From Mobula hypostoma (lineage: Eukaryota), in the NCBI RefSeq assembly GCF_963921235.1, contig NC_086123.1:4650001-4714000 (forward strand): a stretch of DNA of 64,000 bases. The letters are read 5' to 3'. A model generated the notes under the pieces. It was not told the origin of the DNA, did not search any database, and saw only the letters and a program-made list of their open reading frames with translations. A program made the translations under genes and the position numbers. Positions 1-64,000 of the stretch are shown here, piece after piece; within the stretch, counting starts at the first letter, position 1, and every line of letters begins with the position of its first letter.

Positions 1-629
1 AAATTCCACCATCTGCAAACATTCACCCCACTTTACCAAGGTTACACACAAGGGTACCTGCTCATAGACTACTCTTAGAAAGCTTAAGTCATCTTCTGGA
101 ACTGATGATTTGTACATTGACACTGCAAAATTACAAAAAAAAAGGGGAGGTGAAGACCAAGAAAGTAGAGCAGTGAATTTCATAAGGGCCAATGTAACAG
201 ACTGATGGTGAATACAATATAATCCCAACACAGTATGCCGTACAATGTCCTGTCTCTCCACGCACCCCTCCTCCCCCACCCAGCTTAAATCTATTTATCA
301 GGTGATCTGGTCAGGATAAACCACCATGATAATCACATTTAAAACACTAAAGCTACCATTTCATCTGGAATAAAACTAATTTCTCTTCCTGTATCATCCT
401 TTAGGGCTGTCGCTGAGCTACGCGGCACCACATTTGGGTACGTGTCTCGATCCAAAGCAAGCCTGTACAATAATCAGATAGACAGGTCTTATTTAATTAG
501 ACCACCACCAACCCAAAACCATCACTTAAAGCAGCCTGGATCCTCCACCACTTCGATCAGCTGAAACTTGTAATAGACCTGTATTTGTCACCAGAAGTGA
601 TTGAATTGTCTGAGCCTATAAATCAATGG

Positions 630-1072
630 TGTTCAGAAGGTTGAGAAGGAGAGCTCTTTGAAAACTACTGGATACTGAAAGGCCAGGAGAAATTGGACAT
701 GGAGAGAACATTTCCATTAGTAGCAAAGTCTATGATGGGGGCACAGCCACACAATAAAGGGACGTCCCTTTAAAACTGAGGTGAGAAAGTATTTCTTCAA
801 GCAGAGGGTGGGGAATCTGTGTAATTCTTTGCCACAGAGGGCTGTGGAGGCTAAGTCGTTGGGTGTATGTGAGGTAGAGATAGAAAGATTATTGATAAGA
901 CAAGTTGGTTAAGGGTTACAGGACAAAAGTAGGAGAATGGGATCGAAAAAAAGTGATTGAGTAGCAGGGTAGACTCAATGGGCCAATTCTGCTCCTATAA
1001 TCCTATGGTCCAATTGCTGCTGCTCGTTTTGACAACGGGCAGAATAGCCCAATTCTGCTCTTATACTTATCA
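630..1072 (+). mobile_element. CR1-type LINE 3' fragment
   Basis: Degenerate RT C-terminal coding (GRPFKTEVRKYFFKQRVGNL) followed by a CR1 3' tail (ctgctcctataatcctatgg), with the tail partly duplicated. Confidence 0.8.
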
Positions 1073-1213
1073 CAGTTTCCTTAAGAGAATACTCGTTACT
1101 ACCAGAGCCATGATGACATGGGAGGGCTGGAGACGACAGCACAGACTCAAGTTACCTCCCGGCCTCAGGAACCTTCCCAGCGCAGCCCGAACCGCCCGCA
1201 CTCGCACTCGCAC

Positions 1214-1394
1214 CTCTCCGTGCCTTCTCCGACTCGGGCACAGTCTCAAATCCGAAATGAGTTTGCTTTTGCTCGGCGCTGCCAGAGAGAGCTCTAACAG
1301 AAACACAGGGTGCAGACCTGGAGCTGTAAATGAGGCAACCCACCCGGCCCCGGGAGTCAGCGGCCAGCAACCGCAGTGACCTACGGGCGGCCAT
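1214..1394 (-). CDS. COQ5: COQ5 coenzyme Q biosynthesis C-methyltransferase, coding exon 1 (rest of gene lies left of the window)
   Basis: MAARRSLRLL... Arg-rich mitochondrial-targeting-like N-terminus, then THFGFETVPESEK matching the conserved COQ5/UbiE THFGF motif; phase-1 donor G|GTGCGA after 1214; head-to-head with RNF10 as in other vertebrates. Confidence 0.93.
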
Positions 1395-1504
1395 TTTGCT
1401 ATTGACCCCGTACGGGAGCCGAGCTCCACTTCCGGGGCAAGCGGCGACCGTCAGCAGTCACGTGAGGTTCCCCGCGCCCGCCCCTGTCCGGTTGCTATGG
1501 CAGC
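1387..1504 (-). promoter_or_regulatory. COQ5 CpG-rich promoter with YY1, ETS/GABP, E-box and RFX X-box motifs
   Basis: CAAAATGGCCGC (YY1, minus strand, overlapping the ATG); CACTTCCGG 1427-1435; GTCACGTGA 1457-1465; GTTGCTATGGCAGC 1491-1504. Confidence 0.7.
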
Positions 1505-1519
1505 GTTAACTTGTGCGGG

Positions 1520-3033
1520 TAGGGGTGGTGGAGGTTGGCGGGGAGGAGGCTTGGAGTGGAAAGAGTAAGAAAAGAAAACAAAGGCAAACTCGGAGGAGTC
1601 AGGGGACGGTCAAAATAGGGCAGCGAAACGATGGAAAGACTTTCGGGGGTTGGAACCCGATTCATTTGACAAGGATAATCAAAGATTTTACGAAATGGAT
1701 CGCTATTAGTGATTTGTCGGGATAGTGGTCATCAAGGCAAAGTGATAAGATTAAATAAAACAGAGGGGAAAAAAGTACAATGCTCAATACCCAAACAATG
1801 GACTAGAACTAGGGGACATTGCCTCAAGATTCAGGGGAGAAGATTTAGGACGGAGATGAGGAGAAACTGTTTTTCCCAGAGAGTGGTGAATCTGTGGAAT
1901 TCTCTGCCCAGGGAAGCAGTGGAGGCTTCTTCACTAAATATATTTTTAAGATACAGTTAGATAGGTTTTTACATAGTAGGAGAATTAAGGGTTATGGAGG
2001 AAAGGCAGGTAGATGGAGCTGAGTTTACGGACAGATCAGCCATGATCTAATTGAATGGCAGGGCAGGCTCGACGGGCCGGTTGGCCTACTCCTGCTCCTA
2101 TTTCTTATGTTCTTATGTTAAATAGAAAGTGGACTAGGGGAGTTATTTCAGGGATACCAACAGAAGTTACTATGGATGAGATTAAACAGAACATAAAGGG
2201 AGCAAAAATTATTGAGGCCAAACCTTTGAAAGCTGCAAGAAACAGAAAAAAGTGTGATAGTTTATCGGTTACGATTAACTTTGATGAAGAGAGATTGCCG
2301 ACTGAAATTTATTTAGGGTATATGTGTTATGAGGTCAGAATATATATACCACCGCCTTTAAGATGCTTAAAATGTCAGAAATTTGGGCATATTGCGGCGA
2401 TCTGCAGAGGGAAACAAAGATGTGGGAGATGCATTAGAGAACACGAATACAAGAAATGTGAGGTGGGAGCTAGGCTGAAATGCTGCAATTATGTTGAGGA
2501 ACACAGCGCACCTTATCGAGGGTGCATTGTTAGCAAGAAGGCAGCAGAGATACAATACGTAAAAGTAACTCAAGGGATCAGTTACGCAGAGGCAGTGAAA
2601 GGATTTGCTGAAATGGAGAAGGCTATCAAGCAAACAAATACTGTACAGGGAATAATAAGCTGTTTTATTGTGAGGGCTATAATACAAATAAGGATACACT
2701 AATAATGAGTAGAAAGGATTTCGTACTGTTTATGGTAGATGCAATTAACTGTTCAGTTCAAACAAACAAAAGAACTGAAAAAACTAAAATTATAGTCAAG
2801 TCTGCAGAAAAATATCTTGGTATTACAGGGCTTAGGTGGGAAGTAGTCAAAGAAACGCTGAATGGAGGATCAAACAGATCACGGGCAGGGTAGATGGGAC
2901 ATTAATGGCAGTATATATTTTACAATGGAATACAAGGAGTCTTATTGCATATGGTCAAGAATTTAAGAAATATGTATCAGAACTTAAGGAAAAACCTCAG
3001 ATTTTATGTATACAAGAAACATGGTTGAAACCC
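1520..3033 (+). mobile_element. Nimb/I-clade non-LTR retrotransposon, 5' part (gag-like ORF1 and start of the ORF2 AP endonuclease), 3'-truncated
   Basis: RGVISGIP, then PPPLRCLKCQKFGHIAAIC plus two further degenerate zinc knuckles; ORF2 start ILQWNTRSL...ILCIQETWLKP (APE motifs I-II); stops and frameshifts present. Confidence 0.8.
1800..2118 (+). mobile_element. Young CR1 3' fragment inserted in the Nimb ORF1
   Basis: RTRGHCLKIQGRRFRTEMRRNCFSQRVVNLWNSLP and tail ttcttatgttcttatg; interrupts ORF1 between CSIP and NRKWTRG. Confidence 0.88.
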
Positions 3034-3549
3034 AGGGTAAATGTGCAGAACTCCAACAACAAATAGAAGTACTCAATAAGAACAACTGTGAGTTGGAAAA
3101 GAGATTGGAAAAATGGAGGAACTTATTACACAGTTACAAAAGGAAAAGGAATTTTTGCAAAGTGAATTATCTACATTCAGATTATAAAATGAAAACATGG
3201 AAACAAATGAAGAAGAACTTCGAGATCTCAGTAAACAACTATAAACTATGATTCAAGAAAAGGAAAACTTGGAAGTAGCAGATAGACTGAAAAAACAGCA
3301 ATTTTAAAAGTTAAGCATGGGATAATTAATATTCTTAAACAAGAAGACTTTAGTCTTACAAATGATGCAGATGAAATCAATGTAATTGAAGTAGTGCAAT
3401 TACTTGAAAACCATGTGACAAGAATTAGGGAAGAAAAGCGGCTTGCGGCACTGCTATCTGATGAGCGCATACAGCATTCGCAAGAGGAATTGCAGTTACA
3501 GAGTGATGTAAATAGAGATCTGCAGGCTGAACTCGGTTGTCTAAAGTAG
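3033..3549 (+). pseudogene. Degraded coiled-coil coding fragment, probably derived from GCC2 (golgin GCC185)
   Basis: About 170 codons of heptad-rich E/K/L/Q sequence with 2 frameshifts and 2 internal stops; ...KQL*TMIQEKENLE...INVIEVVQLLENHVTRIREEKRLAALLSDERI... resembles the central coiled coil of GCC2 as I recall it (not searched). Confidence 0.5.
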
Positions 3550-3809
3550 AGTACTCCAGGACATATTTGGTTGAAATCAGAACACCACAAGTCTAGCAGG
3601 TGGCGGTAATGCACCTTAAAGCTGGTTTGCCAACCGCCATAAAACAACACAAGAAGAAGAAGAATGTTGTGCAGGTTGGTTCAACAATAATGGTTGTAAA
3701 TGTTCCTGAACTGGTGCCGTGAGCCCTTTGTACCTCCTGCAGCGAGAAAGGAGCATGACTGGGATAGTGGACATCTTGATGATGCCACCTCCTTCAAGAT
3801 CATGTACAT

Positions 3810-4230
3810 CAACACACACAAAACTCTGGAGGAGCTCAGCAGGTCAGGCAGCATCCACGGAAATGAACAAACAGTGGACGTTTCGGGCCGAGACACTTCT
3901 TCAGGCCTTATGTAGATGCTCACAGTGGTAGTGGAGGGGCGGGGCGGGTTTCTGTGCCTGTGCAGATTGGAGTCTGTGTTCCGACATGTCGGTCCATGGG
4001 CTCCTTTTGTGATGAAACCACCCTCAGGATGGAGGGGCAACACCTTATATTCAGTACGTGTATCCTTTAACCTGATGGCATGAATATCGAATTTTCCTTC
4101 CGGTTAAAAGAAGTTCCTACCCTCTCCCCCCTTCCCTCGCTCCTCTCACCCCCCACCCTCTCTCCCCCCTCTCTCCTCCCCCCTTCTCCCCTCCCTCCTC
4201 TTCCCACCATCCCCCTTCCCCCTCCCCTTT
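3810..4230. mobile_element. Penelope-like remnant: degenerate minus-strand terminal repeat, plus-strand GIY-YIG C-terminus and C-rich 3' tract
   Basis: acacacaaaactctggaggagctcagcaggtcaggcagcatc terminus; SDMSVHGLL...TLRMEGQHLIF...PDGMNIEFSFR at about 3978-4103. Confidence 0.75.
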
Positions 4231-4451
4231 ATGGTGTTACATTCCGTCGTTTTCTGGGGCAAGATTACGAGATGCTGAATTGAAATCAAATTAAAGTACT
4301 GCAGATGATGGTGATGTGATATTAAAACAGAACAGACTGGAAACATTCAATACAAACAACAGGAATTCTGCAGATGCTGGAAATTCAAGCAACATACATC
4401 AAAGTTGCTGGTGAACGCAGCAGGCCAAGCAGCATCTGTAGGAAGAGGTGC

Positions 4452-4487
4452 AGTCGACGTTTCAGGCCGAGACCCTTCGTCAGGACT
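4452..4487 (-). ncRNA. Minimal type I hammerhead ribozyme motif (mirror copy)
   Basis: Exact reverse complement of 4525-4560. Confidence 0.8.
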
Positions 4488-4524
4488 AACTGAAGGAAGA
4501 CCCTTCCTCACTCTTCCTTCAGTT

Positions 4525-4560
4525 AGTCCTGACGAAGGGTCTCGGCCTGAAACGTCGACT
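4525..4560 (+). ncRNA. Minimal type I hammerhead ribozyme motif (Penelope-associated)
   Basis: AGTC-CTGACGA-AGG gtctcgg CCT-GAAA-CGT-C-GACT: stem I AGTC/GACT, complete core, palindromic ACGT stem III, GUC cleavage triplet. Confidence 0.8.
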
Positions 4561-5364
4561 GCACCTCTTCCTATAGATGCTGCTTGGCCTGCTGCGTTCA
4601 CCAGCAACTTTGATGTAGGAAACATTCAATAGTTTATTTGCAGAGAAACAGTAAATGTTTCATACCGATAAACAAATCAAACTGCCAAGAAAACCCAACT
4701 TTCTGGTCAAACACAAGGCATTAAGCCCCTGTTGTACAAGGAAATGAATTTGCAATACTCCGCCAAATGGTTGACTTCAATTGGCCATGCTGTTTGGGGT
4801 CAGCTAAAGGGGAATGACCAATTTGCTCTTGATCTACTATTTAGTTTCTCATGTGTTCTGCAAACATGAAGGGGGATCTCTAACAACAGATGAGTACCAG
4901 ATTGTGGGAATGTCTGCAAAAATCAACAACTAACTTTGCCTTTGCCAGCAGAAAACTGAGTATCTAGATGCCTACTAAAGTATTAGACTGATCATTTTTT
5001 AAAAACCATGTAATTAGTTCATTGCTTACAAAAGCAGAAAATGCTCAAAATAGTTCAGACATCTAATGAGGAATAATTAACATTTCCGGTAAATAATCTT
5101 TCATCAGAGTTTAGAGCCACTGACCTTAAACTATAAACGCAAGAACAAGATAATTTAGGAAGTGTAAGCAGGAGCAGATCTTTTGTCTCAGTACCACTTT
5201 CCTGAACTAACTCTGTGACCTTTGATTCTTTTATTGCTTAAAAAATTATATTCCCTGCCTTGAATATATTCTGAGCTTCCAGAATCCTCTTTGGCAAAAT
5301 ATTCCAAAGATCCATTACAATCTGAGTAAAGAATTTCCCTTTAACTTCACTTAATAAAAAGATG

Positions 5365-6262
5365 AGATACAAGACTAGGAGTTTACCATTCACCCTCTTG
5401 AGCTACTCTGCCCTTCATGGTTAATCTTTTTACTTGATGATCAATTTCTTGGTTTTACCCTGTATCCCTTGCTTCCTCTCAAGTCTACAAATCTATTGTT
5501 TTTTTAAATCTATTTAATACAATCAATGGTAGAGTATTCCAAATATTCAGCAGTCTTTGAGAGAAAAAAGAAGACATCTCTTCAGTCCAATCCTAAATGG
5601 TCTCCTTATTTTGAGTCTGTGATTCTTTGGCTAGGGGAAGTACAGTAAGCATTCTTTCAAGTACAATGTTTTTGTTGGTATCAATGAGGTAATCTTTTTT
5701 TTCTAAACCTTTGAGAATTAAGTTCTAGCCTGTTCAGTCTCTCCACCATGTCAGACCCAGCAGTCTGGCCATCATTTGCTGCACTGTTTATTGGACTTAA
5801 ATCCTTCTTTGGCCAAGGAGATGAAAGTGTTAACATATGAGGAGCATTTGGCGGCCCTGGGTCTGTTCAGAAGAATGAGGGGAAATCTTATTGACACCTA
5901 TCGAATATTGAAAGGCCTAGATAAAGTGGACATGGAGAGGATGTTTCTTTTATCTAGGGAGTCTAAGACCAGAGGACCCAGCCTCAGAATACAAGGATGT
6001 CCCTTTCGAACAGAGATGCAGGGGAATTTCTTGAGCCAGAGGCTAGTGAATCTGTGGAATTCATTGTCACATTCAGCTGTAGAGGCCCAGTCATTGGGTA
6101 TATTTAGAGCAAAAGTTGAAGGGGTCTTGATTACTAAGGATGTCAAAAGTTATGGGGAGAAGGCAGGAGAAAGAGGTTCAGAGGGATAGTAAATCAGCCA
6201 TGAGGAATGGCAGAGTAGATGTGATGGGCCAAATGGCCTAATTATGCTGCTATGCCTTATGG
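5365..6262. mobile_element. Two CR1 3' fragments in opposite orientations (minus about 5365-5760, plus about 5810-6262)
   Basis: ORF 5776-6189 YEEHLAALGLFRRMRGNLIDTYRILKGLD...FLSQRLVNLWNSL; a reverse-strand equivalent lies upstream. Confidence 0.8.
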
Positions 6263-8103
6263 AGATTAAAAATGTGGCACGGTGGTGCAACTAGTGGCGA
6301 CGTACCTCACAATTCCAGTGATCCAGTTCAATCGTGATCTCTACTTCAGTGTGAAATTTGTATGGTTTACTATAAATTGCCCTTCATGGTGGGTCTGATA
6401 GAAATGAAAGATAGTAATGTGGTTGAAAATGAGATTATTGTAAGAAGTGAGTGCTTGATGGTCAGCAGGTTGAAGTGCCGACTTCCATGTTGTCTATAAG
6501 TGGACTCTATAAAACTGAACACAATTCTCTAGGTACAGTATGTTTTAAACAGAATTATTCTACTACAAAGGTCAATACAGTGTCTGCTTTCTTTTTATTC
6601 ATGGAATGTAGCTGTAGCAGCTATTGGCGCTGAGAAGATGGTAGTGTGACTCCTTATTTCAGCCACGACTCATTCATACCTTCTCAGTCAGAAGGATCTA
6701 AATTCACATTCTGTTCTGGAGGCTGAAATGTGAAAATCCAGGTTGATAACCTTGGTTAAATAAGGCAGCTAATCTCAGGGTGATATATTGAACACAGGGC
6801 CCAAAGCACTCTAGGTATTGAAAAGTAAACAACCATATTTCCTTTGCAGCTTTTGCTGTCAAGTACTTCCAGCAGACTTCAGAGTCAATTATGTGCTTTA
6901 GATATGCAGTATTTCCCTGGATAATAATGTATAATGTAATTAGTGCCAAAATGCCATAAACTCCAACATACAACAATAATGAATAATCTTATTTAATGAT
7001 GTTAGATTTGGGATAATTGTTGGCTGGAATACTAAGTAAACGGCATTGCTATTTTTAAATAGTCCCATGGGATCTTTGACATTTGCTTGAAAGGGCCTTA
7101 TAGGATATGGGGATTTTTGATTAGATGTCTCAACGGAAAAGAACCACTGAGTCTGCATTGCACTGGTATCCTGGATAAATGTCCTTACGTCATGGAATGT
7201 GACTTGAGATGTTTGAGTATGATCATTAAATTGAGGTTTAAAAAAAAGACAAAATCCATTCAGCAATGTATTATTTCATAAAGAAAGTCTTAAATTGGGT
7301 TTTTGAACTGATCTGCACAACCCTAACTCTACCATGGACTTGTTTCTAATTATTTTTATCTGATATTCCATTCTTTTTTCTTCACTGCACGATTTGTGTA
7401 TGCTTTCTGTTTTATCTGAATATACATGCCTGTGATGATGCGGCATGTTTTTCATTGTGTGCCACACTGTATTTATGCAAATGACAACAAACTTGACTTG
7501 AAGATCATAAAAAATTGCACATTCATTTTGGATGCAAAAATACAGTATATATATATATAAGTCATCAACTTTCGCATCCGTGGAAATTTGATGCATGCTG
7601 ACTAATGTCCAAAGGTTCCTTTATTATCAAAATCTACAACTCTGAAATTCTTCTTCTCCAGATAGCCACAGAACCAAGAAAGAAAAGAACGGCAACAGGA
7701 TCATCAACCTCCAACTCCCTCTCCCCCGAACAAAAACAGAACAGGACCATCGAGTCATTTCCCCCCCCCAAATCCCCTTCCCTCACACAAACAAAAATGT
7801 TTATGCAGCTTGAAAGGAAACTGATCAAAAGTTGAAACAATTTAGCAGATCACAGGCTCTGTTTAAAAATTATGTCTGGAATTGCCCACATTTATGCAAA
7901 AATCATCAAAAGACTAAATTTGCAATACTTAATAGCAACCTGTAAAAAGAAACATAGAACAATTTAAATTTAGGGTCTTGACGATGCTAACGTTTCCACT
8001 AATCTTCTCTTCTATCTGTTTGTAGGATGTTTCTGCCCGACTATTGCTGATCATCAACAAATAACCTGCTACTGGAACTCATCTAGTCAAACAACATCTG
8101 GGG

Positions 8104-8104
<1 letters not shown>

Positions 8105-8150
<46 letters not shown>
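8105..8150. repeat. (TG)23 microsatellite
   Basis: Perfect TG dinucleotide run. Confidence 0.98.
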
Positions 8151-8152
<2 letters not shown>

Positions 8153-8252
8153 GATAGTCAGTGTTTTCAGTGGAAACTCAGCATTAAGACTGGTTACACA
8201 CAAAATGCTGGTGGAATGCAGCAGGCCAGGCAGCATTTATAGGAAGAAGTAC

Positions 8253-8288
8253 AGTCAACGTTTCGGATCGAGACCCTTCGTCAGGACT
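8253..8288 (-). ncRNA. Minimal type I hammerhead ribozyme motif
   Basis: Minus strand AGTC-CTGACGA-AGGGTCTCGATCC-GAAA-CGT-T-GACT; core intact, GUU triplet. Confidence 0.7.
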
Positions 8289-8604
8289 AACGGAAAAAAG
8301 AGATAGTAAGAGATTTGAAAGGGGGAGGAGGAGATCCAAAATGATAGGAGAAGCCAGGAGGGGGAGGGATGAAGCCAAGAGCTGGGAAGTTGATTGGCAA
8401 AAGGGATACAAGGCTGGAGAAGGGAGAGGATCATGGGATGGAAGGCCTTGGAAGAAAGAAAGGGGGAGGGGAGCACCAGAGGAAGATGAAGAACAGGGGA
8501 GTTATTGTGAGAGGGAGAGAGAGAGAGAGAAATAAACAAACAATAAATTAGGGATGGGGTAAGAAGGGGAGGAGAGGCATTAATGTAAGTTAGAGAAATC
8601 AATA

Positions 8605-8825
8605 ACGAGGAAATCTGCAGATGCTGGAAATTCAAGCAACACACACACAATGCTGGTGGAATGCAGCAGGCCAGGCAGCATCTATAGGCAGAGGTACTGT
8701 CGACGTTTCGGGCCGAGACCCTTCATCCTGTCTGACGAAAGGTCTCGACCGGAAACGTCGACTGTACCTCTTCCTATAGATGCTGCCTGGCCAGCTGCAT
8801 TCCACCAGCATTTTGTGTGTGTTGC
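8605..8825. mobile_element. Second fold-back Penelope terminal-repeat insertion with 15-bp TSD
   Basis: Inverted arms about 8636-8727 and 8734-8825; TSD TTAGAGAA(A/G)TCAATA at 8590-8604 and 8826-8840. Confidence 0.88.
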
Positions 8826-9149
8826 TTAGAGAAGTCAATATTCATGCCATCAGGTTGGAGGCTACCCAGACGGAATATAAGATGGTGCTCCTCCAACGAT
8901 TAAGACTGGATATGCATTTTGTGTACAGTATTGCTTACTATGGAAATAAAAATATAATTAATTATGACAATCATGATCCCCAAGTGTACAATTTTATGTT
9001 AGCCAGGGAAACAATGCTCCTTGGTTTACGCCATTTACATCTAGTATTTGATTGGTAAGACAGTATGTTTAAATCAACGTAAGTAGAGGGTGGTTGTGAC
9101 AAGAGCCGTGAGTAAACAAAGCTGCTTGCTGGAGATAGGGATGGATAAG

Positions 9150-9207
9150 ACTACATTTCCCACCGTGCCCCGGCGCGCAGGCGCGGACTTTTGACGCCTA
9201 TATAAAG
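9150..9207 (+). promoter_or_regulatory. RNF10 core promoter: ZNF143/THAP11-type ACTACA-SBS motif, NRF1-like site, CRE half-site, TATA box
   Basis: ACTACATTTCCCACCGTGCC 9150-9169; GCGCAGGCGC; TGACG; TATATAAAG 9199-9207 at the start of a CpG island. Confidence 0.75.
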
Positions 9208-9463
9208 GGAGTCCGTGGGGGTTGGCGGTGTCTGTGGCGAGCCGTCGCCGTGCCGAGAGGGAGGTGACGGTGTGTTGGAGGGTGTGCGGCCTGACACAAG
9301 AAAGCCGCTGCAGGAGCGCGGGGTGGGGGCGAAGTGAAACGACAGGATCCATTCCGCTCACCCCAAAGGGCTTGTGTCGGGCCGAGCTCGCCCCCGCCCC
9401 CTCCGCTCCGTTTATACCTCGGCTCCGCTCCTGTTTACTTTCGCCATTTTCAGATTGGTCACG

Positions 9464-9657
9464 ATGCAGAGGTCGCCATGATGAAGATTAAAGTTAGGCC
9501 CATTTACGCGATGCCCTGTGGAAAATCGGTTGGCACAACCAGCCACGTCGTTCCCATTGAGCTGCTGGAAGCTGATGCTGGAAAATCCAGACATGGAAAA
9601 GAAGTCTGCGCGATCCTCTTCGGCAGGGCCCACCAAGGCGCCGCCCGCGGACAGTAA
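9464..9657 (+). promoter_or_regulatory. RNF10 5' leader uORFs: uORF1 9464-9481 (MQRSP*) and uORF2 9478-9657, which overlaps the main ATG out of frame
   Basis: ATGs at 9464, 9478 (GCCATGA), 9481 and 9511; uORF2 stop TAA at 9655-9657; main ATG at 9575. Confidence 0.6.
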
Positions 9658-9668
9658 AACCAAACAAG
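9575..9668 (+). CDS. RNF10: RNF10 RING E3 ubiquitin ligase exon 1
   Basis: MLENPDMEKKSARSSSAGP...DSKTKQ, similar to the RNF10 N-terminus (DMDKNS...ESKPKS); donor G|GTAGGA, phase 1. Confidence 0.88.
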
Positions 9669-9986
9669 GTAGGACGGCCGAGGCCCCTCCCAGCGCTGGC
9701 GATGTTTACAAGCTGGCCGGTGGTAAATGACCACGCCGCCACCTCTTCCCAGGGTTGATTTTCGACAAAATCTCCCGGAAGAAAGGAATTATCGACCTGG
9801 CATCAGGACTCAAACGGCGACAATTCCTCTCCTCCCCCAAATGTTGCGAGACCGGCTGAGTTCTTGCAGTCTCCTGTGTCTTCAATGTTTGTGGAGACAG
9901 AAAGTTGTAGTTTCCAAGGACACTGCAGACACTGTATGATCTTCCCTAAGTCTCTGATGTAGCACAAAGAGAGGGCTCGCTCTCGG

Positions 9987-10158
9987 AAACGAGGGAAAAT
10001 CTGCAGATGCTGGAAATCCAAGCATCACACACAAAATGCTGGAGGAACTTAGCAGGCCAGGCAGTCCTGAGGAGGGGTCACGGCCCGAAACGTCGACTGT
10101 ACTGCTTTCCATAGATGTTGCCTGGCCTGCCGAGTTCTTCCAGCATTTTGTGTGTGTT
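9987..10158. mobile_element. Third, asymmetric fold-back Penelope terminal-repeat insertion in RNF10 intron 1
   Basis: Inverted acacacaaaatgctggaggaact / agttcttccagcattttgtgtgt arms; imperfect 12-bp TSD GCTCGCTCTCGG / GCTCGCTGTCAG. Confidence 0.8.
10062..10099 (+). ncRNA. Minimal type I hammerhead ribozyme motif on the RNF10 sense strand
   Basis: CAGTC-CTGAGGA-G GGG tcacgg CCC-GAAA-CGT-C-GACTG; 5-bp stem I, intact core, GUC triplet. Confidence 0.8.
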
Positions 10159-11592
10159 GCTCGCTGTCAGGTTGATTGAGCGTCTTGAGTAAACACCAAA
10201 CTGTGTTTGAAGAGAGTCACTCCTTTCATCTACTTCGATGGTTTATGAGTTTTACATCCACGGTTCTTATAATTTAGAATATAATACATGGCTAGTTTCT
10301 TAAGTTGTGGCAGCTTTTGTTTATGATTTTTTTTATCGTTGCATCTCATTTTGTTTTGAATGAAATGGTTTAGGTTGAATTTGTGATTTGATTTTAATTT
10401 AGGATTAGATGTTAAGTTTATAATCTGTCTTTATGTCTTGACCAGCTTTGTTTTAAGGATTGATGGTTTGTAAAGCAGATACACAGGATGTTAAGTATAA
10501 GGTTGTCATTAATCCTTTAGGAAATTGAGAAACTAGATTGGAGCATGTAAACATGAATTAGATGACTACTTGGCAGACCATCTGTATTTGCATGTTACCC
10601 TAGTCTGTCACTAATTCTCTGCAACACTTACACATTTGATCACTGCCTTTGGTCTTGTGTGTTTCATTGAAGACCAATGTAAACTCAAGAAACTGCATCT
10701 CATCTTATGACTTGGTACTTCCTCACGAGTCAACATTAAATTAACAGTGTAACATAGTATTTTTTAAATGCCCTATTCTTATCCAAGCTTTTTTTTAAAA
10801 AAACCTACAGGAACAAAACAGAAAATGCAGCAGAGATGCAACAGTTAAGCAACATCTCTGGAGACAGTTAATGTTTCAGGGTGGATACCTTTTGCCACAA
10901 CTGGGGGGGGGGGGAAGGAAACCAGTTAATTTTAAACCACAGATTGAGTGGGAGAGAGATGGTTAGAGTGAGACTAGTGTTCTAATGGGAATGTTAGAGA
11001 TAATCCAGTGAATAGTTAATGGGGGCAAAGAGAGAACCACTTCCTGAGCAGCCTCTGGAGAAGTATCACTTTCATCTCTGTCCTTCTAAGGGAAGGAATA
11101 AGTTACTTACATTTTTTCTAATCCGTACTGCAGTCAATGTTAATTCACTATATGGTTTACTCTGCATTGGAGAAGTCATTGATGTGCAGAATGCCTATGT
11201 TCAGTATGCAGTAGTGACCCAGTCCTACACTTTGATAACTCTGGTCTGTGTCCTCCTGTACTGTTATAATCGAGGGATAAACATATGCTTGAGGAACAGT
11301 GTCTCATCTCAGTGGACATGTTATAGCTTTTCACAATCGGTTTGATGACTTCGCATAATTTCTATCAGTTGTGAAGATAAGGACTGAGTTATTGCGTATT
11401 ACTGGCTCTATCTTTCAGTTAACACATGGACATGTCCTGCAGCCCTGTGTTTTACATTTACGTTCTTGTGCTTTTCCTACCTTCCTTTAATGGCTTTTGA
11501 TTGTCTTTGCAGGTAAATGCCTAACCTGTTGATTATATCACGCAACTGCAGTGTTTTCTAATTTATTACATATTTAACTTCCTAAACCTCTT

Positions 11593-11860
11593 GGGGCAGC
11601 ATGGCAGTGTAATGCTAGCTGTAAGATCGGGATCAATTCCCACCGGTGTCTGTAAGGAGTTTCTGTGTTCTCTCTGACTGCATGGGTTTCCTCTGGGTAC
11701 CTCGGTTTCCTCCCACGTTCAAAAGGTGTACCGGTTAGACTTAATAAGTTGTGGGCATGTCCTGTTGGTGCTGGAAGCATGACCTTGTTTGTGGGCTGCC
11801 CAGCACGATCCTCACTGATTTGATTTGAAACAGAACGCATTTCACTATGTTTTCATGTGA
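11593..11860 (+). mobile_element. tRNA-derived V-SINE-type element
   Basis: Degenerate A/B-box head and V-domain-like GGGTTTCCTCTGGGTACCTCGGTTTCCTCCCAC; a sister copy lies at about 60760-61070. Confidence 0.75.
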
Positions 11861-12741
11861 AAAATATTTTTGGTCATCTCTTGTTTGAATCTCATGTAGT
11901 CATAATTCTGGAGCCTTCTCCACCCTAGTACTACCACCATTTGCTATTTTCTTTTTGTCCACCTTTTCACAAACGCCCCTCTTCTCTCTGTGTTTTAAAG
12001 CTCATTTTAATTTCTAACTTGTCCCAAGACTGATGAAAAATCATTGACTTGCAAAGTTAACCTCGTCTTTGCAGATGCAGCCTAATCTCCTGAGCATTTT
12101 CAGCAAAATACATAGAGGTTTATTCTGTGTATGTATTATGTCTATGTTCAAAGTGTATGCTTGCAAAGATACTTTGTGCAGAATGCATGACTGCTTTGTG
12201 GAATATTGCTGCGCTGACTAAGTATGATCTGAAGCTTCTGGTCACCTGGTTCTCTACCCCACTTTGACAGTTTTTATGCTTCCAACACTAATAATGATCA
12301 ATAAAAACATGATGAGCCATTTTTTGACAAGGCAATTTGCAGCCTTTTGGATTCAACAATGATAATTCAATAATGACTTCAAAGTATTTTACTGCCACTT
12401 ACACAATCATTAGTTCATCTTTTTGTCCTCTTTTTGTCTTGCGCCATCATCCCTTTGGTCATGTAACATCCTGCCTTGTACTTTGACACAGGATGTTGAA
12501 CAGTTCAGCACTGGAACAGACCCTTCAACTCTCAATGTGCGTGCTAACCCAAACCCTGCAGCTTGAGTGGAACAGCTAATTCTATAATCAGGCAACTGCA
12601 GAGGAATGGAGAGCAGCTGGCTAAAGTTGATTGGAAGGGGACCTTAGTAGGGATGATGATAGAGTAGCTAGCAGTGGTTGGAGTTTCTGGGCGTAATGTG
12701 GAAGATGTGGGGTAGGTTTATTCCAAAGAACACGCATTTTA

Positions 12742-13217
12742 CGAGGGGTAATTGATAAGTTCATGGCCTAAGGTAGAAGCAGTCAATTTTAGAAAACCTA
12801 GCACATTTATTTTTTCTACATTTACACACTAGTCTAGCTGTCATGGAGCATACGGATCCCTTCTTTGTAGAAGTCGGCGTCTTGGACCTCCAGAAAGCGG
12901 TCCACAGCAGGGATAAGTTCGTGGCCTAAGGTAGAAGGAGATGAGGAGAAACTTCAAACTTTCTGCATTTCCACTCAGAGTTGAACTGCACGTGCATCTA
13001 ATGAGAGCTGTATAACTCCTTTCCTTCTACCTTAGGCCATGAACTTATCAATCACCCCTGCTGTGGACCACTTCTACAAAGAAGGGATCCATATGCTCCA
13101 CGACCGCTGGACTAAGTGTGTACATGTAGGAGGGGACTATGTTGAAAAATAAATGTGCCATGTTTTCTAAAATTGATGCCTCCTACCCTAGGCCACAAAC
13201 TTATCAATCACCCCTTG
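12742..13217. mobile_element. Non-autonomous mariner fold-back element with TA TSD, inserted in a CR1 fragment
   Basis: TA|CGAGGGGTAATTGATAAGTTCATGGCCTAAGGTAG ... CTACCCTAGGCCACAAACTTATCAATCACCCCTTG|TA; mariner C-terminus HFYKEGIHMLHDRWTKCVHVGGDYVEK* at 13069-13152. Confidence 0.9.
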
Positions 13218-13964
13218 TAGAGGAAGGGTGAGGCAACTGCGGTTGATGAGGGAAGTCAAAGAGGGCATACAACATCGTAAAAATTAGCAGGAAGCTCGAA
13301 GATTGGGAAGCTTTATTTAAACTAAAAAAAAACTGGTTTTGTGGCTAAGTTTGTAGATGCATACAAGGATAGATCAAGGATCACCTTTATTCGCTATATA
13401 CATTTACGTTATTAGGAATTTGAGTTGGTATGACATGCAATAAAAAACAATAATCCACAATGATAAAGAATCATTTAAGAAGCACAGAAATGGAATGAAA
13501 TGTCCATAAAACGGTATGTATTTACAGTGTAAACAGCATTATAAAAAGTGGTTTAAAGTATTCACAGTGCAGTGTAATGACAGAGGTAATAGAGGGGTGG
13601 GTTGGAACGGCTGATCACAGTAACTACGTGGGGGAAAACTTTTAAGATGGCATGAAGTTTTTTTTAATAGCCCTATAGCACGTTCCAGAAGGGAGCTTTT
13701 GGAAAGGGCAGTTTGCTGGGTGGGCAGGGCCAGATATTGTTCAGGAAATAGGGAGTTTGCAGAAAGACTTGAACAGGTTAGGAGAAAAAGTGATGGGGAC
13801 AGATGAAATACAGTGCCAGGAAGTGTATGGTGATGCCCTTTGGTAGAAGGAATAAAGGCAGAGACTATTTTCATATGAGTAGTGCTTGATGGCTCAGGGC
13901 TTGTACTCACTCGGCTCTCTCTCCTTCCTGTACTCCTGTTCATCATTATTTAAGATTTGGTTCA

Positions 13965-14320
13965 TTACAGTGGTGTCATCTGCAAACTTCTAAAGTTAGA
14001 AGCTACAACAGAGTTTGGCTTACAGTCATGAGTGTATGTGGAGTAGAGCAGGGGTCTCTGGGTGCAACATTGTGGGCCTCCTGTGCTGAGGAAAATTATA
14101 GTGGAAGTATTTCTGTCTGTTCTTGCTGATTGTAGTCTGTTGGCCAGAAATTCAAGGATCAAGCTAAAGAGGGAGGAGTTGAGTGCCAGTCTGGAGATGT
14201 ATACTTGGAAATATTGTATTGAAGGAGGAACTGTAATCAGTGAACAATAATCTGATGTCATTGTCTTTACTTTATGTTCCAGAGATGAGTATAGAGCTAC
14301 GGAAATGGTATCTACCACGG
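13965..14320 (-). mobile_element. Rex1/Babar LINE RT fragment
   Basis: Minus-strand ...LSTGGPQCCTQRPLLYSTYTHDC... (RT motif B region). Confidence 0.75.
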
Positions 14321-15980
14321 TGCTGTTACATCGGCTCGATCCTTGCTTGTGGACCTAGGCCCCACCACCTCAATTCGGCCCATACCTGCCCTTTCCAATC
14401 TTACCCAGGTGCTTAAATCTGCCAAACATTGGCTCGATCCCCTCTCTTGGGCCTGGGCCCTGTTGCCCCAGCTCTGCCTCGCCTCGGATCTGGTACTTTG
14501 AATCAGCTTCAAGTCCTCTCCAGCAATGGCCAACATTGGCTCGTTCCTCGCCACCTTGATTTGGCCTGTACACACCATGCTGCAACTGTCTTCAAGTCTT
14601 TAAAAAGTTCACACTGCAAAAATGCCAAATTGTACAGGTGGTTCAAAAACTGCTACTCCAAAAGGGAAGTTGCAAGCTATTGATTGCAGTGATCGTTGCC
14701 CAGAAAATGTGTGATCAATAGTGGTTAGAGGTTTTGTTTGCTGCCTGCAAGGCATCGTTGTGTTTCACCAGGAGCATCTTAAACCAGAAGTTGATTTATT
14801 ATTGTGTTCTCATTGTCCAGAAGATTCTTCAAGAATGAACACTAAGCATTTTCAGGGTTCTGTTAAGCCAGGCATTGTTGGCTCCCTCCTTTCACTGGCC
14901 CGATCAAAATGAAGTACTATATGCTGTTTCCTAATCAGTTGGGACTTTTCAGGAATCCCGATGGTGAAATTAATGAACAATGTGTCTACTGTTTTTACAG
15001 CTGCTCCTTTGAATAGCAGTCAGATATGGATTTTTCAGACTTTTTTCTGCTGCAGTTCCTCTTTCACGCTCTTGGTAAATTTTTATCTTCTGTCAAAATG
15101 CTTATCATTTCCTTTTTCCTCAAGTTTTAAGTTCCCTGTGTTTTCTGAAATATTTGGAAATTCTTCAAACTGATTTCCCATTTCTTGCTCTCCTATATTG
15201 TCCATCATTTAAATTTTTAGTTATCTTTTGGCGGGGGCGGGGGGGGTTCCTAAAATTCTCCCAATTCAGACCTACAAATATCCCTCATTTCCACACACTC
15301 TCCATCCTGTGTCCCACAAGAGGTCCAGTGTTACTGATGGTAACTTGCATATTACAGTTCTGATTGCATGCCTACCCCAACTCCTCGCTGTGTGCAAGAA
15401 ACCATGCACAGGCAATGCGAATTCAGTGAAACTGCTGTTCAGCTCACTATATTAAAATAACATTAAATGCGAAGTACATATTTCCTCTTTTTCACAAAAC
15501 CTATTTGGAAACCTCTTTGACTGTAGAAATCCAATTCCTGTAATACTCTTAATTGTTTAAATGTCTGTACATCTTGGCAGGTAGGCCTGATAGTGATATC
15601 AGCTCTTTGACTGTTTGTTCTGATTTTAGAAACTGTTCCCTTTGCTAGCTTTGTAATGAAACATCAAGTGCCTTGATATTTGCTGCAGGTCATGATGATT
15701 TATTGTTTTTTGAAAATGGTTCAGCCATATGAATGAACTTTACTCTTTGAAAGATGCTGCGGGATGGGCATGTTTTATCACTTTTTGTGGGAATTCTTAA
15801 TGGGAATACAGTTGATGCAGTAATTATATGGAAGATTTGGACATTTAGGTGGTTTATGATCATTTTTCAATGCCACCAGAAGCCTCTTGAGTGACTTACA
15901 AGATCCTTGGATTTCTTATTCAAGTTGTAGGTTCTATCCATGAGGATAAAAAAATGAATAATTTTTAAAAACTTTTTCAG

Positions 15981-16171
15981 ATGGTAAATCTGGAAATGGA
16001 TCAAAACGCTACAACAGAAAACGAGACCCATCTTTTCCCAAGAATGAAAATGTTTCCAACCAGACCCGCCGCTCCTTTCCACAGAAAAGCAAAGCTTTTG
16101 ACAAGAGACCCCCTGCACGTGGTGCCAACAAATCCTTTAGCACTTCTGGTAATGGTGGTCGACGGGAGGAG
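15981..16171 (+). CDS. RNF10: RNF10 exon 2
   Basis: [23 protein letters not shown]...NGGRREE; ttttcag acceptor, GTGAGA donor. Confidence 0.96.
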
Positions 16172-16739
16172 GTGAGATTGAATGCTCTCACTTAAATTTC
16201 TTTAATAGTAATGATGCATGATGCAGTGCAGAGAGTAGTTATTGTTTCTGAGATTATTAGCAGAACAAAATTTTAACTGCCTTTTATGTTGGCATTTTAC
16301 CCTAATCCCAGAGTGCAGGATGCATTGGAGCACCTACTGCACTCGGACAGTGTTTCCCCTTAACAGGTGTATGGTTATCAATCTGTATAGGCTAATGGTT
16401 TTTAATTTTTATTCTGCTGTATGGAGGTGTTATCATTTATACTTGTGCTTGGGGTTTGTAAACATTTGATGCAGTATTCTTTAATTACATATTGTTCACT
16501 TGCACAGTTCTTAGATGAAGATTTGGGTGGACTCTTGTGAGCTGGCCCAGAGTGCCAAGTACACTCATCACCAGCATTGTCATTGTGTGTTCTGTGGCCC
16601 CCGTACACGACTGGTGAATTATACACAACACTTCAGGGTTCTTGCCCACTCCAGTTAATGGGTGCACAATACGTTAAAAAGTGGAGGGGAGAGAACAATT
16701 TATTGGAAATGAATGGACTTTCCCCCCTTCTATCTGCAG

Positions 16740-16948
16740 GTAGCAGAGGTGCGAAGGGCAGAGTTCAGCCCTGCCCAGTTTACTGGTCCCAAGAAGATAA
16801 GCCTAAACCACTTGTTAAATTTTACTTTTGAACCTCGTGGACAGTCGGGCTCACTATGTGATGGTGGTTCTTATGGACGCTGGGGTAAAAGAAACAAATG
16901 GAGACTGAAGCATAAGCCATTCAACAAGGAGCAGTTTCTCCAGGCCAA
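16740..16948 (+). CDS. RNF10: RNF10 exon 3
   Basis: [34 protein letters not shown]...[12 protein letters not shown]; canonical splice sites. Confidence 0.97.
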
Positions 16949-17754
16949 GTAAGTAGAGCAACATTAATTCGGTGACTTCTGTTTGTTCACTTTGATTTTA
17001 GTATTATTGTACAGATACCCGATTGATTAATTTTCATGTTATTTAGTCAAAATGTGAACATGGCTCTTTATTCTGAACAGTTTTAAATGCTGGAATTTGT
17101 TCCTCAGTTGTGCCAACAATTGAAAGCCATTTCTTATAGTTGGCACTAAAGTTATTAATTTAAATTTAGTATATTAAAGCTCCATATATTCATTGACTGA
17201 CATGGTACACTTTGAAGCAATAACATTTCATTTTCCCTACCGGCTTATTCTGACTGAAGGTAAGAAGCGTTGAATTTTTCTGATGTTTACAAAGGTGCCT
17301 ACCTTATTCTAAGGGGTACTGATAAGTAGAATTGGAAAGTATGCTTATTTTCTAACCATTTTGTGTGGCTAACTGTTATGGATTGGGATTGCCATAGTTC
17401 AGGTAGGAAGGAAGGTGTAAAATGCATTCAAGAGGATTTTCAGTATGTTGTGTGTCCCACTAGGATGTACTTTTCCCCCTGTCATCTTGGGAACAGATCA
17501 GTGGTCATAAAAAGAGTTGGTCCTCAAGTTAGGGCCCTTAAACTAGGGAAATGTGGATCTTGGTGTAAGACAGGATCTGGGAGTGTTGGATTGGGAGTAG
17601 ATGATGGAAGGGAAAATAAGTTGATAAGTGTGAGATAGTAGGGGTTCAGAGTCATTGTGAACCTTGGTTAATGAAGAATGTCACAGGTTTTATCTAAGGA
17701 AAAGAAGTTATGTAAGGTATAGGAAATAAGTCAGTTGAGGTTATAGGAGATAGA

Positions 17755-19279
17755 CAGTACCTTGAAAAACTATTCAGTCCCCAACCCTTTGTTCACATAA
17801 ATGAGTATTACAACCAGGGTTTTGATCAATTTAACTGAGAATTTTTATTTGTGAAATCACATTGTTTTTTCACGGTAGAGCCCAAAAAAACAAGGTAAAA
17901 TAATGCATGAAAAGTTCTTTAAAAATCTTAGAAAACTAAAAAATAGAAAAATGGAAATATTAGTATTTCAAAAGTATTCATTCCTTAGTTGAACCATTCC
18001 TTGCTGCTGTTAAAGCCAGTAGTCTTTTTGGATAAGTCTCTTATTAGCTTTGCACAATGTGATGGATCAGGATTTGCCCATTCCTCCTTGTAAAATTGCT
18101 CAAGCTGTGCCAGGTTAGTTGGGGAGTGGCAGTGGAGGTCTTGCTGGAGATTTTTGATCTGGTTAAGGTCAGGACCCTTGACTGGGCTACCCAAGGACAT
18201 CAATTTTCTTCATTTAAAGCCACTCTGGTTGTTTTGGCAATGTTCTTTGGGTTTCCTTTTGAAGGATGAACCCCAGTTTAAGCTTACTGGTAGAGACAAG
18301 CAGGGTTTTATCCAGGATCTCTCTGTATTTAGCAGCATTCAGCTTCCTATCAATCCTGAGCAGATATTCGGTCCCTGCTTCTGGAAAGCATCCCATAGCA
18401 TGATGCTACCTCCATCGTACTTTACAGTAGGGATGGTGCTACCTGGTTGAGCAGTATTAGACTTACACCACTTAGTGTAGAGGCCAAATAGTTCAACTTT
18501 AGTCCCATCCTTCTTCCACATCTTTACGTAATTTTGTAAGTGATGCTTTGCAAAGTCTTTACAGGCTTTTTAAAAAAAATCTAGGTTGTCTTTACCACTG
18601 TTACATAAATACTCCTTTTGTGCAAGGCTTAGAAATTGTGGAGCCATGAACTTCATCTCCAGTTATAGCCATTGACCTCTGCAGCTCACTCAGAGTGACT
18701 GTTGGCATTACAGTAGCCTCTCTTACAAGTGCTATTCTTTAGTGACTAGAGGGGCCGAGTTTCATATCTTTTCCACTTTTTCATGATGGACTGCACAGAG
18801 CTCTGAGACGTATTCAATGCCTTTTGAGATGGTCTTGTATCCTTCCCCAGATTTGTGCTTCTTTATTATAATTTCTCTTATTTGGCTTGAATGCTCTTTT
18901 CTCTTCATTTTGGTTTAGTCTGTTGAAAGCCTACTATACTGTTGGACCTTGTATAGAGAGAGGGGGGGTATTATGAATTCATTGGAAACAAGTGATCCTC
19001 CAATTTTCTAAATCAACAAATTGGCTGAGTTGGTAAGGTGTTAAGTATATTGCACCTGAGGAAAGTTAGTGTAGTAATTACAAAGTGGATGAATGCTCTT
19101 TCAGCCTCACAACTTTTGTTTTTTAATTTTTAGTAAATTGTTGACAGGTTTTGGAAAATTTCTTATGATGCACAATGTTTAGATTTGCTCAAAAATCCTA
19201 CTTCAATATTTTAAATTTAGAAAATGACACAGTAAAATGTGAAAATAGTTGTGGGGCTGAGTACTTTTTCAAGGCACTG
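17755..19279 (-). mobile_element. Degraded Tc1-like DNA transposon nested in a CR1 LINE
   Basis: TIRs CAGTACCTTGAAAAACTATTCAGTCCCCAAC / GTTGTGGGGCTGAGTACTTTTTCAAGGCACTG|TA; minus-strand transposase motifs DGTKVELFG, TVKYDGGSIMLW, GPDLNQIKNL, broken by frameshifts. Confidence 0.9.
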
Positions 19280-19281
19280 TA

Positions 19282-20960
19282 GATGAAATCTTGAGAAAGA
19301 AATTGGAGAACAAAATGGACCATGAAATGACCTTGACACGTAGGATTAAAGAGAATCCTAAAATCTTTTAAGTATATTAGAAGCAAGGGGATAACTAAGG
19401 AAAGAACAGTTTCCCTCCAAGACCAGAGGGGTAATATACTCATGAAACCAGGGGCTATGAGCAAGATCCTAAATGAATACTTCTCATCCGTATCCAGCAG
19501 GGAGAAGAATGTGAAGACGAGAAAGTTGAGGGAAGGTTTTGCTTATATTTGGGTGCATATCTCTATCAGGCAGGAGGAAGTACTGGAAATACTGGAGTGC
19601 ATTAGGTTGGATAAATCCCCAGGCTCAGAGAATTTATTTCACCTTAAAGTGGGGAGCAAGGGTGGAGATTGCTGGGACTCTTGACAAGTTTTTGTATTGT
19701 TGTAACCACAGTTGATGTATCAGGAGATTGGAGTACAGGTAGTATTGTCCCAATTAAATTACAGCCCAGTAAACTTTGTATTAGTGGTTGGGGTAGTTTT
19801 GGGAGCAGATTGAGGGACAAGATTATCAATTTGAGAATGTGGGAACTGATTATCATCAGTATGATTTCAGGCAGGAGATAACATCTTCAAATTTTTTTTT
19901 GAGAAGGTAACTAAGAGAATTTATAAAGGCAGAGTAGTGGATTTGGTTACATGACCTTGTTAAAGGCTTTTGACAAAGTTTCATATGGCAGATGATCAAG
20001 ACACAAGGGATCAGGTGTGTTGGAAAAACTGGATCCAGGATTGGATTGGTGATGGGAGGTAGAGGTTTATGTGGATGGGTATTTCTTTGATTGGGTCTGA
20101 AACCTCTGAAATAAATGTAAATCACTTGGATGAGAAGGGTTGGAACCTGATTAGTAAGTTTGCAGATACTGCAAAAGTTAGTGGGCTGTAGACAGTGAAG
20201 AAGGTTGCCAGGGATACAGTGGGATGTAGGTCAGCTCAAAGATTAGGTGGAATTTAATCTATCATATGTGAGGTAATGCACTTTGGAAAGCCATTCTTGT
20301 AGGTGATATAGATTCAATGGCAGGGATCTTTTAGGAGTGTCAATGTACTGAGAGATCTTGAGGTACAAGTCCACAGCTCCATGAAAATAACAACACAAGT
20401 GGAGAGGGTGGTCTGCTTGCCTTCATAGGATTAGACTATAACATGGCATTTGGGCAAAGCAATGGCTGGACTACCTTTGTCGTATTATGTACAATTTGGG
20501 TTGCCTCACTCCAGGAAGGATGTGGTAGTATTAGAGTGCAGAATAGGCTCACCAGGCTCTTCCCTGGAATTAGTGGGGGTGGTGGTGGTGGTGGTCTGTA
20601 GCCACAAGGTGAGGTTTTTAGAGGTTTCTAACATTGAAAGGTTGAGATATGCTAGATGGCCAGAATTTTTACTGGGGAGGAGAGTCTACAGCTAGCTGGA
20701 ACAAGTTTCGGGTGAGAGGAGAAATATCCCTCAGATCTCCTTTTTAAGTAGGTTTTATTTTCCTCCACACAGATGGTGGTTAATATCTAGAACAAGCTGT
20801 CAGAAGGGATGGTAGAAGGGGATGGAATTACAGATATTTGGATAGGAAAGGCATAGAGGGAAACGGGGCTAATGTGGGCAGTGTGATTAATGTTGATTGG
20901 TATCAGCATTGGCATGGATGATGGCAGAAAGGGCTCGTTTGTGCTGCAGAATTCTCATTC
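19282..20960 (+). mobile_element. Degraded CR1-type LINE ORF2 (continues from about 17360-17750)
   Basis: ILNEYFSSV...LDKSPG; KFADT-like RT motif; CR1-like 3' end. Confidence 0.75.
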
Positions 20961-21214
20961 AATGAATGTTTGCTGGATATTTGTTAAGAGTTTTTTTTGG
21001 TAAGTATCTGGTGCAGAATTAATTAAGGCAAATTAGATGAATATCTGTACTGCTCAAATTATTGTTACTTGTATTTTTGATCTGATAGGGTGTTTGTATT
21101 TGGCACAGAAGACAGCAGGGACTAAAGAACAGTAAAAGGATTGCAAATGTTAAATATCTGTTCTAAAGTTTAATTTAAGTTTTGTTGGCTAACTGCCCAT
21201 CTTTTCTATTGAAG

Positions 21215-21305
21215 CTGTCAGTTTGTGGTTTCTGAAGAGCAGGACTACAGTATTCACTTAGCTGACCCAGATACGTTGGTGAACTGGGACTTTGTACAAC
21301 AGGTG
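21215..21305 (+). CDS. RNF10: RNF10 exon 4
   Basis: (N)[30 protein letters not shown]; GTAAGT donor. Confidence 0.97.
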
Positions 21306-21469
21306 GTAAGTATTTTTGTATCTGGGATGATAAAGATGATTTGTTCTGTTCATTCCTTGAAGGATTGCAAAACAAATATTGGATCTACCCCAGAAAACAT
21401 CTAATTTCAGTCAAAATCTTTTGAAACTTTAGGATGCTTTAGATATTTAGGATGTTTGTTTGAGATGTT

Positions 21470-23570
21470 TCCCTATAACGAGACCATCTAATGCCAGAAA
21501 GCAAAGGTTTTTGCAATCCACCTTATCTATGCTCTCATAAGTTTGTATTTTTTCTGTCCTGTTCACCCTTGGTTTCTTCTGCTGAAGGAAATAAAGCCAA
21601 TCTATCCAGTCTCCTTGTAACAACTGATAAATCTTTACTCTCTCCAGTGCAATTACATCCTTTGTAGTGACCAGCACTGTACACAGTACTATGTCTAGCT
21701 CCAGCTGTGGCCGAACCAAAGTTTAAAAAAAAAAAGTCGTACCATGATCAGGTGGAGACCAAGATCTCACCTCTCTATACTCAATGCCCCAGCTAATGAA
21801 AGTGAGTACCCACGTGCTGCCTTTATCACCCTATCTACCAGGGCGGATATGTACAGTGTTATTTGCACTTGTACACCAAGGTCCCCAGTGCTTCTTGGGG
21901 TTCTAAAATTCATGCCATATGCAAAAACCTTATTAGAGCTCCCTTCCCCAAATAAAAAGCATCAGCTCACACTTATTAGAATTAAATTCCGTTTGCTGTT
22001 GTCCCTCCCAATTTACAAACGTTTGTATTAATATCATTTCATAACCTCATACTCCCCTCTTCATGACGCAGAACATGATATTTCCTATATTCACATCCAA
22101 GTTATCAAACAGCAAGGATCCCGTGGTACATTGCTGGTCACAGGCTTACAATCACCTATCATCTCCCTCTGCCATCTACTAACAAGCCAATTTTGAACCC
22201 AGTTAGCCATTTTGCCTTGGCTCTAATGGATATGAATTAGCCTTCCACATGCAACCTTGTCAACAACCTCAATAAAGTCCCTGTAGAACTACCACACTGC
22301 TGTCTCCATTTTATTTAGGTATCTCTTTCAATAATTTAAAAAAAACACTAAATGAAATTACTGGCACAAGATATCTTAACAAATCCATGCTGATCAATCC
22401 TAGTTTTTCCAGGTGTAGCGCTTTTTTTTTTCTTTTGCTCCCTAGAATCTCTTAATTCTTTTTCCCAGTAATTTCCCTACCACTAACATTAGACTAAATG
22501 GCCTGTCGTTGCTTGGCTTATTCCAGATGCACTTCTGGGAACAAAAGTACACATTCGCTATCATTTGGCCTTTCAGCTGCTGGCCAGCAAAATACTTTTA
22601 TTTTATGGCTTTATAAGATGTATCTCAAGCAGCTATGGAAAGCAAGGAAGGGGAGTGTCGGGCTGGGCTACATCTCACAAGGCCTTGGGGATTTGTACAA
22701 TATTTTTGCCCAATAAGACATCTACTACGTCCTCTTCTCCAAATTTACTTGGATTTTCAGAAGGCCATTGACAAGGTGCCACACATGAAGCTGCTTAACA
22801 AGAGCCAGTGGTATTAACAAAAGATACTAGTATGGACAGAAGATTGGCTGACTGGTAAAAGGCAAAGTGTGGGAATAAAGGGGGCCTTTTCTGGTTGGAT
22901 GTTGGTGACTAGTGGTGTTCTTTTTATGTTGTATGTCAGTGATTTAGATGATGGAATTGATGGCTGTGTAGCCAAGTTTTTTAGATGATACGAACGTAGG
23001 TGGAGGAAGCAGGGAGTCTGCAGAAGGATTTGGACGGATTAGGAGAACGGGCAAAGAAGTGGCAGATGGAATACAGCGAGGGAAGTGTATTATTGTGCAC
23101 TTTGGTAGAAGGAGTAAAGCCATAGACTATTTTCTAAATGGAGAAAATTCAGAAATCAGCAGTGCAAAGGGACTTGGGAGTCCACGTGTAGGATTCCCTA
23201 AAGGTTAACTTGCAGGTTGAGTTGGGAATAGAATATAAAAGCAAGGATTTAATACTGAGACTTTGTTAGGCATTGGGCAGAGTGCACTTCAAGTATTGTG
23301 AGCAGATTTGGCCTCCTTATCTAAGAAGGAATACTCCAGAATTGTTGAGGATCCAGAGGAGGTTTACAAGAATGATCCCGGGAATGAAGTGTTTAACATA
23401 CGAGGTGTATTTGATGGTTTTGGGCCTGTACCCGCTGGAATTCAGAAGAATGAAGGGTAATCTCATTGAAATGCATCGAACATTGAAAGGCCTAGATAGG
23501 GTGGATGTGGAGGATGATTCCTATAGTGGATGAGGAAATGACCTCAGGATAGAAGGACGTCCCTTTAGGA
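21470..23570. mobile_element. CR1 LINE fragments (minus about 21470-22720, plus about 22735-23570)
   Basis: Minus MVRPQLE...KDVIALERV; plus YLDFQKAIDKVPH and YCEQIWPPYLRR...LEFRRMKGNLIE. Confidence 0.8.
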
Positions 23571-23871
23571 CTTTTAGTCCCTTCATGACTTTTGGGAGGG
23601 ATACAGGCTCTGGGAGGACTGAGTGGACCTGTTGCCATGCTTTTGGAGTATGGTTTAGTTGTATCTGTGTGCCTGTCCCTGGTGTGATAATGAAATAGTT
23701 TAGTATATATTCTGAGGTATTCAGTTGACTTTGTCTCAGTCTTTTAGGGATGAGGGAGGAGTTCCAGAGTTCCATTATTAATTACCTAGCTGAGTCCGGA
23801 GTACTTGATCAGTTTTGATCCTGTGCTCTGTAATGGTGTATTGGTTATTAATACAGACCTTTTACTTTCAG

Positions 23872-24056
23872 CGTATCTGTAGTCATGAAGTCCCCTCGTG
23901 CCCAATTTGTTTGTATCCGCCCTCTGCTGCAAAGATAACTCGCTGTGGACACATCTACTGTTGGGCATGCATTCTTCACTATCTGTCCTTGAGTGAGAAG
24001 ACCTGGGGCAAATGCCCTATCTGTTATGAAGCTGTCCATAAAAAGGATCTAAAGAG
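23872..24056 (+). CDS. RNF10: RNF10 exon 5 (C3HC4 RING domain)
   Basis: [61 protein letters not shown]. Confidence 0.99.
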
Positions 24057-24414
24057 GTGAGAGTTGGTTCTTTAATGATTATATATCTACTAGTAGAACA
24101 ACTACAGTACTACTTTAGGAAATGAATGAAGTCCTGTGCCACTGTTGTCAGTTGGTTACAATGATAAGAGAGAGACAGCAGGGATATGCATTTTACGTTT
24201 TGAATAATATTTAATGTTGAACTGGAATGTTTATAATCTCTTAGCTTCTTCGGCTATGGATACTGCTTTTTCCCCTTCCCCTTGCTGGAGGAAATGACAT
24301 GTTAAAATGCTATTTGGAAAAAATTTTAAGACCAGTTGTGAATATGCTTCATGGATATTGCATATATTAGAAAATTTTAGAAGTGCATGATACAGTTTTA
24401 AAAGGCTAATTGGA

Positions 24415-26403
24415 TCTGCTCCAATTTGCCTACCAGCATTACAGGTCCACAGCAGATGCCATCTCCATCGGCTCTTCACTCGACCCTGGGTAGTCTGGAC
24501 AGCAAAGATGCATACATCAGGATGCTTTTTATCAACTACAGCTCAGCATTCAGTACTATCACAGGCATCCCACCTCTCTCGGAAGTTCTTGGAGTCTCCC
24601 GCATATTGATGGAAGCTCCCTGACACCTGCAAATTATATACAATATCCCGGAAATTGATTTTTTTGAGAGCGAGAGCGAGAATCCTGATTGGTCTCTCTT
24701 TGTTCTCAGTCGACCTATCAGTTTTCTCTGTGGGCGGGCTTTACAGTCGACCTCTGTCTCTCCATCAGTTCAGTTTCGTGTCCTGCACCGCCATGGCAGA
24801 GTGTTTCAAAAAAATATATAAAACGTACTTCACCCCAGACTACACTAAAGTGTACCCCTGCCTGACAGGGGTCAAGAAATAATGACAGTGTTGCTCGCTG
24901 CACTGTTTGCAACAGTGACTTTTCTATTGCCCAGATGACTGTAAAAGACGATGTTGAGGTGAGTTTAACAGGTGTCATTCGTTCATTAGCATAGCTAACG
25001 TTATTTAAACTAGCTGGCTAGCTGCTAAGGAGCTACTCTATTAATGTCCTACGTGATGAGGCCAAACTCCCTGTAGTCTTGCTTAAAGTTGTAATAGAAT
25101 AAACATGATAATATGGTTACATATTTTAATGTCACATTTTCTGCATATACCCAACTTGGTTTACAGATTAGACGTAATCACTAAGCAAAGTATTACATAC
25201 ACCCTTGGAGGCCGAGCGGGGGGAGGGGTGGGGGGGGGTGGTGCTACCTCCCTGAAATGAGTTCTTGCAGGGCGGGATGTCTGCTATCATCCCCTCAAAA
25301 CTAATCAATAGCCTTCAAGAGCTTGGCTTCAATACCTCCTTGTGCAATTGAATTCTCAATTTCCTCACTTACAGACCCCAGTTAGTTCAGATTGGCAACA
25401 TCATCTCCTTCACAATCTCCTTCAGTGCAGGAGCACGACAAGGCTTTGTGCTTAGACCCCTGCTCTACTCGCGTTGCACGAATGATTGTGTGGCTAAGCA
25501 CAGCTCCAATGCCATATTTAAGTTTGCGGCCGACACCACTTGTAGGCTGAATCAAAGCTGGTGGTAAATCAGAGGGGGGCTTAGTGATACCACAACAACA
25601 CTCTCACTGGTATGTCAGCAAGACCAGGGAGCTGATTATTAACCCTGGCAGGAGGAAACCAGAGGTCCAAAAGCCAGTCCTCATCAGGGGATCAGAGGTG
25701 AAGAGGCTCAGCAACTCTAAACTCATCAGTGTTACTTGTCCTTGGCTCAGCATCTACGTGCAATTTTGAAGGAAACACAGCAGCACCTCTACTTAGACGT
25801 TTGCAGAGATTTGGCATGACATCTAAAACTTTGACAGACTGGTGTGGTGGAGAGTATATTGACTGACTGTATTACAGCCCGGTATGGAAACACCAATGCC
25901 CTTGAATAGAAAGTGCTTAATTTTTTTTTTAAAAAAGGGTATGGCCCAGTCCATCACCCGTAAAGATCTCCCCAACACTGAGCATATCTACACGGATCTG
26001 TGTCGCAGGAAAACACCATCCATCATTAGGGACCCCCTACCACCCAGATCATGCTGTCTTCTCACTATGGCCATCAGGAACCTCGGGACTTGCACAGAAT
26101 TTCAGGAACAGTCATTGCCCCTCGGCCATCAGGCTCTTGAGCCAAAGGGGGTAATTTCACCTGCCCCATGTCTGATCTGTGACCACAACCTATGGACTCA
26201 CTTTCAAGGCCTCTTAATCATGTGTTCCTGATAATTACTGTTTTGTTTTTTTGTGTTTTCAGTTTGTTGTCTTTTGCACTGTTGGGTGCAGTCATTCATG
26301 GCTATTGTGGTTATTGTATTTATTGGGTACGTCCGCAAGAAAATGAATCTCAGGGTTGTATATGGTGATGTATATGCTTTGATAATAAATTACTTTGAAC
26401 TTT
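24415..26403 (+). mobile_element. Rex1/Babar LINE 3' portion, interrupted by a hAT element
   Basis: LHSTLGSLDSKDAYIRMLFINYSSAFSTI|IPSKL; KFAADT; 3' tail aataaattactttgaacttt. Confidence 0.85.
24562..25283 (+). mobile_element. Non-autonomous hAT-like DNA element with apparent 6-bp TSD and a residual BED-finger-like exon
   Basis: TIRs CAGGCATCCCACC / GGCGGGATGTCTG; CTATCA on both flanks; internal YKTYFTPDYTKVYPCL..NDSVARCTVCNSDFSIA followed by a GTGAGT donor. Confidence 0.8.
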
Positions 26404-26717
26404 AATTGTATGCTTGGGATACAGAAGTCTAACATGCAGTATACTTTGGAAGAGAGACCCAGGTCATTGCTGAAGGTTACAATGTTTTAAGATGTCAAAG
26501 GGTTTACGGGAGAAAGTGGGCCGCCCTCAGTCCAATCTTGAGTTGAAGAGATTGCACTGAATCTCTGACTTCTGGTTTGACTTGTGTTGTAGTGAATAGT
26601 GCAATACTAAGCTGATGAAGCATTCCCCACTCACTCACCCTCTTTCTCCTTCTCCAAATGAGATGGAATGGACTGTAGGCTCTACTTAAGGTTAATGATG
26701 CAGCTTTGGAAAAAGTA

Positions 26718-27225
26718 CAGTAGCCACTTTATTAGGTACACCTGTGTGCCTACTCATTAACACACATCTCTCATCAGCCATCATGTGGTAGTAACTCAAT
26801 GCATAAAAGCATGCAGACATGGGCAAGAGGTTCAGTTGTTCAGCGCATTCATTTGTATAGACCAAACATCTGAATGGGTAAGTGACTTCATTGACTGTGG
26901 AATGATTGGTGCTAGACAGGGTGGTCTTGGGTATCTTAGAAATCTTGATCTCCTGGTATTTTCAAACACAACGGTCTCTAAAATTTACAGAGAATGGTTC
27001 AAAAAAACAAAGCATCCAGTGTGTGGCAGTTCTGTGGGTGAAAACATTAATAAGTGAGGGCAGAGGGGTATGGCCAGGAAGGTGACAGTAATTCAACTGA
27101 CAAAGCTTAGCAACAGGTGGTGTGCAGAAGAGCAGTTCTGAATGCACACATTGAACCTCAAAATGGATGGGCTACAGGAACAAATGACCACACCAGGTAC
27201 AGACCACACAAGTGGCCACTGAGTG
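26718..27225 (+). mobile_element. Tc1-derived non-autonomous element
   Basis: CAGTAGCCACTTTATTAGGTACACC ... AAGTGGCCACTGAGTG|TA; internal GMIGARQGG..FSNTTVSKIYREW (Tc1 HTH remnant). Confidence 0.8.
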
Positions 27226-28433
27226 TACATTTGTGTAAGCTTTCATGTATGTAACTCTTAAGTTGACTTTTTTTAATAAGATTTTTGTTACTATTCCTCC
27301 TAAAGCCTAGGAAGATGTGGTCAAATCACAGCTGCTGAGAAATATGACACTTGATACAAAGCAGCCAGAATTGAGAAGAAATTATTCACTTGTTATATCT
27401 GATCTTAAAGCTGCTGATGTGTGCACAGCTATAAAAATACTGTTTAAATACTGGGGCATTGAAACTCTCCAATCTCTGAACTTTGGATTTTTTTTTCTGT
27501 CTGTAGCAAAGGACCATATTTTCAGGTAGTATTGTTTAAATGGAGATGAAGTTTAATTGGAATAGTAATTTTGAAGGTATTCCTATGCAACAGCATTCTG
27601 TGTCAAGAAAAAAAAAGCATAGGTTTGATATGAACTCTACTAGATTAATAGTGACTGTCATTTAAAGAGTTCATTTAAATCTTGCTGTTGTTTGGTCAGG
27701 TTCTGTAGGAGAACTCTATTGGCTTGACACAGTCTAATAGCCATTAAAATTGCAAGAGACTGGGACGTAGAAATTTAGTGTGTACTTCAGTGAGGGAACA
27801 CTGATTACATTTGAAGTGTATTTATCCTGGGTTTTTTGGCAGCCTTCAGTTTTTTTAATAATAACAATTTGTAACACAATTTTAGCATGTGTTAGAACAA
27901 GTAACTGCCTTTAGCATTTCTCTGCCTTGTTCTGCAGGATAGGAATTCTCTTTAACCTCTGATATTTTAGTTCACAGATCAGTCATTAGAGTAACGTACA
28001 CACTGCTGGAGAAATTCAGCAGATCAGGCAGCATCAGTGGAAAGGAATAAACAGTTCATGTTTCAGGTCGAGACTTTCGTCAGGACTCTATGGTAATCCC
28101 AAATCAGATGACAAGTCACCAGCTGATTTGGGTAGCCTGATTTCAGTTAGTGCTGTTTATAATCATTCATCAGTGTTTGGTATTGCTATGGCACGTGAAA
28201 GAATGGTATGTGCCTTCTTTTCTATTCCTTTACACCCACAGAGCTGAAATTGGTATGTTCATTGAGTGGCTGTACTCCTCTTGTGCCACCTTTTCTCATT
28301 TTATTTCTGATCTAGCTCTGTTTGCTGGTGTAACAGGGGTAAAGGTGTAAAGATTTAATTATTTTGGACAGTGTATTATGCATTGTAACCCTTAGTGATT
28401 CATATCGAGTTAATGTGTGTTGCTTTGTTTCAG

Positions 28434-28567
28434 TGTGATTGCCATGGAGACTCACCAGTATAATGTGGATGATATGATAACCATGCAGTTGATGCGCAGG
28501 GAGAAAGGCACTCTGATGGCTTTACCCAAATCTCTGTGGATGAAACCCGAATCATTTCATTTGGGAG
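28434..28567 (+). CDS. RNF10: RNF10 exon 6
   Basis: (S)[44 protein letters not shown]. Confidence 0.96.
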
Positions 28568-29269
28568 GTTAGTGGAAACATTATTATTTCAGGTCCATGC
28601 TGGAAATGTAGGGCAAAATGCATTTAAAATTCTGGCTGGTTGAAGAAGTATCGTAGGGTTCAGGTTCAGCTGTCCCAAACTAGTATTGATCTAGAACTGC
28701 AGAAACTAAATTATCAAAGCATTAGCTGACAGTAATTATATTTGCATCAAAGTGCTCTAATTGTTGCATAAAGATTAGATAAAATGGGTAGAATTAAATG
28801 TGAACACATTATTTGAAAGTTATTTGTCTGTAAAAATAATTCGAAATCTCTTAAAAGAATAATTTAGGCTTCATATTAGATATAGTATCTGGAACTCAGT
28901 CAATTGTATGCTGTTGGCCAAATATTGATGGCCAATTTGGGGAATCTGTATTTGAAAACACAATATTTGAATTCTATTTCAAAGTACTTTATAAGGCCTT
29001 TTTCTATAAGAGGAAATTCTTAAATTGCATGTAGACAGGTTTGTTTGGGGACAGATGTATTTCACTAATATATATCTACAGGTTTAAATTTGCAGATGAC
29101 CTATAGTGGAATTAAATTTATCTACATTTTTTGCTGATAATTAGAAACCAGAAGGGGACTGGGACTGCTTGCTCCATTTCTAGTGTCATGTGATATTACT
29201 GTACGAGGTAGCTTGGTATTTTTGCATTGCCATTTGCTCTACTGATAAAGTAGTACAGTTTTCATTGAA

Positions 29270-29730
29270 AAATTGCAGAACAGGTTTAACATGATGTTGC
29301 TAGGGTTAGGGGGCCTGAATTACAGGGAGAAATTGGCCATACTAGATTTTTACTGCTTGCATCAAGATAATGAAGGACAAACTTGTGGACATGTTTAAAA
29401 TTCTGAGAGAAATAGATAAGATGGATGGTAACGGTCTTTTCCCAGGGTAAGGGAGGCAAAACTACAGGGCATAGGTTTAATGTGAGAGGGGAAACATTCA
29501 AAAGGAACTTGAGGGGCAACTTTTTTTTTACACCGAGTGCAGTGAGGATATGAAGTGAGCTGCCAGAATTATTTGAGGCAGGTACAATAGTATCGTTTTT
29601 TTGGATAGAGACGTGGAGGAGTAGGGCTTCATAAGGATATGGGCTGAACACAGGAAATTGGAGCCTGCTGGGTGGACAGTGGTCAACATGGACTCACGGG
29701 ACTGCAGGGCCTACATCCATGCTGTATGAC
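29270..29730 (+). mobile_element. CR1 3' fragment
   Basis: KTTGHRFNVRGETFKRNLRGNFF; CR1-like tail. Confidence 0.75.
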
Positions 29731-30230
29731 AATATGGATCTAATTGCCACCAAAATGCAATGGGACTATTTTGCTCCAGTAAATCTTGCTAAATACTTGG
29801 CAATTTTGCCCAGTTTCTGTATGATTCGCATTCTTGTGTGACTAGAATGAATAGATTGAAATAAAATGCTACTTCACCACTGTGACCCTTACTGATGAAC
29901 TGCTATCAGTAAGTAGGCTGCTGACCTGGAATTGGATTGGCTCCCTGGTCTCCCCATGCCACTACTTGTGATTAAGGCTGAAATACTAAAGGATGTTGAT
30001 GAATTGCTACCTACTCAATAATGTGATATGTAAAAATCCCGTTCATAGTTCCTAAAGATTTTCAAATTAAGTAAGCTCTCATCATAAGATGAATAAAATT
30101 AATTCATTCTTTATCAACCCATAGTAGTTCATTGAACTTCGAACTTTTTTTGCAGTAATTCGATTGATTTTTATTCTCAACTGAATCTGCTTTTTTATGT
30201 ATTCTTCCTTCCCTGTAAACACTGTAGTAG

Positions 30231-30391
30231 ATGACGAACACGGCCAGTACTCAAAACTCCTTCTAGCAACAAAGCAGCAAGTTATGCAGCATGTGATAGA
30301 AAAAGAGAGAGCAGCTTTACTGAGACAGTATGAAGAGGAGAAAAGTACACCCGAATCTTGCTTCATTGAACTGGCGTTGCAAGAATTAAAG
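30231..30391 (+). CDS. RNF10: RNF10 exon 7 (alternative NAGNAG start at 30228)
   Basis: DDEHGQYSKLLLATKQQVMQHVIEKERAALLRQYEEEKSTPESCFIELALQELK. Confidence 0.95.
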
Positions 30392-30739
30392 GTGCCAAAA
30401 CTACTTTCTGCAAGTTGTACTGCTGTGTGTGCGTGGAGTAATTTGTATTTCTAATATATATGGCAATTATCCCAAGAGATTAGAACAAGTTGATACTGAG
30501 TCTCAAGATAATTAACTCTCTCTTTATTGGCCCGTTTATATATCGGAGAGCTTTGCTTAAGATTGAGTTCTGTCAAGCATTTTAGAAGACAGATGTACAG
30601 AGATCTTTGGGTAAAGAGCTTCAGAACTTGGAGCCTTGGTGGCTGAAAGTGTACTTGATGTGCTGGTTGGCCGCTTCTTATTTGGAATTGGGAGGTGTTG
30701 ACAGTGAAAAGGGCTGTCGTAGGTTATAAGAGGTTCAAT

Positions 30740-31520
30740 TGGGAAGTGGGCTGAGTAGTGTCAAATGGATTTCGGTACATGTCAGTTGATACATTTTGGA
30801 AAGTCAAAACAGGGTAGGGCTTGTACTGTGAATGGTAGGACATTAGGGAGTGTAATGGAACAGAGAACAAATGCATAGTTCATAGAAGGTGTCATCAGAG
30901 ATAGGATGGTGAGAAAGAGGTTAGGCATGTTGGCCTTCATCTGTCAGGGCACTAGGTATAGGAGTTGAGAAGTTACATTGCAGTTGTATAAGTCAAGGCT
31001 GCACTTGAGTACTGTATATGGTTTTGGTCACTCTATTCCTTCTAAGGAAAGATGTGTTTCAACTGGAGAAAACAAGACTTACAAGGATGTTACCAGGACC
31101 AGAGGGCTGGCTTTATAGGGAAAGGTTGGCCAATTTTTTTGTTACTTGCAATGTAGGCAAGTGAAAAGCGACCTTGTAGAAATATTTAAAATAATGAGAG
31201 GTACTGGAACTGTCTTCTCCCCAGGGTAGTGGAGTCCACAACTGGGGGACATAGATTTGGGGTGCAAGGTGCAAGATGTGAAGGGACCTGAGGGCATTTG
31301 TCCCCAGTGTGGTGAGTACATGGAGCAAATTGTCAGAAGAAGTAGCTGAGGCGGGTACAGTCATTTCCTTTAAGAAGCACTTGGATAGGTACCTGGAGAG
31401 GTGGGCTTAGAGGGATATTTGCAGAACCCAGGAAATTGGGGCTAGTTGGGTGGACACCGTGGTCAGCATGGACCTGCTGGGCCAGAGGTCCTGTATCATG
31501 CTGTATTGTTCTGAATATGA
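30740..31520 (+). mobile_element. CR1 3' fragment
   Basis: LQLYKSRLHLSTV-like region and a CR1 3' UTR similar to 29270-29730. Confidence 0.75.
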
Positions 31521-32039
31521 CTAAAACAAGAAGAATATAGCTATCTCAAGGGATTATGTGGCTTGACTAGATTTGAGACCAAGGACATAAACATAGACAG
31601 CAGTGCTTTCAACGATTCAAAATTTAGGAGGTAGAATGAAGATGGTTGATTGTAAGTATGGAATGTGGGTGGATGTGGACAGTTTAATGAAGTTGTGGGC
31701 TTGGTAGTCTGAATTGTGCTGGAGTTCCAAGTCTGATTCATTGTTGGCATCTAAAGGGGTGGAATGGTAATAAGGGAAAGGTTGATCAAGGATGCTCAGG
31801 AAAATGGCTCTGGCTTTCTGAATGTTTAGGTGCATCAAATATCTGATTAATGTGATCAATTTGGAAGAGGTGGAACAAAAGACCTGATAACGGTAGAACA
31901 GCATGGCATCAACACACAGGTGAAGGTGAGCGTATATTTTGCTGGAGGTGATTTTTTTAGGTGAAAGCTGAGCAAAGCCCAAGGTGGATTTTTGGGTTGT
32001 GGGGAGTAGTTGGTGTACTTGTGGTCACTTATGGTAAGC

Positions 32040-32345
32040 AGTCAGGTTTATTATCACTGTTGTGAAATTTGTTGTTTTGCGGCAGCAGTACAATGCAAGA
32101 CATAAAAATCATTGCAAGTTACAAAGGAAGATGGTGAGTAAGTGTTCAGAAGTGGGAGGCAGAGGGGAAGTTGTTCCTCACATTGTGTAGGTCTTCAGGC
32201 TCCTGTACCACTTCTCCGATGGTGTAAGGAGAAGTGTGGGCGTGGCCTAGATGGTGAGAGCCCTTAATGATAGATGCTGCCTTTTTGAGGTACAGCTTTT
32301 TGAAGATGTCCCGAATAGCGGGAAGACTTGTGTCCACGATGGAGA
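32040..32345 (-). mobile_element. Rex1/Babar 3' fragment
   Basis: Minus-strand SLPAIRDIFKKLYLKKAASIIKGSHHLGH. Confidence 0.75.
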
Positions 32346-33760
32346 ACTTGCTGAGAAGTGGGTTGAGCAGCCACTAATTATTTCTTCAATTACTGGATAG
32401 ATAAGAGAGGAACCTGCTAGCTGCTGTTCCTTGCAGCTGTGTGACCGGAGAGTGGCTTCAGAGGAGGAGGAGGATATGGGCAGCAGAGAGAGAGAATGTT
32501 TGATATCACATAGGATGCCTTTCGTGATTCTAAGGGAGGGGTTTAGGGTGATGAAAGCATTATTAAGCAGGCTGCTTTCACCTACGTGGTCCTGGAGTTT
32601 TTGTGGTGGATTCTATCTATCCAGGTGTACTTTATGCTCTAACTTTCTGGTGAACAGGCTCTGAAGTAATTAGTGCGTTGCAGAGGAATGACAGTGATCG
32701 TACTGGAAGAGGACAAAAAGCCACATTAACAACGTCAGCTCATCTGGGCTAACTGGCAAGTTAGATGGTCAGTAGTTTGCTGGGAATTGGCCGTGAATGG
32801 AATATAGAAAATGTTGCAAGTTAGGGGAATAGGCATGTGGGAGTGGGGGATGAAGGGAGGAGATGAGAAATTTGATTATGTTAATTAAGAAAATGTTAGA
32901 TAGTGGTTGAGACAAATGATCAGATGTCTCGGTGACAAAAGTTTGTAATGGAGATGGCAAGGTCATGTACAGCCAAGTCAAAGAAGTAGTTATAAATACA
33001 GATTGCAAAGTGAAGTGAGGTGTCAGACAGACAGCAGGGAAGAACTATGTAGTGTAATCATGATGATTCCAGAATTTGCCTGCATTGGGACTTAGAAAGG
33101 AAGAGTAAGTGAGAACTTTCACCCATGAGAGAGAAGTGGGACTGAAGCAGGAAAAACAAACTAAATGTCTAAGAAGATTAAGAGTTCTTATGGGTAGGAA
33201 TATTGCTGGTGATCAAGGTAGGAGAAGTTGTGAATGATGTATTGCAGGTGTAAAGTTTGCTATGCTAAATCAAAACCAGTAGGTAATTGTTTCCAAAAAA
33301 TCAAATGCATTGGTTATGCTTTTTTATGTCCTCATTTTTCTTTTTATAAAATTGTTGCACTAGTTTACCATTAATTATAACACAAATGCATTGAGCACTT
33401 GGAAAGATCGTATATCATTTTTAACAGTATTGCTGTTTGAGTAGGTGGAGAGGAATCAATGCAGTATGGTATAGGTAATGGTGGCAGGTTCTTGAGTCTG
33501 CTGTAGCTTTATCTCTTGCCTATATGAAAACTGGTCAGTAAGGAATATGAGCCAGAAATTGCAATGCTATTCTGGAAAAAGTACTGTTATTGTCACCAGT
33601 TTTTCACCTAGCTTCTACAGCAACATAGCAGGAACTTTGTTAAATGCAGTATTTGATAAAATATTAATTCTACTATCAAGACTAAAAGTGCAATATTGTA
33701 GCCTAAATCTCAGAATAGCAGTTTAGTAGTCTTTTCAATGAAGCTTTTTTAAAATTGCAG

Positions 33761-33895
33761 AATCGTGAGCAGGAGTTGCTGGGACCTCCAGAGAAGGAAG
33801 TTCTTGACACAATGTTCAAACTTGAGGAATTGAGCATTGATTCAGCTGCTGTTGTAGAAAACGAGGGTGAAACGTCCATAGGTGACAAGAACCAA
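33761..33895 (+). CDS. RNF10: RNF10 exon 8
   Basis: NREQELLGPPEKEVLDTMFKLEELSID...KNQ; phase 0/0, ttgcag acceptor, GTTAGT donor. Confidence 0.88.
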
Positions 33896-34695
33896 GTTAG
33901 TACCAGTGTTACAGACTAATTTTAATTTTTGCATCATCTTTTAACCCATTAATGCTGAAGTTTTTAAATGTGTATTTGCTGCTGTTAGTTAACTATTTAC
34001 ATAAATTGGGATGTTTCATCATATTGTACCCAAACTTGAGTCTTCTAGCATTCTATTCATCCCAAGAAAAAACTAATTGGAACACTGACGGATTTTTTTC
34101 TTGGAGTATTTCTTGCTTTCAGTAAAGATATTTTACACATAATAAATGAAGCAGTTAGGTTTTATTTAATCAAACATGTTATTTTGCTGAACGTTTTTGT
34201 GTAGGTTGGCAGGACTGTATTTCTGCATAAAACTATATTCTGCCATCAACAAGGATCTGCATTCACAGATTAGTACGTTGTCAGATGATTAGACTTCCAA
34301 GTCCTTGTGCATTGGTATGTAATTGTAGCTGAGAGTGCTAATTCTGTATAATTTTGATTAATTGTACTAGTCTTTCTGAACTCACTAAGCCAGTGCATTA
34401 TCCCTTGAATTCTCCTCTCAACCCTGAAAACATATTTCCATTGCTACATTTATTTTTGTTTTCTACAGCATGTTGGTGAAATTGGAACAGGCACCCATGT
34501 CAGCAATGTTGCTAACCAGTTTGGGTATCAAATGATAAACATACTAAATCATCCAAGTGATATATGATGGTCAATATAATGGGCATAACAAAATAAAATT
34601 TCAATGTTTTTAATTAATTTTTAAAATGATACTGAAGCTACAGAGGGAAGCTGTTTTAAGTTCTAATCTGACCTGGTCTGAATGTTTTCTGATAG

Positions 34696-34930
34696 CATGT
34701 ATTGGCCTATGCATCTGCATTTGATGAAATTATTGAAGAACCACAAGAAGAGGCCCCTGCTACATGCTGTGCTACCTTGAATGAGTTGGTCACTCTTCCG
34801 GAAGCAGTCAATGATTGTGAAATGGAAGAAGGAGCTTGTGGTGAGACTGAATGTGGACAGGCAGAACTAGAACTTTCAGCTGATGATGTTAGAGGTTCTT
34901 CTGCAAACTACTACTATTATTTCTACCAGG
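34696..34930 (+). CDS. RNF10: RNF10 exon 9
   Basis: HVLAYASAFDE (acidic stretch)...SANYYYYFYQ; GTAAGC donor. Confidence 0.93.
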
Positions 34931-35054
34931 GTAAGCCTTTCACTTGATCATGGAGTTAGTATTTTTTTTGTCATTTAAGTAGTTAATTTTTATGAATAAA
35001 TAGTATTCATTTGGAATGTGCTGATCTCCTTGAATCATGTCACATGCTAGTGAG

Positions 35055-38000
35055 GCCAGAACTGAAAGATGATGCAGTCTAATACGTGGCTAAGGAGTTG
35101 GTGTAGAGGGAGGGCATAAGGTTTTTGAATCATTGGTCTCTCTTCCAGGGAAGGTGGCACCTGTGCAGAAGGGATGGTTTGCACATGAACTGGAGAGGGA
35201 CTAATATCCTAATGGGAAGGTTTGTCAATGCTGCACGGTGGGGTTCAGTCTAGAGTTGCAGGGGAATGGGAACCAGAGCGCCAGAGCAGTTGGTAGAGAG
35301 GCTATGGAGGCAGATGTTGGTAAGATGTCTGACAAAGTTAGGAATCAAAAGCCTGAGCATGGTGCAACTGGTATCCTGAGCTGCCTATATTTCAATGCAA
35401 GAAGTATGGTAGGAAAGGCAGATGATAGTGCTGAAGATGAGGTAGCTGGTTTATAAACAAAGGCAATGTAGTGAGGAGAGGCTGTTGATAGAACAAAATT
35501 GCAGTCAACGGGATGAGTTCCAATGTAAAAGATGGACAAAATTGATAAAAGAACTGAAGGTGTTATATTTGAATGTGCACAGTATATGGAATAAAGTAGA
35601 TGAACTTGTAGCACAGTTACAGATTGATGTTGTAGGCACCGCTGAATCATGGCTGGAAGAAGGTTATAGTGAAGAGTCCAAGAATACACTTTGTATTGAA
35701 TGGACAGGTAGGAAGGTAGAGGGGGCGGCATTGCTGTGATGGTAAAAAGTGAAATAAAATCATTAGAAAGAGGTGACATAGGGTCAGAAGATATTAACTC
35801 ATTGTGGATAGAGCTAAGGAACTACAAGGGTAAAAAGACTCTGATAGGAGTTGTATACAGGTCTCAGAATAGTAGTAAGTATGTGGTCTACGAATTACAA
35901 TGGGAGATAGAAAATGTATGCCAAAAGGGCAATGTTGCAATAGTCATGGGGATTTCAATTTGCATGTACATTGGGACAATCAGGTTGGTACTGGATTCCA
36001 GGAGGGAGAATTTCTAGAATGACTAGATAATGGCTTTTTAGAGCAGCTCGTGATTGTGCCCACAAGGGGATCAGCTATTTGGCATTGGATGTTGTGCAAT
36101 GAATCAGAATTGATGAGCGAGCCCTTGGGGGCAAGTGATTGAATTCACCCTGAAATTTGAGAAGGACAAGTTAAATTCAGATGTACCAGTGTTACAGTGG
36201 AGTAAAGGGAATTAGAGGCATGAGAGGAGTTGGCCAAAATTGATTGGAAAGGAACACTGGTAGGGATGTCAGCAGAGTAACAGTGGCTGGAATTTCTGAA
36301 AGCAATTCGGAAGGCACAGGTTATACACATCCCAAAGAGGAACAAGTATTCTAAAGGAAACAAGACACAACTGTGGCTAACAAGAGAGTCAAAGCCAAAG
36401 AGAGGGCATATAATAGGATTCAGAAATTTTTAAAAGACAACAGAAGGCAATTAGAAATGTCATTAAAAAGGTAAATGTGGAATACAAACAAACTATTAGA
36501 GGATACCAAAAGTTTCTTCAGATACGTAAGTGTAAAAGAGGCAAGATTGTTTTCTAGCAGTTCAATATCCAATGCTGGACATGTAGAAATGGATAAGGAA
36601 ATGGTGGACGAACTGAATAAGAATTTTGCATCAGTCATCACTGTGGAAGACACTAGCAGTATGGTGGAAATTCTAAGTGTCAGGGGTCATGAAGTGTGTG
36701 AAGTTACCATTATTAGAGAGAGGGTTCTTGGAAAACTGAAAGGTCTGAAGGTAGATAAGTCACCTGGATCAGATGATATACAATTCAAGTTACTGAAAGA
36801 GATGGCTGGAGAGATTGTGGAGGTATTAGTAATGATCTTTCAAGAATCACTAGATTCTGGAATGGTTCTCGAAGACTGGAAAATTGCAAATGTCATTTTA
36901 CTCTTCAAAAGGGAGAGGAACAGAATAATGTAAACTATAGGCCAGTTAATCTGACCTCAGTTGTTGGGAATCATTGGAGTTGATAAATAAGGGTGAGTTC
37001 TCAGGGTTCTTGGGGGCGCATGATAAAATAGGCTGTAATCAGCATGGTTTCCTCAATGGAAAATCTTGCCTGACAAACCTGTTGGACTTCTTTGAAGAAA
37101 TAGCAAGTAGGATAGACAAAGGAGAATTGTTTGATCTTGCATACTTGGATTTTAAGAAGCCTTTTGACAAAATGCCACACGTGAGGCTGTTGAACAGGCT
37201 ACAATACCATGGTATTACATGAAAGATTCCAGCATAGATAAAGCATTGTCTGATAGGCAAAGTGGCAAAGAGTGGGAATAAAAGGAGCCTTTTCTGGTTG
37301 GCTGTCGGTGACTAGTGGTGTTCTGCAGGGGTTTGTTGGGATCGTGTTTTTTTTTAAATGTTATATGCCAATGATTTGGATGAGGGAATAGATGGCTTTG
37401 TTGCAAAGTTTGCAGATGATATGAAGATGGGTGGTTGGGCAGGTAGTTTTGTGGAAGCAGTCTACAGAAGGGCTTGGATAGATTAGGAGAATGGGCAAAG
37501 AAATAGATGGGATACAGTGTCGGGAAGTGTATGGTCATGCACTTTGGTCGAAGAAATGGAAGGATTGACTGTTTTCTAAATGGAGAGAAAATTCAAAAAA
37601 CTAGGATGCAAAGGGACTTGGAAGGCTTTAGGATTCCCTAAAGGTTAATTTGTAGGTTGAGTCTATGGAGAGGAAGGTAAATGCAATGTTAGCATTAATT
37701 TGAAGAAGGCTAGAATATAAAAGCAAGGATGTAATGCTGACACTTTATAAAGCACTGGTGAGGCCTCACTTGGAGTATTGTGAGCAGGTTTGGGGCCTTT
37801 AGAAAGGACGTGCTGAAACTAGAAGCTTCAAAGGAAGTTCAGGAAAATGATTCCAGGATTGTCATATGAAGAGCATTTGGCTCTGAGCCTGTATTCACTA
37901 GAGTTCAGAAGAATGAGGGGTGACCTAATTGAAACGTATTAGATGGTGAAAGGCCTTGATAGAATGGATATGGAGGGGATGTTTCCTGTGGTGGGAGAGT

Positions 38001-38200
38001 CAAAGACCAGGGGACATAGACTTAGAATAGAGGGGCATCCTTTTAGAATGGAGGTGAGGAGGAATTTCTTTAGCCAGAGTGTGGTGAGTCTGGAATCCTT
38101 GGCCTCCATAGCTGCCTGTGGCAAAGTCTTTATGTATATTAAGGCAGAGGTTGATAGATTATTGATTGGGCAGGCCATGATGGGATACTGAGAGAGGGAG
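35055..38200 (+). mobile_element. Long degraded CR1-type LINE (ORF1 esterase end, APE, RT, 3' end)
   Basis: RDGLHMNWRG (SGNH esterase-like); LKVLYLNVHS, AESW; LKVDKSPG; QHGFLNGKSCLTNL; YLDFKKPFDK; KFADD. Confidence 0.92.
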
Positions 38201-38469
38201 AATTGAGTAGGTATACAAATATTGTACGTTTTCATAAAATTCAAACCTGTAGAATGTAAGCCATAGTCCTCAAATGTTGAGGAAAAACTGATAACATGCT
38301 TGGTTTTTGAGGTGATTGTATTGATATTATTGAGGGATCTTTTCACTCAAAAGGTGAACTTTAGCCAGAGTCAACTTTGTCATGTGTAGACAAAGACAAA
38401 ATGAAAATTCTGGAGTAAGAGTTAATTTTGGCTTTGAAGGATTTCTGTAACACTAATTTCTTTCTTCAG

Positions 38470-38603
38470 CGGAGGACGGGCAGTATTTGTTTCTGAGTCC
38501 AGTTAATGTGCGATGTCTGGTGAGGGAGTATGGTAGTCTGGAGAACTGCCCTGAGAAGATCACTGCTCAAGTGGTAGAGATTGTTGGGCATTCAATGACT
38601 GAG
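38470..38603 (+). CDS. RNF10: RNF10 exon 10
   Basis: [45 protein letters not shown]. Confidence 0.97.
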
Positions 38604-39303
38604 GTAGAGTAACTTTTAATAATGACCTGTTTACTTGTGAGCTTGATTTTTTTAAAAATTGAAATGCCTTTAGTTTTGGAACCTATTTTTGTCATCTGGT
38701 AGTATTGGGTGAGGTCAAGCATGGGTCGCCAGAGGACCCTCCTGTGTACCTTGAGACCCAGCTGGGTGAACAGTGCATTTCCAGCACTAATTCCTCCTGT
38801 TTTCTCAGTTTTCCAATTCTTATTCACCTTAGAATTTTTGAATGTGTGATGTAAAGCAGCTCGCACCTACAAACTACACTTGGGAACTATAATCCTAACC
38901 AGAATTTTAAGTGACAATGAAGCATTGTAACTTTAAAAAAAAAAAAAAAAAAATTACTATTTTGGTAATTTGTCTTGCCTAAAAAAAATCATGCAGATCA
39001 CAAGCAATTCATTTTTTGGTTACAAGTAAATTTGTTGAAGTAAATTAACCATTCCATTAAAATAAACTTCTCCATTGTGCGAGTTTCCATTGGATATTAG
39101 ATGAAATTAAATCGGGTTGCATGCTCTCAACTTGCCAGTTATTCATCCAGATGTTAGAATTGAACTTGTGGAGAAATGAACAAATGTTTTATCAAGTATG
39201 GTCGCTGTAATCCAATTTAATGTTAATTAATGTTGACTAAGCTTGGGCAAAATGCATACTTGGTGAGGCAGTTTTGACAAACTAGTTTCTCCTATACCTT
39301 GTA

Positions 39304-39753
39304 CAGTACTGTGCAAAAGTTTTAGACACACATATAGGTAGGGTGCTTAATACTTTGTGCATTCGTGTATTTGTCAACGTGGAGCAGCGAGTGAGTTTGT
39401 AAATCTGGTGGGAGCAAAGGAGTTGGGAGTGGCGAGGATGGAGCGCCGCGGGAGGGATTTGGGACGGGTGGCATAGTTGCAGACACACCCAGCCCTGAGA
39501 CACCAGGCAAGCTCATTTAATTCCAAACAGTTGGTTTATTGATCATTACAGAATGTCTCTCTGGTGCTTCCCATTCCTTCCCCTCTCCCTGCCCCCTTCT
39601 CACAATAGAGACTTGTATCAGGCTCGGGTTCATCATCACTCACATATATCATGAAATGTGTTCTAGAGTGCAATACATAAAATTACTGCTGTACTGTGCA
39701 AAGGCCGTAGACTCCCTCGTTAATTATTGGTGCCCAAGACTTGCACAGTACTG
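39304..39753. mobile_element. Tc1/mariner-type MITE with TA TSD
   Basis: TA|CAGTACTGTGCAAAAGT ... AGACTTGCACAGTACTG|TA, with internal partial TIR copies. Confidence 0.85.
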
Positions 39754-40042
39754 TACACTTTCTTAAGGTTACTCCAAAGCAGTCATGAGTTGGGATCATC
39801 CCCATCCATGTGAGACTGAAATTAGCTTTCACCGTTGCCAAATGGTACGGCTAGACCATAGAAATGAAATGGTTTGCTTAGACTTGCACTAATTTATAAA
39901 AAGTAAGGATTGAACTCTTCTATGTCGAACACTTGTCTGTTGTTTGGAGAGTGGAAGGCTTACTTGATTTTTTTTTTAAGAGGCTACCTTAAATAATTTG
40001 AATTTGCACATTTGATGTATCAACACGGATTGTTTTCCATAG

Positions 40043-40160
40043 GATGTACGACACAGACACCGCTATTTATGTCACTTGCCGCTGACCTGTGAGTTTGGCA
40101 TTTGTGAGCTGGCTTTGAAACCTCCCTTGATTTCTAAAGAAACATTGGATGCTTTTTCAG
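40043..40160 (+). CDS. RNF10: RNF10 exon 11
   Basis: [39 protein letters not shown]. Confidence 0.97.
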
Positions 40161-40248
40161 GTTTGTTTCTGCAGTTTGTATCAGTGACTTGAATTGTGTG
40201 TCTTACATTTAGTGCCTTGATAATTTTAACTTTATCATTCTTTGACAG

Positions 40249-40350
40249 TTGACTTGGACAGAAGGAGATGTCTTCGCCTGAAAAAAGCTCGGGATGAACG
40301 TCGAAGGGAACGTAGGATTGAAATGGAAGAAAATGAAAAGCAAGGCAAAT
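40249..40350 (+). CDS. RNF10: RNF10 exon 12
   Basis: VDLDRRRCLRLKKARDERRRERRIEMEENEKQGK. Confidence 0.96.
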
Positions 40351-40422
40351 GTGAGTGTTAACTTGTCTTGAATTCCAATATAATTGAAAGTGAGTGACAT
40401 CTGCAACTTAATCTTTATTTAG

Positions 40423-40590
40423 ATCCAGAAATACATATTGGACTGGAAAACTACCAGCAATTCCCAGCTTTTGGCTCTACAGAGAGTGCACAATTTATCC
40501 CTTCCTTTACTTGCCCTGACGATGATCCTCTGCCTAGAGTCAGTCTTTCAGCCAGCACAACCCTAAGCAGCAGTCCAAATTCTTTGCCAG
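40423..40590 (+). CDS. RNF10: RNF10 exon 13
   Basis: YPEIHIGLENYQQFPAFGS...LSSSPNSLP. Confidence 0.95.
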
Positions 40591-41465
40591 GTATGAAAAT
40601 CTATATTGAAAAAAAATTCTTTATAAACTTTCACTTGTTTAAAATGTATCATCTCAAACTGCACTACATGAGTGATGTTAGATGATAAAAATGGTCCCTA
40701 TAAAGGTTGCTCCTGGATTATGAACAGGTTCTTTTTTACAACTGTTCAAAAGTTGATTTTTGTCAATGAGGCATAAAATATACAAATTTCAATCACTCGT
40801 GTGCGTTGACACTACTATGTTTCACAGTTGCCTGATTTAGTTAGTTTTACCTGAAAGTCTCTTCCAGGAGAACCAGAACTCCTGTGAATTCAGATATGCA
40901 CCAATATTCTATTGGCTTGCAAATCAAGTAGCCTTTTTGTTTCCCCTCTACACCATAGTCTGGTAAATGTTATGTTGAATTTGATAGCCATAATGAGAGT
41001 AATTGAATCACATGGAGATGCTTGCATGTAATTATGGTTTAAACTTTTGAGGAAGATCTCAAAAGCTTTCGAATCTGAAATTTAAAAGTTTCAACACCAA
41101 GTCTGGATTCTTTAAGCAATATACTTCATTGTTTTTGTACTTGGAGTTATCTTTAGTGTTCTGGTAACAAGCATTGAGTAGTTAATGTTTTGTTACTCTC
41201 TCTAATGGTCATTGTAGATTCTGAAACTTTACTAATATTGGGGTATTCTTCCAAATTTGATATTGTCCTTAACTGAGTTTTTGTCTCTCTTAATCCTTAT
41301 CAGAGCTGGGAATGGGCTAGAGAAAGGGTTGAAATGTCTAATGTCAGACAGGATAAATTTAAAATGAGAGGGGGTGATTTCAAAGATAAAGGGCAAATTT
41401 TTTTTACAGTGAGGTGCGTGCTTGAAATGTGCTGCCTGAGGCAGAAACATTGGGGACTTTTAAGA

Positions 41466-41815
41466 AACACACAAAATGCTGGAGGAACTCAGCAGGCTGG
41501 GCAGCATCAATAGAAAAGAGTACAGTTGACATTTTGGGCTGAGACCATTCAGCAGGACTGGAGGGAAAAAGGTGTGGAGTAGAGTTAAAGTGGGGGGGGG
41601 GAGGAGAGAGAGACAGAAAAACACAAGGTGATAGGTGAAACTGGGAGAGGGATGAAGTAAAGAGCTGGGAAATTGATTGATGGAAGAGATACAAGGCTAG
41701 AAAAGGGGGAATCTATCAGGAAAGGACAAAGGCCATGGAAGAGAAGGAGGAGGGAGGCGATGGGCAGGGAGATGAGATGAGAGGGGGAAAAGGGGATGGG
41801 GAATGATGAAGGATA
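41466..41815 (-). mobile_element. Penelope-like 3' UTR and terminal repeat (hammerhead degenerate)
   Basis: Similar to 8196-8590; core reads CTGCTGA...CAAAATGTC, so it is mutated. Confidence 0.8.
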
Positions 41816-42589
41816 GGGACTTGTTTAAATTGCACATGGATGTGAAGGAAATAGACATTGTGTAGGCAGAAGAGATAGTTTAGTTTAATTGGTTCAGCAC
41901 GACACTAGACTGGAGGGCCTGGGCCTGTCCCTGTACTGGTCTATGTTCTTTCAGCCTTGGGGCTAGTTTAGTGAAAGATACTTTGATATAATGATTCTGT
42001 TTCTTGTATAAAATGGAACTGACACACTTCCCATGATGTGTGCTGATTACTTAATGCGAGTAACTAGTAATAATATTGGCACATAAATGTCTGCAATGTC
42101 CAAGGGAAGCTTTCAGGCAAGGTTTGAAATTGATATAGAAAACTAAGTGTGGTTGTGTGGGGGAGTTTGAATATCCAGGAAGAAGTGTAAGTTGGGGTGG
42201 TTCTGGCATGGTGCTAGGTTCCTTATGTGCACGCATACATACATACCTATGTGGAGACTATATTAAAGCAATTTACACACGGTACCAGCATTTTCACTAG
42301 TTTAATGGAGGTGTGAACTGTCAGAAGGTGTCAGTGGATCAGCTATATATATTTAAAAGAAAAGTGGCAAATAAGATTTGATTTTAGTGTGAAGCATATG
42401 AGTAATTTTTGCTAACAAGTGAAGGGTGTGTGCAGTAAGTCATAGGGTACAACAGTTGATAGCCACAGTTTCCTGAAGGTAATAGGACAGATGGATAGGG
42501 TGATTAAGAGGCCTTACTTACCTTACTCCTTTACTTGTGAGAAAAATGTTGCAGGAGTACTTTACCTAGTTTTGAAGACATGAGGTACT

Positions 42590-43105
42590 GGAATCTATAA
42601 CAAAACAATGCTGCAAGATCTCTTGGGTTGGGCAGCGTTTGTGGAGACAACGTAGGTAGATGTTCCACGACGAGGCCCGGAATCAGGAATGAGAGAATAC
42701 GAAAGGTTGCCAGTACATAGGGAAGGTGAAGGATGGGTGGAATGTAGTGGGAGTGGAGAGTGACTTAATGCTGGTAGATAATAGGTGAAGCCAGATGGGG
42801 AGCAGATGTTGGGCACATGGAACCAACAGGGGAGAGTCTGGGGTGGGACAGAGGCTGATGGGTGGGATCAGAGATAAAGATAAATGCATCTGTCCCATTC
42901 CATCACCAGTTACATCTTCCTCCTCTCTACCCCACTGCCCCTCCCTGGAACCACAGGGACAACTTTCCTGCCTCACTTCCATTCAGGGACCTAACCAGCT
43001 CTTTCAGGTGAGGCAGACATTCAGTTGTGCATCTTCCAAGCTGGTCTACTGAATTTGAAGTTCACAATGTGGCCTCTAGATGACCATCTCACAGAGCACC
43101 TACAG
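42590..43105. mobile_element. Older Penelope-like remnants (minus-strand terminus, plus-strand GIY-YIG N-terminal region)
   Basis: TSIQGPNQLFQVRQTFSCASSKLVY*I*SSQCGL. Confidence 0.65.
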
Positions 43106-43241
43106 TGTATTCTTTCCCCAACAGCCATTGCGAACGTCTTGTTGGAGATAATCTGAAAGGGCCTGTTTTGCTGCTGTTTTTGTTACAGAGCTTAATATTC
43201 TAGTTAATGTTTTAACATTTGAGTTCAACTTTTCCCTGTAG

Positions 43242-43342
43242 AATCAACATTGAACCCATCAGCTCCTGTGTTTAGTCCAGGGAGTCCTTCTCTGTGTGTT
43301 GGTAGCATGGAGGAGGATGTACACTTCCCTTCATTTGCTCAG
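43242..43342 (+). CDS. RNF10: RNF10 exon 14 (contains a PAM2-like motif)
   Basis: ESTLNPSAPVFSPGSPSLCVGSMEEDVHFPSFAQ; phase 1/0 fits the neighbouring exons. Confidence 0.96.
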
Positions 43343-44124
43343 GTAACAAGAATTAATTCAATTTTTAATTTTAAATATTTAGGATAAGCAGGTTTAACAA
43401 CTGGGGAGAAGTACTGAATTTATGATAATGTTTACCTTTTTTACAATATATAAAAATAATAATCTGCAAGGACTGTTCATCCCTTCCTAGAACATGTATT
43501 TCTCAAATTCTTAGAGGAAAAATAGAATGTTATAGATAATTGAATTGTTTCAAACTGCCACCCTCTTAATTCTTTGATTCATTTATTCAACCTTTATAGG
43601 GCTTATAAAATAGTGCATCCAGTGAAAATAAGGTTATAAGCATAAATTGATTTTTGATAGAGTTAATGACAGCTATATTTATAATTAGTAAAATTTATGT
43701 AAATAGTGGAAAGCCAGTAAGCAACTGTGGATATGTTCTAAAGGCCATCTCACTGTCTCTGGAGAAAAGAGATATGTACATTTTCAGTTGATTCTTAAAA
43801 CTTAAACTAGCATCAGTACAGTACAGAGAAGTATTTTGTGACTGGTCTGATGCCAACACTTGGCTGGCTACAGTAAAGGTGGTTTCAGCAGTCTCACCTC
43901 AAATTAAAACTTGCTGTCCACACTGCTGCAAGTGTGAGATTGGTTTAATGGCAATAGCCTCTGTAGCTAATTTTGAAATACATTATTCATGACAAATTGA
44001 CTTGCCAGCTGGGGAGAATTACTGAATTGCATAATTACTCTTGAGTCACTGCATCTTTAGGAAAATTGCCTTGCTTTCACTGGAAGAAGTTGCTGTGAAT
44101 CTACAATTTATTCAGTAAGTTCCT

Positions 44125-44994
44125 GTACATGGTTCTAACTCCATAATCAAGTTCGCAGACGACACCACGGTGGTTGGCCTGATCAGAGGGGATGACAAGA
44201 CGGCCTACAGGGACGAGGTCCAGCACCTGGCCGCGTGGTGTGCTGACAACAATGTGGCCTTTAACACCCAGAAGACCAAGGAGATCATTGTGGACTTCAG
44301 GCACGCTAGGAGCCACACTCACGTCCCCATCAACATCAACGGAGCTGTAGTGGAGTGTGTATCAAGCTTCAAATTCCTTGGTGTCCACATTTCCAAGGAT
44401 CTCACCTGGTCAAAAAGGCAGAACAGCGCCTTTATTTCCTGTGGAGCATCAAGAAAACTCACCTCTGTCCCAGGATACTGATGGACTTTTACCATTGAGA
44501 GCATACTCACCAACTGCATCTCAGTGTGGTATGTCAATTGTCCCATATCGGACCACAAAGCACTCCAGCGTGTGGTGAAAACTGCCCAGCAGATTATCGG
44601 CACCCAATTGCCCACCATTGAGAACATCTGCCCTAAACGCTGCCTGGGCAGGATGAAAAGCATTATCAGGGATGCATCTCACCCTAACCGTGAACTTTTT
44701 TACTCTCCTCCTATCCGGTAGGCGCTACAGGAGCCTCCGCTCCCGCACCAGCAGGCACAGGAAGAGCTTCTTCCCTGAGGCTGTGACCCTGCTGAACCTC
44801 TCATCACAGCGCCAAGCAGTATTGCATCCGTATTGTACTGTCTCAGTACTTTTATATTTGTGTGCGGTAGCACTTTTTATTCAGTGATATTGTAAATAAC
44901 ACTTCTTTGCATTTCTGGTCAGATGCTAACTGCATTTCATTGGCTTTGTATCTGTACTCGGCACAATGACAATAAAATTGAATCTAATCTAATA
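44125..44994 (+). mobile_element. Rex1/Babar LINE 3' fragment
   Basis: IIKFADDTTVVGLI...NTQKTKEIIVDFR...FKFLGVHIS; tail aataaaattgaatctaatctaat. Confidence 0.9.
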
Positions 44995-45114
44995 TTGATG
45001 AGGCATAGCAAACTGTTACCCCTATTGGCTGACAAATATCTGCAATGATTTGTCATAATGTGATCGTTAATTCAGAGTCTGAACTGTTTTGTATTTGTGA
45101 TTTTCACAGTAAGA

Positions 45115-46400
45115 TGGCACAGAAATAGAACCTTCAGCCCAGTTAGTTAGTCCCATTTGTCTACATTTGGCCATGTCCCACTCCTTCCCTATTCATGAAC
45201 CTGACCAAGTACCTCTAACTGTTATTTACCTCAGCAACTTCCCCTCGTAACTCATTCCATATACTGACCACTCTCTGGTAAAAAGGTTTCCCCTCAAACT
45301 CCTATTAAATCTTCTCTATAACTCCCATCCATTCGTTTTTGATTCTCCAACCTGGGAAAAAGACTGAGGCACAAAGATAGGGTCATACACTGCTGTGAGA
45401 TTACCCCTTATTCTCTTGTGCAACAGTGTAACAAGCAGTTGCAAACTGTTCGATCTTTGTATAACTCAGTCCTTTGAGTCCCAGTAACATCCTCAAATCT
45501 TATCTCTTCCCACTCCAGCTTAATAGCATCTTTCCTTTAGCAGGATGACCAAACCTGATGGCAGTATTCCAAATGCAGTCTCACCAACGTCTTGTATTTA
45601 ACATCCCAATTCTTGTACTCAATGTCCTGGTTGAAGGCTAGTGTGCTGACTCGCCCTCATGTACCATATATGGTTACCATTTCCCAGGGCACCGTGGTTT
45701 GCTATGAAAGTGCTACCTTCATTTGTCTTCCCACGTGCAACCTCTTGCATCTATTAAAATTAAAACTGTTTTTCATTCCTCAGCTCATTTACCCAGCTAA
45801 TTAACATTCCTCATTAAATCCTGATAAGTGTCTTTACTGTCAATGAACCTACCAATTTTAGTGTCATCTGCAAACTTACCATCCTGCCTTGTACATTGCT
45901 ACCAAATCTTTAAAAATATAGATGACAAATGGTGGGACACCATTGTCACAGGCCTCCAGGCTGTAAACCAGCTTTCACCAGCAACTTCTAATCATCAGCC
46001 AATTTTGTATCCAATGAGCTAGCTCTCTCTGGATTCCATTTGGTAGAAATGGTGATTCAGTTTCTGTGTGGAACCTTAGCAAAGGCTTAACCTTAGTTAA
46101 GTCCATATAGTTTGTGCCTACTGTCCTTCCCTCATCAGCAACTACCCTGGTTACTTTAAAAAAAAATTAAATTTGTGAGACATTATCTCCCATGCAAAAA
46201 GCCACACTGACTATCCCTAATCAACTCATGTCCTTCCAAGTGCTCATATACCTTATCACTTGGAACCCCCTCTAAAACTTACCACTGTTAGGATTGCTAG
46301 TTATAGTTCCCAGGTTTTTCTTTGCCGCCCTTAAAGGCATAACATTAGCCACGTTCCTGCCTTCTGACCCTTCAGCTGTCGCTAATGATATACCTGATCA
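45115..46400 (-). mobile_element. Degraded CR1 LINE
   Basis: Reverse complement of KFADDTKIG (gtgtcatctgcaaactt) and a CR1 tail at the left end. Confidence 0.75.
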
Positions 46401-48029
46401 GGCCATGGAGATTTTATCTACCTTCATGCAGCTTAAAACATCATACATATTTTAGTACATTACCATATTTTAATAAACCTTTGTTACCCTCTGTTACCTT
46501 CAGCTTTCAGATGTGAGGTTCTTGTGGATAGATTCAGTAAAATAAATCTATTTTAGCTCTTCCTTTTCACCCACTCTCTCTCCTCCCTCCTCCCCCCCAC
46601 CACACGTACCTATGTTTTCTCTTTAAGTTGCTTTTGGTCATGAACCCAACCTCCATAGTCCCGTGACCAATTCCTCCACCCAACACCCTTTGTTAGCTGT
46701 CTTGAAATTTCCTCTGCAATCTCTTTCCCCTTTAGAAATTGCCACTGTTAACCACATTTTACTAAAACTGTTTCATTCATGCTTCCCTCAATTACAAATG
46801 CATTGTTGGGTCTAAGATATTCTGGTAGTCTCTGTCATGGTCTTTGTCTGTGTTAAGATCCTTGCCAATTTCTTATCCTTTGATCTCTGCAAACCCCATC
46901 CATATCTTTGTTACTTCAGAGTTGTCTTTTCCTGGTTAATCTTTCATTGACCTAAAGCTAATTTAATTTAATTCAAGTGTGTGCAGCGCACATTTTGTAT
47001 AGTTTAACTAACTTCCTGACTGTTGGCTCCCACTGGATAATTTCTGAATTTTGGTATTCTGCTTCCATGGCCTGGCCTCTCTCTCTCTGTAACTTCTTTC
47101 AGCTTGTCTGTGTACTCCATTTCTGCTCTTTTGCTTGTGCCAAGTTTTCTTTCTTCCGCTTATGAAGACCCTTCTTTCAGCATCATTGGCCTAAGGTTTG
47201 GAATTTCCTCAAACCCCTTCAGCACGTTCAGACGATTTTTAAATCTAACCCCTGGGAAACTTATTTTATTACTTGTATAGCACAATGTTAAATCATGTTC
47301 AGTTTTTGCATCTATGAAGAACTTGGAACATTTTAATAGGTGCTATATAATTGCAAGTTATTAACCTCTTCCTTTTACCTCCATTATTCATCGCGGTGAT
47401 ATTTCTTTGCAGCTAGAGTAGTTCTAGTTTTCTGGCCCTTTTATTTGACTATTGACAGAGGATCCTTCAAAATACATGGAGTATGCTTTCTTATGTTATT
47501 TGGTATCTGCTCTTGGGTTTGTCCATCACCCACCCTTTGCTGAACCACAATGCTCTCTCTTCAGAAGGTCTCTGGCACAGAATACTACTCTCCCAGATTT
47601 CATTTCCTTCATTAGTCACCTTCGTGACTTAGACTTAGGGAATTCTGCCATTTTAGCAGTTCAGCTCTACTTTGGTTGTTTGTTATCAAATTTTTATGCC
47701 CTTATCACCTCCAGACTTCTTGCTCTACTAGCCTGCTACCCATTTCCATGTAAACTTTGGCCAAACTGCATTTGGCTTGTGATGTTCCAATCCTTTCTAA
47801 AGTCCTTCATGTCTTCACTTGTACCTTACTCTTAAAATTTCCCTTGACCTGCTGTATATGTGCTCTTTAGAAATTTCCATTTGCAGCTATAATTTTTTTC
47901 TCTAAAACTGTATTTTCCCATTGTCTCTTCCACGTGCTCTGGATTAGCATCTCTACTGTTGACTTGCTTTGATTTTGTTGATTTCGATATATTAAAGATC
48001 TTAAATGCTAGTTGTATTTCTTATTGTAG

Positions 48030-48087
48030 ATGCTGAAGGATGGGAAGGCAAAAGCTGAAGTGTGGCCCAAAGTAACTCCAAGAAAAG
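48030..48087 (+). CDS. RNF10: RNF10 exon 15
   Basis: MLKDGKAKAEVWPKVTPRK. Confidence 0.95.
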
Positions 48088-48198
48088 GTTTCTTTTTAAC
48101 ATTTAACAAAATTTTCCAATTAATTTGTGGTTATTAGTTTCTGCTTCATCTTAGTGTGGATGTTAACAGTGAATGTGGATTTTTCTTTTGTCTGACAG

Positions 48199-48351
48199 CA
48201 GAAACAAGTTTGATGCCCCCAGCAGATAGTGATGGAGAAAGTGATATCTCTGACCGTGTACCTGTACCCAGTTTTCAGAATACTTTCAGCCAGGCCATGG
48301 AGGCAGCCTTCCTCAAGCTTGATAAAGTTCCAGTTCTAGAGGCTTGTGCAG
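48199..48351 (+). CDS. RNF10: RNF10 exon 16 (alternative NAGNAG start at 48202)
   Basis: [43 protein letters not shown]. Confidence 0.96.
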
Positions 48352-49112
48352 GTAGGGGAGTAAATTGCAAAACCATCATTTGAAAGGAAAGGAAAATGGA
48401 AGTCTGACGCTAAACATAATATTGAGTCTAATTTGATTGTTACACATGCTATTTAATGCTAACGTTAAGATTGTGCTAAAGCTTTCGGTGGAATAGTTTT
48501 TCCCCTAGTTGTGTTCTGCGCATTTGATTCAAGCGGGTTTTCTATGCCTTAAGCTGCCACAAGTGTTGCATTATGTCTAACACAGTCATTCTTATTGGTG
48601 GAGAGGTTTGCAGAACAAGGCAACATCAAATGTTAGTGACAACACAAAGATCAATGATGTGAAAGAATTTTACTACACAACCAAGAGGTTAGGGTGTAGA
48701 ACACCCTGCCATGGTGGTAAATTGAGTTGTAAAATTCAAGTAGCAATAGGATGAATAGTTGAAAAGAGTTGTCAGAGTTGCGGAGAAAGGACGGGAGTAA
48801 GACCAGTTGCGTTGGTCTAGGAACTGATTTTGGACATGGCACTGTCAATGACCTCCTTTCCTGCTGTAACTCTTCTGTGATCGTGTAGTTTCACAGGATT
48901 CTGACCTCTGTGTACTTTGTCAATTTTTTTTGGTGAGGTACTGAAACAACTTGTAATTTCTGTTTCTAATAGTCAACATCCTGAATAGCACTTTGAGTGT
49001 TTCATCTACAAATCTAGTATTTTGCAAAATGCAGTAGAAACAGTGGTGCCACTGATTCAATGAAAATTTTAATTTTAATTTTTTTCTAAATTTGTGCTCT
49101 CTATTTTTGCAG

Positions 49113-49186
49113 ATGAGAAGAATGGGAAGAAGAAGAAGAAAAAGCAGAAGCTTCTTTTCAGCACTTCAGTAGTTCATACAAAGTAA
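49113..49186 (+). CDS. RNF10: RNF10 exon 17 (last coding exon)
   Basis: DEKNGKKKKKKQKLLFSTSVVHTK*, matching the conserved RNF10 C-terminus. Confidence 0.97.
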
Positions 49187-49957
49187 TGTAGACACCTGCC
49201 CCATTTTACCCATCCCAGTGCCACAGACAGCCACTACCTATATTTACATCAGCCACTGCCTGGGTGAGAGTTTTTGTTTTTAATTTGCTGCTGTAGTTTC
49301 AGACACCCAACCTTGGTTGTTTTTTTTTTGGTTGTACTTCAAATCTGTAACAGATTAGTGAAAGCATTTGTTTGAGTGGTTTGTAAAATGAAAAATTATC
49401 CTGTTTATAATGTACACAAATTTATTACAGTTGTGGAATGAATGCCATTTCCAATTCATACAGTCAAATTGTCTGGGGAAAGTTTTGTAAACTTAAGAAA
49501 ATTAAAACCCAACTTTAATCTTCTATAATGTGTGAAGTTTCACTAGAGAATGAAACTATTTCATGGCATTGTTACCCTTTCCAAGAAGTAGCCATTCTAT
49601 AAATATTTGGCATGTGCTCTTTTAACATTTTACAAAATTAGTCAGTGGTGTTGAAGCCCCTTTTGCCCATAAGCGACAGTACTGCAGTTTTATAAAGTAT
49701 TCCTCCATTCTTTTCAAAGTACACCTACTCATTAGTATTCAGGTATTGAATTAGGAGTAATGAATTCCTCATCCCACCTTATTCTGTTGCGGTGGTAAAA
49801 TGTAAAGGCTGGAATTTCCCTTTTGCTTTTGAAGATTTTAATTTGAAAAGCGGTGTATTGTTTTAAGAAAGTGGATGCAAGGCGTCTAATGAAGTGTTGT
49901 GGTTGGATTTATTACTACTTTCACTTTCCTTTAATGCAACAGCAAAGTAACTGAAAC

Positions 49958-49963
49958 AATAAA
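49958..49963 (+). terminator. Candidate RNF10 polyadenylation signal
   Basis: AATAAA about 770 nt after the stop, followed by a GT-rich element (gttgttgatttgtct). Confidence 0.6.
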
Positions 49964-52900
49964 AAAATATTGTTCACAATGTTGTTGATTTGTCTTAAAC
50001 TATAAAAGGGAAACTTTGGTTAAATGGCTGTACATGGTGCTCCTACAAGGAGATGGGATTAAAATTTACTACCACCAATTGTCAGAAAGTTTCTCCCCAG
50101 CATGATTGGGTAATGGAATTCTAATGTACTGTGCAATAGAAATGAAAATTACTTGGATTTAGTGCTATTCTTCAACACCTGAGCAGTAAGACCAACAACA
50201 TCACTAGTAAATTAAGGCCAAATGTTTGCTTTGACTTTTTAAACTAGATGTGCTTCTACCATAGTGGATCATTGGTAAGCTATGCAAAATTGCAACAGTA
50301 GGTCAATCTTAGACTTGTTTAATACATCAACAAAATTTCTCTACACTTCATCTTGTCCATGAACAACCAACTCAGGTTTAGTGAAAATTATCCCATGAAT
50401 TAAGAACTTCCAGGTTTAAATAGATATATACAGTGTTACTACCAAAGATGAATATAGTAAAAACTGCGATCTTAATTGTTTGGAAATCCTGTTAGCACCT
50501 GACTGTGAGACATTGGGGCTGATTCCATGCTTCCTTTTCACAGGAAAATTGTACCACGTTTGTCGGTGTGCTAGTAGAAGTGATGTCAAATAATTCAGGA
50601 AATCTGCCAAGCAGCAACAAAACCCTGAGTGCGCCAGATTATTGGGAGTGTGTTTTTAAAAACAGAACGGTTGCAGCTGATATAAGTCCAAGTCCAGTTG
50701 CCTGAATATTGTGTACAGTGAGCTTATACAATGCAAATAGAAAAAATGGATTGAAAAATACCCTAAAGAGTGGCTCAGTAAAGCTGCTGCCTCACAGTTA
50801 CGGTGATCTGGGTTTAATCCTGACTTGTGTAGAGTTTATACTGTATGTGGCCATGTGGGTTTATTCCCAGTACCCTCCCACCATGTGAGACATGCATGTA
50901 GATGATTTAACTGGGCACTATAAATTGCTTCTAATGTTTAGTTGAGTATTAGAATGTGGTTGATGGGGTGGGTGGCATTGATGGCATTGCAGGGGAAAAT
51001 TGGTGGAGAATAGTGGTACTCTGAACTGGCAGAGACTCAATGGGGCATTCTAAAGGTAGTACTGCATTTTGGTGTCATTAGATCTGCTTCTTGGCACTGG
51101 GCGTGAAGAGATTTATTTTCTCACCCCTCCCCCATTTACAGCACAGTGCAGAAGTGTATGCAAACAGAAATTTGCACATTACGGTTCAGTAAACACAAGC
51201 ATTACATTTTAGAACATAGAATATTACAGCACAGTGAAGGCCCTTCAGTGCCCGATGTTGTGCTGATCTTTTGACCTACCTTAAGATCAATCTGACCTCT
51301 CTTACATAGCCCTCTATTTTTCTGTCATCCATCAGCTCATCTAAGAGCTTCTTAAATGCCCCTGATGTATCTGTCTTTACCACCATCCCTGCCAGGATGC
51401 TCCACACACCTCCCGAGGGGGGTTGGAATATTACCTCTGATACCCTCTATACTTTCCTCCAATCACTTTAAAATTATGCTCCCTTGTATTAGCTATTTCT
51501 GCCTGTTATTATTTTGTACGAACACTCATTTATGTAGCATCCACCAGATTATTTTCGATGCAATTTTTGCTGATGCCTTCAATTCACTAATTTTACTGTA
51601 CAGCTTTAGAATGTGGGAGGAAACCACAGCACCCGGAGGCGAGCCATGCAGTCATAGGGTGAACATGCAAACTCCTTAGACTAGCAGGTATTTAACAGAT
51701 CTTACTGCCGGCACTGTAAAACAATTGTGCTAACTGCCACCCCACCCCGCAGTATATATGGACATTGAGGTTGTTCTAGCACTTTTGACACTGGTGAAAT
51801 AGTTAGGCAAAGATACCAGAGGAGGTGAGAAGACCTTAAAGGGGTAATGTCATTATATAAACAATCTTTCCTACAGCATATGGATGCCAATTCCCTGTTC
51901 ACAAATAAAATTACATTAGAGGAAAATACACAAGTAGACTGTTATTCCACAGCTGATACTGGGAGGAGTACATGGGAAGTAAAAGGAAAAGTTTGGCTTT
52001 AAGTAGCAAACGATGGCATTGAGACTGAAGAGTTGTGGAGAAGCTGTAGCCCTAAAATGATGTCAAGCTGAAGGTGATGCAATTAGAGAAGGAAGCTTGT
52101 TACCCTGAAAGGGTTTTTAAGGTGATAAACAGGAGCATGATTCCATTCCTGGTCTGAGGTCGAAAGATTAAAGAAAATGGGGATGGTGGCTTAATGATTA
52201 AAGTTTCTGAACTAAATGCAAAGATAAGAGTTGAAATCTTATCTTGGCAGCTGGGGAATTAAATATTTAGTCTAAGTGATAATAATATTATGGGCCTGTT
52301 ATAAAACCCATCTAGTTCACTTTAAGGAAAGAAAACTTAAAATCTTTAGTTGAACTATGTCTACAGTTCAATAGCAACACAGTTGATTCTTAACCAACTG
52401 ATTAAATTGCTCAATCATCCTTCCAGTTCAATCAAGCTGCTACAGGAGACCTGAAGAACTTGATTAAGGAACAAAAAGCGGATGCAGTCTGATGCAGCAA
52501 AACTTGTAATCCTGCCCATTTTGTCCACTCATTATTTTATACAGCTGGCGCTTCTGTTAAAGGAGCAGTCTCACAGTGGAGTTGTGCAACAGGCTAAGCT
52601 GTACTGATTTCATACCTTTCAGTACCATCCCAAGACTCTACCACAATTCCTAATAAGAATCACCAGATACTACATGTTGTTCTGCAACACTGGGGGGAAA
52701 ATAAGATTCACTACTGTACAGGAAGAAAATGACTCAGAACTAAAACACAGATTAAGAGTGGTTAAGTAAGGGATTGAAGAGACAAAGGAAGAAAGTAGTA
52801 TATCACCAAGACTTTAATTGCACAATAATTTAAATCCCACTAGTTACTAGTAACTAAGGGATTAGCAAATTCAGGAAAAGCCAGTATACTCTAGGTGCAT

Positions 52901-53529
52901 TCCATTAGCAGCAATATCAACTTTAAGAATCAATGATAGTAAACTCATTCTCTGCTCCACAGAATCCCACAACGTGGGTTTCTTGCTATAACCCCAGCAA
53001 ATAAATAACTTTGACATACCACGGTAAAACTTTCCATTTCTGTTTTGTCATCATCAGGAAGTTCAAGAAGCCAATGATCTGCATTCATTCCATCAGCAAC
53101 AGTTGACCACAACTAGGTTTTCATGTTCCTGAGTGGAGGTGGGCTAAGTAATGTGTGACAACAGTAAGGCAATGCATTAGCCATAGCCATAGCAACCAAA
53201 GGCTAATATAAAAATTTGAATACTTTATGTCACCTTGCATCACCCATTAAATGCTAGTAACTGCTGAACTGGCTTGAGAATTTTGAATTTGCCCTTTTTA
53301 AACATCAGCCAGTACAATTTTAAGTGATTAGATGTACTTTGACAATGCATGGTAGTAAAGTTGGTAAGCTGTCTTTCAGTCTGTTCACAAAGTATCCGTG
53401 TACTAGCTGTACAGATGTAATCTTCATGGGTTTGGTTTGCAAGATGCTAAAAACCTTGATACTGCCAGACATCTGTAGGGAAGCGGTCCACAATGCAGGT
53501 CTTCACTATTATTCAGATTTGAAAATAAC

Positions 53530-53639
53530 TTAATCAGTATCTGTTTCTTCCACTTCCTCACCTACATCGTATGACTGATCTTCATCCGATACTTTTAGTG
53601 AACAATGCAGAAGAGATCTTCGAACAGATTCTCTCTCCT
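53530..53639 (-). CDS. POP5: POP5 (RNase P/MRP subunit) exon 5
   Basis: KERESVRRSLLHCSLKVSDEDQSYDVGEEVEETDTD*, an acidic tail; ttttag acceptor. Confidence 0.9.
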
Positions 53640-53861
53640 CTAAAATGAAGAAAAATAATTAGTGCCTGTCTGAAAGGCCCAAAAATACATTAGCTTAAAC
53701 CTTTGTATCATCATCCATTTGTTCCAAAAGTATGATAAAATCTTACAGCCTAGTCTTGTATGTTTCCACCTAAAGATATTCCTGTACTGGAGTACAGGTT
53801 TCCCTAACGTGCCCAGGGCAGTACAATTGAGTCTAGAAGCACAAAAACTGAATCCAGGTAG

Positions 53862-54929
53862 TGCTCTGCTGGGGGAGAAGCTGACAGTGATGCAGGTGGA
53901 TGCTCTCCTGGTGTCATGGATTATTGATTACCTGACTGGCAGACCACAGTACGTGTGCTTGCAACACTGTGTGTCTGACAGAGTGATCAGCAGCACTGGG
54001 GCTCCACAGGGGACTGTCTTGTCTCCCTTTCTCTTCACCATTTACACCTCAGACTTCAACTACTGCACAGAGTCTTGTCATCTTCAGAAGTTTTCTGATG
54101 ACTCTGCCATAGTTGGATGCATCAGCAAGGGAGATGAGGCTGAGTACAGAGCTACGGTAGGAAACTTTGTCACATGGTGTGAGCAGAATTATCTGCAGCT
54201 TAATGTGACTAAGGAGCTGGTGGTAGACCTGAGGAGAGCTAAGGTACCGGTGACTCCTGTTTCCATCCAGGGGGTCAGTGTGGACATGGTGGAGAATTAC
54301 AAATACCTAGGGATACGAATTGACAATAAACTGGACTGGTCAAAGAACACTGAGGCTGTCTACAAGAAGGGACAGAGCCGTCTCTATTTCCTGAGGAGAC
54401 TGAGATCCTTTAACATCTGCCAGACGATGCTGAGGATGTTCTACGAGTCTGTGGTGGCCAGTGCGATCATGTTTGCTGTTGTGTGCTGGGGCAGCAGGCT
54501 GAGGGTAGCAGACACCAACAGAATAAACAAACTCATTCGTAAGGTCAGTGATGTGGGGATGGAACTGGACTCTCTGACGGTGGTGTCTGAAAAGAGGATG
54601 CTGTCCAAGTTGCATGCCATCTTGGACAATGTCTCCCAGAATGTACTGGTTGGGCACAGGAGTACATTCAGCCAGAGACTCATTCCACCTAGATACAACA
54701 CGGAGCGTCATAGGAAGTCATTCCTGCCTGTGGCCATCAAACTTTACAACTCCTCCCTTGGAGGGTCAGACACCCTGAGCCAATAGGCTGGTCCTGGACT
54801 TATTTCCTGGCATAATTTACATATTACTATTTAACTCTTTATGGTTTTATTATTATTTAATTATTTATGGTGCAACTGTAACGAAAACCAATTTCCCCCA
54901 GGATCAATAAAGTATGACTATGACTATGA
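53862..54929 (+). mobile_element. Young 5'-truncated Rex1/Babar LINE with an uninterrupted RT C-terminal ORF
   Basis: GAPQGTVLSPFLFTIYT, KFSDDS, YKYLG, LYFLRRL; open to 54786; tail AATAAAG(TATGAC)n. Confidence 0.95.
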
Positions 54930-55119
54930 TTTTGATCTGTTTAATTAGAGGAAAGTCTAACCTTACCCTCAATGCTTCAGGAACCCTGACCAATTTCTTA
55001 ACACTGATGCTCATATTCAAATTATTGGAGATTTGCTTTCTCTTTGTGCTGGTCTAGTATAACTGATGCTAGAATATAACCTACAAAGAACATTCCAGAC
55101 ATCTCAAATTTTTACTTAC

Positions 55120-55203
55120 TTTTGGTTTTACAGTCTCTGAGGAGCAGCAGCAACTGCCTGCGATTATACTGGATCAGGAACTTCTGGCAGCTTCGAATTG
55201 TAC
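55120..55203 (-). CDS. POP5: POP5 exon 4
   Basis: GTIRSCQKFLIQYNRRQLLLLLRDCKTK; GTAAGT donor. Confidence 0.96.
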
Positions 55204-56124
55204 CTTGAATTTAAAAAAAAATCATTGTTATTACTGTTGTGTAAAAGTTAATGTGTGAAACTCAAGGGTGGAATTGATTACATACATATATACAAGTACA
55301 TTTGTCTTTGATTAATTGTTGAAAGTTCAATGTTTGATAAACTTTCTAGGTTGGTTAGGGCACAATATTGTATTCAATGCATGGAATCTATAAATGATTA
55401 TAATCTCAAGGGGTTGAAGCTGGGTTCTAAATATGCCTGCTTTATATTCAGATAGTCGGCATGAAAGTGATGGGGGCTTAAATTTCCATGATGCAGCCAG
55501 AAACACCCGCAATTATGGAGCACAAGAGTTATGGATCCCTTAAATATCTTAAAATCAAATATATACAACTATAATTACAACAATAACTCCGTCAGAACTC
55601 AGACCAGCAACAACTAAAAATGGGAATTAAATAAATAAATAGACCATCTATTTTAAGTATTGGTGGAAGGATAAATATTAGCCAGAATCCGAACTCTTAG
55701 TCTCCCTTTTAAGAAAAAAAACCATGAAAACACAATTTCATTTTCTACCCAAAGGGACGTATTAACTTGTTTTAACTCTGCATTCTTCTTTCCCCTCACC
55801 TCCCTTCAAAGTTCAAACAGTCTAGTTCTTCCTGAGTGATGGGGCCTATTCAGATCACGAGTTTAAACCGACAACTTTCTCATGCAGGGAGGTAGGTGTA
55901 ACCAAGACTAAAGTGGAGTCGAAAAGACTGTTTTCTTCATTTTTCCCCAAAACAAATTGCATGTTAGGATACACAAGCACCTGGTCACAAAAGGCTGTTG
56001 AAACTAACTGACAATTGAGAGTAAATCGGGATTAGAGTAGGTAAACAAGTTGGAGAAGTTGGCAACGTGTATATCTCCACAGGCTTCAATGACAAAATCG
56101 ACATCAGAATTTACAACGTTTTAC

Positions 56125-56274
56125 CTGCCACGTGTAACGTGTTAAAAAAACAATGGAACTTTTGGTTCTTGTTCTCCAGAAAGGTGATAAACATCAGCGC
56201 TGTCGACAGCATTCTGTAGAAGTCTTTTTGACACCTTAGTAAGACTATCCCTGTGTAGGCATTTAGGTATGTGA
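56125..56274 (-). CDS. POP5: POP5 exon 3
   Basis: VTYLNAYTGIVLLRCQKDFYRMLSTALMFITFLENKNQKFHCFFNTLHVA. Confidence 0.97.
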
Positions 56275-57112
56275 CTGGGAGAAGTGAAACAAAAAAATTA
56301 AATTGTCAAAGTACAGCAATGATGTAAGTTTATCTTTTAGATATTTTCTCCCTCCAAGGTTCAAGGAAGAACAATTAGAAGGAATAATCTGCAAAATATA
56401 TACAACTAATTACACATTAAATTTGCATGTGAAAATCTAGCTGGAACATTGTTCTCAAAAAGGCTGAAAAACAAATCTATAAGGTTGTGATTTTTAATTG
56501 GTAAATAGTATTAGAGCTCATGGAGGAAGCTATTTAGCCCAGATGGCACTCTGGAAAAAGCTTATTTGTCCCACAGCCTTGCCCTGTCTTTATAGCCTTG
56601 CAATTTTTATTCTACTTTCAAAATATATAGAATTCCCATTTTGAAAATTGCTTTACATTGAAAAATGCATTTGAGATTACAATAATTTGCTGTGATAAAA
56701 TGTTATCACCTCCTTTAAGTGTCCTTCAATTACAGCCTTCTGACTGGTGGAAACTTACTCATCATTGATTTTTGTCTTAATACTTCAAAATTTAGAGCCT
56801 CCCAATTAATCTTCGGCTCAACCTTTGCTCCAAGAAAACAATCTCAGCTCTATTAGTCTCTCCATATGAGTGAAATATCTACCCCTAGAAAAACAAAATG
56901 TCCAACTGGACACATTAAGAATAAGTTTGCAAAAGTATGAGGATGGAACTTGGCCAAACGACAACCTGAAACTAATGGCAATGACATAATAACCAAGAAT
57001 GAGCTCCACTCCCGTTTCACCAGCCTGCATTTGACAAGAGTTAAGTACAAAACTGAATAACTGTAAACACATTCATCAATCTGTTAACTCTTTGATTAAC
57101 TCCTTGCTTTTT

Positions 57113-57660
57113 AACACAGAACATAGAATAGTACAGCACAGTACAGGCTCTTCGGCCCACAATGTTGTGCTGACCCTTAAGCCCTGCCTCCCATATAACC
57201 CCCCCACCTTAAATTCCTCCATATACCTGTCTAGTAGTCTCTTAAACTTCACTAGTGTATCTCCTCCACCACTGACTCAGGCAGTGCATTCCACGCACCA
57301 ACCACTCTCTGAGTAAAAAACCTTCCTCTAATATCCCCCTTGAACTTCCCACCCCTTACCTTAAAGCCATGTCCTCTTGTATTGAGCAGTGGTGCCCTGG
57401 GGAAGAGGCGCTGGCTATCCACTCTGTCTATTCCTCTTATTATCTTGTACACCTCTATCATGTCTCCCCTTAACCTCCTCCTCTCCAAAGAGTAAAGCCC
57501 TAGCTCCCTTAATCTCTGATCATAATGCATACTGGTAAATCTCCACTGTACCCTTTCCAATGCTTCCACATCCTTCCTATAGTGAGGCGACCAGAACTGG
57601 ACACAGTACTCCAAGTGTGGCCTAACCAGAGTTTTATATAGCTGCATCATTACCTCACAA
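57113..57660 (-). mobile_element. Young CR1 3' fragment
   Basis: [24 protein letters not shown]...FFTQRVVGAWNALP. Confidence 0.92.
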
Positions 57661-57662
57661 CT

Positions 57663-57760
57663 CCCTGATGAAGGGTCTCGACCCAAAACGTCAACTGTAC
57701 CTCTTCCTAGAGATGCTGCCTGGCCTGCTGCGTTCACCAGTGATTTTTATGTGTGTTGCT
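57663..57760 (+). mobile_element. Penelope terminal-repeat fragment with a mutated hammerhead core
   Basis: CTGATGA-AGGGTCTCGACCC-AAAA-CGTC (GAAA mutated to AAAA). Confidence 0.8.
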
Positions 57761-60135
57761 GCCTGTAGCCTATTTTATCATGTCCCTCCAAGTACCCCGA
57801 GACCTCGTCCTTAATAATTGACTCCAGCATCTTCCCAACCACTGAGGTCATACTAGCTGGCCCATAGTTTTCTTGCTTCTGCATCTCTTCCTCTTGAAGA
57901 GTGGAATAAATTTTGCAGTTTTTCAGTCTTCCAGAACCATTCTAGAATCTAGTGATTCTTGAAAGATCATTACTAATGCCTCCACAATCTCCTCAGCCAC
58001 CTCTTTCAGAACCCTGGGGTGTACACCAACTGGTCCAGATGACTTAACTACCTTCAGACCTTTCAGTTTCCCCAAGAATCTTTTCTCTAGTAATGGTAAC
58101 TTCACACACTTCATGAACCCTGACACCTAGAACTTCACCATACTGCTAGTGTCTTCTAATAAAGAAGACTGATGCAGAATACTTATTTAGTTCATGTGCC
58201 ATTTTCTCATCCCCCATTACTACCTCTCCAACATCATTTTCCAGCAGTTCGATATCCACTCTCTCCTCTCTTTTGCACTTTATGTATCTGAAGAAACTTT
58301 TGGTATCCTCTTTCATGTTATTGGCTAGCTTACCTTCATAGTCTATCGTAATAACTTTTTTAGTTGCCTCTGTTGATTTTTAAAAGCTTCCTAATCCTCC
58401 AACTTCCCACTAATTTTTGCTCAATTATATGCCCTCTTTTTGGCTTTTATGTTGGCTTTGACTTCAATCGTTAGCCACTGTTGTGCCACCTTTCCTTTAG
58501 AATATTTCCTCCTCTTTGAGATGTATATATCCTGTGCCTTCCGAATTGTTTCCAGAAATTCCAGCCATTGCTGCTCTGCCGTCATCCCTGCCAGAGTTCT
58601 TTTCCAATCAGTTCTGGCCAACTCCTCTCTCATGCCTCTGTAATTCCCTTTACTCCACTGTAATACTGATACATCAGACTTTAGATTCTCCTCATATTTC
58701 AGGGTGAATTCGATCATATGATCACTTACCCCTAAGGGTTCTTTTACGTTAAGTTCTCTCATCAGTTCTGATTCATTGCACAACACTCAGAATAGCTGAT
58801 CCCCTAGTGGGCTTAACCATGAGCTGCTCTAAAAAGCCATCTTGTAGGCATTCTAGAAATTCTCCCTCCCGGAATCCAGCACCAACCGATTTTCCCAACC
58901 TATCCACATAATGAAATCCCCCATGACCATTGTAACATTGCCCTTTTGGCATGCATTTTCCATCTCCCATTGTAATTTGTAGACCGCATCCTTACTACTG
59001 TATACAAGGGTCTTTTCACCCTTGCAGTTCCTTAGTTCTATCCACAATGACTCAACACCTTCCAAACCTGTCACCTCTTTCTAATGATTTGATTTCACTT
59101 TTTAACCAATAGTGCAACGCCACCCCCTCAGCCTTCCTGCCTGTCCTTTCGATCCTTGGACACTAAGCTCCCAGCTAAAATCTTCTTTCAGCCATAATTC
59201 AGCAATGCCTACAACATCATACATGCCAATCTGCAACTGTGCTGCATATTTTTTCTACCTTATTCTGTATACTGCGTACATTCAAATATAACACATTCAG
59301 TCCCATACAGTATTCACCCTTTTCGATTTTGTCTGGGTTTTAGAAACATAGAAAATAGGTGCAGGAGTAGGCCATTCGGCCCTTCGAGCCTGCACCGCCA
59401 TTTATTATGATCATGGCTGATCATCCAACTCAGAACCCCGCCCCAGCCTTCCCTCCATACCCCCTGATCCCCGTAGCCACAAGGGCCATATCTAATTCCC
59501 TCTTAAACATAGCCAATGAACTGGCCTCAACAGTTTCCTGTGGCAGAGAATTCCACAGATTCACCACTCTCTGTGTGAAGAAGTTTTTCCTAATCTCTGT
59601 CCTAAAAGGCTTCCCCTCTATCCTCAAACTGTGACCCCTCGTTCTGGACTTCCCCAACATCGGGAACAATCTTCCTGCATCTAGCCTGTCCAATCCCTTT
59701 AGGATCTTATACGTTTCAATCAGATCCCCCCTCAATCTTCTAAATTCCAACGAGTACAAGCCCAGTTCATCCAGTCTTTCTTCATATGCAAGTCCTGCCA
59801 TCCCAGGAATCAATCTGGTGAACCTTCTTTGTACTCCCTCTATGGCAAAGATGTCTTTCCTCAGATTAGGGGATCAAAACTGCACACAATACTCCAGGTG
59901 TGGTCTCACCAAGGCCTTGTACAACTGCAGTAGTACCTCCCTGCTCCTGTACTCGAATCCTCTCGCTTTTAAGTTGCAACACATCCTGTTGACTGCAATT
60001 TTGCCCTATCAATAGCCTCTCCTCACTACACATTGCCTCTGTTTGTAATCCAGCTACGTCATCTTCAGTACTATCATCTACAATACTTCTTGCATTGAAA
60101 TACAGTATACACAGCTCAGGACACTAGTCGCATTG
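57761..60135 (-). mobile_element. CR1-type LINE (APE to start of RT), same family as 35055-38200, interrupted at 59341-59966
   Basis: ESLWIELRNCKG, VMGDF, PLGVSDH, LKGLKVVKSSGP on the minus strand. Confidence 0.9.
59341..59966 (-). mobile_element. Young CR1 3' fragment nested in an older CR1
   Basis: Open ORF MIPGMAGLAYEERLDELGLYSLEFRRLRGDLIE...; tail ctatgtttcta on the minus strand. Confidence 0.92.
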
Positions 60136-60483
60136 AAATCTATAGTGAAACCCAATACCTTTGATCTGTAATATCCTTGTCTTGGAGTGATCAGGACTGA
60201 GAACTGGCTAAATTTTTCTCTTTTCCCCAAGAGCAGAGGCAAACTGCAATGGTACTGCTGTAAAACCAGTTAAGGGAAAGTATCCCAGTATTCCACACAG
60301 GATCAAAACACAAGCCAAATACTGCATCAGGAATAAAAACAGCAAGGCTAAGCCACGATTATGGTGACAAAATCATTTGTGAGCAGAGAGAGATACGACT
60401 TGTTCAGTAAATTTAACATTAACAAATTAGACCAACGGATTGCATTTAACCGCTTTAATTAATGTGGACCTTTTGTTACCAAC

Positions 60484-60626
60484 CTTCCAGACGTAAGCTA
60501 CAACAGCCAATGCCAAAGTCACCATGTATTTGATTGATGGTGTTTCTTACATTTCGAATGATGCTTCGGATATCTAATTGCTGGCGATAGTGTGGTTTCT
60601 CAAACACTATCTCACACAGAAGGTAC
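60484..60626 (-). CDS. POP5: POP5 exon 2
   Basis: (R)YLLCEIVFEKPHYRQQLDIRSIIRNVRNTINQIHGDFGIGCCSLRLE. Confidence 0.96.
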
Positions 60627-60759
60627 CTGAATGAGAAATGCAACAGAATTGATTAGTATTTTCTCTGTACCATAATGAGAAAACTTTCCATGGCAGGTAA
60701 ACCAGTTCAAACTGTGCCTTCACCTCACCACTGCTACTGAAAGGTCATGTTCATATAGG

Positions 60760-61070
60760 GTTGGCACTATAGCGTTGTGGTTAATGCAAATGCCAATCTG
60801 TAAGATGGGGAGTTCGATTCCCGCTGCTGCCCAAAAGGAGTTTATATGTTCTCCCAGTGGCCTTGTGGGTTTTGCCTGGGTGCCCCGGTTTCCTCCCACA
60901 TCTCAACGATGTACGGGTTAGAATTAGTGAATTGAAGGCACGCCATGTTGGTGATGAAAGTGTGATGATTCTTGGTAGCTGCCCCCAGCACAATCCTCAC
61001 TGATTTGATTTGACGTAAAAGAAGCAATTCACACTATGTTTTGATGTAGATGTGACAAATTAAGCTAATC
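60760..61070 (+). mobile_element. tRNA-derived V-SINE-type element
   Basis: B-box-like GAGTTCGATTCCC and GGGTGCCCCGGTTTCCTCCCAC core. Confidence 0.8.
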
Positions 61071-62768
61071 ATTGACTGTCCAACTACAAATATTTTGAGA
61101 TGTTGAACCCATGTAATCATAATTACTTACAATAATTTGTTAATCAAGAACAAGTCTTATCCCCTGAATTGTAAGTAAGCAAGATGTTAAAAATTGCTTA
61201 ACATTTTCATTGAAATGAACACTCTGACTTGAAAAACATATATCAGACTTTCCAGAAAATAACCGCTTCATCCAGGTGCTCAAATATGTCTGATGGCTTG
61301 GGGCAGATTTAACCTGCTGCAGCAAGTCATTAAAATGTAGGCTACAGTGCTGTGTTACAACTTAGGCCTGGAACTTGTAGATGGTCGGAGAAATCCTTTA
61401 ATGGAACTCCCAACTATTAATAAGAAATACATGACTGATTTATGAAAGATAAGGAAGACAATCAAAGAGATGCAAGTGACTGCAGATACTGAAATTTGGA
61501 GTAACATACAAAGTGCTGGAAAAACTCAGCAGGTCAGGCAGCATTTACAGAGGGAAATGAACAAAGTTCAAAGTAAATTTAATGCACAACTCTCTGACTG
61601 TGGTATGACAGCCATTGTTCATTTGCACAGAGGAAGGCATCCAGCACAGCAGCAAAGACAATAGCTTTATCTAAACACAGGAGATTTTGCAGATGCTGAA
61701 ACTATTTAAATTTATCTAAAGGTTTAAGAGGCAATTACTACCAGCTCAGCAATCTGTTCAAGAAAACTTTACAACACTGTGGACAGAGTAGCAAATTAAT
61801 TTTGTTATTTCAAAATGACCAGAAGCAAGTTTCAAATTTCCCAATTTTGAGGATGATTTTCAATTCCAGCTCAATTTTGGAATAACTTGAATTTCTCTTT
61901 AAATTTTAAACCTCTTATTATACGTTATTTTGAGGGCATTCACCTTGCACGATGAGAAACTTTTTCCCCTTAGAGAATCTGTCCACAACCAGAAGCCAGA
62001 GGCACGTTTAACATGAGCAAAATGAGATTTGAAGAATATTTTGACCTATGGCCCGAAACACTATCCTCTTGCTCCAACAGATACTGCCTTAGCCGCTGTC
62101 TTCCTTCAGCAGTTTCATTCCTCCCCCCCACCCCCCATAACTCCTGTATCTGTAGACTTCTGCATTTTTGTTTTAATCCAGAGGGCGGTTACAACCTGGA
62201 GTTCGCTGACTGAGGAGGCACTGGAAATCATCTGGGACAAATGGGAAAAAGAGTCATCAATGTGGTTGTGGGAATCATGAGTAGCAACTTAATCATGAAT
62301 ACTGGTGACCAGCCTAGCCTCTGAAATTGAGATAGAGGCTTCACTGAAGGGATAGACCATGTGGAGGCAAAAGTAGGGTGGAATTGATCAAGAAATTTTC
62401 TAATTTGGGGCAAAAACAGGAATAGGCATCTATACAATGTATTAGAAAGAAAGATTAAAATATTGAATGTGAATGCTCCTTTTAGGAAGTAAACAATATC
62501 AAAGAGAAAATTTTTAATTAAAGGACAAGTATATACTAGATGGAGAGGAACCATTTAAAACTCAATGCAGGAGGATGTCATCCTGATGGGGTGGGATTTC
62601 ACACAAGGTGAAAACGGAAACAGTGATGGGTGTTGGAAATGCAACACACACACAAAAGGAGCATGCTGGAAACAGTCAGGTCAGATAGCGTCCACGGAAA
62701 TTCAGATTAACGTAGTCATATACACCCAGGGTGCAATGAAATTCCTTATTTGCATGAAACTTCCAGAT

Positions 62769-62850
62769 TAGGGGTTTGCAACCCTTTTTTTTTAATACCA
62801 GTGACCCCTGCCATAATTGAGGGATCCATAGATCCCAGGTGGGGAACCTC
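62769..62850. mobile_element. Small hAT/Charlie-like MITE remnant inside a minus-strand Rex/Babar 3' fragment (about 62700-63070)
   Basis: TAGGGGTTTGCAACC ... GGTGGGGAACCTCC imperfect TIRs. Confidence 0.55.
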
Positions 62851-63254
62851 CATCATAGAATAAATAGTATACACAGCAATAATAAATACAATAGTGACAA
62901 GCAGTGCAAAATGAAATAGCACAAAAAAAGAGATCATGCAAAAGGTAGTATTAAGATCCAAGAACATGACAGCACTCCTGGGAAGGGGATGTGAAAGAGG
63001 TGATTGCTTCGGAAGTCTAATAACCACGGGGAAGGAGCTGTTCTTGAGTCTGGTTCTCCGAGCTCCTGTATTCTTCTCCCAGATTTCCAACATCTGCAGG
63101 TTTTGTTTATGACTTTTTCTAAAATTTTGGGCAGAGAGGTGGAAATAATTAAAGGGACTAAATGAAAACTACGTATTTACCATACTGCTGGACAACTAAA
63201 ATGTCCAGGACTTTACAGTGATGGTGACAGCGAAGGTTCATGATTGCTGAGACA

Positions 63255-63650
63255 CCAGGAACAGAGTTATGGGGAGAGAGTGAGCAGCCTGGGACTTTAC
63301 TGGTGAGCAGAACGAGTATGGGGTGATATGACAGAGATGTGTAACATCATGAGGGAGACAGACAGGGTGAAACCAGAGTCTTTTTCACCCCATGTTGGGG
63401 AAGTCAAGACAGAGACTTTAGGTTTAAGGTGATAGATTTATTAAGAACCTGAGGGGCATTTTTTTCACCCTCGGACTGGTCTCTGGTCAGTGTTTGGAAC
63501 CGGCTGCCAGAGGGAATGGTTGATGTAGGTACATTAATTAAATAAAAAGATTAGAGCCAAACACGGGCACATGGAACTAGTTCAGGTGGGAATCTTAGTC
63601 GGCATGGATGGGACGAGCCGAAGGGCCTGTTTCTCTGCCGTGTAACTATG
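63255..63650 (+). mobile_element. CR1 3' fragment
   Basis: Degenerate SYGERVSSLGLY...KNLRGIFF; CR1 tail. Confidence 0.7.
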
Positions 63651-63784
63651 ACCGCGACTCCAAGTTCACTGGAAGTTTCCGTCCGTTTTGGGAGAATTTA
63701 ACCCGGGGCGGAAGAAGGAGTTAATTTAACGGTAATGAAGACATTCCGCCCGTCTCCAAGCTGAGGCACCCGAACCTCCCTTAC

Positions 63785-63804
63785 CTGGACTTGAAGCGCA
63801 CCAT
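63785..63804 (-). CDS. POP5: POP5 exon 1
   Basis: ATG GTG CGC TTC AAG TCC AG|GTAA = MVRFKSR, the conserved POP5 start MVRFKxRY. Confidence 0.95.
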
Positions 63805-63970
63805 CACTGCCCGCGCACAGGAAACGAGGGCGGCCTCGCCGAGTGACAACGCAGCGGACGAATCACGACCGCGAAGGTGATGGGCGCTCCGATATCTGCG
63901 CCAATGGGTATAATGTACAGGCGGGGTTTGTGACGTCTTTCCGGGTGTGATGGGACATTGAGTTCAGTGC
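63805..63970 (-). promoter_or_regulatory. POP5 CpG-rich 5' UTR/promoter
   Basis: CCAAT 63901-63905, GGCGGGG 63920-63926, TGACGTC 63931-63937, TTCCGG 63939-63944. Confidence 0.6.
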
Positions 63971-64000
63971 GCTTGTGGTGTGGACTAGGTTAAGGCTGGG

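What the first reader, a model, noticed from the sequence alone, without database searches (positions are those of the whole stretch)
43244..43279. Near-canonical PAM2 (PABP MLLE-binding) motif in RNF10 exon 14
Seen: exon 14 encodes STLNPSAPVFSP inside a Ser/Pro-rich, probably disordered region. Established: PAM2 has the consensus xxLNxxAxxFxP, with L, A and F as the key contacts (Ataxin-2 STLNPNAKEF, USP10 STLNPQAPEF, eRF3 LNVNAKPF). RNF10 ubiquitylates 40S protein uS3 on stalled ribosomes, and USP10 is the opposing deubiquitylase. As I recall, human RNF10 reads LTPLSPTASQGSP at this position and lacks the Phe. Inference: RNF10 in this lineage may be tethered to poly(A)-binding protein like its antagonist, an ancestral link that mammals may have lost. 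The flanking SP sites (FSP, GSP) fit the phospho-regulation described for PAM2 motifs. I do not know of a described PAM2 in RNF10.
Basis: partly seen in the sequence, partly recalled or inferred. Interest (0 to 1): 0.82.

Follow-up and report, generated by a model that had tools for sequence, protein, structure and literature searches.

The report
Ancient PABP-docking motif in RNF10
The ribosome-quality-control ubiquitin ligase RNF10 of this cartilaginous fish carries a textbook PAM2 peptide, the short motif that docks proteins onto poly(A)-binding protein; the motif is shared with acorn worm, amphioxus and coelacanth RNF10 but absent from every tetrapod and ray-finned fish sampled, humans included.

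Summary
Window 43244-43279 (+) encodes STLNPSAPVFSP at the start of RNF10 coding exon 14 (43242-43342). Transcript contigs from four runs show the predicted splice junctions.

The spliced peptide passes Pfam PAM2 (21.7 bits, cut-off 20). It lies in a region modelled as coil.

The motif alone is not significant. The regex hits about once per 30,000 codons, and the whole-genome E-value is 4. The comparative evidence carries the case:
- The same motif sits in the orthologous exon, with the same intron phase, in a hemichordate, three amphioxus species, rays, squalomorph sharks, a chimaera and the coelacanth.
- Across nine such sequences the only invariant residues between two flanking anchors are L-N-P-x-A-x-x-F-x-P-G.

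The motif is degraded in galeomorph sharks and in Callorhinchus. It is absent from bichirs, sturgeons, a teleost, lungfish, all tetrapods sampled, echinoderms and the few protostomes sampled.

Binding to the PABP MLLE domain is inferred. A complex prediction gave weak support only (0.42 against 0.01 for the best control).

No paper in the library mentions RNF10 together with PAM2 or MLLE.

Verdict: a probable new, lineage-restricted member of the PAM2 motif class, ancestral in deuterostomes. It is moderately interesting. The scan has noted this same stretch once before (s1-142171).

The parts
43244..43279 (+). PAM2-class motif STLNPSAPVFSP (Leu3, Asn4, Pro5, Ala7, Phe10, Pro12), followed by Gly
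   Evidence: Translation. Pfam PF07145 scores 21.7 bits on the spliced 30-mer and 19.2 on the exon alone. These are exactly the invariant columns of alignment A1.
43242..43342 (+). RNF10 coding exon 14. A phase-1 start completes a Glu codon; the exon ends after ...FPSFAQ
   Evidence: AG/GT boundaries. Transcript contigs join 40590>43242 and continue from 43342 into MLKDG. tblastn with P0226. The same exon limits and phase are found in amphioxus L022 and hemichordate L023.
43325..43342 (+). Start of the FPSFAQML block, invariant in all motif-bearing orthologues and kept in most RNF10 sequences; it serves as the downstream anchor
   Evidence: Alignment A1. Alignments and region prints. AF2 puts a short helix here.
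40423..40590 (+). RNF10 coding exon 13: YPEIHIGLENYQQFPAF, then a Ser/Pro-rich linker ending ...SSSPNSLP. Its last base G starts the Glu codon before the motif
   Evidence: Sequence. RNA joints 40350>40423 and 40590>43242.
40246..40350 (+). RNF10 coding exon 12 (basic stretch KKARDERRRERRIEMEENEKQGK)
23872..24056 (+). RING finger exon of RNF10
   Evidence: Pfam zf-C3HC4 at 38.9 bits, E 7.7e-10.
16740..16949 (+). Conserved N-terminal RNF10 exon, used to find the orthologues
   Evidence: phmmer against 1.84 billion representatives. The hits carry RNF10 names in NCBI and UniRef.

Best explanation
The stretch is a genuine, selectively maintained PAM2 short linear motif in the disordered C-terminal part of the RING E3 ligase RNF10. 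It most likely works as other PAM2 motifs do. The peptide would wrap around the MLLE domain of cytoplasmic poly(A)-binding proteins, with Leu3 and Phe10 in the two hydrophobic pockets. Binding would be of micromolar affinity and competitive with the other PAM2 proteins (eRF3, PAIP1/2, ATXN2, TOB, USP10). This would concentrate RNF10 on polyadenylated mRNPs, next to the 40S subunits whose uS3 and uS5 it ubiquitylates, at the same dock that its opposing deubiquitylase USP10 uses. The motif was present in the deuterostome ancestor as part of one exon module (PAM2 ... FPSFAQ). It was later lost several times: in echinoderms, in ray-finned fishes, in lungfish plus tetrapods, and in Callorhinchus. 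It has decayed partly in galeomorph sharks. Shown here: the sequence, its expression, the motif-class match, disorder of the region, exon orthology, and residue-specific conservation. Inferred: the binding itself, the partner, and the consequence for 40S ubiquitylation.
For: Sequence and expression. Motif class: Pfam PAM2 gives 21.7 bits (cut-off 20) on the spliced peptide; Heptranchias scores 20.3, Glandiceps 20.0, and four others 13-18. Genome context: the own-genome PAM2 scan returns 14 matches. Those I can name from memory of human PAM2 sequences are PAIP2-, eRF3-, two ATXN2-, TOB-, USP10- and PAIP1-like, and the RNF10 exon is among the 14 (USP10 identity also has an Atlas lead at 0.88). 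Conservation: in A1 (ray, two squalomorph sharks, a chimaera, coelacanth, three amphioxus, one hemichordate) the invariant columns between the LE..FP and FPSFA.ML anchors are exactly L N P. A.. F. P G, and the flanks are not conserved. Homology: in amphioxus and hemichordate the motif opens an exon with a phase-1 split codon one residue before [ST]xLNP, and that exon ends ...PSFA[QE]|gt, as in this window. Specificity: among 203 full-length RNF10 sequences the regex occurs only at this site. Accessibility: AF2 on A1 gives coil through residues 1-88, pTM 0.17. Binding: complex prediction with an MLLE domain (P0283:186-285, 45/45 identical to the own-genome PABPC1-like exon L002) gave weak support. 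The score was 0.42, best of 3 controls 0.01. That mark was reached by 51 of 78 solved complexes and 2 of 108 mismatched pairs, but at 0.60 or under by only 5 of those 78 and by all 4 mismatches that passed (of 180). The runs agree in at least 83% of contacts and the partner's pLDDT is at least 54. Biology: RNF10 ubiquitylates uS3/uS5 and USP10 reverses it (PMC10878831). USP10's PAM2 binds the PABPC1 C-terminal (MLLE) domain at 26.7 uM (bioRxiv 10.64898/2026.01.10.698208). The RING E3 MKRN1 interacts with PABPC1, is listed among MLLE-binding PAM2 proteins, and is linked to quality control of poly(A) translation (PMC10878831; PMC9753129; PMC6805484, title and abstract only).
Against: No binding measurement exists. 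The complex score is in the weak band, and MLLE-PAM2 complexes are solved, so the model may be scoring from memory. The Pfam score is marginal: 19.2 on the exon alone, 19.9 in the genome scan with E 4. The motif is dispensable in most vertebrates. Within sharks the galeomorphs carry Pro5>Gln and Ala7>Thr/Val, which argues for weak or lineage-dependent constraint. Tunicates, cyclostomes and cnidarians were not sampled. Only a handful of protostomes and one teleost were.
Confidence: 0.6

Rival explanations
1. The motif is conserved and functional, but its partner is not PABP. It could bind the MLLE domain of the HECT ligase UBR5/EDD (an E3-E3 link), or serve as an unrelated docking or phospho-dependent site within the larger module that ends in FPSFAQML.
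For: The own genome encodes a UBR5-like MLLE (L005). EDD is stated to be the only other MLLE protein (PMC9753129). The motif always travels with the invariant FPSFAQML block in one exon. SP sites lie inside and next to it.
Against: The invariant residues are exactly the PAM2 contact positions and nothing else. PABPC MLLE exons are present in several copies in this genome. All well-studied PAM2 proteins bind PABPC. A UBR5 link would come in addition to PABP binding rather than instead of it.
Confidence: 0.15
2. In this species the motif is an evolutionary relic or a chance look-alike. The ancestral sequence drifts slowly in a slowly evolving lineage and no longer has a function, as in the many lineages that lost it without obvious cost.
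For: The regex is common in random translation. The genome-wide E-value is 4. The motif was lost repeatedly in actinopterygians, tetrapods, lungfish, echinoderms and Callorhinchus, and decayed in galeomorphs. Chondrichthyans and the coelacanth evolve slowly (general knowledge).
Against: The flanks within the same disordered exon have diverged beyond alignment between hemichordate, amphioxus and gnathostomes, yet seven motif positions are invariant. Once constraint goes, the motif decays fast: Callorhinchus has three hits in 12 residues against a chimaera RNF10 that is 89% identical overall. The strict pattern arises in at most 4.5e-5 of shuffles.
Confidence: 0.2

Closest known systems
USP10 PAM2 motif (the deubiquitylase opposing RNF10)
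   Same: The core is nearly identical. USP10 of the same genome reads STLNPQAPEFILG (L015/L021); RNF10 reads STLNPSAPVFSPG. Both sit in disordered regions of enzymes that act on ubiquitin marks on uS3/uS5 of the 40S subunit. USP10's PAM2 is a measured PABPC1 MLLE-domain binder, Kd 26.7 uM.
   Different: USP10 keeps its motif in mammals, whereas RNF10 has lost it there. RNF10 has Val at position 9 where most PAM2 motifs have Glu or Pro, and it keeps the canonical Pro12, which USP10 lacks (Leu). RNF10 binding is unmeasured.
MKRN1, a RING E3 with a PAM2 motif acting in ribosome-associated quality control
   Same: It is a RING ubiquitin ligase that interacts with PABPC1, is listed among MLLE-binding PAM2 proteins, and is linked to surveillance of translating ribosomes (PMC10878831; PMC9753129; PMC6805484, title and abstract only). 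It is the closest functional precedent.
   Different: MKRN1 belongs to an unrelated family (C3H zinc fingers, RNA-binding). Its reported ribosomal target is eS10 and its context is poly(A) stalls, not uS3/uS5. Its PABPC1 interaction is experimentally validated.
Canonical PAM2 proteins (PAIP2, eRF3, ATXN2, TOB; Pfam PF07145, ELM LIG_PAM2_1)
   Same: They share the xxLNPxAxxFxP consensus in a disordered segment. The same-genome examples are SKSTLNPDAKEFVPG, SKLNVNAKPFVPN and KSTLNPNAKEFNP.
   Different: RNF10 lacks the Lys-Glu at positions 8-9 typical of the strongest binders, and it scores at the bottom of the genome's PAM2 list. A low affinity is therefore plausible.

Membership tests
PAM2 motif (Pfam PF07145 / ELM LIG_PAM2_1) | Sequence consensus xxLNxxAxxFxP reaching the curated profile threshold | tested here: met
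   The spliced 30-mer scores 21.7 bits against a cut-off of 20, E 1.4e-4. The exon alone scores 19.2. The margin is small.
PAM2 motif (Pfam PF07145 / ELM LIG_PAM2_1) | Lies in an accessible, intrinsically disordered region | tested here: met
   AF2 on alignment A1 (orthologous ray segment) gives no secondary structure through residues 1-88, mean pLDDT 60.6, pTM 0.17. The flanks are Ser/Pro-rich.
PAM2 motif (Pfam PF07145 / ELM LIG_PAM2_1) | Key contact residues (Leu3, Ala7, Phe10, Pro12) conserved among orthologues while the flanks drift | tested here: met
   L, N, P, A, F, P and G are the only invariant columns between the two anchors in nine sequences spanning hemichordate to coelacanth. This holds only in part of the tree: the motif is degraded in galeomorph sharks and Callorhinchus and absent in actinopterygians, lungfish, tetrapods and echinoderms.
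PAM2 motif (Pfam PF07145 / ELM LIG_PAM2_1) | Physical, Phe-dependent binding to an MLLE domain | not testable with these tools
   There is only a prediction, with weak support: 0.42 against a best control of 0.01. The mark was reached by 51 of 78 solved complexes and 2 of 108 mismatches, but at 0.60 or under by 5 of 78 and by all 4 passing mismatches of 180. Runs agree in at least 83% of contacts and the partner's pLDDT is at least 54.
PAM2 motif (Pfam PF07145 / ELM LIG_PAM2_1) | Host protein acts in cytoplasmic mRNA or translation biology, and an MLLE partner is present in the organism | tested here: met
   RNF10 ubiquitylates 40S proteins (PMC10878831). The own genome has at least four PABPC-type MLLE exons and a UBR5-type one.
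RNF10 / Mag2 E3 ligase family | RING finger plus the family-specific N-terminal and C-terminal blocks, and orthology to named RNF10 proteins | tested here: met
   RING exon: Pfam 38.9 bits. The N-terminal exon finds proteins named RNF10 in NCBI and UniRef. tblastn of ray RNF10 maps 14 or more collinear exons on the + strand.

The most novel reading that the evidence does not exclude
RNF10 was originally a PABP-docked ligase. In the deuterostome ancestor, the E3 that marks 40S subunits (uS3/uS5) and the deubiquitylase USP10 that erases the mark both used a PAM2 peptide to compete for the same MLLE site on poly(A)-bound PABP, which would couple 40S turnover to the poly(A) tail. Cartilaginous fishes, the coelacanth, amphioxus and acorn worms still have this arrangement. 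Tetrapods and ray-finned fishes rewired it by dropping the E3's dock while keeping the DUB's.
Probability: 0.45. Interest if true: 0.65.

Novelty: new member of a known kind. Interest (0 to 1): 0.55.

Why it matters
A PABP dock in non-tetrapod RNF10 would give a concrete, testable recruitment route. It would also place the ligase and its antagonist USP10 on the same platform. It offers a natural experiment too: the same enzyme exists with the dock (ray, squalomorph shark, coelacanth, amphioxus) and without it (human, teleost). That allows swap experiments on whether PABP tethering changes the rate or selectivity of 40S ubiquitylation. It also adds a clean example of a short linear motif kept in three deep deuterostome lineages, at fixed exon position and phase, and then lost repeatedly. 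No paper in the 8.4-million-paper library mentions RNF10 together with PAM2 or MLLE.

Tried and rejected
1. Pfam on the exon translation alone falls just short: 19.2 bits against a cut-off of 20. The threshold is passed only when the spliced upstream residues are added.

2. The motif match taken alone is rejected as evidence. The regex hits five times in the window's six frames, and the genome-wide HMM E-value is 4.

3. A region-restricted homologue search with the amphioxus C-terminus was swamped by low-complexity words (poly-Ala, poly-Lys). It returned only 8 proteins. It did add two more Branchiostoma species but no wider invertebrate sampling, so tunicates, cyclostomes and cnidarians remain unsampled.

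4. A complete MLLE domain could not be taken from the own genome, because the domain is split over exons. A database fragment, P0283, whose core is identical to the own-genome exon, was used instead.

5. Convergent origin of the motif in hemichordate, amphioxus and vertebrates was rejected, because exon limits and phase coincide.

6. A second PAM2 elsewhere in RNF10 that might compensate in mammals was looked for. There is none in 203 full-length sequences by the regex.

7. A words search of the scan's earlier notes for USP10, PAM2, PABP and MLLE found nothing.

8. Phospho-regulation of the FSP and GSP sites is plausible from the literature on PAM2 flanks (Huang et al. 2013, cited in PMC9753129), but these tools cannot test it.

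Full report
**What is there.** Window 43244-43279 on the + strand translates to STLNPSAPVFSP. The stretch opens a 101-base exon, 43242-43342, with an AG acceptor and a GT donor. The first two bases of the exon complete a Glu codon begun by the last base of the previous exon (40423-40590).

The + strand of the window carries RNF10:
- a RING exon at 23872-24056 (Pfam zf-C3HC4, 38.9 bits);
- the family's N-terminal block at 16740-16949, which in a search of 1.84 billion representatives finds proteins that NCBI and UniRef call RNF10;
- fourteen or more collinear tblastn blocks with ray RNF10, in which this exon is the 14th.

The closest available RNF10 is that of the electric ray Narcine, about 75% identical over the tblastn matches. 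Sharks and chimaera come next, so the organism is a cartilaginous fish.

**Expression.** Contigs of four runs of one study (depth in the hundreds on exons, about 5 on introns) join 40350>40423 and 40590>43242 at GT..AG. They continue from 43342 into ATGCTGAAGGATGGG. The mature message therefore encodes ...SSSPNSLP-E-STLNPSAPVFSPGSPSLCVGSMEEDVHFPSFAQ-MLKDGKAKA.

**Is it more than chance?** The match taken alone is not.
- The ELM-type regex (from memory) hits five times in the six-frame translation of the window.
- The exon alone scores 19.2 bits against Pfam PAM2, just under the cut-off of 20.
- In a six-frame scan of the whole 3.48-Gb genome the exon scores 19.9 bits with E 4.

With the spliced upstream residues the score is 21.7 bits. 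The genome scan returns only 14 matches. The others that I can name from memory of human PAM2 sequences are PAIP2-, eRF3-, two ATXN2-, TOB-, USP10- and PAIP1-like peptides. The USP10 assignment is also backed by an Atlas lead at 0.88. The exon therefore keeps company with the genome's real PAM2 repertoire, at the bottom of the list.

**Comparative evidence.** This is what decides the case. The canonical motif is present in:

| Lineage | Sequence |
|---|---|
| Narcine (ray) | STLNPSALVFSPG |
| Pristiophorus, Heptranchias (squalomorph sharks) | STLNPSAPAF[SN]PG |
| An unnamed holocephalan transcript, 89% identical to Callorhinchus RNF10 | SSLNPSASVFTPG |
| Latimeria (coelacanth) | SMLNPLAAVFTPG |
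| Three Branchiostoma species (amphioxus) | SNLNPAAVEFVPG |
| Glandiceps (hemichordate) | TALNPNAREFTPG |

In an alignment of nine such sequences, two anchors flank the motif: LE..FP upstream and FPSFA.ML downstream. The only invariant columns between the anchors are L, N, P, A, F, P and G. These are the PAM2 consensus positions, including the Leu, Ala and Phe contacts, plus the following Gly. The rest of the linker is not conserved.

In amphioxus and in the hemichordate the motif opens an exon with a phase-1 split codon one residue before [ST]xLNP, and that exon ends ...PSFA[QE]|gt, exactly as in this window. The motifs are therefore homologous, not convergent.

Composition-matched shuffles give the regex in 0.1-0.65% of 100-residue regions and the strict LNPxAxxFxP in at most 0.0045%. 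Among 203 full-length RNF10 sequences the regex never occurs anywhere else in the protein.

**Where it is degraded or missing.**
- All eight galeomorph sharks sampled (Scyliorhinus x2, Cetorhinus, Carcharodon, Mustelus, Chiloscyllium x2, Hemiscyllium, Rhincodon, Stegostoma) keep L, N, F and P. They have Gln at position 5, and Ala7 is A, T or V. The two galeomorph sequences scanned (Scyliorhinus torazame, Chiloscyllium punctatum) gave no Pfam match.
- Callorhinchus reads SSPSPSPSVFTPG.
- Bichirs, sturgeons and paddlefish keep only V.FP.LG.
- The teleost Larimichthys, read from genomic DNA, has no trace.
- Lungfish, amphibians, sauropsids and mammals lack it.
- Four echinoderm classes, a nemertean, a bivalve-type sequence and a centipede lack it.

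The simplest history is presence in the deuterostome ancestor followed by at least four losses and one partial decay. Tunicates, cyclostomes and cnidarians were not sampled.

**Context of the motif.** AF2 on the aligned segment gives coil up to the short helix at SFAKMLK (pTM 0.17), which fits a short linear motif in a disordered region. The own genome has PABPC-type MLLE exons at four or more loci and a UBR5-type MLLE.

**Binding.** This could not be measured. A complex prediction paired exon 14 (33 residues) with a complete MLLE domain: P0283 residues 186-285, whose core is identical at 45 of 45 residues to the own-genome PABPC1-like exon. The verdict was weak support:
- score 0.42, best of 3 controls 0.01;
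- the mark was reached by 51 of 78 solved complexes and 2 of 108 mismatched pairs, but at 0.60 or under by only 5 of those 78 and by all 4 mismatches that passed (of 180);
- the runs agree in at least 83% of contacts, and the partner's pLDDT is at least 54.

Because MLLE-PAM2 complexes are solved, this shows likeness to a known interface, not that this copy binds.

**Mechanism proposed.** RNF10 is the RING ligase for uS3 and uS5 on 40S subunits of compromised ribosomes, and USP10 removes those marks (PMC10878831). USP10's PAM2 binds the PABPC1 C-terminal domain at 26.7 uM (bioRxiv 10.64898/2026.01.10.698208). In this genome that motif reads STLNPQAPEFILG, and the RNF10 motif shares eight of the ten residues in STLNPQAPEF. 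The RING ligase MKRN1 is a precedent for a PABPC1-interacting E3 in ribosome surveillance.

I infer that the RNF10 motif docks the ligase on PABP-coated poly(A) tails. This would raise its local concentration on translated, polyadenylated mRNPs, in competition with USP10 and the other PAM2 proteins for the same MLLE site. The affinity is probably modest, because the Lys-Glu of strong binders is replaced by Pro-Val. The repeated losses show that the dock is not essential for RNF10's core function.

**Rivals.** The partner could be UBR5, or the motif could have some other role within the PAM2...FPSFAQML module (0.15). Alternatively it could be a functionless relic in a slowly evolving lineage (0.2). 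Against the relic reading, the flanks in the same exon have diverged beyond recognition, and the motif decays fast once constraint goes, as in Callorhinchus.

**Novelty.** No paper in the searched library holds RNF10 together with PAM2 or MLLE. The 22 papers that hold RNF10 and PABPC1 are reviews or gene lists, judging by their titles and abstracts. This is a new, lineage-restricted member of a well-known motif class. It is not a new kind of system.

Noticed in passing
window 43325-43342 and the next exon; A1 columns for FPSFA.ML: The block FPSFAQML(R/K)xGKAK directly downstream of the motif is invariant in all nine motif-bearing orthologues and kept in most RNF10 sequences from centipede to human, including lineages that lost the PAM2. 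AF2 makes it the only helix of the segment. I know of no described function for it.
   Followed up: partly
L022:~6678-6800 and L023:~9108-9270: The exon that starts with the PAM2 motif and ends with ...PSFA[QE] has the same limits and the same phase-1 start in amphioxus, an acorn worm and this cartilaginous fish. It is an old, stable exon module.
   Followed up: yes
window 41377-41600 (intron 13): An intronic repeat is covered by transcript contigs with word depth of 11,000-30,000, against a few hundred to about 1,300 on RNF10 exons. Its translation (…SPAEWSQPKMSTVLFSIDAAQPAEF…) resembles recurring open frames elsewhere in the window (4347-4632, 8184-8838, 42595-42816). It is probably the abundant SINE-like element that other first-stage notes link to hammerhead motifs.
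   Followed up: no
G000:C78:21592829-21592876 (-), locus L011: An ATXN2-type PAM2 exon (RKSTLNPNAKEFNP) lies on the same contig as RNF10, about 16.9 Mb away. This recalls the shared 12q24 location of the two human genes (from memory).
   Followed up: no
L003:1273-1833 (G000:C2:166176419-166176574): An MLLE-type exon copy ([45 protein letters not shown]) sits in a 187-residue open frame whose flanks do not look like PABP. It may be a diverged paralogue exon or a pseudogene piece.
   Followed up: no
P0147 versus P0225 (L008): Callorhinchus milii RNF10 has three substitutions inside the 12-residue motif (L>P, N>S, A>P) relative to another holocephalan whose RNF10 is 89% identical overall. This looks like a recent, local loss.
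   Followed up: partly
L014 (G000:C45:102895256-102895597, -): One 346-residue open frame holds two PAM2 matches (SSFNPEAQVFTP and SSLSPNAKEFVYPG), as in TOB-family proteins. This served as a positive control for the genome scan.
   Followed up: no
window 35485-37222, 53719-54786, 57252-59074: Several long open frames in RNF10 introns and downstream look like LINE reverse-transcriptase and endonuclease fragments, on both strands.
   Followed up: no
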